Made by a program: the position numbers and the translations under genes. DNA of 38,989 nucleotides from a virus: the IMG/VR virus record IMGVR_UViG_3300033128_000043, positions 79,639 to 118,627 of that record; one strand, written 5' to 3'. Shown one piece after another: positions 1 to 38,989 of the stretch; within the stretch, counting starts at the first letter, position 1, and every line of letters begins with the position of its first letter. The notes under the pieces are model-generated. The model made no database searches and was not told where the DNA came from. It was given only the letters and a program-made list of their open reading frames with translations.

Positions 1-733
1 TATACTTGAATTTAATGTTATTAGACACGGTGGTAAGTCGCTCAATTGGTATCTCAACTTCTACCACCTTCCCAAACCTCACAAAGTCGTAACGGTATTT
101 GTAAGGCAATTCTCCGTATAGAAGGAAGCAAGCCATTCCGTATATAGGTAGCTGATCCTTCCGCATGGTTGCTGCTGGACTGTAGGGCTTGGATGTCTTG
201 TAATCAGTGACCACTAACCCTTTATCATCTCTCTCCAGCTTATCGATAAACCCTTTAATTGGACGTGTTTGATTTTGAATATCAATCTTAAATTCAACCT
301 CTAGTCCAACTAGCTTTGACCAATCCATGTTGGGTATGTTCTCAATGTATATCTTTCCCTGCGCATAGTACTCATCACGTTTCTCAATAGAAGGGAAGGA
401 GATTAGAGGAAATGCATTGTCATACAACATGAGCATTTTCTCTACATCCAACTCTTCTCTCTTCTCCATTAGCTGGTTACCGTAACAGTTTAATAGGCCC
501 TGCATGTCATGTGGCTTTGGGTCTTTCGCAAGCGTGAAAGGAAAATCATTTCCCTTCAGCATCCTTGGATAAAACTCAACAAGAAAGTGCATTAGAAGAC
601 CAAAATCGGCATAGAACGTCTCAGTGCCGACTTGTTTTGGTCGCGTAGGATCTAAGTATTGGAAATAGTACGATCTAGGGCATTGACTAAACCTATCAAG
701 TGCGGAGTTAGAAAGCTGCCTTATTTCTCTCAT
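1..733 (-). CDS. PD-(D/E)XK nuclease (AddB/Cas4-like), 3' end outside window
   Basis: Own translation: MREIRQLSNSALDRFSQCPRSYYFQY...FGLLMH...GLEVEF...IKGFIDKLERDDKGLVVTDYKTSK...DQLPIY; missing from the ORF track because it runs off the edge. Confidence 0.85.
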   Translation of the reverse strand, partial: MREIRQLSNSALDRFSQCPRSYYFQYLDPTRPKQVGTETFYADFGLLMHFLVEFYPRMLKGNDFPFTLAKDPKPHDMQGLLNCYGNQLMEKREELDVEKMLMLYDNAFPLISFPSIEKRDEYYAQGKIYIENIPNMDWSKLVGLEVEFKIDIQNQTRPIKGFIDKLERDDKGLVVTDYKTSKPYSPAATMRKDQLPIYGMACFLLYGELPYKYRYDFVRFGKVVEVEIPIERLTTVSNNIKFKY

Positions 734-749
734 AGGTGTATGTCTACTC

Positions 750-1394
750 CTAATAGTCGAATCCGCTAATGAATCTAGTTGAGACCAGTTTCTGTCGGCT
801 CGCAATAAAATCTGCTAAATGGACTGCTTTTTGTACTGGTGTTTCTGGTTTGATTCCGCCAACACTTGTCCATTTACCCTCTTTTAGATTCCCCATATGT
901 CTCTCAATTGCACTCATAACGGTTTCAAATGCATCCAGAGAAACTAAGTCTTGTCCAATATACCCTTCTGAATGTTTGTATCCAAAATAGGCTCTAGGCA
1001 TGAATGGGTGCATATCAATATACCTGTAATCAAAATCAATGCCATACTTAAGAATGTCATGGCATAGAAGAGCAGCAATCGCGCAGTCTGTTTCCTCATC
1101 GCTTAATTCGAAAGTGGCTGCTAACTCGTTAACAACCTCGGTTCCCATAACCACGTGTCGGATTAAACCACCTACGTCTGTAGACCAATCACCATGAAAT
1201 TTTCCTGATACAGAGGCAGGTACCACAAAATAGTAATCCGGTGCCTTTTCCCACATAGCAGAAACCATGTCTCTGACATCGGATGATCCGATAAGCGCAA
1301 GACACTGATCTAAGTAATTAAATGCGGTGTATTTATAATCTCGAACTGCTTCCTTTGTTAAAGTTTTTTCTTTTCCTTTTACTGTAATAATCAA
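750..1394 (-). CDS. HD-domain phosphohydrolase
   Basis: PAS..GKFH...GGLIRH, LCHD..K, IERHMG and VHLADFIAS motifs. Confidence 0.8.
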   Translation of the reverse strand: MIITVKGKEKTLTKEAVRDYKYTAFNYLDQCLALIGSSDVRDMVSAMWEKAPDYYFVVPASVSGKFHGDWSTDVGGLIRHVVMGTEVVNELAATFELSDEETDCAIAALLCHDILKYGIDFDYRYIDMHPFMPRAYFGYKHSEGYIGQDLVSLDAFETVMSAIERHMGNLKEGKWTSVGGIKPETPVQKAVHLADFIASRQKLVSTRFISGFDY

Positions 1395-1406
1395 AATATT
1401 TCCTCC

Positions 1407-1721
1407 TTATTTATAAGCGGGATGGTCTTGGATGCTGCTTTCTTTCTCTTCTTCATCAGTAGATAAAATTTTAACTGTGACTGCTAATACATTAGAAAAC
1501 CTCACAATAGTAGTGGCCCCATTATCTGATCTAGGGAAAATGGTACTTCCCCCACTAACCATCAATTTCGAATAGGTACTAACTAAAAATTGTTCATATT
1601 GTTCTTTTGTCGCAGTTACTGTTTGCCCATCTTCTTGCTGTATTTGAACTTTACCTACGGTCCACATAATATCTAATGTCTCATCATGCATTTTCAATGA
1701 AACGAGTGCGTGCAAACCCAT
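1407..1721 (-). CDS. hypothetical protein
   Basis: 104-aa ORF tightly packed in the operon. Confidence 0.65.
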   Translation of the reverse strand: MGLHALVSLKMHDETLDIMWTVGKVQIQQEDGQTVTATKEQYEQFLVSTYSKLMVSGGSTIFPRSDNGATTIVRFSNVLAVTVKILSTDEEEKESSIQDHPAYK

Positions 1722-1722
1722 A

Positions 1723-2823
1723 TCAATCCACCCCCACTACACAATCTTTAGGTGACTTATCAGGACGCAATCTTTTGAATTGAGGGTGCTTGAATTTCAA
1801 ATCTTTTGTCCGTACATGAGCCATGATTTCTAAGCAAGTACCAATAAATTCATTTGGTTCTGTGGACATTTTCTTGCGTATATTTTCAGGAAACCCTGAG
1901 CAAAACCCAACGGGCAGCAATTCGCCTGCTTCAGTGTATTGGGCAAACTCAATTGCACCAATCCATGAATTAAAGTAATACTTGGTTACAGGAGTAATTG
2001 CAGTATTGGTACCATTAGCGTGATCTTCTGCCTCTTTACTACCTCCCGATAACTCAAGGAGGTTCCCGTCCGAATCTTCCCAATAGCGCCATTGTTCGAT
2101 TTCTTTTCCTGTGTACTCTCTGACAGGAGGCTTAAAACCGGTTATTACTACATCCGATGTAATTTCTCTTTTCACCTTTACCCAATTCCATCGAGGCTTT
2201 TTGTCAGGCGTGTATTTACCCTCAATATTTTTGAGCATGATTCCTTCGCCGCCAGAATCTAATACTTGCTGTAGAAGGTCCGATTTCTTTTGGGGGCTCG
2301 CTGTGTACTGTGAAAGCTCAACAAAGGGTGATTCACTAAACAGCTCTGTGAAAAACCTTTCTAAATGCGCCCTCCTTATTTTCCAAGGCAAGTCAATTAA
2401 CCAATCACCTTTTTCATCACGCAAGATGTCGTAGATGCAGTAGGATAGGTAACCTGACTTTTCTTGTCGTTCAATTGCCTTTTCAGGTAAGCAACCTGTA
2501 ATTTCTGTGACTGCGTTTGAATTTTTTCCTGGGAAGTATAATTCACCGTCCAGTATTAAGTTAGGGTATTGCTTAAATATCTCATGTAGGTGCGGGATGT
2601 TTGCGGTCTTCTCTACAGGCAGGCCATCAGCTTTAGATAGGTTTCGACCAAAAAACCTACCGCCGATGCTCAATTGCCTGATACCGTCCATCTTCTCCTC
2701 AGCAACATAGCTTGGGTCTTGCATGAGTTTTTCTAACTTTTCGGGTTCTTTTACAGATGTCCCGCCCATAGGCATTACAACTGTCTCCAACGGATAATCT
2801 CTCAATTTACTGGCTCCCTTCAA
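1723..2823 (-). CDS. ATP-dependent DNA ligase (true start possibly TTG at 2805)
   Basis: EEKMDGIR (KxDG), LDGELY, YDIL, EGIMLK and WVKVK ligase motifs; AAGGGAG precedes TTG 2805. Confidence 0.92.
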   Translation of the reverse strand: MKGASKLRDYPLETVVMPMGGTSVKEPEKLEKLMQDPSYVAEEKMDGIRQLSIGGRFFGRNLSKADGLPVEKTANIPHLHEIFKQYPNLILDGELYFPGKNSNAVTEITGCLPEKAIERQEKSGYLSYCIYDILRDEKGDWLIDLPWKIRRAHLERFFTELFSESPFVELSQYTASPQKKSDLLQQVLDSGGEGIMLKNIEGKYTPDKKPRWNWVKVKREITSDVVITGFKPPVREYTGKEIEQWRYWEDSDGNLLELSGGSKEAEDHANGTNTAITPVTKYYFNSWIGAIEFAQYTEAGELLPVGFCSGFPENIRKKMSTEPNEFIGTCLEIMAHVRTKDLKFKHPQFKRLRPDKSPKDCVVGVD

Positions 2824-2878
2824 AATAAATCAATAAATCTATTTGTATATAAATAAATTTATTAACTTGTTTACCTGC
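2824..2878. repeat. 4-bp-periodic AT-rich array
   Basis: ATAA ATCA ATAA ATCT ATTT GTAT ATAA ATAA ATTT ATTA ACTT GTTT ACCT; similar arrays near 16045, 26149 and 34716. Confidence 0.55.
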
Positions 2879-2889
2879 TCGATAGAAAG

Positions 2890-2916
2890 AGTGGGTACAA
2901 GCTTTCATGAGTTGCA
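2890..2916 (-). promoter_or_regulatory. Putative element-specific promoter TGCAAC-N17-CACT upstream of the ligase
   Basis: One of seven copies with an exact 17-nt spacer. Confidence 0.7.
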
Positions 2917-3411
2917 TAGATTAATATTTTTCTCTTTCATTAGCTGTACTTGTTTACTGATTTTCTTCTTAGCTCGGTTCACGGTAACTTGGATGGTTCC
3001 CTTTGCTACTCCAAAAAGCTCAGCACATTTACTAAAGGACATTTCTTCAACTACAATGCACATGTAAATCTCACGCTCTCTCTTCGTTAAATGCTGCATC
3101 GCAGTTTCAATCCTATTCATATCGAAACTACTTATCTTGTACTCAACTTCCTCTATCGTAGGGGAAGCATAGAACGCTAAATTACATAAAATATCCTCGG
3201 ATATTGGTACTGTTTTTTGAGCAAGGGATCTTCGTTCTAGTGGCCTTTTTAACTCTGGCTGCCGCTTATTTTTCATCCAACTAACAGAGTACTCAAGATC
3301 GCTGATTATTCTCGAAACTGCGTTAAAGTCTCTATTGGTTGCATCCATTTGCTTATGCATCTGTTTCACGTAAGTTAGTGTGTCGGTATACTCAAGTATC
3401 AGGTCATTCAC
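2905..3411 (-). CDS. Xpf-like positive control factor (sigma-70 region 4 HTH)
   Basis: ISDLEYSVSWM..KRQPELKRPLERRS resembles PBSX Xpf; C-terminal LTKREREIY...MSFSKCAELFGVAKGTIQVTVNRAKKKI. Confidence 0.85.
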   Translation of the reverse strand: MNDLILEYTDTLTYVKQMHKQMDATNRDFNAVSRIISDLEYSVSWMKNKRQPELKRPLERRSLAQKTVPISEDILCNLAFYASPTIEEVEYKISSFDMNRIETAMQHLTKREREIYMCIVVEEMSFSKCAELFGVAKGTIQVTVNRAKKKISKQVQLMKEKNINLCNS

Positions 3412-3458
3412 TATCTACTGCGCCTCCTATAACCCCTAAAATTCACCGGTAATAAAAG

Positions 3459-3485
3459 AGTGGGAAGGCGGGCGGTACGGTTGCA
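3459..3485 (-). promoter_or_regulatory. Putative element-specific promoter TGCAAC-N17-CACT upstream of the Xpf-like gene
   Basis: Motif copy immediately after a terminator. Confidence 0.72.
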
Positions 3486-3489
3486 AAAT

Positions 3490-3516
3490 AAAAAAAAGAC
3501 AGCCGATGGCTGCCTC
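3490..3516 (-). terminator. Intrinsic terminator
   Basis: GAGGCAGC-CATCG-GCTGTCTT followed by a U tract on the minus strand. Confidence 0.7.
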
Positions 3517-3537
3517 ATCTATTTAAATTTCTTTGTT

Positions 3538-3900
3538 TCAATAGGGCACTACTTGTACCCGTAAACCCTTTTCTTTTGCTAGATCAATCATGTGCTTTGT
3601 ACCACGGCTTTTTCCATCCCAAAATGCCATTAATGCGTGAGATGTTTCAGCCATTTGCTTGTTTCGAATATATCCTGCTGACTTACCATATGTGTCCCAA
3701 TCAGCAGGATAGGCACTCACCTCAAGCCCACGCTCTTTCGCATACAACTCACCAAGAGAGTCTGCCCCTCTAGCTTTACCTGAAACTATAACTACTTCGT
3801 CTACTTGCCTATTACGGAGCACATAATCAAGGTTTGTTTTAAGCAGGACATAATCATTGAAATCCCTTCCACCAGCAACAATCACCCTCAATTTTCTCAT
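3538..3900 (-). CDS. DUF2493/YspA-like SLOG family protein
   Basis: VIVAGGRDF, IVSGKARGAD, AGYIRNKQM and AFWDGKSRGTKHMI motifs. Confidence 0.88.
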   Translation of the reverse strand: MRKLRVIVAGGRDFNDYVLLKTNLDYVLRNRQVDEVVIVSGKARGADSLGELYAKERGLEVSAYPADWDTYGKSAGYIRNKQMAETSHALMAFWDGKSRGTKHMIDLAKEKGLRVQVVPY

Positions 3901-5375
3901 TTCATGTCCTCTTCGTTAGAATCGTCTACTGTCTTTGGATTAGTAACAAGACCACCATGATAATTACCTGCGTCTAAGCGGACGTAAGCCCCGTGCCCCT
4001 TCGCTTTATACGCTCTACCTTTCTCGGCACGTTCTACTGTAAACTTGATTTCATTTCCATTAGAATCAGTACATTTAATAATGTCGCCCGCCCGCACCTC
4101 CGTAGGTTGTGGGGCATGAAGATACTCGCTAGATACCGTCATACCTAATGCCCGCCTTAAAGCAATAGCCTTACCTATATGGACATTGAAACATTCAGTA
4201 GGCATGCATTTGGCTATCCCACGAAAGGACACTCGCTTTTTCCTATCTCCCCACCTTGAAATGTAGGTAATCAAAACAGTAACCGTACGTTTATCTTTAT
4301 TAACATAAACTTCAACTGATTCCGTTGATGGACTAAAAGCTGCTACCCCACCTCCCACTGAAGGGCACCCTGGCCGATAAGTTGTACTCAGTTCCTTAAA
4401 ATCGGACTTAGCTCTTTCAACAATTTGCTCACGTTTAAGTTGAATCGGACTTCTATTCAATTTATGGGTTTCTAATTTCATAGTGACTTTACCTAAGCCA
4501 GGTGATTTTTCTTGGCTAAGATGAGTCCTTGAATCATCAATAATCCTCCCCTTTTCAGAAGCATAAGAACTCAGTGCTGCCTCGTTATTTGGGGCTGATA
4601 CATATTGGGTGTCCGGTACGATTGTCGTAACCTTTAAACCACCAAACACCCCTCTATACTCAACCACATCACCTACACGCACTTCTGTGGGGTTCGGTAC
4701 GTTTAGAAACTCGTAAGGTACTTCGAGTCCTAATGCACGTAACAATGCAATAGCCTTACCTATGTGTTCATTAAAACAATCGCCAGATGCGCATTTGGCA
4801 ATTCCTTTAGAAAGTACACCACTGTTCTGAATCGATTTACGTAAAGCAACGACGGTCCTTTTTTCGGCATTTACGATAAATTCGTGTTTGCGTGTGAAGT
4901 CTCTTCTACCCCAAGCCTCTATATCTTCCTTCGCTTTCGCTACGATCTCATCCCGCTTCTGTTGATCTGACCGAGTATCCACTTTAAAAGCAAGTCCATT
5001 AGAGCTAAACCGTCCTGTAACAGCCCCTACAGCATTGAAATCTGGGGATAGGGCCCTATTGTACAATTCTCTAATTCTACCCATAACTTGACTATTTAGA
5101 GAAATCAATGACTCTAAGTCCATATGATTCAAATCTGGTGTTGGTGTGTATTTTTGAATTATTACTTCATAATCTGCCTCCCAAATGATACCTTTATTGC
5201 TAGGTCCGAATACGCCAGAAGGGGCGATACTCTCTACAATAACAACATCTCCGTCCTTATAAGATGGGTTAGGTGTTTTGCTGTTGTTGATGATTAGAAT
5301 AAACTCACCTACATTTGCAATCCTTTTCTCAGTCTTATACTGAGTAGTCGTGTTTATATTAGCTTGTTTAGTCAT
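3897..5375 (-). CDS. Phage hypothetical protein with an internally duplicated domain
   Basis: KRTV..L...GIAKC...CFN.HIGKAIAL.RALG..V..E.L..P.PTEVR.GD occurs twice. Confidence 0.8.
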   Translation of the reverse strand: MTKQANINTTTQYKTEKRIANVGEFILIINNSKTPNPSYKDGDVVIVESIAPSGVFGPSNKGIIWEADYEVIIQKYTPTPDLNHMDLESLISLNSQVMGRIRELYNRALSPDFNAVGAVTGRFSSNGLAFKVDTRSDQQKRDEIVAKAKEDIEAWGRRDFTRKHEFIVNAEKRTVVALRKSIQNSGVLSKGIAKCASGDCFNEHIGKAIALLRALGLEVPYEFLNVPNPTEVRVGDVVEYRGVFGGLKVTTIVPDTQYVSAPNNEAALSSYASEKGRIIDDSRTHLSQEKSPGLGKVTMKLETHKLNRSPIQLKREQIVERAKSDFKELSTTYRPGCPSVGGGVAAFSPSTESVEVYVNKDKRTVTVLITYISRWGDRKKRVSFRGIAKCMPTECFNVHIGKAIALRRALGMTVSSEYLHAPQPTEVRAGDIIKCTDSNGNEIKFTVERAEKGRAYKAKGHGAYVRLDAGNYHGGLVTNPKTVDDSNEEDMK

Positions 5376-5725
5376 TACGCATTTATCCCTTCTATACGTA
5401 TTTCAAGTGCATCTAAAGTTTTTCTAATACCTGATTCAACCCCTGAGGTGTAATAGGAAATTCTACTTTCAGGAGTACTTGCTTCATGTGCGGCTACATT
5501 TTCATCGTAGTAGTCTTTTACCTTATCTAAGGATGGTTGATGACGGATCACCTCATACCCATTGATGAGTGCTGCGGCAAGTTGCATTTTAGTCAAATCA
5601 TTAAGAACATACTGCCACCTCTGAAAATTACCATGTCCATTTAAAATCTCTTCATCGTCTAAGGCATCTTCTTGGCGAAAATGCTCTATAGCTTCCGCCT
5701 GATCTTCTGTAATTTTCACTTTCAT
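5375..5725 (-). CDS. hypothetical phage protein (DUF1642-like)
   Basis: GGAGG RBS before ATG 5725; KVKITEDQAEAIE...LAAALINGYEV pattern. Confidence 0.65.
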   Translation of the reverse strand: MKVKITEDQAEAIEHFRQEDALDDEEILNGHGNFQRWQYVLNDLTKMQLAAALINGYEVIRHQPSLDKVKDYYDENVAAHEASTPESRISYYTSGVESGIRKTLDALEIRIEGINA

Positions 5726-5936
5726 TTCAATACCTCCAATAACCCTTCTATTTGATTTTTTGCAAAGTGCCTCCATTCAGGCATGCACTGATCCATAAGC
5801 TCTACATTAGAAAAAAGTAGACGAAACATCGCAGCAGTTGCAGTCTTTCGTTCAGCCTTCAATTTCTCGTTCTCAGATATGACCTCAGCCAGTGCCTGGC
5901 GTAGCTCTAGATTTTCTCTCTCTCTAGGTGTTGCAT
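5722..5936 (-). pseudogene. ~70-aa coiled-coil ORF frameshifted in a (GA)n tract
   Basis: ATG 5936 stops after 9 codons; removing one GA gives MQHLERENLELRQALAEV...LLEVLK* whose TGA overlaps the next ATG. Confidence 0.5.
5816..5842 (-). promoter_or_regulatory. Putative element-specific promoter TGCAAC-N17-TACT
   Basis: Motif copy ~90 nt upstream of ATG 5725. Confidence 0.5.
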
Positions 5937-5944
5937 AATCTAAT

Positions 5945-6727
5945 TCACTGTCCTTCCATAGAAGACACGATTTTAGACAAATCTTCGTTTATTCTTTTAA
6001 TGGCATTCCTTGTTGATGTCGGGAGGTTGCTTCTGATCAAACCTTTTACATGCTTTGGTATTTCAGATGGATTAAATACATAGATACCTAGGTTGTTTAA
6101 AAGGACTTCAACCTCTCTAGCTGCCTCCGCATCTTTTGAGAGCAATCTATTTTCCTTCTCTAATCGGTCTACTTTTTTTTGGAGACTGTCTACTTCCTTC
6201 GCCAGCTTTGTTTTAACAGCTTTGCCGAGTCCTTTATTTCCGCTTTTATTTTCAACGTACTCTTTAAAATACTCGACCTTGCTATTAAAAAAGGGATAAC
6301 TCGTACTGTCTACGCGATTCATCAGAAGGTAATAGAGCATATTTTCAGGCAGATTGATTTGCCTGAAAATAGGGGCTCTTTTTGTATATAATGTTCCTTT
6401 GTCTGGGTTGAAATAGATTAATCCCACGTTCTTTGGTAACTCATCGGGTGAGATTAATCCTTTAGGGCAGACAAATGAGAATCGATTGGTCATTTCTAAG
6501 TAAGCAGGCCATTTGGTGTCCCTTAAAAAATCATTCCTACTTACCTTAATTTCATATCCTGATATACAAGGCTTGCTCCAGCTCTTTGCTACAGCAAGTG
6601 CATCAATCACTTTTAACCCCGTCATTGTGGGTCCATTTTTAACCTCAGTTAAAAACAGGTCTAATCGATGCCGTACACTTAATGCTTTCTTAATGTCTTG
6701 GGATCGTACTTTAGGCTGCTGCGTCAT
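5945..6727 (-). CDS. MmcB-like PD-(D/E)XK endonuclease with coiled-coil C-terminus
   Basis: IDALAV...GYEIKVSRNDFLRD.KW..Y....RFSFVCP; start placed at MTQQPK rather than 6907. Confidence 0.75.
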   Translation of the reverse strand: MTQQPKVRSQDIKKALSVRHRLDLFLTEVKNGPTMTGLKVIDALAVAKSWSKPCISGYEIKVSRNDFLRDTKWPAYLEMTNRFSFVCPKGLISPDELPKNVGLIYFNPDKGTLYTKRAPIFRQINLPENMLYYLLMNRVDSTSYPFFNSKVEYFKEYVENKSGNKGLGKAVKTKLAKEVDSLQKKVDRLEKENRLLSKDAEAAREVEVLLNNLGIYVFNPSEIPKHVKGLIRSNLPTSTRNAIKRINEDLSKIVSSMEGQ

Positions 6728-9284
6728 TTGAATCATCATCCTCATCTTCTTCTTTAAACATGCCAAGCTCGTACTCATAACCAAGTTGCTTCTCCATTTT
6801 GGTTTCAACTTCCTCAGCAAATATGACTTTCCAATCCAATTCACCTGAAGCAATTTTGCCAACTTGCTCTGGTGAAAACTTTCCTCCCCAATAAGGAGAA
6901 ACTTCAATATCGGATTTAAATGTCACACCCAAATGTTCTGTTGGGATAGCATTTTGCATGACTTGAGCCAACTCTTTCAAAGCAGAGTACTCTACATTTT
7001 CTGGTATATCGAATACAAGCTCATCGTGAACTTGTAAAAGAAGATGGATGTCGTGAACCTCTAGTACTGATTTATAGTTGTTTGTTAGCCATTCGAGACG
7101 ATCAAAGCACCGCGTACCATCAGGGCGTGTTGGGTAGAAAAGATCGACCATAGCCTTTTTAACCTGGTCTGCGGAAGTCCCTTGGATACCTGTGTTAGTT
7201 GCCTGTCTTTTTACCTTTTCAAGTAAGTAATGCCAGTTGCGTTTCTTATACAAGTCTGATGATTTTGCTTCCGCAATAGTCTCACCAAACCTTCTCTTAC
7301 GTCCCAACACAGTCTCAACATAGGTGTCTTCCATTACTTTTCTATGGACCTCAGCCTCCCATGCTAGGTATCCTGGTAAGCTCGCTTTAAATGAATCTAT
7401 TAATTTCTTAGCCTCTTCTTTGGTGCCGTTTATTTGTGCAGCCAATCCAATCTCAGTGATGCCGTAAACAGTTCCGAATACCACGGACTTAGTACTTTTC
7501 CGTTTTGACTCGAACGTGGAAGCCAGCTTCGGCACCAACTCAGCTAAGTCACCCACCGCAACACCAGCTACTGTAAATGCATGGGCAATTTCAGGGGTGC
7601 CTTGCCATTTAGCCTTGATTTTTTCGATATTGTCGATAGTTTCCTTTTCGCTATCGCCTTCAAAGTTTCTAATTTGCTCAAACATGTCATAGTCAAAACC
7701 ATAAATTTGACACGTAATCCTACTGTGCATGTCCAGTCCTTTTGTATAAACCTCAAGTAGTGCAGGATCCTGAGTAAGTATCGCTAACCACCGCAACTCC
7801 TGCTGCGAGAAATCCAGAGAGGCCAATAGTCGCCCTTCGTCTGCACGGAAAGCGTACCGGATCAAATCAAATTTTGATGGTACTTGTTGAAGATTAGGCT
7901 CTTTACAGCTCATACGTCCGGTCCTAACTAATTGGTTATAGCTGCAGTGCACTTTCCCGTCCTTTGTTCCTTGTGCTTGAAGAGGTAGCTTATCGCAGAA
8001 AGCCTCAATTAACTTACTAAGTCCTCGATATTCTAGGATGTACTTAATAACGGGGTGGGTATTTTCATTCGCTTGAAGGGTTTTCTTATCAGTCTTCTTT
8101 TTAGGGACCTTCTTTTTAAGCTTTTTGTCGTACTCCATCACCTCTTCTAATATCCGATGGTCAACATAAAGCTTTTGAGCCAACTGTTTAGGTGAACTGA
8201 GTTTGAAAGGCTCTATAGCTGTGTAGGGCTCTTTATACTTTATTTTGTTCTTGGTTCTATTTTTTGTTTTTTCAAGTACAATTTCTTCACCTAAGTGAGA
8301 GTAAATCTCTTGCGTTATCTCCTGCAGTTTTTTCTTAAGTGCATCTCCTATATCTTTAGATAAGAAGTCACCATCTACTGCAATTCCCCTGCGCTCTGCA
8401 GTAGCAAGAACTGCTATTAATGGCATCTCAACTTCCCAGAAAAGTTTCTGGATACGGTCTAATTGGAATAATGGGTCGTACATAACTGATTTTTGGAACT
8501 CAAAAACTGCCTTAGTCATAAAGGTATCGTGACAAGCGTAATAAATCGCAAGTTTGTGAGGGATCTGGTCGAATGGGATTTTATCGAACATGCTACCGAA
8601 TTTAAACGTTGGTAACTTTGTTTCATCTTTGATGATTCCGCGTTTAATTAGATCAGGTAGGGCATAGCCTTTGTACCATTCTTTTAATCCTTTAAGGTGG
8701 TTTTCATTTAGCAATCCGCCAGCAATTACAGTATCCCAATGGATGTTAAATGTGATGTCTATGTTGCACCAGTTATAAAGGACATGTATATCAAATTTAC
8801 TGTTGGCCAAAACCAGCAGCTTATCTGCTTCAAAGAAAGGCTTAAGCGCTGAAACCACTTGATCCAAGGTTAATGTAGGAAGATGCTTAGACATTTCATG
8901 CTTAAATGGGCGCAGTGGAATATGGAAATGGTTATCATCCATAAATCCTAAAGAGATTGAAACGATCTCATCTTTAAATGGATTTAACCCGTATGTCTCA
9001 GTATCTAAGAATGTATAAGTCTTTGATTTGTTCCACATACGTTTATACATTTTGTAATGCTGTATAAGCTTATCCAGAAGTTCAGGCGTGTTTATTAAAC
9101 GGTAATTTTCCGGTACCTCAATGCTCTCCGCCAACTCCATTATTTGCTTTTCTTTTTTGTTAGGTCCTTTGCTGGCTTTTTTAACTTTTTCTTTTTCAAT
9201 GGTTCTTACTTCCCCTGCATCCTCTGGATGAGTCTTTAATTTATCCATTGCTTTTTCTAACTCTTTCTTAATATCCTCAGCCAT
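6711..9284 (-). CDS. Family A DNA polymerase (3'-5' exonuclease plus polymerase, no 5'-3' exonuclease)
   Basis: DTETYG exo I, KFD exo II, YACHD exo III; TGRMSCKEPNLQQVP, DFSQQELR, K...FG..YG and VHDELV motifs. Confidence 0.95.
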   Translation of the reverse strand: MAEDIKKELEKAMDKLKTHPEDAGEVRTIEKEKVKKASKGPNKKEKQIMELAESIEVPENYRLINTPELLDKLIQHYKMYKRMWNKSKTYTFLDTETYGLNPFKDEIVSISLGFMDDNHFHIPLRPFKHEMSKHLPTLTLDQVVSALKPFFEADKLLVLANSKFDIHVLYNWCNIDITFNIHWDTVIAGGLLNENHLKGLKEWYKGYALPDLIKRGIIKDETKLPTFKFGSMFDKIPFDQIPHKLAIYYACHDTFMTKAVFEFQKSVMYDPLFQLDRIQKLFWEVEMPLIAVLATAERRGIAVDGDFLSKDIGDALKKKLQEITQEIYSHLGEEIVLEKTKNRTKNKIKYKEPYTAIEPFKLSSPKQLAQKLYVDHRILEEVMEYDKKLKKKVPKKKTDKKTLQANENTHPVIKYILEYRGLSKLIEAFCDKLPLQAQGTKDGKVHCSYNQLVRTGRMSCKEPNLQQVPSKFDLIRYAFRADEGRLLASLDFSQQELRWLAILTQDPALLEVYTKGLDMHSRITCQIYGFDYDMFEQIRNFEGDSEKETIDNIEKIKAKWQGTPEIAHAFTVAGVAVGDLAELVPKLASTFESKRKSTKSVVFGTVYGITEIGLAAQINGTKEEAKKLIDSFKASLPGYLAWEAEVHRKVMEDTYVETVLGRKRRFGETIAEAKSSDLYKKRNWHYLLEKVKRQATNTGIQGTSADQVKKAMVDLFYPTRPDGTRCFDRLEWLTNNYKSVLEVHDIHLLLQVHDELVFDIPENVEYSALKELAQVMQNAIPTEHLGVTFKSDIEVSPYWGGKFSPEQVGKIASGELDWKVIFAEEVETKMEKQLGYEYELGMFKEEDEDDDSNDAAA

Positions 9285-9315
9285 GCTATTACTCCTCCCA
9301 GCTAGTATTAATCAA

Positions 9316-9341
9316 AAGAAAAGAGGCGAGAAATCGCCTCA
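9316..9341 (-). terminator. Intrinsic terminator between SSB and polA
   Basis: GAGGCGA-TTTC-TCGCCTC followed by TTTTCTTTT. Confidence 0.7.
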
Positions 9342-9350
9342 TTTAACTAA

Positions 9351-10451
9351 TTACCAAGGTAGCTTACCGGTGGGCGCATTTGCATCTCCTTGGGGCATCT
9401 GTCTGTTATCGTATTGAGTTTGCCCTTGTGCTACTGGATCTGGTTGTCCTGCATTTGGTTGAGCATCTGGTTGGTTAAAGCCAGCATTACCTTGACCAAA
9501 GTTACCTGGTGGGGATTGGTTAAATCCTTCTGCAGGCGGTTGTTGTGGTGGCGCTTGTTGCTGTTGTTGCTGAGGTGGGAAACCTCCTGGCGTTTCTTGT
9601 GGAGGAGGGAATCCTCCTGGTGCTCCTCCAAACTGTTGCTGTTGTGGTGGAGGTGGTGGAGCTCCTTGCGTACCTTGTTGTGGAGCAAATCCTCCAGGCT
9701 GTCCTCCGAATTGCTGCTGTTGTGGTGGAGGGAAGCCACCTTGTGCAGGTTGTCCGCCAAACTGTTGTTGTGGCGGGAATCCACCAGGTTGTCCACCGAA
9801 CTGCTGTTGTTGCTGCTGCGGAGGAAATCCTCCTGGTGCCCCTCCAAATTGTTGCTGAGGAGGGAAACCGCCTTGTTGTCCACCAAATTGCTGCCCTGTG
9901 CCAGGGTATGGGGGAGTAGAGTTCAATAACGCCTGCATAAAACCAGTAATTTGCTCTGGCGTATGAGGTGTGATTTGTTCCATAATGTCGGGCAATTCCA
10001 TTGCCTGCAGGTTAGGGTAATTAGGTGCTGGGTTTGCTCTGCGCGCCTGATACTGCGTATCCGAAGCCCCACTTCCAGACCTGTAAATTGTCACAAACTC
10101 CTGTCTAGGGTCTACTTGGTCAAAATTGAAGTTTTGGTTTAACGATTGAACATGTTTTTTTGACATGTTTACAAATTTGATCTTCCCATCAGCCGAATCA
10201 TAGACTCTGAACTTTGCCTTATGTGCGGGGTACCGAGTAGGATTTGCTGCGCATAACGGGCATACATCCTTACCAGGACATCTAATGTAACTTGGCTTCA
10301 GAGACTGATCATAATGCTCTCTGACAGCCATTAAACTATCTCCCCAATCAATGAACAGAAGTGTTTTAGGTGTTCCTTCTTTAAAGGTGAGGAAATCCGC
10401 ACCTCCGCCTCCTGATAGAAATGAATCTAAGCCTTGTGTTTGAGTAGACAT
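9351..10451 (-). CDS. gp32-like Zn-binding single-stranded DNA-binding protein with a Q/G/P/F-rich tail
   Basis: FLTFKEG...REHY...YIRCPGKDVCPLC...RSGSGASDTQY; located between primase/sigma and polA; ends in LPW, like an SSB tip. Confidence 0.75.
   Translation of the reverse strand: MSTQTQGLDSFLSGGGGADFLTFKEGTPKTLLFIDWGDSLMAVREHYDQSLKPSYIRCPGKDVCPLCAANPTRYPAHKAKFRVYDSADGKIKFVNMSKKHVQSLNQNFNFDQVDPRQEFVTIYRSGSGASDTQYQARRANPAPNYPNLQAMELPDIMEQITPHTPEQITGFMQALLNSTPPYPGTGQQFGGQQGGFPPQQQFGGAPGGFPPQQQQQQFGGQPGGFPPQQQFGGQPAQGGFPPPQQQQFGGQPGGFAPQQGTQGAPPPPPQQQQFGGAPGGFPPPQETPGGFPPQQQQQQAPPQQPPAEGFNQSPPGNFGQGNAGFNQPDAQPNAGQPDPVAQGQTQYDNRQMPQGDANAPTGKLPW
9530..9900 (-). repeat. Coding tandem repeats QQQFGG(Q/A)PGGFPP
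   Basis: Six QQFGG units and seven GGF(P/A)P units in the translation. Confidence 0.9.
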
Positions 10452-10502
10452 ATAACTCCTCCTAATTTCTAAAGTGCAAGATTTTGTCTCGCGTAATTAA
10501 GT

Positions 10503-10529
10503 AGTGATGCTAACTTGGGTCGGGTTGCA
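10503..10529 (-). promoter_or_regulatory. Putative element-specific promoter TGCAAC-N17-CACT upstream of SSB
   Basis: Motif copy downstream of a terminator. Confidence 0.72.
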
Positions 10530-10552
10530 AAGAATTAAAAATAAAAGTAAAT

Positions 10553-10640
10553 ACAAAAAAAAACAACCCAACACTCTGTGCAGGGTTGCAAATGTACGTA
10601 TTGTTTTGTATACTTTAGTCATTCTAAAGGAGCCTAACTA
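10553..10640 (-). ncRNA. Candidate ~85-nt small RNA
   Basis: Lies between the motif promoter at 10647-10673 and terminator CAACCC...GGGTTG-U9; contains CUCCUUU; no RBS-led ORF. Confidence 0.4.
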
Positions 10641-10646
10641 TATAAA

Positions 10647-10673
10647 AGTAGTTACGGTTAGGATATAGTTGCA
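10647..10673 (-). promoter_or_regulatory. Putative element-specific promoter TGCAAC-N17-TACT
   Basis: Motif copy with an exact 17-nt spacer. Confidence 0.62.
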
Positions 10674-10745
10674 CATTTTTAAAAAATAAATTTGCAATCT
10701 TTATTTTTGTGTTGTATACTGTACGTACAATACAATGAGATTAAA

Positions 10746-11306
10746 CTACCTGCATATACTGCGTAGTTTATTAATCGCGCGAGTGCCTGTACATTTATGT
10801 ATATTTAATTCGCGACAAATATCTGCCATATTGGTAATTACACCGCCGTCAGATATGACTGTGTCCATGAGCTGTTGTTCGTTCTCACTGAGATGTTTAC
10901 GGTATTTCTCATAGTAATCAACACAAAAATCCGTAAACACCATAGGATCCTCCTCATGAAGGTGTTCTAAAGAAAAACCGGCACTGTTTTCGTAATTATC
11001 AATAGTGACTGCCGCACTATAAAGCATTTTATGTTTCATCGTGTTTTTTCTGCGGTAATATTCAATAACACCGCGCCGAATGACAGTAATAATCACATAT
11101 TTCATTTTATCTTGTGGGACTTCATGATTCTGCAGGTATTTTAATAGACCGTAAACTATATCTTGCATTACATCTTCCTGGTCTTGTTGATTTACCTTAC
11201 TTCTTAGTTCTTTTTGAATCACTCCTTTAATGTAAGGAGTATTGAAAAAGTCCATAGAAAAATTCTCACTGTTAATCATTGCTACTGTCATTTGTATTTC
11301 CCCCAA
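10746..11306 (-). CDS. ECF-like RNA polymerase sigma factor
   Basis: Region 2 DQEDVMQDIVYGLLK...YVIITVIRRGVIEYYRR; region 4 LSENEQQLM...MADICRELNIHKCTGTRAINKLR. Confidence 0.78.
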   Translation of the reverse strand: MGEIQMTVAMINSENFSMDFFNTPYIKGVIQKELRSKVNQQDQEDVMQDIVYGLLKYLQNHEVPQDKMKYVIITVIRRGVIEYYRRKNTMKHKMLYSAAVTIDNYENSAGFSLEHLHEEDPMVFTDFCVDYYEKYRKHLSENEQQLMDTVISDGGVITNMADICRELNIHKCTGTRAINKLRSICR

Positions 11307-11308
11307 TT

Positions 11309-12400
11309 TTATATTGTTTTTGAGCCTAAAGAGCTGACAGGGTAGGAATTTAATTTATCTAGCCAGCCCAGCTTTAAAAGAAGGTTTGAATCAGCACCAG
11401 AATTGGGAGCAAATACACTAGGATACATAACGTGATTTACTACAAATCCATGCTTTATCAAATCTTTGGTTGCACGATCAGTGGCACTTTTGCCTGCAGG
11501 GTCGTCATCATACAACAGGTCCACAATTTCAATACCTGCTAATTGAAGTTCTCTTATTTGGTTTTGGAATAAAATTTTTCCATTCTGAGCTGCAGCAGGT
11601 ATGCCAACTTGGTAGTTAGACATAACATCTAGCGGCGATTCTACTAATCTAATTCGCTTTATTCGTCTACTGGTCTTTATGTTTTCGATAAAGTGCAGGC
11701 CAAATAAAATGTCTTTTTTGATAGGAGTACCTTCATTAATGAACTTTACTCCACTAAAGTCATCACCTATTTTTCTTTTCTGTATGAAGCGTAGTTCCCC
11801 CTTACGCGTACGTTGAGGGAATACGATACACTTGTTTTCAATATCGACTTTGATTCCATAAGTCTCTATGGTATGCATTGTCATACCCCTAGAGTTGATT
11901 AAATAGGACATACCTTGGCCGTATAAGTACGGATCAGGGCTATTTGTGTATTCAAATCTAGTAAGAGCCTCTTCACCTAGGCAAGGAATCTCCCCAGGAT
12001 TCCTGCCATCTTCAATAATGCTCTCTAGGTCTAGAGGCTTCCTTTGCTCCTCTGTGATAAAATTGGAGAGAAGTCTTTGAATGCCTGCGCCCTCTTCAAG
12101 ATCAAAAGCAATTTCAACTACCTTGTCTATGGTTCCTAAGTAACCACAGTAAAAGCAGTTCGCGTGATAGGGTGCCTCTTTGGATATCCCAAAAGAAGCC
12201 TTACTCTCTGAATGGTTGGGGCAACAGGACATGATCCATTCACCGGTATCATTTTGTTTTGAAAAAGCGTTTGAATTGATCCCATAGTTAGGAGAATGTT
12301 GGTACTCAAACTCCATCTCATCTAAGAAATCACCTACATCCACCCATAAGTTTTCTAGAATCTCAATGGCTCTCTGCTTATCCTCGCTCACTTTTACCAA
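11309..12400 (-). CDS. DNA primase (CHC2 zinc finger plus TOPRIM)
   Basis: CPNHSESKASF...CFYCG; IVFP; LVESPLD; YDDDPAG. Confidence 0.92.
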   Translation of the reverse strand: MVKVSEDKQRAIEILENLWVDVGDFLDEMEFEYQHSPNYGINSNAFSKQNDTGEWIMSCCPNHSESKASFGISKEAPYHANCFYCGYLGTIDKVVEIAFDLEEGAGIQRLLSNFITEEQRKPLDLESIIEDGRNPGEIPCLGEEALTRFEYTNSPDPYLYGQGMSYLINSRGMTMHTIETYGIKVDIENKCIVFPQRTRKGELRFIQKRKIGDDFSGVKFINEGTPIKKDILFGLHFIENIKTSRRIKRIRLVESPLDVMSNYQVGIPAAAQNGKILFQNQIRELQLAGIEIVDLLYDDDPAGKSATDRATKDLIKHGFVVNHVMYPSVFAPNSGADSNLLLKLGWLDKLNSYPVSSLGSKTI

Positions 12401-13689
12401 TGTTGATCACCTGCACCATTTAGAACTCCTACAACTCCCGTTTCGAATTGGTATCTTACAAGAAAATTAAGTGAGTTATCGTTTCCGCGATTCTTGATAA
12501 CTTGTATTCTGAAGGTGTTTTTGTTCACTTTTACGACAGATATGCCTTTACTTGCATCCTGGTAGATGGAGTATGTTTCCCCAATGTCTTCCCCATCAAC
12601 TGAGGAGGTTTCAATCTCTTTTTTAGCTTTCTTTGCTGCTTCCCGCGTAGCCTGTGACACTATGTAACCAGGCTTTTCTGTATCTAAAATCATTTGACGA
12701 ATTTCAGCCGATACGCTGTATAAGCGGGTACGCAGATCCATATTAGCTCCGAAAGAATTTGGCACACGTACTTTGGATACTTGGTCCAACGCAAACCTAT
12801 TGTGTCCTTCTCTCTCTAATATCCTTTTCATTTCATCTACTGTGTAGGGCTTGCCTCCATTGCTGGAAACATCATAAATCATCATGTCTTTTCTACGCTG
12901 CCTAAGTGAATCCAAGTAAAAAATATACTTATCTTTTTCCTCACCTGACATCGTTCCTCGCTGCATGGCCAAACTCGATACACGTGCTAGAACATTGTCA
13001 AAATTCCTAGCTATCTCACTCGCATGTTGCTCAAAGGCAAAGTAAGCGGGATAGTCGCTTGCGGGGGTACTCGACCAGGGGCTCTGAAACATAAACGATG
13101 TAATAAGGGTCTTACCCATGTTAGATGGAGCAAGCACTAAGAAGTAATCAGTTTCTTCCTCACCATAAACCAATCCGTTTGTAGCCTCATCTAGTGGAGC
13201 AAAGCCTGTAGAATAGCCAATAATTTGGTCCTTGTCTCTCCCATGTATACTTAAATATTTATTTTTCCTCTTTTCTGCATTTTCTGTATAGGAATAGCCT
13301 TTATTTTGCGTGCTATGGTCCTTTAAAAGTTTAGCTGTCTCATCATGAAGTTCCTGAATTGCTTCAAAGGACTGCTTGTTTCCTACCTTGGTAGCTGCGT
13401 TTTTCAGTACCGGCCGGACCATTCTGTGTAACTTATCTTCTTGAAGCGCCTTGACTACCTGCTCTACATGCTCAATCTCGACCCTTTCAAATTCTTTGTA
13501 GTTGTTCAACACAGACTCTAATGTTGGTACTTGTCCAGTATTTCGATGAAAGTCTCTAATGTACCCAAACACATGGCTATGTATAGGGAAATGTTCTTCT
13601 CCTAAACCGTAATGCTCCACTACAGTCCACTTTTTAGATTCTAATACGTAGTTGAGTAGCTGAAGTTCCTCAATACTTGGCATATTCAT
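12394..13689 (-). CDS. DnaB-like replicative helicase
   Basis: STGFAPLD, APSNMGKT, VSQATR, IYQDAS and VIKNR motifs. Confidence 0.92.
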   Translation of the reverse strand: MNMPSIEELQLLNYVLESKKWTVVEHYGLGEEHFPIHSHVFGYIRDFHRNTGQVPTLESVLNNYKEFERVEIEHVEQVVKALQEDKLHRMVRPVLKNAATKVGNKQSFEAIQELHDETAKLLKDHSTQNKGYSYTENAEKRKNKYLSIHGRDKDQIIGYSTGFAPLDEATNGLVYGEEETDYFLVLAPSNMGKTLITSFMFQSPWSSTPASDYPAYFAFEQHASEIARNFDNVLARVSSLAMQRGTMSGEEKDKYIFYLDSLRQRRKDMMIYDVSSNGGKPYTVDEMKRILEREGHNRFALDQVSKVRVPNSFGANMDLRTRLYSVSAEIRQMILDTEKPGYIVSQATREAAKKAKKEIETSSVDGEDIGETYSIYQDASKGISVVKVNKNTFRIQVIKNRGNDNSLNFLVRYQFETGVVGVLNGAGDQHW

Positions 13690-13715
13690 CTCTCCTATTC
13701 TTGATCTAAATCAAT

Positions 13716-13742
13716 AGTGAGTGAATATCTAAACAAGTTGCA
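13716..13742 (-). promoter_or_regulatory. Putative element-specific promoter TGCAAC-N17-CACT for the helicase-primase-sigma operon
   Basis: Motif copy 27 nt upstream of the helicase start. Confidence 0.72.
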
Positions 13743-13752
13743 GAATAATAAT

Positions 13753-13766
13753 AGAACGTGTGTTCT
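13753..13766. promoter_or_regulatory. LexA (DinR) SOS box
   Basis: AGAAC-GTGT-GTTCT matches the Firmicute GAAC-N4-GTTC consensus; palindrome extends to AATAGAAC/GTTCTATT. Confidence 0.8.
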
Positions 13767-13921
13767 ATTTTAGGGTAAAAAAGAAGAATATGCTTTATGT
13801 GACTGCGTAAAATAGCGTATCCGTGCATAAAAATGACGACTTATCACATAAAACATATCTTCGATATAAGGTACTAACCAAAATTAGTACTATTATCCCA
13901 GATTGTCGCTAACACAGGTTT

Positions 13922-13950
13922 ATGCTACCACAACATATTAGCGCAATCAA
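13922..13950 (-). promoter_or_regulatory. sigmaA-like promoter
   Basis: TTGATT-17-TAGCAT with TG extension. Confidence 0.5.
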
Positions 13951-14017
13951 TACTTTTTTCTCATACGCAAAATCTCATTTTTGGTATTAGATAGGACATA
14001 TTGACTGCTTGGGATTA

Positions 14018-14046
14018 ATATTACCATCCACTAAAGGTACCGTCAA
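14018..14046 (-). promoter_or_regulatory. sigmaA-like promoter
   Basis: TTGACG-17-TAATAT with TG extension. Confidence 0.6.
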
Positions 14047-14151
14047 TACTTTTATTTCATTTTCTTTACAAGGTAACATCAGGATTACTGATAACTTTAT
14101 CATCCAATGTTTCTAAAAAATACACTGCAATCGGTCAAAAACCGGTTAAAA

Positions 14152-14922
14152 TCAGACATAGTAAGTAGTTTCTTTTCTTCTATTCCTTCCTGAATATTCA
14201 AATACAAGGGAGTTAAAAAACACTCTAGTCGCTATCGTATCGCCTAGCATATCAGGATGGCCTAGTTGCCCTTCAGTAAAATTCGAGGTGAAGAAAGTCG
14301 CTTTTTTGTGCTCTTTTCTAAAGTCAATCAGATCATACGTAATGTCCCGCACGTAATTTGATAATCTTCCGCTGCCAATATCATCAAGAATTAACAAGGG
14401 TACATTTTTCATTCTTTCGAGTTCAGCAAGGGACTTAGCTGTATAGTCTAAATCGTTTAGTTGATACACCTTTCTCAGATCATTTGCCCATGTACCATAC
14501 TTAACGTACAAGGCTAAAGGGTTCTCAAAATCGAACAAATCAGCATCCATGACGGAAGAGAATATAAACTCTGCTGCCAGTGTTGTGACTGCTTTGGTTT
14601 TTCCGGTACCTTTTTCTTTAGAGATAAAACCCACATTTGTTCCAGCCATAACAGCAGTTTTAATTTCTGAAAATAGATTTTCTAGTGCAGGCTTAAATTT
14701 CATATTATCTTGATCAAACTGAAAATTGTTCTTGTTACTCTCCCTAAATTCTGGGGTAATTTTAGATAAGTTCATTGCCTGGTCAATCATTACAAACCCC
14801 GAACACTCTGGGTTTACTTTATAATCATCAGGCATTGGGGAGGCTCCTGATCTTCGAGTACACCTGTCTCTAACCAAACAACCAGCACATTCTTTGTATG
14901 GTTCTTGTTGTGGTCTAATCAT
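14152..14922 (-). CDS. DnaC/IstB-like AAA+ helicase loader
   Basis: KGTGKT Walker A, LILDDIG Walker B, FFTSN; N-terminal Cys cluster. Confidence 0.9.
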   Translation of the reverse strand: MIRPQQEPYKECAGCLVRDRCTRRSGASPMPDDYKVNPECSGFVMIDQAMNLSKITPEFRESNKNNFQFDQDNMKFKPALENLFSEIKTAVMAGTNVGFISKEKGTGKTKAVTTLAAEFIFSSVMDADLFDFENPLALYVKYGTWANDLRKVYQLNDLDYTAKSLAELERMKNVPLLILDDIGSGRLSNYVRDITYDLIDFRKEHKKATFFTSNFTEGQLGHPDMLGDTIATRVFFNSLVFEYSGRNRRKETTYYV

Positions 14923-15952
14923 TACCCTTCCCTCCCAATAATTTATTTAAGGCATCCACACCATCAACTCGTTGACGCTCTTCAGCTTCAGCTGGAATAT
15001 CCCCAAGTTTTTCAATTTCATTGTTCTTAATATGGAATGGTTTTGTCCCATTGGACAGATAGTTTTGTATCTCTCCTAACCTAGTAGTTGAACTGAAATA
15101 TTCAAGTGTGACGTTCTCATAACCTATTTCAAAGACAGCATCTATGTACTGCTTTAGGAGGTTATTGTCACTCAACATTCCAAGGACTCGGCGCATTTGG
15201 CCGGTGTGTTTCTTCATGTTGCTGTGGTGGGAAGCCTTCATGTGGTCCAAGTATTTTGAGTAGTAGTACTCCCTGAATTGTTTCACTTTCCATTTTTCAA
15301 TTGGCATCACTGACCAATGTGTTTTATCTTCATTCCCTTTTACCTGAATGTGTTCTGGGGGATTGGTAATTTTCGGGGGAACAACTGAATTTTGAATGCT
15401 TTTCGGTAACATGCCCATGTCAATCGCATCTCCTTTTAATAATTTTTCAAATATGGCGCTGTAACTTTGATGGGACCCTCTCCCAACAGCTAATGCATGT
15501 AATGGAACCTTTTGAGAGGATAAAAAATCTTTCAATTTTATAACTGCTGAATGTATATCGTCCCACCCATAAAGCGTTGTCCATTTTGCTGCTGCCGTCC
15601 AAATTTCTTCGGATACCCTTAAAAGAGGGATAGAGGATATTTCCATCAGAGAATATTGATTACTTCTTCCTCTTCCTAACCTGACACGCTTAATGAATCC
15701 CTTTTGAACTAACTCTTCAATGTGCTTTGTACAGGTGTTCTGACTAAAACCCAACGCAATTGAAAGGCGGTCGATGCTGGGGAAAGCATAATTTCCCCTA
15801 GTGTGTACGTGGTTCAGGATGGCCGCATACACTGACTTAGCGCCAGCAGATAGGCCAATACAATTCACGACTGTGCTCGGCAACTGGACAAATCCCCTGT
15901 TAAAAGAATCCCTGTAAATAAAGTGCTGCTCTTCAGGTAGTCTCATTTTCAT
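14915..15952 (-). CDS. HTH_36-type replication initiator-like protein
   Basis: LSAGAKSVYAAIL...AFPSIDRLSIALGFSQNTCTKHIEELVQKGFI...GRSNQY; upstream of the loader. Confidence 0.78.
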   Translation of the reverse strand: MKMRLPEEQHFIYRDSFNRGFVQLPSTVVNCIGLSAGAKSVYAAILNHVHTRGNYAFPSIDRLSIALGFSQNTCTKHIEELVQKGFIKRVRLGRGRSNQYSLMEISSIPLLRVSEEIWTAAAKWTTLYGWDDIHSAVIKLKDFLSSQKVPLHALAVGRGSHQSYSAIFEKLLKGDAIDMGMLPKSIQNSVVPPKITNPPEHIQVKGNEDKTHWSVMPIEKWKVKQFREYYYSKYLDHMKASHHSNMKKHTGQMRRVLGMLSDNNLLKQYIDAVFEIGYENVTLEYFSSTTRLGEIQNYLSNGTKPFHIKNNEIEKLGDIPAEAEERQRVDGVDALNKLLGGKGND

Positions 15953-15977
15953 TCATTTCATCCTCCTACAAATAAAG

Positions 15978-16004
15978 AGTAGTGAGGTGATTTTTTAAGT
16001 TGCA
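15978..16004 (-). promoter_or_regulatory. Putative element-specific promoter TGCAAC-N17-TACT upstream of the initiator
   Basis: Motif copy directly after the terminator at 16007-16034. Confidence 0.7.
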
Positions 16005-16006
16005 AT

Positions 16007-16034
16007 AAAAAAGAGCCGCTTTTCATGCGACTCT
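16007..16034 (-). terminator. Intrinsic terminator
   Basis: AGAGTCGC-ATGAAA-GCGGCTCT followed by TTTTT. Confidence 0.7.
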
Positions 16035-16119
16035 ACCTAGACATCAATTAATATATTAATTGATTTATAAACTTATATATGTGTAAATCTTAAATCCTTA
16101 TTCTATATCATTTCACTTA

Positions 16120-16380
16120 CTATAAAACCAACACTTCTGCTGGTTCAACTACGTTGAAATATAAACTTGCGCCTTCTTCACTTATTGGATATCTAACGTC
16201 TATTTCTATTTCTGTATCTGTTTTTGATAGTGTTTTAGAGGGTACTTTTAATGCATCTTCCCACCATTTGATGCGTTCATAGAAGTCTAGTAGGGCTGTC
16301 TTTTTGTTAGTGTGGGGAATGACAATAAAGTAACCTGCATATGCAACATCAATTCTTATAACATATATTTTACTTGTCAT
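16120..16380 (-). CDS. hypothetical protein
   Basis: AAAGGAG RBS, 86 aa. Confidence 0.65.
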   Translation of the reverse strand: MTSKIYVIRIDVAYAGYFIVIPHTNKKTALLDFYERIKWWEDALKVPSKTLSKTDTEIEIDVRYPISEEGASLYFNVVEPAEVLVL

Positions 16381-16481
16381 AATTTCATTCTCCTTTGGAT
16401 AGAGGTCAAATCAATTCTGTTTCTGTGCGATATCGATTTTCCTCTGCGCACCTTTGACAAATATCGAGCTCTTCCTGCTCC

Positions 16482-16982
16482 TTAAATATTGCCGCTTATC
16501 GCAGATAGCGTTTTACTCATATACGCTTCTTCAACTTGATGGAGCAGCCCTAGATGCCTGCCTAACTCTAAGAAATTTTGGAACATTTTCTCGTAAGCCG
16601 CATACGATTCTCCAAAACTTCCCCACCTTTCAATGAAATGGGTTATCTCTTGGTGCACTGCTAAGAACACTTCTACTGTACTGCCTTCTGTTTCTTCACG
16701 TTTTAATGAAAGTGCATTTAGGCTGTAGCTATTCCTAGGGTAGCTTATGACGCTCCCTATGCTTAAAAGGACTCGAAAACAGTTGATGTAGCTATCTAGT
16801 ATTTTGCATGATTCGTTCTTTTGGCCATTCTCCCAATATCTAAACCCATCCCATGAACTTGCACAACAAGATAACTCTACTTGTAATGCTAAGGTTAGTT
16901 CGGGCAAGATGGCGTAACCTTGTTCAATATTTTTTTCTCGAAGAGTACGTCCGGCTAGTTCGAACATTTCTTGTAAGTCCAT
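16482..16982 (-). CDS. Degenerate dimeric (all-alpha) dUTPase homolog
   Basis: MDLQEMFE...LALQVEL...W.GF.YW...LLSIG...FLELG..LG....VEEAY.SK scaffold; catalytic acidic residues replaced. Confidence 0.75.
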   Translation of the reverse strand: MDLQEMFELAGRTLREKNIEQGYAILPELTLALQVELSCCASSWDGFRYWENGQKNESCKILDSYINCFRVLLSIGSVISYPRNSYSLNALSLKREETEGSTVEVFLAVHQEITHFIERWGSFGESYAAYEKMFQNFLELGRHLGLLHQVEEAYMSKTLSAISGNI

Positions 16983-17009
16983 GTAATTCTCCTCCTGCTC
17001 GACTCAGCA

Positions 17010-17273
17010 TCAAATGCCGTAATTTCGCATTGCTTGTCTTTCACCTTCAGTTTGGTAGTAACTTTCTTCTTTTTCCTGAAGTACTTCTTCTTCCTTCCGC
17101 ATCATTGTTATACATTTTTGGCAAGCCTTTTTCCCACTACCTCTGATTAATCCCCCATGAACTGAATGGAATGCTTTCATTTCCCCACAGTTCGAACAAC
17201 GCTTAGGTTCAGTGATGAAGCTACCGTACGCATCTTTTAATTTTCTACTTCTAAATGCCATGATGCCCTCCAA
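17010..17273 (-). CDS. hypothetical Zn-ribbon protein
   Basis: CSNC...CQKC. Confidence 0.55.
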   Translation of the reverse strand: MEGIMAFRSRKLKDAYGSFITEPKRCSNCGEMKAFHSVHGGLIRGSGKKACQKCITMMRKEEEVLQEKEESYYQTEGERQAMRNYGI

Positions 17274-17361
17274 AAGAAATGTTTTAGCTTAGTGAGCTTT
17301 GTTCCTTACATTCGCTCAGTATCTGGTGACTTTTGCCTCCAAAGCAATGGAATACATCTTC

Positions 17362-17703
17362 TTATATTCTTGCACGTAATTCCGAGAGTTCTCTATTTTC
17401 CCTGCCCATTTGGTCAATCATACCTGCTGCTTCTTCCTCGGTTACATATTCATTTTCAACTTGGAACCAAAACTTTTCATCGGAATATTTATTCTTGTAT
17501 TTATAAAATGTAATTTTTCTACGTTTGCTTACCTCGAATGTAGCGTCGAATACCCTACACATCCCCTGTAATATGCCTTGTGATACATACACGGATGGAT
17601 GTTCGTCTCTTCCAATAGGAACGGAATTATAAAGAGAGTGAAGGTAAACGGTAGCCTCTTCTTCTAACAATGCCTGCTGTTCAGATTCGTTTAAGTACCT
17701 CAT
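17362..17703 (-). CDS. hypothetical protein
   Basis: 113-aa ORF with RBS. Confidence 0.65.
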   Translation of the reverse strand: MRYLNESEQQALLEEEATVYLHSLYNSVPIGRDEHPSVYVSQGILQGMCRVFDATFEVSKRRKITFYKYKNKYSDEKFWFQVENEYVTEEEAAGMIDQMGRENRELSELRARI

Positions 17704-17781
17704 TTCATGTGTCCTTTATTTTGCTGAATCCGACCAAGTAACCGTTAAAGTCACGCTTAGGGATAGTGATTTTTTGAATGG

Positions 17782-17988
17782 TCATTTCGTTTCCCCCTGA
17801 GCTACGTGTTGGTTAAAATCAGATAGTTTTTTGAAACAGTCCTTACAAAAGCGTGCGCTGGTTTGATTTCCTTTAACTTCGATAATTTCCTCGTAAGGAT
17901 ATTGCACCCAACTTCTCCCGTAAACTTCGGCTCTATCACAATAATTACAAGAACCCGCTTCTTTTCTTCCCTTAACGCTAATCTCCAT
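17782..17988 (-). CDS. small Zn-binding hypothetical protein
   Basis: GGAGG before ATG 17988; CNYC...CKDC. Confidence 0.65.
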   Translation of the reverse strand: MEISVKGRKEAGSCNYCDRAEVYGRSWVQYPYEEIIEVKGNQTSARFCKDCFKKLSDFNQHVAQGETK

Positions 17989-18004
17989 AAGCTTATACCT
18001 CCAT

Positions 18005-18352
18005 TCAGTATCGAATGCCAATTGCTTCTTTAATGACATTAGAATTTTCTGAATCTAATGAATGCATGACTTGGGGAAGAGTAATATCATCAAGTCTGCC
18101 GTTAAAGCATTGTACTGCAAAACGAATCATAGCCTCTTCACTAGCGGAGAACCGCTCCATCTCTTCATATAACTGGTCAAGATCGATCCCATCGAGGCTA
18201 ATGGTTTCTTTAATTTCATTGAATTTATTTACTGCACCCGCTACATACGCGAATGAACGATAGTAAGTATCGTCTACCTGGTCAAAAGGTTTTTCCCCTA
18301 AAAGGTCAAGGATTAAATCAGTTTGCTTTTTATGGTTTTCACTTTTAAACAT
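18005..18352 (-). CDS. hypothetical phage protein
   Basis: MFKSENHK...D.YYRSFAY...LDSEN..VIKEAI.IRY; RBS present. Confidence 0.7.
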   Translation of the reverse strand: MFKSENHKKQTDLILDLLGEKPFDQVDDTYYRSFAYVAGAVNKFNEIKETISLDGIDLDQLYEEMERFSASEEAMIRFAVQCFNGRLDDITLPQVMHSLDSENSNVIKEAIGIRY

Positions 18353-18743
18353 TGTCCGTATCTCCTTTTACGTGGTTTGTTGTATTTGGTGTGTTCCAAT
18401 ACCTACTTAGTATTTCGATTAACACTAAGCACTGTCCTTTATTGAACATACCAATATGTGCTTGCTCCTTAGACAGCCCCATCATTTTCCGAAGGATTTT
18501 ATAAGCTGCTTTTCTGCCCATCAGCTTATTTCTCCACAAGGGATCAAATAAGTAATGTGCTTGCTTTCTAAGACCTCTAAGCTCAGCATTCGCCATAGTA
18601 CCTAGAGGTCTTTTAGAACGCCGGTGAGTACCTACTGAAGCTCCGCAGGTGAGGCAGGCATAAACATTAGAGCCAAAATCCCGCCCGTAGTATTCTAAAC
18701 TTGTAAGGTATTGTGCTGGACGGTGACAATAAGGACAATTCAA
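18345..18743 (-). CDS. DUF3268-like zinc-finger protein
   Basis: CPYC...YACLTCGASVGTH...PLGTMANAELR..RK.AH..FDPLW...HIGMF. Confidence 0.85.
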   Translation of the reverse strand: MNCPYCHRPAQYLTSLEYYGRDFGSNVYACLTCGASVGTHRRSKRPLGTMANAELRGLRKQAHYLFDPLWRNKLMGRKAAYKILRKMMGLSKEQAHIGMFNKGQCLVLIEILSRYWNTPNTTNHVKGDTDNV

Positions 18744-18769
18744 GTCATATCACTCCCAGAGAGCAGAAC

Positions 18770-18955
18770 TTATTTATTCTTGCGTCTGTTTATGAACTCT
18801 ATGATGATGTTAAATACCTCCAGCAATAGCCAGGTTAAAGCAAGAGACATTGTTATAATTTCTAAGATGTCTATACTGCTGTAATCTAAAGAAGTAAAAT
18901 ACAATACAAACAGTATCGCAAAAGCTGTACGTAACACATTTAACGGTTTACGCAT
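18770..18955 (-). CDS. small membrane protein downstream of the YonT-like toxin (yoyJ-like position)
   Basis: Two hydrophobic helices and a basic tail. Confidence 0.6.
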   Translation of the reverse strand: MRKPLNVLRTAFAILFVLYFTSLDYSSIDILEIITMSLALTWLLLEVFNIIIEFINRRKNK

Positions 18956-19013
18956 ACGTGTAATTGGTCATGGACTTTTTGACCTTTTATCCAAAGAATT
19001 GTATAATATTTAT

Positions 19014-19085
19014 AGAGGGGAGCGAACTCCCCTTGCGATCTTACTAGCAACGTTTCTTAGCCGGACGTTGCTTTTTCTTTTGCTT
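19014..19085 (+). ncRNA. Antisense antitoxin RNA (SR6-like)
   Basis: TTGACC-17-TATAAT at 18979-19007, hairpin GGGGAG/CTCCCC, terminator AGCAACGT/ACGTTGCT plus U tract; overlaps the toxin 3' end. Confidence 0.72.
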
Positions 19086-19217
19086 CTTTTTCTTTGGTTT
19101 TTTCTCGGAAAGGTCTTTGAGATTTTTCGCTATCGTTGTAATTGCGGCTAGGCTACCGACTATCCAAGCAATCAACCTCGCTATCCTTTCCATGATGTCC
19201 ATGATGTCCATGTCCAA
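19044..19217 (-). CDS. YonT-like type I toxin (57 aa), not in ORF track
   Basis: AGGAGGTG RBS; MDMDIMDIMERIARLIAWIVGSLAAITTIAKNLKDLSEKKPKKKKQKKKQRPAKKRC; TTGACC-17-TATAAT promoter upstream. Confidence 0.75.
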   Translation of the reverse strand: MDMDIMDIMERIARLIAWIVGSLAAITTIAKNLKDLSEKKPKKKKQKKKQRPAKKRC

Positions 19218-19349
19218 TATCTCACCTCCTCTCTACTCTTTAATTATACCATTGGTTATTCTAAAGGTCAACCTTTAATTTACCTTTAGTTTGACTTTTA
19301 GAAAAAAGTTTTGTATACTTTAAACATCAACAAGAAAGGTAGTGATTAT

Positions 19350-19622
19350 ATGGCACAAACATTCTTTCCAAAAATGCACATCATGGTAGCAGCAAGCAAA
19401 CCACACCCAAAAAATACTCAGTACAAAGTTTCTGTAGGCGAAGAAGTATGGGAGGATGCAAAACACCTTGTCACTAAAGTACAGATGGTTTATGACGGTA
19501 AAGTTGCCGGTCGCCGCAGCCCATCATACCCTATAGGCACTAACGACCACCAGAACGTTATACAAGCTGAACAAAAATTATTGGAGTTGTACAACAACAC
19601 AACAGATATTACTATTGAGTAA
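19350..19622 (+). CDS. hypothetical protein, isolated inverted gene
   Basis: TTGACT-17-TATACT at 19291-19319, AAAGGT RBS, terminator at 19622-19650. Confidence 0.72.
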   Translation: MAQTFFPKMHIMVAASKPHPKNTQYKVSVGEEVWEDAKHLVTKVQMVYDGKVAGRRSPSYPIGTNDHQNVIQAEQKLLELYNNTTDITIE

Positions 19623-19745
19623 CGCAGCTTAAATGCTGCGTTTTTCTTTTCTTAAAAATTACCTCCCGTAAGAAAAAGCACAACAACAGCACCAGCAGCA
19701 AAAAATAAACATAATCTCTTCTTCAACACTTACATCTCCCTAATC

Positions 19746-20018
19746 TCATTTAACAGTTATTCCAACAGCCTTTAAGTCTTTTACCAACCTAAACACTGTA
19801 TCTTTTGAGGGAATCACCCAGCTCACTCTTTCGATGACTCCCTTATCCCAGAGAACTTGCACTGTATTGATGTTCACCTTAGTAGGATCAATCAGTTCCC
19901 CTCGACAGATCGAGTAAAGGAATGCTTCCTTTTTTGAAGCATCCCCGTAGTCTACAATGATTACGCTACCTTTCAGCAATTCATTGACTATTTCAGTTTG
20001 ATACCTTGATAGGGTCAT
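19746..20018 (-). CDS. hypothetical protein
   Basis: GGAGG RBS, 90 aa. Confidence 0.65.
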   Translation of the reverse strand: MTLSRYQTEIVNELLKGSVIIVDYGDASKKEAFLYSICRGELIDPTKVNINTVQVLWDKGVIERVSWVIPSKDTVFRLVKDLKAVGITVK

Positions 20019-20038
20019 AGCTTTCCCTCCAAATTCAA

Positions 20039-21022
20039 TCAGCAGCTAAACACTCGATTCAAAACTTCTATTTTAGGATGGCAGGCATAATTTGTAATCA
20101 GCGGATGGTTGTCGTAGGTCACAAGAATATCTGCCCCAGGCACTCCCTGATAAAGCGAATCTAGTAATCCAAGCAGGCTGATATGGTCACGCTCTTGGTA
20201 GAAGCACTTATATAACTGTGAACCTTTCTTTACATATGGCGGGTCAATGAAAAGAGTGGTTGCTTCATTCCAGTACTCATCTTCTATCAGTTCCAGTGCA
20301 TCTATTTGAGTGACTTCTATACGCTCAGCCATACTATGTATCTTTTTGATTCGTTTACACAGATCATCTTTGTTCCAACGGGAAAGGAGCTGTGTAATTG
20401 TGCCTTTTCGCCCCCCTAGAGGGTTTGCTTTAGTGATGCCAGAGTAAGATAACCTATTGGCAATCAAAAGCGCCCACGCAGCTTCTAGAGGTGTTTTATT
20501 GCTGTAGCTATCTAAAATAGTGTCACGTGCGCTGAAGAAGTTGCTGTGGTTTAGTTCAGTATGTTGTATCTTATTGATTAGAGCCTCTGGATTTTCGCAG
20601 ATGATTCTGAATAAAGAGTATATCCCGTAGTCTAGGTCGTTTAAAACAACTCGCTCTACCACACCAGCATCTAACATAGCCAATTCAAAGCTGGCTCCTC
20701 CCGCAAAGACACCAACCAACTTATTTGATCTGTTTACTTGGATTTTTTGGTACAAGATATCTGTAATTTTGCTTTTCCCTCCTGGATATCTTAAAGGGGA
20801 TAGACGCTTATTAAATTTTCTAGCCGTCTTAGAAGATTTTGAGCTGGCAGGGGAGGACTCTTCTAAGATTAGGTTAAACTTCTGTGCCTCATTTTTTTCT
20901 TTGTCTGTGTAGGTAAACCCATCACAGTAATCGCAGAAGAATCCCTCTGAAGTTGTATCCAGGTACATTAGGTCTTGTAGAGAATAGTTATCCCCACAAA
21001 ACCTACAAATTCCCCCACTCAT
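20039..21022 (-). CDS. Dam-like (D12 class) N6-adenine DNA methyltransferase with N-terminal Zn ribbon
   Basis: SPLRYPGGKS, FAGGAS, LNDLD and FIDPPY motifs; CRFC...CDYC. Confidence 0.9.
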   Translation of the reverse strand: MSGGICRFCGDNYSLQDLMYLDTTSEGFFCDYCDGFTYTDKEKNEAQKFNLILEESSPASSKSSKTARKFNKRLSPLRYPGGKSKITDILYQKIQVNRSNKLVGVFAGGASFELAMLDAGVVERVVLNDLDYGIYSLFRIICENPEALINKIQHTELNHSNFFSARDTILDSYSNKTPLEAAWALLIANRLSYSGITKANPLGGRKGTITQLLSRWNKDDLCKRIKKIHSMAERIEVTQIDALELIEDEYWNEATTLFIDPPYVKKGSQLYKCFYQERDHISLLGLLDSLYQGVPGADILVTYDNHPLITNYACHPKIEVLNRVFSC

Positions 21023-21609
21023 AGGTCTTGCCTGTACTGATGGTTTCTTTGCGCCAGATCCTGAATAATGTCCAAAGCTTTAGCTGCCCGAACTTCATTG
21101 CGTAGCTTAGGAGACATAAGGACATCCTGCACAAGCTGATTTTCTTTGTCCTCACCATCCAAAATTAAGGCACTCTCTAGCACTCTATCAAGTAAATCCC
21201 ACCTAACTTTAATCGTGTTGTTATCCCTGTCGCTGGTGCAGATTTCTTGTGCTTCGCCTGCCCTATATTTCCCTGCTCGGCTTATCTGGTTAGTGTACCC
21301 ACGTTTGCATGGATTCCAGAATACAAAATAATCACTCAGGCAGCTCCGTTCTAAATCAATTAATGCAAAGTCTGGAGCGGTATGTTTTAGAGGTGTTGAT
21401 GACTCTTTGCTAATTGTTTGAGTGTATCTATCTCCTGTTGTTTCATTGTTGAGAATTAACCTTATTTCTGGCGTATCATTTAAAGACGCTTGCGCATACT
21501 CCAATAGCTTGCTATGGAAATATTGAGGGTCATCTACCTCATAGTCTCCATGCAATAATAGTGACTCTGCTGAGTCTCTTAAAATAAACTCATATTTTCC
21601 TGTTAGCAA
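21019..21609 (-). CDS. hypothetical protein
   Basis: Coupled ORF; FWNP..RGYT..I.RAG.Y phage motif. Confidence 0.7.
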   Translation of the reverse strand: MLTGKYEFILRDSAESLLLHGDYEVDDPQYFHSKLLEYAQASLNDTPEIRLILNNETTGDRYTQTISKESSTPLKHTAPDFALIDLERSCLSDYFVFWNPCKRGYTNQISRAGKYRAGEAQEICTSDRDNNTIKVRWDLLDRVLESALILDGEDKENQLVQDVLMSPKLRNEVRAAKALDIIQDLAQRNHQYRQDL

Positions 21610-21637
21610 TCTAATCTACTCCATTCACAAATAATAC

Positions 21638-23347
21638 TCATGCTGTCCCATCAAGTACTTTCAGAACTTGTTTAGTTCCTAGCGGCTGCTCAACCGTTGA
21701 ATTGATGAGGAATTGTTTTTCTTCTAAAAGTTCCTCTATACGTTCGTCTATAGTTTCTTTCGATATTAAGGTGTAGACGTTTATGGAACTTGTATTTCCG
21801 CCACTCTGTCCAAAACGCCAGGCTCTACCTATACATTGTTGTGTATATGCCGGCGACCAAGGCTTGCTAGTGAAAATAATGTTGTTGGCAGCGGTTCCCG
21901 TCCATCCTTCTCTTGAAGCTGCTTCTGTACAGATGATTAACTTACACGATTCATCTGTTTGAAATTTATCTACCATCTGCTGCCTGTCTGAAATATCCTG
22001 CGATGCTTTTGCTGAAGCACTTATGTCTCCTGTAATAATTGCTGGGTTATACTTAGAGAAGTGTTTATACATCACGTGTGTAAATCGCTTGGAGCGGCTA
22101 AAAATGATGGCCTTTTCGCCACGCTGTGTTATTTCTTCTACAAGCTCTTCAAGCTCTTTTAGCTTGCTACTTCCTTTTACACCTTCAGGGCCTCCTACAA
22201 TTTCGGTAGATTCAGCAATTTGTGCCAAACGTGCGTGCTTTGCTAATTCAGCGGGCACATCCTCAAACTCTAAATCTTCAAAGTCCAATTCATCTAATTT
22301 CCCTTGATCCACTGCCTTATACAATTTCTTTTGAGCGGATGTCATCTCCACATAAATGTTTTTCGGGATGACTGGCGGTAAATCAAGCACATCTTTCTTT
22401 AGTCTCCGCAACATGTTAGATGAGAGGATCATTTTTATTTCTGATAGATTCTTATAGCTGGTTACATTTCCCCAACCATCCAATTCGCAGAATCTTTTCT
22501 TAAAGCCGTAAATGTTGTACTTAATTGCTCCCATCCAATAAAGTATGTTGTGCATGTCTATAACTTCATTAATTACAGGACTTGCAGTAACCGCGTACTT
22601 CTGTGGGACATCTAACACATGGATGTTCTTTCCTAGATTAGACGTTTGTGATTTAACTTTATGGGCTTCATCCATTACAAAGCAGCCAAAAGGTCGCTTC
22701 CTATGCATCTCTATAAAATGATTCAAGTCTGCCCTATACGTCTCATAAGAAACGACTAGCATGCCCACGCTTTTGTCTGTTTCTACTTGGTCGTATAACT
22801 TAACTCGTTTTTTAGGTGTCCCAGATATCGCAACAACTTTCATATTAGTGAATTTTTCTGCTTGATTCTTCACGTCATAGATTAATCCAGCCTTTGTTAC
22901 ATATATACCCCAACTAATCAATCCATACTGTATCTTTGCGTCTACAGAGCATATTGTTGGAGCGGCTTTTCCCACACCTTCTTGATCCGCAACAAGCAGC
23001 ATGTCCCTTGTCATTAGAAGATTCCATGCTACGATTTGGTGCTCTCTGAGCGGAATTTTAGGTGTATAAGGGACAACATACTCGTTAGGTAAATCCTCCG
23101 TACCTATCCCTCTGACGATTGATCCCATACTATCATTCTCGTTTTTCCATAGAACTAGATAGTCTTTAGTTTTCTTCTTAAACTCATTTAATGCCTCGTA
23201 TGGTAACCCGTAGCACATTGTTTCAGGTGCCTTAAACCATCCAGGAATACTTGTTATTGCCTGTATTGCATCGACATTGAGTACTTTTAGCTCTATTTTC
23301 AAAAAAGACCTGCCATCTGGCAGGGACACTTTAGAAACTTCTAACAA
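21638..23347 (-). CDS. SNF2-family helicase
   Basis: LREHQ, DQEGVGKA, DEAH, TASP, MLRRLK and WSPAYTQQCIGRAWRFGQ motifs. Confidence 0.92.
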   Translation of the reverse strand: MLEVSKVSLPDGRSFLKIELKVLNVDAIQAITSIPGWFKAPETMCYGLPYEALNEFKKKTKDYLVLWKNENDSMGSIVRGIGTEDLPNEYVVPYTPKIPLREHQIVAWNLLMTRDMLLVADQEGVGKAAPTICSVDAKIQYGLISWGIYVTKAGLIYDVKNQAEKFTNMKVVAISGTPKKRVKLYDQVETDKSVGMLVVSYETYRADLNHFIEMHRKRPFGCFVMDEAHKVKSQTSNLGKNIHVLDVPQKYAVTASPVINEVIDMHNILYWMGAIKYNIYGFKKRFCELDGWGNVTSYKNLSEIKMILSSNMLRRLKKDVLDLPPVIPKNIYVEMTSAQKKLYKAVDQGKLDELDFEDLEFEDVPAELAKHARLAQIAESTEIVGGPEGVKGSSKLKELEELVEEITQRGEKAIIFSRSKRFTHVMYKHFSKYNPAIITGDISASAKASQDISDRQQMVDKFQTDESCKLIICTEAASREGWTGTAANNIIFTSKPWSPAYTQQCIGRAWRFGQSGGNTSSINVYTLISKETIDERIEELLEEKQFLINSTVEQPLGTKQVLKVLDGTA

Positions 23348-23358
23348 ACCAAATCACC

Positions 23359-23871
23359 TCATTCTCTAAGTGAATTTAAATATTCTGCTGTAGTTATTCC
23401 TTTTTTTGAAGCGTAGTATTTTACAGCAAAGTAAAGCTTCTTGTTTAGTTTAAATAAGGATGTAATGTCTAAATTGGAAGGGTATTTATTTAATGTATCT
23501 TTAATATCTGACTCTTTAATGGTTGTAGAATAGTGGTAAGTTAACCCCCACTTAGTTAGTACTTCTGAAGGTTTTCCGAATCTCTGAATCTTCCTATACT
23601 TGGCTGGATATTTCTCTTTAAGTTCTGATAAATTTATACTTAATCCAAATTGGTGCTGCAAGTATCTTTTAAATTGCTTTTCAGTATCATCTACCTGCCG
23701 AGGTATTAAAATTTCTAGGTCGGGGTCAATAAGGTGTAGTGCAATTCTCACACTCTTTAGAATCTCTCTATCCTCTACTAGTTTCCGTAAACCAACATCC
23801 ATGATGCTGTCTATATGTATTACTTTATTTTTGTTGGAGTAGCGGGTTAACCGTTCTGCAATAGGTTTCAT
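23359..23871 (-). CDS. hypothetical basic protein
   Basis: 170-aa coupled ORF. Confidence 0.65.
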   Translation of the reverse strand: MKPIAERLTRYSNKNKVIHIDSIMDVGLRKLVEDREILKSVRIALHLIDPDLEILIPRQVDDTEKQFKRYLQHQFGLSINLSELKEKYPAKYRKIQRFGKPSEVLTKWGLTYHYSTTIKESDIKDTLNKYPSNLDITSLFKLNKKLYFAVKYYASKKGITTAEYLNSLRE

Positions 23872-24152
23872 TCATCCTGCTCCTCAGACCTCTCAGCCCA
23901 AAATAATTCCTCCACAGTTGTATCAAAGTACTCTGCTAGTTGTAGTGCGACAAGAAGTGAAGGGTTATATGATCCTGCTTTAAGGAGTTTTAAAGTGTGT
24001 TGGGACATTCCGTACTTATCTTTCAATTCATTGTAAATTTCAGCTCTGGTTACTGGCCGTTCTAATTCACGTACAAGACTTAGGTGCTTTTTCCTGATGT
24101 GTTGCTCTAGTGAGTTAAATACAACATAGTCTTTGTATTGTTTCCTCGCCAT
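23868..24152 (-). CDS. XRE-family HTH regulator
   Basis: GSYNPSLLVALQLAEYFDTTVEELF. Confidence 0.8.
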   Translation of the reverse strand: MARKQYKDYVVFNSLEQHIRKKHLSLVRELERPVTRAEIYNELKDKYGMSQHTLKLLKAGSYNPSLLVALQLAEYFDTTVEELFWAERSEEQDE

Positions 24153-24185
24153 CTTGATTGGACCTCCATAGGCATTGAAGAGGCT

Positions 24186-24449
24186 TTAACTTTCCTCATC
24201 CTCTACGTTACCTTTATTGTAATATTGGAGTATATACTGACTTTCAGATAATATTTTATCTAGCAGTGCTTCGTTATTAGGCAAGGACACAAACCGCATG
24301 CTTTTGACTATTGCATGTTGGCCAGAACTTTCAAAGACCTTCTTAGTATTGTTAAAGAATTTCTCAATTTCATTTAACTCCCCTAAGCAGATTAAACCAA
24401 GTTCGATATCGAATACTGCTGCTGGATTCAAGATAACCTTGTTACTCAT
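24186..24449 (-). CDS. hypothetical protein
   Basis: GGAGG RBS, 87 aa. Confidence 0.65.
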   Translation of the reverse strand: MSNKVILNPAAVFDIELGLICLGELNEIEKFFNNTKKVFESSGQHAIVKSMRFVSLPNNEALLDKILSESQYILQYYNKGNVEDEES

Positions 24450-24483
24450 ACACCCTCCTGAATTACATTTATCTGGGGTTCAG

Positions 24484-25044
24484 TTAATCCGCCAGTGTTT
24501 GAACATCTCTCTCCTGCAGTCCAGCAATGTAGAAGTTGCCATAACTGTCCCTGCATAGTTCAATGTTGTTCTTATTCTCTGAGGGGTGCCCGTGTACCGT
24601 TGCACATTTAACAGTAAGCCTTTCTTTACATCTGTGGCACGCTACTGTTGGGCTGTTCTCGTATATATAGTGGTTACCTTGCTCTCCGCAGTTGCAGCGG
24701 TATCTAGTTTTATACCTTGGACTATCGCTTTGTGCGTCTTTTATTCCAGTCAACTTGTAGTCGTGCACGGTTATTTGGAAATCTTCTTTTTTAGGTTCTC
24801 CATAATATTTTGTCTCTTCCTTAGCTTCTGAGTTCTCCAACATTGGTGGGTTCTCAACATGGAAATCTGCATAAGCCTTGCCTACAGCACTATAGAAATC
24901 AGTAATCTCTTTGTAGTCTATGTTTATGTCAAAGAATCTAAACATCCCGTCAATAATCTGTAGTTGATTTACTGGACCAGATAAATTAATCTCTAGCTCT
25001 TTATCCCCATTTTTTAGTTTTAGGTACATATTATCATCGTTCAA
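24484..25044 (-). CDS. hypothetical protein with C-terminal Zn ribbon
   Basis: RYRCNCG...CHRC. Confidence 0.7.
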   Translation of the reverse strand: MNDDNMYLKLKNGDKELEINLSGPVNQLQIIDGMFRFFDINIDYKEITDFYSAVGKAYADFHVENPPMLENSEAKEETKYYGEPKKEDFQITVHDYKLTGIKDAQSDSPRYKTRYRCNCGEQGNHYIYENSPTVACHRCKERLTVKCATVHGHPSENKNNIELCRDSYGNFYIAGLQERDVQTLAD

Positions 25045-25088
25045 TTATATCTCCTCTTTCCTAGATGATAATTAAACAATAACATACA

Positions 25089-25113
25089 AAAAAGGTATTA
25101 TCAATGCCTTTTT
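25089..25113. promoter_or_regulatory. Palindromic operator copy 1 (AGGYAT-N5-ATRCCT)
   Basis: AAAAAGGTATTATCAATGCCTTTTT; overlaps a minus-strand TTGATA -35. Confidence 0.65.
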
Positions 25114-25382
25114 GAATCCTTTAACTGGAATATATCTTCTAAAGGTAACTTAAAATAGTCTGCTATCTTTAACGCCATAGGTAAACTTGGTTGTACTACA
25201 TGTCTTTTTATTTTGGCTATTGTATTAGGTGCGGCACCGCAATGGGACGCTATTAATTCCTCTACATCAGATTCCCTAACTCTTTTATTTTGGATTGTAC
25301 TTAACTCTAAGCTTTGCTGATTAATTAAAATTTTAAGTTTATTGGTTGTTTCAATTCCCTCTTCGGTTTTTTTCTTTTCCAT
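25101..25382 (-). CDS. XRE-family HTH regulator
   Basis: QPSLPMALKIADYFKLPLEDIF. Confidence 0.8.
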   Translation of the reverse strand: MEKKKTEEGIETTNKLKILINQQSLELSTIQNKRVRESDVEELIASHCGAAPNTIAKIKRHVVQPSLPMALKIADYFKLPLEDIFQLKDSKRH

Positions 25383-25479
25383 GTGGCACGATCCTCCTAT
25401 AATCCTAAAGATTTGTTATATTACTCCATAATACTATACCACTCTATATGGCGAAATTAAAAAGAGGCTTACGCGCCTC

Positions 25480-25734
25480 TTAGTGGTCGTTTTCACGCTT
25501 TTTTATAGATATTTCTAGTCCTAGTGCCTCCGCTAAAGCGCAGACTGTTTTAAATGTCACGTTCACCTCACCTTTGAGATATGATAGCCGTGATATTTGG
25601 TTCTGCTGTACACCTGACTTCTTTTCCAATGTGGTCTGGCTCATTGCTTGTTCAAGCCTTGCCATGCTGATCGCATCTAATATTTCATCTACTTTCTTTG
25701 AAGCAGCTTCTAGATTAATCTCTTTCTCAGTCAT
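25480..25734 (-). CDS. XRE-family HTH regulator
   Basis: ARLEQAMSQTTLEKKSGVQQNQISRL...TVCALAEALG; terminator at 25459-25481. Confidence 0.8.
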   Translation of the reverse strand: MTEKEINLEAASKKVDEILDAISMARLEQAMSQTTLEKKSGVQQNQISRLSYLKGEVNVTFKTVCALAEALGLEISIKKRENDH

Positions 25735-26064
25735 TCAATTTTCCTCCTGCAGAGTAATTTTTATGATTCCATTAAATAATATGACTAATTTGGCCTTGCT
25801 GTATATCTCGTAACCATCAGTAAAAGCGCCATCAACATTCATTACAGCGGTTCCCTCACTTATATTGGCCTGCATTTCTCCTATGTTCCCAAGGTACTTC
25901 CCTTGGATTACAGACCCCTTAAATATGACATCGGTTAGGTATAAACCATGCCCTTCATCTAAAGTAGTACCTACTTTGTTGCTTGCATGGTCCTTTACAG
26001 TGAAGGGAGGGTTCTCAACTACTTCAATGGATACTATCTCACCTCTACTAACAATTCTACCCAT
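25735..26064 (-). CDS. hypothetical protein co-transcribed with the XRE gene
   Basis: AGGAG RBS; promoter TTGTTA-17-TAAACT. Confidence 0.65.
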   Translation of the reverse strand: MGRIVSRGEIVSIEVVENPPFTVKDHASNKVGTTLDEGHGLYLTDVIFKGSVIQGKYLGNIGEMQANISEGTAVMNVDGAFTDGYEIYSKAKLVILFNGIIKITLQEEN

Positions 26065-26128
26065 AGCTTATCTCCTGTCTATCTAATTTCAATATGCAAT
26101 ACAATGTCTAAAGTTTACCAAAATAAAA

Positions 26129-26145
26129 AGGTATTAACAATACCT
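26129..26145. promoter_or_regulatory. Palindromic operator copy 2
   Basis: AGGTATTAACAATACCT over a -35 element. Confidence 0.65.
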
Positions 26146-26230
26146 AAAATATATTAATTAATTTATGTACTTGTCAACTAATCTACTTGATGGTATGATG
26201 TTTTCATCACATAGAAAGGTGTGGGCCACC

Positions 26231-27046
26231 ATGACTACATCTATAGTGGCAGCAAGTTTCAAAGGGGGAGTTGGAAAGACAACAACCACCTCATTGCTGT
26301 CATATCTCTTAGCCGACCTCGGCTTTAAAGTACTGGTAGTAGACTTTGATCCTCAGAGAAACACTACCAGCATACTATCAAAAACGTTCCCACAGAGCGT
26401 AGAAAACAAAATAAGCTTTTTTGAAGGCATCAAGTCTGGTGATATATCTGGCTGCATTAGACAATTATCTCAGCACCTTGATTTAATACCTGCTGGGTTT
26501 GATCTAATCGCTTTTCCAGAGTATGTCCTTTATCTATCTAGAGATAAAGAGCGGAGGATGCACCTTCTCGACCACCTTTTAGGTAAAGTGAGGAGAGGTT
26601 ACGACTTCGTATTAATAGACGTTCCGCCGACTGTAAGTGAGTTTACAAATAATGCTGTAATGGCAAGTGATTATACAATCATACCGTTACAGACTGAGCA
26701 GCAGTCGCTGGAAGCTGCGGATCAGATGATTAATGTACTCAAGGATCTTCGAGCATACAAACCAACTATCGATTTATTGGCCGTGATACCTTATCTAATC
26801 ACCAGGGAGGCTAGGGTAGATAGAGAAGTACTTGAGGAAGCCGTTGAATTATTTGGAGATACTGTAACCCAACACCACGTCTATCGGAGGGAACGGATCA
26901 AACGTTTCTATAAGACAGGCATCACTGATGCTGATAGGCATGATGAAGAGGCACTGAACCTTTTCCGCAATATTCGTGATGAATTACTGTCACGTCTAAA
27001 TATTAATCACCCGTCAAATGCTAAGGAGGTAAAAGTTAATGGCTAA
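26231..27046 (+). CDS. parA: ParA/Soj-family partition ATPase
   Basis: FKGGVGKTT, DFDPQRN and LIDVPP motifs; RBS GAAAGGTG before ATG 26231. Confidence 0.93.
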   Translation: MTTSIVAASFKGGVGKTTTTSLLSYLLADLGFKVLVVDFDPQRNTTSILSKTFPQSVENKISFFEGIKSGDISGCIRQLSQHLDLIPAGFDLIAFPEYVLYLSRDKERRMHLLDHLLGKVRRGYDFVLIDVPPTVSEFTNNAVMASDYTIIPLQTEQQSLEAADQMINVLKDLRAYKPTIDLLAVIPYLITREARVDREVLEEAVELFGDTVTQHHVYRRERIKRFYKTGITDADRHDEEALNLFRNIRDELLSRLNINHPSNAKEVKVNG

Positions 27047-27260
27047 CTTAGACAATATCCAAACATCCCGTTATGGGGCACCTGAAGATAATTATTATGC
27101 AAAGAAAGAAACAAAAGATGCCAGATCAACTAGAATTTACACAGAAGATCATCAACTTTTGAGAAAAATTGCATTTCATACAGACAAAACAATGACAGAC
27201 TTACTGTCAGAAGCACTACGCGATCTATCATTAAAGCACAATATTCGATCTGAGCAGTAA
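27039..27260 (+). CDS. small ribbon-helix-helix partition partner (type Ib, ParG/omega-like)
   Basis: Coupled to parA; flexible N-terminus then STRIYTEDHQLLRKIAFHTDKTMTDLLSEAL. Confidence 0.7.
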   Translation: MANLDNIQTSRYGAPEDNYYAKKETKDARSTRIYTEDHQLLRKIAFHTDKTMTDLLSEALRDLSLKHNIRSEQ

Positions 27261-27322
27261 GTAAACGACATTATTTTTAAATGCCCTTACATTTTAAAAG
27301 CATCAGTGATAATATTATTTTA

Positions 27323-27432
27323 GACAAAAGAAAAACCCTTCCAATCTGGAAACGCCATCGCCAAAAGTCGTTTTCCAAAGGAAGGGTAATTTCCCCAATT
27401 CAGTCCGAATCAGAGGATACTATTTAGGTTAT
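27323..27432 (-). ncRNA. Counter-transcribed RNA (copy-control ctRNA) in the rep leader
   Basis: TTTACA-17-TATAAT at 27467-27439; terminator stem ACCCTTCC/GGAAGGGT followed by TTTTTCTTTT. Confidence 0.65.
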
Positions 27433-27586
27433 AGTTGTATTATAGCTATTATTTAGTGTGTTGTAAACACTAAAGTGTGAGGTAAATAGTGGTGAACTAT
27501 TTTACTTTACTTTGTTATACACTTAACTTGACCTTCTAGTTCCTCAAACTAGTTTGACTGTTCCGAGGGGTTAGGAGGTTTTTAAT

Positions 27587-28798
27587 TTGGCATACATCCG
27601 TACTAACAAAAATGAGAATCCTTTTGTGCAAGTCGATAAGACATTTGTAGAGGATAACAACCTTAAATGGGCTTCAAAAGGGTTGATGGTTTATCTATTA
27701 TCCAGACCAGATGATTGGTCAATTAACCAAAAAGATTTGGTCAACAGATCCACAGATGGAGAGGCTGCTGTCAGGACAGCCTTACTGGATTTAATGGCGA
27801 ACGGATATGTCCATTACTACGCCCAACGAAATCCAGATGGAACTGTAGCAGAATGGGTTTATGAAGTATTTGAATCTCCAGAGTTCAACAAACATAAAGA
27901 AGCTGCCATGAAAGAAGCAGCTGAAAGACTAAGTAAGAAAAAAGCAAAAACGGCTGAACGTAACAAGAAAAGGTTAGGCATAGCCTCGACAATAAAGGAA
28001 AAAACACCAGAACGTGATAATCACAATCTGGATGAAAAACCAGAACGTGATAATCACAATCTGGATGAAAAACCAGAACGTGATAATCACAATCTGGATG
28101 AAAAAACACCAGAACGTGATAATCACAATCTGGATGAAAAAGTACCAGAACGTGATAATCACAATCTGGATAATCCAGTTCTGGATAATCACGATCTGGG
28201 TAATCCAGTTCTGGATAAACACGATCTGGATAATCCAGTTCTGGATAATCACAGCTATACTAATACTGAGTTTACTAATACTGAGTTTACTAATATTGAT
28301 ATTACTAATACTAATCATACTAATACTGAATCTACCAATATCCCTTTCAGATTTATAGTAGGGGCTATTGACTTACTTAGTGTTCCATCAAACATAAAGC
28401 AAGTTCTTTATAAATACTCAGGTAGGTTGGTGTCGGATAACATTAATATTAAAGATGTGGAAGAACACTACCATGCACACAAAGATGCTGTAAGCGATGC
28501 TCTTTATCTAGATGTGCTAGATTATGTTCTTAGGGTTACATCGAGTCCTATCAGATCCATAAAGGCTACACTTAGTACGGGTATTAGTAATAAGTTGGCG
28601 CAGCTACATAATATAAAAGCCTATTCATCCCCTATACGAGAGGAAGCCACCCCTTCATGGATGACGGACACCGGACATCAATTCTCTACTGAAGAAAATC
28701 AATCTTTTTCTCAGGATGTCATCGACCAAGGAGAAGCAGCAAAACAGCAAGTGCTGGACATGTTTAACAATATGAAAAAGTATGGCGAAAATTCCTGA
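27587..28798 (+). CDS. Replication initiator (Rep) with intragenic iterons
   Basis: AGGAGG RBS; ENPFVQVDK...LKWASKGLMVYLLSRPDDWSI..DL...STDG...L..L...GY winged-HTH N-terminus; downstream of the par genes. Confidence 0.85.
   Translation: MAYIRTNKNENPFVQVDKTFVEDNNLKWASKGLMVYLLSRPDDWSINQKDLVNRSTDGEAAVRTALLDLMANGYVHYYAQRNPDGTVAEWVYEVFESPEFNKHKEAAMKEAAERLSKKKAKTAERNKKRLGIASTIKEKTPERDNHNLDEKPERDNHNLDEKPERDNHNLDEKTPERDNHNLDEKVPERDNHNLDNPVLDNHDLGNPVLDKHDLDNPVLDNHSYTNTEFTNTEFTNIDITNTNHTNTESTNIPFRFIVGAIDLLSVPSNIKQVLYKYSGRLVSDNINIKDVEEHYHAHKDAVSDALYLDVLDYVLRVTSSPIRSIKATLSTGISNKLAQLHNIKAYSSPIREEATPSWMTDTGHQFSTEENQSFSQDVIDQGEAAKQQVLDMFNNMKKYGENS
28007..28340 (+). repeat. Iteron array and AT-rich repeats (candidate origin)
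   Basis: 5x CCAGAACGTGATAATCACAATCTGGAT at 33/36-bp period, then 15-bp CTGGATAAT units, then 15-bp TACTAATAC units. Confidence 0.85.
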
Positions 28799-28908
28799 AG
28801 GCAACTATAAAGGGCCGCCTAATACTGAAATGCAAACAAAAAGGACCGCCTAATAGATAGGGGTCCTTTTTAATTTAACTGAAGGCAACCATTAAGGTGC
28901 GCCTAAAG
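28795..28908 (+). repeat. Three degenerate ~30-bp direct repeats interleaved with terminator-like hairpins
   Basis: CTGAA..GCAA...AAGG..CGCCTAA at 28795, 28825 and 28879. Confidence 0.6.
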
Positions 28909-29008
28909 AGAGTTAGGTGCTTTTCGTCTTTCTGGTCAATGTAATGTGCAGCCACAATATAATACTCAGTAATGCAGTACCAAAGGTAAAGTTTATCTTG
29001 TTTTTGAG

Positions 29009-29071
29009 TTATACACAGATTTTATTCCTTTTCTGTGGATAAGTCAAGTTATCCACATTTTTTGTTGATAA
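29009..29071. promoter_or_regulatory. Cluster of four DnaA boxes
   Basis: TTATACACA 29009, TGTGGATAA 29034, TTATCCACA 29049, TGTTGATAA 29063. Confidence 0.85.
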
Positions 29072-29091
29072 GTTTATATATTTAAATGTAT

Positions 29092-29116
29092 AAAAAGGCA
29101 TTGACTATACCTTTTT
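29092..29116. promoter_or_regulatory. Palindromic operator copy 3 over a sigmaA -35
   Basis: AAAAAGGCATTGACTATACCTTTTT. Confidence 0.65.
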
Positions 29117-29157
29117 ATTAATGGTACATTCTTCAATAGAAAAGGGGTGTCATTACG

Positions 29158-30444
29158 GTGGATTTAAAGACGTTGGAAGAAAGCTTTATAAAATCCGTTG
29201 TTCTCTATAGAACGGATTTTATGAAATTCAGGGAACTGAAAAAGTTTATAAATGTCTCATTACATGCAGGCGTTTATGACTGTTTTTGGACAGAGGAACT
29301 ATCAAAAAGGGCGAAGCTTACGCAGGCACGTAGGCAAGAGGCTTTGTACTATTATATGTTACTCAAAAATTGGCGGGCTTTGCTGGGTGGATCGGTACAC
29401 ACTAACGAAGTGCAGGTTATAAAACACCCATTAAGTGTTTCCAATAACTTTAAAGAAGTAGATTCAATTTTTAATGTGCATGAGGTTTTATCTCAATTGG
29501 ATTCACGGGAGTTTTACATGGTACGAAAAGCAAACAAGTTTGAAGGAACCTATGAAATAAGGTTACCAGCTGAAACGGGGTACACTCAATTTTTGAAAGT
29601 GTTAGTAGATGATTCTATAAGTAGTTCATTTTCGATTGAATACAGTTTAACGCCTTCTGAATGGCTTTCAGGTTACAAGGTGGATGGTAAAAGAAAAATA
29701 CGGCTTAATTCCTTTTTAAGACGTAAGGGGCATTCACAGTACGTTCTTGATTATTACAGCCTTTCTAGTAAAGACGATAAATCAAAGAGAGTTTATTTGA
29801 CTATAAGCGCCACACCTCAACACATTGCGGGAATGTCTTTTTATTCTAGTGGTGATTGGTTGACGTATAGCGGGACATCTTGCCTAGACCCCAGAAATGG
29901 TTATGATGAAGCTACTCAGCTAGTCGGTGCGCTGGCTGATGACTCTTTGTTTGTTGCCATGCTTCATGAAAAAAAGGATATATCCGATTTAAAGGGGGCA
30001 ATGAAAGCACGTACAGTGTGTAGATTGATTGATTATAACGAAAAGACTTGTTGTATTGGGTCCAAGTTATACGGATCAAAAGAAAATAAAAACTTGCTGC
30101 AAAAATGTTTAGTCGCATTAAATAGGTTTGGTGTGTTTCCTTATAGCCAAGTAAAAGGTGTAGATACTCTAGAAATTCAAGCAAGTGGACGGACTGTCTT
30201 CACCTTTAATCGTAACCCCGAAACAAGGGAATATACACAAAATGCTAATTGTTTTCGGTGTCGTGGGGAAAAATTCGTATTCCTTGATAGTGGGGAAGGT
30301 ATTAAAGATAAAGTGCCGTGCATTAGCTGTAATGATAGTATTGTCATAGAACGTACAGTCACCCCGCTTGCTGAACACTATGAACATTATGGCACTAGGG
30401 TAGAAATAAAAATAAATGAAAATATTTTAAAAGAATTATTGTAA
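29158..30444 (+). CDS. hypothetical protein with C-terminal Zn finger
   Basis: 428 aa, AAAGGGG RBS, CFRC...CISC. Confidence 0.75.
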   Translation: MDLKTLEESFIKSVVLYRTDFMKFRELKKFINVSLHAGVYDCFWTEELSKRAKLTQARRQEALYYYMLLKNWRALLGGSVHTNEVQVIKHPLSVSNNFKEVDSIFNVHEVLSQLDSREFYMVRKANKFEGTYEIRLPAETGYTQFLKVLVDDSISSSFSIEYSLTPSEWLSGYKVDGKRKIRLNSFLRRKGHSQYVLDYYSLSSKDDKSKRVYLTISATPQHIAGMSFYSSGDWLTYSGTSCLDPRNGYDEATQLVGALADDSLFVAMLHEKKDISDLKGAMKARTVCRLIDYNEKTCCIGSKLYGSKENKNLLQKCLVALNRFGVFPYSQVKGVDTLEIQASGRTVFTFNRNPETREYTQNANCFRCRGEKFVFLDSGEGIKDKVPCISCNDSIVIERTVTPLAEHYEHYGTRVEIKINENILKELL

Positions 30445-30484
30445 TTTTATATATTTATATATATAATTGTACTTAACAAGTCAT
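30437..30484 (+). promoter_or_regulatory. 48-bp sigmaA promoter cassette, copy 1
   Basis: TTGTAA-17-TATAAT; identical to 33066-33113. Confidence 0.8.
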
Positions 30485-30496
30485 GGAGGTAATGAA

Positions 30497-31126
30497 ATGG
30501 AGATAAAACGTTTTATGTTAACTTATGACCAAGCATCCGAACAATTTAGAGAGGATTTCCACACGATTCCTACCGACTTAATGTCTGATTTGATGGGCAT
30601 TAAAGAGGTAACGGAACTTTTAGAGGGTGGAGAAAACAAAGGCATTGAAAGTTTACCTATATGGTATGAAATGTACATCGCCAAGAAAAATGATGCTAAG
30701 TGGATCAAAGGTAATGTTAATGACGTTATTAACTGCGGTTTCCGTGTGTTCCAAGACAGTAAATATACATACTTGGGGTTAAATTCATTGAATTCGGTAG
30801 AATTTCGTCAATGTTGGATAGCCTTATACAAATTAAAGGGGTATACGTGGCATGACCCCGCATTAAATGAAAACGGGGTACCAATTAACAAATTAAAAGG
30901 CGTTAATTTCTCAATGAAGTTGTATGCGGAATTGACTGACAGTGAGTTGTCTATTCTTTCCTCTCCTGATTCTGGCAATGATGATATATACCACCTATTC
31001 CAAGATTTACGTAACGCGCATAGGCTGTACCTGGACGGTGAGGCGGTTTTTCAGCGTGAGGATAACGAACCATTGTTCAGTCTTATAAAAGACGATATAA
31101 ACGCTTTTAAAGTGGTAATACGATAA
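30497..31126 (+). CDS. hypothetical protein
   Basis: GGAGG RBS before ATG 30497. Confidence 0.75.
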   Translation: MEIKRFMLTYDQASEQFREDFHTIPTDLMSDLMGIKEVTELLEGGENKGIESLPIWYEMYIAKKNDAKWIKGNVNDVINCGFRVFQDSKYTYLGLNSLNSVEFRQCWIALYKLKGYTWHDPALNENGVPINKLKGVNFSMKLYAELTDSELSILSSPDSGNDDIYHLFQDLRNAHRLYLDGEAVFQREDNEPLFSLIKDDINAFKVVIR

Positions 31127-31159
31127 ACAAACCAATAAACCGAAAAGGGGAAACTAACC

Positions 31160-33022
31160 ATGATTACTATTGAATTAAACGAAGAATTGAACGGCATTGA
31201 AATTTATTTCGGTGAAAAACCTGAACAAAACGTCATTGATCAACTAAAATTAAACGGTTTTCGATTCACCCGTTTTAAAAAATGTTGGTGGAGTAAGCAA
31301 ACAGAAAAGGCAATTCGTTTTGCCAATTCGCTTGCAGGTCAAGAAATAAAGCCCTTACCTAAGGTAAAAAAGAATAGTGGTTTTTGTCTTTGGGACGCAA
31401 CACAATGGGTGCCCTTTGAGGTCAACACAAATCAACAAGTAAAAGACATTGCAAAGGAAATAAAACGGCACCTTGCTAAAAGATTCCCTGTGATTAAATT
31501 TTCTGTTACTACTGAATCAGGTCTGACAGAAAGTATAAATATTCGTATTAAGCAAGGACCTTATGAAAATGATTCGGTTTATCTAAGTCATGTTCTTGGG
31601 TATGCTCATTCACTTTTAAATCATTATCAGGTTTGCCATGACCGCGGTGATATTTATTCTGATTACCCTGCGTCGTATAACTTCTATGATAACACTGAAA
31701 TCCATTGGGAATATAAAAAAATTGAAGCCTCTAAGGAAATTGAAAATGACATGAAATTGTTTGATGAGAAAGAAAAGAAACAACGAGAGAAACAACAAGA
31801 GGCGGAAAGAATTAAACGGGAAGCCAACTACCAAAAACATTTAGAAGAGCAGGAAAGAATCGAAGCCGAATACATGAAAGAGGAAGAAGAAAGAAAAAAT
31901 AAGACTGCACTTATCAAAAATAATGCTCAGGTTAAGGTCTTTGAAGAAGACGCACAATATTTTATAAAAGATGTTCAGTTTGCGGGTCTTGATAAAAATG
32001 ATGTGCTACATGTATATGAAAAAGAAGTAAGTAAAGGTGCTTTTTCATATAAGGATGTTAAGGTAATTAAAGATATACATTTCAATTGTGAAACTGCTTT
32101 TGACTATTTTTCTAATATGCTTACGTATGATTATGAATTTCTTCAAGGTGTTGGGGGTGAATACACAGAAGACAATAGAATAAAATCATCTATGGATTTT
32201 GAATTAATGAGTCCAGCAGAAAGGAACACCGTAAAATGGATTACCTGCGGGGCGGGCATTTATTTAAATGGTGAATTAATGTTTGTTGTTGATACTCAGG
32301 GGCATTCATATGTACGATCTGTTGGACTTATTGGACCTGAAACAAAAATAATTCAACAATTAATCACACCGCAGCACCTTCACGGGGAAGAGTTGGACGC
32401 GTTAAGGGTAGAGGCCCAACTAATCATAGACACTTCATTTGATGTTATCTCATCATTAAATATTTCGGAATCTTGGGAATATACTGATTTTCCTAAATAT
32501 AAAGAGACAATGAAGGTGGAACTAAAAAAACGGGGTGTCTCCTTAACAAAAAAATTAATTCAACAAGTAGATATAGAGAAATTAAAGCAAGTTTTGTACA
32601 GGATTTTTAATGACTTGGGAAGTGTAAAAGATCAATTTAATGATGCCCCGCTAGTCAAGGGGAATAAGTACACTTTATTTTACATGTCCGACTTTGGGGG
32701 CTTGGTTTCAAGTAAGGTTGTATATGATAGTCACCAACCTGAAAAATACGCCCAATATGATAATGCAGTTAAGGTGATGTACAAGCCGTACAGGAAACGG
32801 GGGCTTTATCGCCAGTACTTTTATTCAAGGTTACTTGTTTTTGAGGGGTGGCATGACCTACCCGAATCAGTTTTATTTGATTTGGATAATACAAACGGTT
32901 GGTCAACTAAGTCAAGTAAATTCCTTTCCTGTGATCTCAATCAGTTTGAAGAAGTATTAAACTACTTCAAAGATTCCCTTAATCTTGCGCCGATAATTAA
33001 CACGTATAGTGCAAATGTTTAA
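31160..33022 (+). CDS. Polyvalent-type protein with LPD29-like domain and coiled coil
   Basis: NEELNGIEIYF..KP...LK.NGFR...WW N-domain; KDIAKEIKRHLAKRFPVIKFSVT segment resembles LPD29. Confidence 0.7.
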   Translation: MITIELNEELNGIEIYFGEKPEQNVIDQLKLNGFRFTRFKKCWWSKQTEKAIRFANSLAGQEIKPLPKVKKNSGFCLWDATQWVPFEVNTNQQVKDIAKEIKRHLAKRFPVIKFSVTTESGLTESINIRIKQGPYENDSVYLSHVLGYAHSLLNHYQVCHDRGDIYSDYPASYNFYDNTEIHWEYKKIEASKEIENDMKLFDEKEKKQREKQQEAERIKREANYQKHLEEQERIEAEYMKEEEERKNKTALIKNNAQVKVFEEDAQYFIKDVQFAGLDKNDVLHVYEKEVSKGAFSYKDVKVIKDIHFNCETAFDYFSNMLTYDYEFLQGVGGEYTEDNRIKSSMDFELMSPAERNTVKWITCGAGIYLNGELMFVVDTQGHSYVRSVGLIGPETKIIQQLITPQHLHGEELDALRVEAQLIIDTSFDVISSLNISESWEYTDFPKYKETMKVELKKRGVSLTKKLIQQVDIEKLKQVLYRIFNDLGSVKDQFNDAPLVKGNKYTLFYMSDFGGLVSSKVVYDSHQPEKYAQYDNAVKVMYKPYRKRGLYRQYFYSRLLVFEGWHDLPESVLFDLDNTNGWSTKSSKFLSCDLNQFEEVLNYFKDSLNLAPIINTYSANV

Positions 33023-33065
33023 ACGTCCTAGCACATCAAATTTTCTTGGTTTTTTAAATGATACC

Positions 33066-33113
33066 TATTGTAATTTTATATATTTATATATATAATTGTA
33101 CTTAACAAGTCAT
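33066..33113 (+). promoter_or_regulatory. 48-bp sigmaA promoter cassette, copy 2
   Basis: Identical to 30437-30484. Confidence 0.8.
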
Positions 33114-33131
33114 TTCATGGAGGTAAGGAAA

Positions 33132-33376
33132 ATGGATCATATGTTAAAACTTCCATTCTCGAAGTCTATAAATTATTGGCATCCTGTGGAAGGTGCTGGG
33201 GCAAAACGTGACGGTGAATCCGATCACTTTGCACGATATATAGATGCGTCTAATTTAAATACTAAGCACGCATGAAGCATGCTGATGGTAGTCAACTTTA
33301 TATTTGTGACTACTCTATATACCTTGAAGTGCTTACGTCTCGACCTATAACAAAGGAAGAGCTTAGAAACCTATGA
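33132..33376 (+). pseudogene. Split small ORF (47 aa + 34 aa)
   Basis: Strong promoter and RBS; TGA at ~33274 overlaps the ATG of a second frame lacking its own RBS. Confidence 0.4.
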
Positions 33377-33410
33377 GCATCTATAAAAAATGAATTGGAG
33401 TGAATAAATA

Positions 33411-33815
33411 ATGGTTGATTACACAACGTACTGTAAAAACGTAACTATTGAAATTTTAAGGGGTCTTACAGATGACCATTTTAGTTGTACGGGTGGTAAT
33501 TTTGCTTTTGTGATTGCTGGTAGGGTTGAGCAAATGACAGAAAAGCAGGTTAAACAGGTTTATGAGAGCTGGGCGCAAGAACTTCATGATTATTTCGAGT
33601 TCTACGTCAATAATTATGGGCCTGTCCCGTGTAATCCTTTTAATGAACCCACTGCATATGTTTACGACTGCATTCAATTTGGTATACGTACTTTGGTTGC
33701 GACTGCGCCTATTATTACTGATCTTTGGATTAATGATATAGACATTGACGCGGTTCGGGGCGAACTAATCAAACATATAGAGGATTACGGTGTAATTGAA
33801 TTTCATGAAATTTAA
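33411..33815 (+). CDS. hypothetical acidic protein
   Basis: GGAGTG RBS, 134 aa. Confidence 0.7.
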   Translation: MVDYTTYCKNVTIEILRGLTDDHFSCTGGNFAFVIAGRVEQMTEKQVKQVYESWAQELHDYFEFYVNNYGPVPCNPFNEPTAYVYDCIQFGIRTLVATAPIITDLWINDIDIDAVRGELIKHIEDYGVIEFHEI

Positions 33816-33830
33816 ATAGGAGGCGTTAGC

Positions 33831-34124
33831 ATGAAGATATTAGAAAAAGGGTTGACGTATGATGGGACTAATTTGCAAGTTGAGGATTGGAGTGACGATT
33901 ATTCGTTTCATTCTTATGGTGATACCTTGGGGGTGTATCCAAGGGCAAAAGTAAGTTTGTCGGGTGAATTTTCTCCTAAGGAAGGGCGAACTTTTAGACT
34001 GGCTTTAGTTTTTAATGGCAATGCGGAAGCCGTCAAAGCCTTCCATTCTCTTAGGGACGGAAAAACAGAATTAATTGATTATGTGGAAAACATAAGAGAT
34101 AAAAAACTCATTGCATGCATTTGA
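33831..34124 (+). CDS. hypothetical protein
   Basis: AGGAGG RBS, 97 aa. Confidence 0.75.
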   Translation: MKILEKGLTYDGTNLQVEDWSDDYSFHSYGDTLGVYPRAKVSLSGEFSPKEGRTFRLALVFNGNAEAVKAFHSLRDGKTELIDYVENIRDKKLIACI

Positions 34125-34154
34125 ACGGGTTGTAATTGAAAGGGGGTGAATAAT

Positions 34155-34247
34155 GTGACCAAGCCAATGAAAGAAGGTTTAACTTTTATAGGGGTAATGT
34201 CTACGGTGTGTATTGTGTTGCTGTCGTGTGTAATTATTTCGGGGTGA
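34155..34247 (+). CDS. 30-aa hydrophobic peptide
   Basis: AAGGGGGTG RBS; MTKPMKEGLTFIGVMSTVCIVLLSCVIISG. Confidence 0.45.
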   Translation: MTKPMKEGLTFIGVMSTVCIVLLSCVIISG

Positions 34248-34328
34248 TTGGGCAAGTACTGGACATACAAACCCAATCGATAAAACTAATCATATTACGA
34301 CTATACTTTTTGTAGGGGGAAAAGTCAA

Positions 34329-34475
34329 ATGGATTCAAATAAATCAAATGCCCTTAGAGAAATCAAAGTGGCCTTAATCAAGATTGAACATAGTACGGAT
34401 AATGATGAGATATATGACCTTCTTGAACGTATTCAGGATGAGGCACAAGAATATAAAACAAGTTTAGGAGAATGA
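34329..34475 (+). CDS. 48-aa hypothetical protein
   Basis: AGGGGG RBS; MDSNKSNALREIKVALIKIE... Confidence 0.55.
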   Translation: MDSNKSNALREIKVALIKIEHSTDNDEIYDLLERIQDEAQEYKTSLGE

Positions 34476-34504
34476 GGTTACAGTTTACTTGGAGGTAATT
34501 ATAA

Positions 34505-34678
34505 ATGAAAGCATCCGCATTTGGAATGACGGCATTTACAGTTTTCGCATATACACTAGACAAAAAAGGAAGAGTGTTTGAAGAAGTTGTCTGGGGTGAA
34601 TACAACGATTTAAATGAGGCGAGAAGAGCTATACGACCATATAGAAAGGTTAAGGGACTTCTTTTTCATATTTGTTAG
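34505..34678 (+). CDS. 57-aa hypothetical protein
   Basis: GGAGGT RBS; MKASAFGMTAFTVFAY...; followed by a terminator. Confidence 0.6.
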   Translation: MKASAFGMTAFTVFAYTLDKKGRVFEEVVWGEYNDLNEARRAIRPYRKVKGLLFHIC

Positions 34679-34688
34679 TAAAGTACTA

Positions 34689-34714
34689 GCCCAGCCGTAA
34701 AGGTTGGGTTTTTG
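34689..34714 (+). terminator. Intrinsic terminator
   Basis: GCCCAGCC-GTAA-AGGTTGGGT followed by TTTT. Confidence 0.7.
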
Positions 34715-35459
34715 TTTATTAATATATTAATTGATTTGATTATTTATTGATTAATTGATTTGTATACTTGGAGGCTGGCGGGACGAAGTCCGTTACATGT
34801 AAACAGTAATCATATAAGTAACAATACAAGTAGTATATGAATTAGTGTATAAGTAAATAGGTCAAAAATGAAATCTGATTTTAAGACGTTTTAATTATAT
34901 AGATACCAATAACACTATAAATTTATTTATGCATCTATATGGACGTTTTTTGTTTAAACCTTTATACATCAACAATGATTTATGCAAATTGTATGCATAA
35001 AAGTGTATATCGTTGTATATTCGTTAAAATCTGTGTGAAAAAGATGTCCCTTTTTGATTGTCCAGTGCTGCTTGTTTTTCGTTTGCTGCACCTGTGGATG
35101 TCATGCGTTTGTGCTATATTTAAATTACCTTTGAACAACTATTCAAAAGGCACCTTATCGGCGGGCTATTTGAAGGCCTCTGATATGACACTAATAGTAT
35201 AAGTAGTAACAGTAGTATAAGAGTAAATGGATTGATTCGATTGTGATTGATTAATGAACCATTACATCATTGTCTACTGGACCTACCCACCCAACAAGAA
35301 CAATACAATGTAATCAATCGTAGTTTGTATTGAAGAGTTACACTAAGCCGTAACATACAATTAAATACACCTTTACAAATACAATTTTACTTTTATACAG
35401 TCATCCGACTGAAAAAAGAATACGTTCGCCGTGCGCCTTGCCTAATCAAATAAATTTCC

Positions 35460-35833
35460 GTGCGTACATTGAGGCATACAAAGCAGGTAAACAAAGTGAA
35501 GTTGTGTACGCACATTTTCGCCTTATTTTATCTCTTTTTGTGCGTACATGGGTTTCAGATAAAATGCATTATTTTACGTCTTTTTGATCCATTGCGTTGA
35601 GTAATCACATTTCATTTAACATAATAGTATATTATGTTAAATCAAACAGGGCGCAAGCCCTCTATGAACTGCATTGATAGACCCCCACCTAGTGCCTAGC
35701 GTTTTTGGTTTGCTTCCCGAAGCGGCGGTATCCTTCGTAAGATTTGGGAGAAATTTTTATGAATACCTTGTACGCACATAACGCTCTGTAAAAATTCCAG
35801 GAGAAAATTTTCTGGGATTTTTATGTGCGTACA
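35460..35833. repeat. Five GTGCGTACA boxes in alternating orientation
   Basis: 35460 F, 35505 R, 35540 F, 35769 R, 35825 F. Confidence 0.75.
35614..35642. other. dif/Xer-like palindromic site
   Basis: ATTTAACATAA-TAGTATA-TTATGTTAAAT; both arms equal the canonical XerD arm TTATGTTAAAT. Confidence 0.55.
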
Positions 35834-35908
35834 TTTAACGCATTACAGGTTAATGGTCAAATTAGCCTATATCCTTCCTATACTGTGGTCGAGGAGGTGC
35901 TGCAGCTA

Positions 35909-36136
35909 ATGAAATTGAAAGCAGGCGAATTAACCAATGAACACGTGGGGCTTAGTGTAAACATCAGTGACTCATTTGTTACACATAAAGGGGCCATCCA
36001 CAAAGTGTCAACGGACTACATTTACTTGAATGCTTCTCTGGATCGTTCTTTACCTAGAATCATTAGACTGGACAAGCGAGTAATGAGGAATGAAACAACA
36101 ACTGTTTATGTAAAGGGTGGTGACGATAATGCGTGA
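35909..36136 (+). CDS. small hypothetical protein (predicted beta-barrel)
   Basis: GAGGAGGTG RBS before ATG 35909. Confidence 0.7.
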   Translation: MKLKAGELTNEHVGLSVNISDSFVTHKGAIHKVSTDYIYLNASLDRSLPRIIRLDKRVMRNETTTVYVKGGDDNA

Positions 36137-36344
36137 TTGGAGTGCTAGGCCAGTGGTGGACATTAATAATTACATTGATCGGGCAGTATTGATCATTTGT
36201 GAGGATGGTGCCTTCGAAGGTGGTCTGAAAGAAATTACTGAATCATCCTTGCATATTGAAGTGAATCAAGGGAGTGTCATTTCAGTGGATAAAGAAGTAC
36301 TGGAAAATGAATTAACTGAATTGTATGTGTCTAGTGAAAATTAG
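36129..36344 (+). CDS. small hypothetical protein, possible paralog of the upstream gene
   Basis: Coupled start, GGGTGGTG RBS. Confidence 0.65.
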   Translation: MRDWSARPVVDINNYIDRAVLIICEDGAFEGGLKEITESSLHIEVNQGSVISVDKEVLENELTELYVSSEN

Positions 36345-36384
36345 TGCGCTGCGTGCTGCAGCGTTCTTTTTGGGGGATTGAACT

Positions 36385-36624
36385 ATGGTAGAAGGTCTAT
36401 ATGAACAAATGGATCGTGCTATTGGTCGGGAAGCAACTTATTTGGGTGTTGTCTATTCGTTACCTTCTGGGCTGCTACTGGTCAATTCTTTTGAATCCGG
36501 TGGTGAAAAGACAATGTATCTCTGTGAATTTATTCCGGCCGATACGTATAAGGAAATATTCTCGTTTACAGCGATTGGTCTTTATGAGTTCCTGGAAGAG
36601 TTGAAGTACTATGGCATTATTTGA
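36385..36624 (+). CDS. hypothetical protein
   Basis: GGGGGA RBS, 79 aa. Confidence 0.6.
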   Translation: MVEGLYEQMDRAIGREATYLGVVYSLPSGLLLVNSFESGGEKTMYLCEFIPADTYKEIFSFTAIGLYEFLEELKYYGII

Positions 36625-36737
36625 TGTTTGAGTAGGTGCTTAAGAGGAACGGGAGGTAATTTTGCGATATGTGGTACAATTGATGTAGAGGTTATAGAGA
36701 GGCTGGCTAAACCACCCAGAAAGGAGTGGAATGCCCA

Positions 36738-36824
36738 ATGTCTTTATTCGAAACGCTATACATAATTGTATCTTGTGCGTCACTTTATGTTTCTGTTTGT
36801 AAAAATAAGTGTGAATGCAAATAG
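36738..36824 (+). CDS. BsrE/BsrG/BsrH-like type I toxin (28 aa), not in ORF track
   Basis: AAAGGAG RBS; MSLFETLYIIVSCASLYVSVCKNKCECK; leader GGCTGGCT complementary to AGCCAGCC near 36955; TG-TACAAT promoter ~36675. Confidence 0.68.
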   Translation: MSLFETLYIIVSCASLYVSVCKNKCECK

Positions 36825-37022
36825 GTCATCCCTTGACCCTGGTAAGTTCGTAGGGATAACCTATTTCCTGTTTAGCTTCACCATGTAATTCAGCCACCCT
36901 TGACCTCTGCAAAAGTAAAAGGGGAAGTCTGTCCTTGTTGCTTCACCTGATTTAAGCCAGCCCCTTGAAGGGCCTCATTGTACATTGCCAGGATGTTGAC
37001 GCATCTTGGCTTTTTTCTATAT
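36815..37022 (-). ncRNA. Antisense antitoxin RNA (SR4/SR5-like)
   Basis: TG.TATAAT at 37034-37029 on the minus strand; convergent over the toxin 3' UTR; hairpin AATAGGT.ATCCCT/AGGGAT.ACCTATT. Confidence 0.6.
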
Positions 37023-37242
37023 AAGTGGATTATATCACATGGGGTGTGTAATTGCATCAAGCCACTGGTTTTTCTCAAATTAAGCAAATTAATGTAAAAT
37101 TAACTTACCTTTTCGTCAGTGTAGATGTTATAATACCCATATTATGGTGTAAAGGAGGTGCAGATACGCTGCTTGTTGTGTCTTTTGGCCAACACCTTAG
37201 ACTCACATCCTAGATTTAATCATTAGAAGGAGTGAGTATCGA

Positions 37243-38058
37243 ATGAAAAAGTTCTTAATCCTATTCAGTGTTTTCTTTTTGACGGCTGCCCTTGCCCCAG
37301 CAAGCAATGCGGCAGGTGCATTAGCTGTTAATCAGAAGGTAAATTCAATCGATGAATTGCAGCGAGAGTTAGTGTCTACTTTAAAGCTAACCAACCCGCA
37401 AAGTGAGGATCAATTAGAGCAAGCTATTGAATCAGTTACACGTAATGCAGATGATTCGCTTTTGGCAGACTACTACAACACCACACAAAGCAAGACAATT
37501 CTACCTAACACCGCAGATAACGCTGATCTTAACCTTGATGAGTACGTGGATGATAACAGTGCTCTTGGAGAGTTTCAGCGCCACGAAATAAACAATGATT
37601 TGACTGTCATCACCACTAATAGTCCAGTTTTTTTCATTCACCAAACGACAGCAGAAAATACTCCAGAAGCTAAGGATGATTTTGATGCCGCAGCTAAAAA
37701 GAAGAAATACAAAAACACCAAGACCTATACCAGTACCTACACTGCAAGAAATTTTCTAAACATGAAACTATTCACTGTGAAATCGAAGGGTTATTTTCAG
37801 TACAACGGTAGTGATGTTAAAGCGAAGTTAAATGATGCCTGGTACAACAAGGCTTTTCTATCCATTTGGCAAGTATCAAACTGGAAAAAAGGGACATACA
37901 AGAAAGGGAAAAATTACGCCGAGGTATACGGTAGAGGGAATTTCCACTTCGGCCTAGAAATACAAGGATATGGTCTAGTTGTGCAGGACCAGTACATCAA
38001 GGTCTTCCTGACTGCCAACAAAAAAGGAAGCGTTTGGAGAAAATATAGCGTTAAGTAG
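37243..38058 (+). CDS. Secreted protein: signal peptide, acidic pro-region, basic C-terminal domain
   Basis: MKKFLILFSVFFLTAALAPASNAA signal; sharp charge switch at AAAKKKK. Confidence 0.8.
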   Translation: MKKFLILFSVFFLTAALAPASNAAGALAVNQKVNSIDELQRELVSTLKLTNPQSEDQLEQAIESVTRNADDSLLADYYNTTQSKTILPNTADNADLNLDEYVDDNSALGEFQRHEINNDLTVITTNSPVFFIHQTTAENTPEAKDDFDAAAKKKKYKNTKTYTSTYTARNFLNMKLFTVKSKGYFQYNGSDVKAKLNDAWYNKAFLSIWQVSNWKKGTYKKGKNYAEVYGRGNFHFGLEIQGYGLVVQDQYIKVFLTANKKGSVWRKYSVK

Positions 38059-38092
38059 TGAATAGACTAATATTGAAAGGTGGTGAGACAAG

Positions 38093-38287
38093 ATGAAGAG
38101 ATTCTTTTTATCAAAAGCTTTTTTGATTTCTTTTATTGCTGCAGTCTTATTCCTTGGGATTCAGGTGAATAAAGAGGGAGCGGATACTGTAATTGTAGTG
38201 AACATCCTGGTTATTGGCCTGGTAGTTGGTATAATCGTTGCAGCAATAGCACGCCTTTTTTCCAGGCTTCGGTCGGTGAATGGGTAA
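38093..38287 (+). CDS. small 2-TM membrane protein (possible immunity protein)
   Basis: AAAGGTGGTG RBS; two hydrophobic segments. Confidence 0.7.
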   Translation: MKRFFLSKAFLISFIAAVLFLGIQVNKEGADTVIVVNILVIGLVVGIIVAAIARLFSRLRSVNG

Positions 38288-38289
38288 AT

Positions 38290-38318
38290 AAAAAAAGCCC
38301 CTGCAATTAGGGGCTTTT
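38290..38318. terminator. Bidirectional intrinsic terminator
   Basis: AAAAAAGCCCCT-GCAATT-AGGGGCTTTT between convergent genes. Confidence 0.8.
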
Positions 38319-38324
38319 GATTTA

Positions 38325-38989
38325 TTAACGTAACAATTGAAGTACGTTTTGTGGTTGTTGGTTAGCTTGTGCAAGCATTGCTTGAGAAGCTTGAGAAAGA
38401 ATGTTGTTCTTAGTGAACTCACTCATTTCTTTCGCCATGTCAACGTCACGGATACGAGACTCAGCAGCTGTTAAGTTTTCACCAGAAGCACCAAGGTTGT
38501 TGATTGTGTGCTCTAGACGGTTTTGGACTGCACCAAGTTTAGAACGTTGTGCAGAAACTTGTTTAATTGCTTCATCAATAACTTTTAATTGCTCATCGAA
38601 TCCGCCTGCTGCGTCAGCTGCAGTTGCTTCAAATTTAGTTACATCGATATCTTTAACGGATTGACCAGTCGTAATTCCACCAGTACCGTTAGAAACGCCC
38701 AAAGCATCAGCACCCATATCTTGGATGTTCACTTTAATTTGTTGTGTAGCATTTGCACCAATTTGGAAAACTAAAGATGGATCAGTATCAGGATCAGCTG
38801 GTGTAGATGCTTTAAAAGAACCATTCAATAATTTCTTACCGTTGAATTCAGTACGATCAGAGATTCCATCAACCTCTTCTTGTAATGCTTTAATTTCGTC
38901 TTGGATTGCACCAAGATCTGTATCATCTTGTGTACCAGTGTTTCCAGCTTGAACAACTAGTTCACGAACACGTTGAAGGATTGAGTGAG
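38325..38989 (-). CDS. hag: Flagellin, 5' end outside window
   Basis: Open from the window edge: HSILQRVRELVVQAGNTGTQ...RTEFNGKKLL...QRSKLGAVQNRLEHTINNL...AESRIRDVDMAKEMSEFTKNNILSQASQAMLAQANQQPQNVLQLLR, closely matching B. subtilis Hag. Confidence 0.97.
   Translation of the reverse strand, partial: HSILQRVRELVVQAGNTGTQDDTDLGAIQDEIKALQEEVDGISDRTEFNGKKLLNGSFKASTPADPDTDPSLVFQIGANATQQIKVNIQDMGADALGVSNGTGGITTGQSVKDIDVTKFEATAADAAGGFDEQLKVIDEAIKQVSAQRSKLGAVQNRLEHTINNLGASGENLTAAESRIRDVDMAKEMSEFTKNNILSQASQAMLAQANQQPQNVLQLLR

Follow-up and report, generated by a model that had tools for sequence, protein, structure and literature searches.

What is the two-box element TGCAAC-N17-YACT that recurs ahead of replication genes in this phage, and which protein reads it? 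The carrier belongs to the Jenst-like clade and is a phage-plasmid of Bacillus pumilus, 118 kb long; the window, by which we mean the whole stretch of DNA analysed, is the last 39 kb of its 118,627-bp IMG/VR virus record. A preliminary description of the window had listed seven minus-strand copies and proposed that they constitute a regulon read by a phage sigma factor encoded at 10746-11306. A pattern search of the window recovers all seven as exact matches, all on the minus strand, whereas shuffled sequence yields 0.20 on average and never more than 2. Family searches also bear out the gene labels given earlier (ligase, Xpf-like, SSB/polA, helicase-primase-sigma, initiator-loader). The copies, and a putative RNA downstream of one of them, are as follows.

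15978..16004, minus strand: promoter copy, exact match; DnaD-like initiator (14915-15952) and DnaC/IstB-like loader (14152-14922) downstream
13716..13742, minus strand: promoter copy, exact match; helicase (12394-13689), primase (11309-12400) and sigma gene S1 (10746-11306) downstream
10647..10673, minus strand: promoter copy, exact match; would drive a putative ~85-nt non-coding RNA
10555..10640, minus strand: putative short RNA, ends predicted, ending in a terminator (about 10589-10554)
10503..10529, minus strand: promoter copy, exact match; SSB-like gene (9351-10451), polA (6711-9284) and MmcB-like nuclease (5945-6907) downstream
5816..5842, minus strand: promoter copy, exact match; three function-unassigned genes (5375-5776, 3897-5375, 3538-3900) downstream
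3459..3485, minus strand: promoter copy, exact match; Xpf-like sigma gene S2 (2905-3411) downstream
2890..2916, minus strand: promoter copy, exact match; ATP-dependent DNA ligase (1723-2823) and further genes downstream

As had been noted, three of these copies directly follow hairpin terminators: 3516-3496 precedes 3459..3485, 16034-16012 precedes 15978..16004, and the terminator of the putative RNA precedes 10503..10529. The copy at 2890..2916 overlaps the last codons of S2. No open reading frame or ribosome-binding site was found 3′ of 10647..10673; the RNA predicted there would form a 5′ hairpin and end in an intrinsic terminator (fold z -2.7), and matches no Rfam family at threshold.

Across the 118,627-bp genome there are 12 exact sites with the N17 spacer; spacers of N15, N16 and N19 give no site in the same register. 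A PWM scan of the genome added three sites with one mismatch, with a clean gap in score (sites at least 19.8, all else at most 14.3) and the highest value at 3459..3485. Together with one convincing N18 site at genome 3314-3341, the total is about 16. The extended consensus of these genome sites is TGCAAC-N15-n-C-Y-A-C-T-n-y-T-T, that is, TGCAAC-N16-CYACT-n-y-TT. TGCAAC is found in 15 of the 16 sites (AGCAAC in the other), and the spacing GCAAC-N16-CYAC likewise in 15, with N17 in one. The -10 cores are CCAC, CTAC, TCAC, CCCC and CAAC, and none is CGAC or CGTC. TTATAG, TTAAT or TATATA lies 2-8 nt 3′ of YACT at many sites. The co-orientation with downstream genes described for the seven copies extends to all 16 sites, 14 of which are followed by a ribosome-binding site and start codon, for most at a distance of 20-70 nt; only the short-RNA site at 10647-10673 and a hairpin-overlapped site at genome 37617 depart from this. 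Two of the 16 sites lie on the plus strand, so the regulon extends beyond what was first seen: it is real, but seven copies is an undercount, and a third phage sigma gene had been missed.

The genes behind the motif include a DnaB-like helicase, a Toprim primase, a family A DNA polymerase, a DnaD-like helix-turn-helix (HTH) protein and an IstB/DnaC-like loader. Overall, the roughly 16 units comprise replication initiation, helicase-primase, SSB-like protein with polymerase, ligase, ribonucleotide reductase, dNMP kinase, Gam, the short RNA and three phage sigma genes. Judged by these gene assignments, the motif defines a DNA-metabolism regulon.

Sequence comparison places both boxes under purifying selection. 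A 93%-identical phage on a 116-kb contig of B. pumilus GM3FR shares 15 of the sites, in which TGCAAC (0/90) and nYACT (0/75) have no substitutions (0/165 in all), compared with 31/240 in spacers and 110/1245 in flanks (141/1485; Fisher p 1.7e-7). The T's at +2 and +3 after YACT are likewise unsubstituted. At 15978..16004, for example, two substitutions fall in the spacer and none in the boxes, while the putative short RNA has a single substitution in its first ~70 nt. The proposal that the motif is not a host motif held up against the GM3FR chromosome: 12 copies lie on the phage contig versus 13 in the other ~3.4 Mb, where the reversed pattern, used as a control, occurs 8 times, so that the host's count is near background. 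At the host's density, 12 copies on the contig would have a Poisson p of 9e-14. By these counts, the motif is specific to the phage.

The motif is thus a two-box element whose spacer is fixed in length and free in sequence. With its AAC-containing -35, and a fixed spacer within about 14-17 nt before a short -10, its layout corresponds to that of an ECF-type promoter. The sigmaX promoter of Bacillus subtilis is TGTAAC-N17-CGAC, and different ECF groups have group-specific -10 elements. The CGT or CGAC -10 of Bacillus sigmaX, sigmaW, sigmaM and sigmaV promoters is absent here; given that -10 elements are group-specific, this argues against the host sigmaX, sigmaW and sigmaM, not against the ECF type. 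We consider it very likely that the motif represents a class of promoters whose reader is a sigma factor encoded by the phage. Two of the phage's three sigma genes have been considered as its reader.

10746..11306, minus strand: S1, 186 aa, predicted sigma with two domains and an ECF-like build; best candidate for reading the motif
2905..3411, minus strand: S2, 168-aa Xpf-type 'positive control' sigma; regulon member and rival reader

S1 is recognizable as a sigma factor, though weakly, which counts against it as the reader. It matches Pfam Sigma70_r2 with E 3e-4 (21 bits, under the family cut-off of 24) and the sigma factor family phrog_1740 with E 2e-9; a profile of its orthologue alignment matches sigma-H (PDB 3mzy) with E 4e-6, and some family members have a precomputed PF04542 match. 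Its AF2 model, which is weak (pLDDT 63), consists of two helical bundles with a disordered linker between them. The top Foldseek matches of this model are nearly all sigma factors, mostly ECF, and include M. tuberculosis SigH and SigL, E. coli sigmaE, SigW and SigK, with E-values no better than 2e-3 and a TM of about 0.3. A syntenic S1 orthologue lies 3′ of primase in every relative examined. In the alignment, 6 of 13 invariant columns fall within the last 20 residues, in the C-terminal HTH, while elsewhere identity drops to 22-29% among orthologues. No obvious anti-sigma candidate was seen among the immediate neighbours of S1.

The motif lies upstream of the helicase-primase-S1 operon both here and in relatives (Jenst, G005, L018, L021 and CP126592 all have a GCAAC-type promoter in front of helicase, orthologous to 13716..13742), and this operon is therefore predicted to be autoregulated. 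Promoters orthologous to 10503..10529 precede the SSB-like gene in Jenst, L018/L024 and L021. As S1 is itself downstream of the motif, positive autoregulation must be assumed, which counts against S1. Two sigmaA-like promoters and a putative LexA box, which the preliminary description had overlooked, precede this operon.

14018..14046, minus strand: sigmaA-like promoter P1, TTGACG-N17-TAATAT with TG extension, upstream of the helicase-primase-S1 operon
13922..13950, minus strand: sigmaA-like promoter P2, TTGATT-N17-TAGCAT with TG extension
13754..13765, no strand assigned: putative LexA (Cheo) box GAACACACGTTC, 11 nt upstream of the TGCAAC of the helicase-primase-S1 promoter

The boxes of P1 and P2 are unchanged relative to GM3FR, with four and two changes in the respective spacers, and Jenst has a P1-like TTGACGG...TGGTAATAT at the equivalent position. 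Among the three phage sigma genes, only the S1 operon has sigmaA-like promoters; upstream of S2 and of S3 there is only a terminator or terminator-like hairpin, and the motif. The LexA box is conserved in GM3FR, and boxes occur at equivalent positions in Jenst (105677), G005 (125653) and, in three to four copies, the B. bombysepticus plasmid CP126592. Genome-wide, GAAC-N4-GTTC shows no excess over chance (2 found, 1.75 expected), so that only the position is telling.

These comparisons favour the earlier proposal that S1 is the reader. S1 is present and syntenic in every relative examined, while S2 is absent from Jenst, G001 and G005. The conserved HTH of S1 parallels the invariant GCAAC, and its diverged remainder parallels the variable -10. 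The -10s of Jenst include CCAC beside CGAC, without any S2. SigmaA-like promoters were found only at the S1 operon. Finally, the position of the LexA box is common to four or five divergent elements. We therefore regard S1 as the best candidate, and with moderate confidence as the probable reader, with the Xpf-like sigma still a live rival.

In that rival explanation, S2 rather than S1 reads the motif here, alone or at a subset of sites, and S1 only supplies the first S2 or reads elsewhere. S2 is assigned with confidence to the sigma family (Sigma70_r4_2, E 4e-11; phrog_1190, E 1e-34), 30-38% identical to the Xpf-type sigmas of PBSX-like and other temperate Bacillus-group phages. Among the relatives examined, it occurs only in the present phage and GM3FR, the sole lineage with the CYACT -10, and this coincidence of a lineage-specific -10 (never CGAC) with a lineage-specific gain of S2 weakens the case for S1. 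Furthermore, promoter regions adjacent to the Xpf genes of PBP180, AP45, phi4J1, Abouo and PG1 share GCCACCTATA...TAGAAGG, which resembles TCCACTACTTATAGG, GCCACTACTTATTG and CCCCCTATTTAA here, comprising the -10 and downstream part; their CCAC(C/T)...TATA...AGG core is similar to the -10 side of our motif. The intergenic regions of the present genome yielded no canonical Xpf-type promoter class distinct from the motif. However, the five Xpf-type promoters lack a GCAAC -35 (in Abouo, the T-tract of a terminator lies where it would be), whereas TGCAAC here, in 15 of 16 sites, keeps the spacing found throughout the clade. The promoter layout is the same in relatives that lack S2, CCAC -10 variants included. 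Xpf-type promoters also drive terminase and late operons, not replication genes, and number one or two per phage, compared with about 16 here. Our sites do not conform to the Xpf-type pattern of GCCACCTATA...TAGAAGG with no conserved -35, and are only loosely alike on the -10 side. Moreover, with nothing but the motif and a strong terminator upstream, S2 cannot start its own expression. We consider S2 unlikely to be the reader, though more plausible in this role than the explanations below. S3, the third phage sigma gene, encodes 320 aa with regions 2-3; it is evenly conserved (45-48% identity) and always has the motif upstream, which fits a later sigma.

It is improbable that a host ECF sigma (a B. 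pumilus homologue of sigmaX, sigmaM or sigmaV, acting in envelope stress or infection) reads the motif while the phage sigmas serve other promoters. The GCAAC -35 and 16-17-nt spacer are close to Bacillus ECF promoters, and the Jenst-type GCAAC-N17-CGAC closely resembles a sigmaX site. Against this, the CGT or CGAC -10 reportedly needed by sigmaX, sigmaW and sigmaM occurs at 0 of 16 sites, the motif is near background density on the host chromosome, and the -10 varies among phages in step with S1 divergence. The Jenst motif occurs zero times in the B. laterosporus genome (Berg et al., PMC4909266).

Less probable again is that TGCAAC is bound by a phage activator, in the manner of T4 MotA, and that host sigmaA initiates at the A/T-rich, TTATAG-like stretch after YACT. 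Such stretches at many sites and the unsubstituted T's would agree with this, but their position is not fixed and there is no consistent TATAAT; TGCAAC would be 23 nt from the A/T-rich stretch, the strictly conserved CYACT would be left without a role, and the phage encodes three sigma factors. That the motif is no promoter but a repeat bound by some other protein, with a role in replication, partition or packaging for instance, is hardly credible, since all sites are gene-oriented and, for the most part, followed by a ribosome-binding site and start codon after 20-70 nt, they occur on both strands with several directly 3′ of terminators, and they consist of two boxes with a free spacer of fixed length.

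The preliminary description went too far in treating the system as not previously described. Berg et al. (2016, PLoS One, PMC4909266) counted 19-20 copies of a sister motif in Jenst and SecTim467, ahead of genes of the same kinds, and suggested that its reader is a phage sigma factor. Our pattern search finds GCAAC-N17-C[GC]ACCATA in 16-18 copies in Jenst, and zero exact matches to TGCAAC-N17-YACT; their report of the motif in phage Basilisk was not reproduced. Jenst and SecTim467 belong to the same clade as our phage, with the same gene order (polA 59% and helicase 57% identical), the GCAAC -35, 16-20 copies, similar downstream genes and two orthologous sigma genes, and in both cases a phage sigma was proposed computationally. 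However, the Jenst -10 is C[GC]ACCATA-N-AT-GTG, whereas here it is CYACT-n-y-TT, never CGAC, and 1 nt nearer to GCAAC. Jenst has a sporulation-type sigma, gp111, and no S2, while the present phage, whose host is Bacillus pumilus, has the Xpf-like S2 and no gp111. The shared -35, the different and shifted -10 and the lack of matches in Jenst indicate a variant, not the same motif. In relatives from IMG/VR and in a plasmid of the B. cereus group, the orthologous helicase, DnaD-like and SSB-like genes are preceded by GCAAC-N16/17-CGAC or CGAT.

B. subtilis ECF promoters have AAC-containing -35s, 16-17-nt spacers and an 'AAC'/'CGT' rule, with GCAAAC...CGTC for sigmaV and an autoregulatory -10 of CGAC for sigmaX (PMC5758882). 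Our system shares with them the AAC -35, the spacer, a short C-rich -10, a closely kept consensus and a sigma operon predicted to be autoregulated, but its -10 lacks CG, and its sigma is phage-encoded, falls below the Pfam cut-off and is about 25% identical even to its nearest phage orthologues. LexA and sigmaA promoters are the proposed means of control, in contrast to regulated anti-sigma proteolysis.

As proposed, the order of events also resembles that in phage SPO1, with host sigmaA leading to a phage sigma, and this to replication genes and the next sigma gene or genes. The promoters differ, SPO1 middle promoters being AGGAGA/TTTNTTT, homology is not detectably established, and the present element is temperate, plasmid-like and apparently SOS-gated. 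In the SPO1 cascade, gp28 serves middle genes and gp33/34 late genes (cited by Berg et al., PMC4909266, and PMC13401047). The principle is not new: sigma cascades of phages and promoters of the ECF type are both familiar, and the prediction of the sister motif dates from 2016.

We propose the following S1-led scheme, with the motif as the promoter class of a phage ECF-type sigma, and consider it, taken whole, reasonably probable from the sequence data. In the carrier state, host LexA bound at 13754-13765 would block transcription that starts at the two sigmaA-type promoters (14046-13922) facing the helicase-primase-S1 operon. Once DNA is damaged, they would yield the first S1, whose region 4 would read GCAAC and whose region 2 would read CYACT. 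S1 could then amplify its own operon and turn on the DNA-metabolism regulon, and S2 and S3, as members of this regulon, would serve later transcription.

If S1 does read the motif, it forms a compact sigma/promoter pair distinct from the host's, with about 16 natural promoter variants, and the relatives with a shared -35 and differing -10 provide material on -10 choice by small sigmas. Such pairs could be parts for orthogonal gene circuits in Bacillus. More tentatively, a LexA-gated, self-amplifying ECF-like sigma, encoded behind helicase-primase, may be the master switch of lytic replication in phage-plasmids of Bacillus, Brevibacillus and Paenibacillus, in which the -35 head was kept while -10 specificity drifted (CGAC, CGAT, CGACAGTATAAG, CYACT), such that the sigma/promoter pairs might be mutually orthogonal. 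If this is true, an SOS-gated positive-feedback sigma stands at the top of the lytic programme of these little-studied 115-135-kb phage-plasmids.

The pattern TGCAAC-N17-YACT, a candidate two-box promoter of the ECF type, occurs seven times in the window, always on the minus strand, whereas shuffled sequences hold 0.20 copies on average and never more than 2. The count and strand given in a preliminary description made from the sequence are thus borne out, as are its three sites right after terminators, since an intrinsic terminator lies directly before three of the window sites. In the whole genome the exact sites number 12, including two on the plus strand; a position weight matrix trained on these 12 adds three one-mismatch sites, with a clean gap between the accepted scores (at least 19.8) and all others (at most 14.3). 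The spacer had been called invariant at 17 nt. This holds for all 12 exact sites, and spacers of 15, 16 or 19 nt were found nowhere in the genome, but there is a single N18 site, at genome 3314-3341, following a terminator and preceding a ribosome-binding site. The informative columns give the consensus TGCAAC-N15-n-C-Y-A-C-T-n-y-T-T. All sites are co-oriented with the gene they precede and would leave 5′ leaders of roughly 20-70 nt. One copy outside the window (genome 37617-37670, plus strand, locus L005) lies between two virion-protein genes, and a G+C-rich hairpin with a T-run begins 7 nt past its YACT, so the predicted start falls inside the terminator stem; this site may end upstream transcripts while beginning new ones.

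The virus record is 118,627 bp long (CheckV completeness 92%, G+C 39.8%), its final 38,989 bases being the window, and has a 93%-identical counterpart in contig MKZN01000011 (116,324 bp) of Bacillus pumilus GM3FR. The two are circular permutations of one another, so the end of the window is not a true genome end: around this point (window 38290-38989 and genome 1-2081), the last bases of the window (genome 116578-118627) and the first bases of the genome lie some 195 bp from each other on the GM3FR contig. By the same mapping, the flagellin-like gene at the window end lies inside the element and not at a host junction. A megablast search of GenBank phages with the region gave no match. Among named phages, Brevibacillus phage Jenst (126 kb) is the closest, with polA 59% and helicase 57% identical and gene order kept.

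The GM3FR assembly supports the earlier claim that the motif is not a host one. It has 12 copies on the phage contig, where host density predicts 0.45 (Poisson p 9e-14), and 13 in the remaining ~3.4 Mb, near the background of 8 set by a reversed-pattern control. We also aligned 15 orthologous sites between the studied phage and the GM3FR phage and counted substitutions by region.

Substitutions at 15 orthologous sites, studied phage versus GM3FR phage
TGCAAC: 0/90
nYACT: 0/75
16-nt spacer: 31/240
40 nt upstream: 50/600
Downstream: 60/645

The two boxes together differ from all other regions with a Fisher p of 1.7e-7. Two conserved boxes set at a constant distance by a spacer whose sequence varies freely are what is predicted for a promoter read by a sigma factor. 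Sequence evidence gives good support to the reading as a sigma regulon specific to the phage. The predicted targets are as follows.

Genes and RNA behind the motif
Window: DnaD-like initiator and DnaC-like loader
Window: helicase, primase and sigma S1 (10746-11306, minus strand)
Window: SSB-like protein, polA and nuclease
Window: short RNA (10555-10640, minus strand)
Window: three genes of unknown function
Window: Xpf-like sigma S2 (2905-3411, minus strand)
Window: ATP-dependent ligase and genes downstream
Outside the window: NrdI-like/NrdE ribonucleotide reductase operon
Outside the window: Gam, sigma S3 and MazG
Outside the window: dNMP kinase and 3D-domain protein; PAPS-reductase-like gene; a few more

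The motif set is thus a DNA-metabolism regulon that includes all three phage sigma genes. The short RNA, between S1 and the SSB-like gene, is putatively non-coding, is about 85 nt long, and has a hairpin at its 5′ end and an intrinsic terminator; it lies behind its own motif copy. Its first ~70 nt are nearly identical in the GM3FR phage, and Rfam gave only a sub-threshold chance match. At the matching intergenic position in the related loci L022 and L023, a promoter precedes a large hairpin.

Promoters of this kind had already been predicted, since Berg et al. (2016) reported a MEME/FIMO motif in Jenst and SecTim467, with 19 and 20 copies (PMC4909266). That motif has promoter-like spacing, precedes DNA-metabolism and transcription genes, and is absent from the B. 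laterosporus genome; one of three phage sigma factors was proposed as its reader (PMC4909266). The suggestion that nothing similar had been described was therefore too strong. The present analysis adds a variant whose −10 differs, from a Bacillus pumilus phage, together with a view across the clade, a test for selection and the argument for the reader sigma; experimental studies of S1 or the motif did not turn up in literature searches. The Jenst motif was also said to be prevalent in Bacillus phage Basilisk (PMC4909266), but this was not reproduced, and Basilisk was set aside: pattern scans turned up no GCAAC-N16-18-CNAC site placed like a promoter, and searches for homologues of S1, S3 or gp111 (the third Jenst sigma) gave no match.

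Jenst has no TGCAAC-N17-YACT, but 16-18 copies of GCAAC-N17-C[GC]ACCATA, which precede the orthologues of the helicase, DnaD-like, SSB-like, Gam-sigma, dNMP kinase and other genes. With the cores aligned, Jenst has GCAAC-N17-CGAC and the studied phage GCAAC-N16-CYAC, its boxes lying 1 nt closer. As a BLASTN query, a Jenst promoter matches only Jenst and SecTim467. Scanning IMG/VR with a single S1 or helicase protein found nothing, whereas an alignment-based scan found 12 more loci sharing the helicase-primase-S1-SSB-like order. Querying PLSDB plasmids by tblastn with S1 brought in a sixth lineage, the B. bombysepticus megaplasmid CP126592. The S1 family counts about 34 clusters, and the S1 relative P0031 is 35% identical. 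In the relatives' promoters GCAAC is retained and the spacer measures 16-17 nt, but the −10 varies.

Variation of the −10 among relatives (L handles are loci compared)
Jenst: C[GC]ACCATA
L014 group: CGACCACT
L021: CGACTACT
L018/L024: CGAT(A)GTTAC
L022/L023: CGACAGTATAAG
CP126592: CGAT or CGAC

In Jenst (L008), the annotated ORF gp047 (48 aa; 25561-25707) is probably not a real gene, because it overlies the GCAAC promoter and LexA box before the helicase.

The best candidate for the sigma that reads the motif is S1, and we judge this assignment somewhat probable from comparative evidence. S1 (186 aa) is weakly recognisable as a sigma; its structural model has two helical domains, and nearly all of its best structural matches are sigma factors, mostly ECF, with weak E-values. 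In each relative examined, an orthologue comes after the primase. These orthologues are 22-29% identical, compared with 50-59% for primase, helicase and SSB-like protein, indicating much faster evolution, and 6 of 13 invariant alignment columns fall in the C-terminal HTH (LGLxKSxxxRAxxKLxxxC). A conserved HTH in an otherwise divergent protein matches a −35 that stays fixed and a −10 that drifts. Relative to the GM3FR phage, S1 is likewise the fastest to change (89% amino-acid identity; S2 93%, S3 96%), while all promoter boxes are unchanged. S3 (320 aa) is evenly conserved (45-48% identity) and always lies behind a motif copy adjoining Gam, a pattern that fits a later sigma. Since Jenst gp111 is of sporulation type and unrelated to S2, S1 and S3 are the sole sigmas common to the clade sharing the promoter layout.

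S2, which is confidently of Xpf type and found only in the studied phage and GM3FR, could read some or all of the sites. The lineage that gained it is the one with a CYACT −10, and the intergenic regions of the studied genome gave no convincing promoter class of their own that was canonically Xpf-type. Intergenic stretches beside the Xpf-type sigma genes of PBP180, AP45, phi4J1, Abouo and PG1 have GCCACCTATA...TAGAAGG in common, similar to the −10 side of the motif in both the studied phage and Jenst, so S1-type and Xpf-type sigmas may read related −10 regions. However, those Xpf-type promoters show no GCAAC −35, Jenst has CCAC −10 variants yet no S2, and S2 would be unable to start its own synthesis. 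A host ECF sigma is an unlikely reader, as sigmaX, sigmaW and sigmaM are reported to use a CGT or CGAC −10, which occurs at none of the sites, and as the motif is only near background on the host chromosome. It is also unlikely that the motif is an activator site for sigmaA, because the A/T-rich stretch downstream is neither fixed nor TATAAT-like, and the invariant CYACT would be left without a role.

Other promoter-like sequences were seen. Outside the window (L005-L007), c-Y-TATAATG with no clear −35 occurs at genome 32078, 39381 and 49489 (plus strand) and 68382 (minus strand), often after hairpins and before virion and other genes, with similar sites before genes in Jenst and the relatives G001 and G005. 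S3 or S2 could read this candidate third class as a late one. The flanks of its sites, too, are identical in GM3FR, so the substitution pattern is uninformative; a candidate at genome 10472 was rejected as not conserved. In the window, a ~50-nt block occurs twice identically, 2.6 kb apart (30439-30467 and 33068-33096, plus strand), each time before a gene, and holds a sigmaA-like promoter, TTGTAA-N17-TATAAT, inside an alternating TA run.

The sigma genes differ in what precedes them. Before S2 and S3 there is solely a terminator or terminator-like hairpin and the motif. The leader of the S1 operon (13743-14151, between the loader and helicase genes) is 400 nt of non-coding DNA, 96% identical to GM3FR versus 93% genome-wide, and might also contain a replication origin. 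It has two sigmaA-like promoters with TG extensions, whose boxes are the same in GM3FR and whose spacers have changed, and a predicted LexA box, GAACACACGTTC, 11 nt upstream of TGCAAC. LexA boxes lie at the equivalent position in Jenst, G005 and CP126592 (three to four copies in the last). Genome-wide, GAAC-N4-GTTC shows no enrichment, so the box counts as evidence only through its conserved position. This arrangement supports a cascade in which the first S1 would come from an SOS-controlled operon, and S1 would then amplify its own synthesis and activate the DNA-metabolism regulon.
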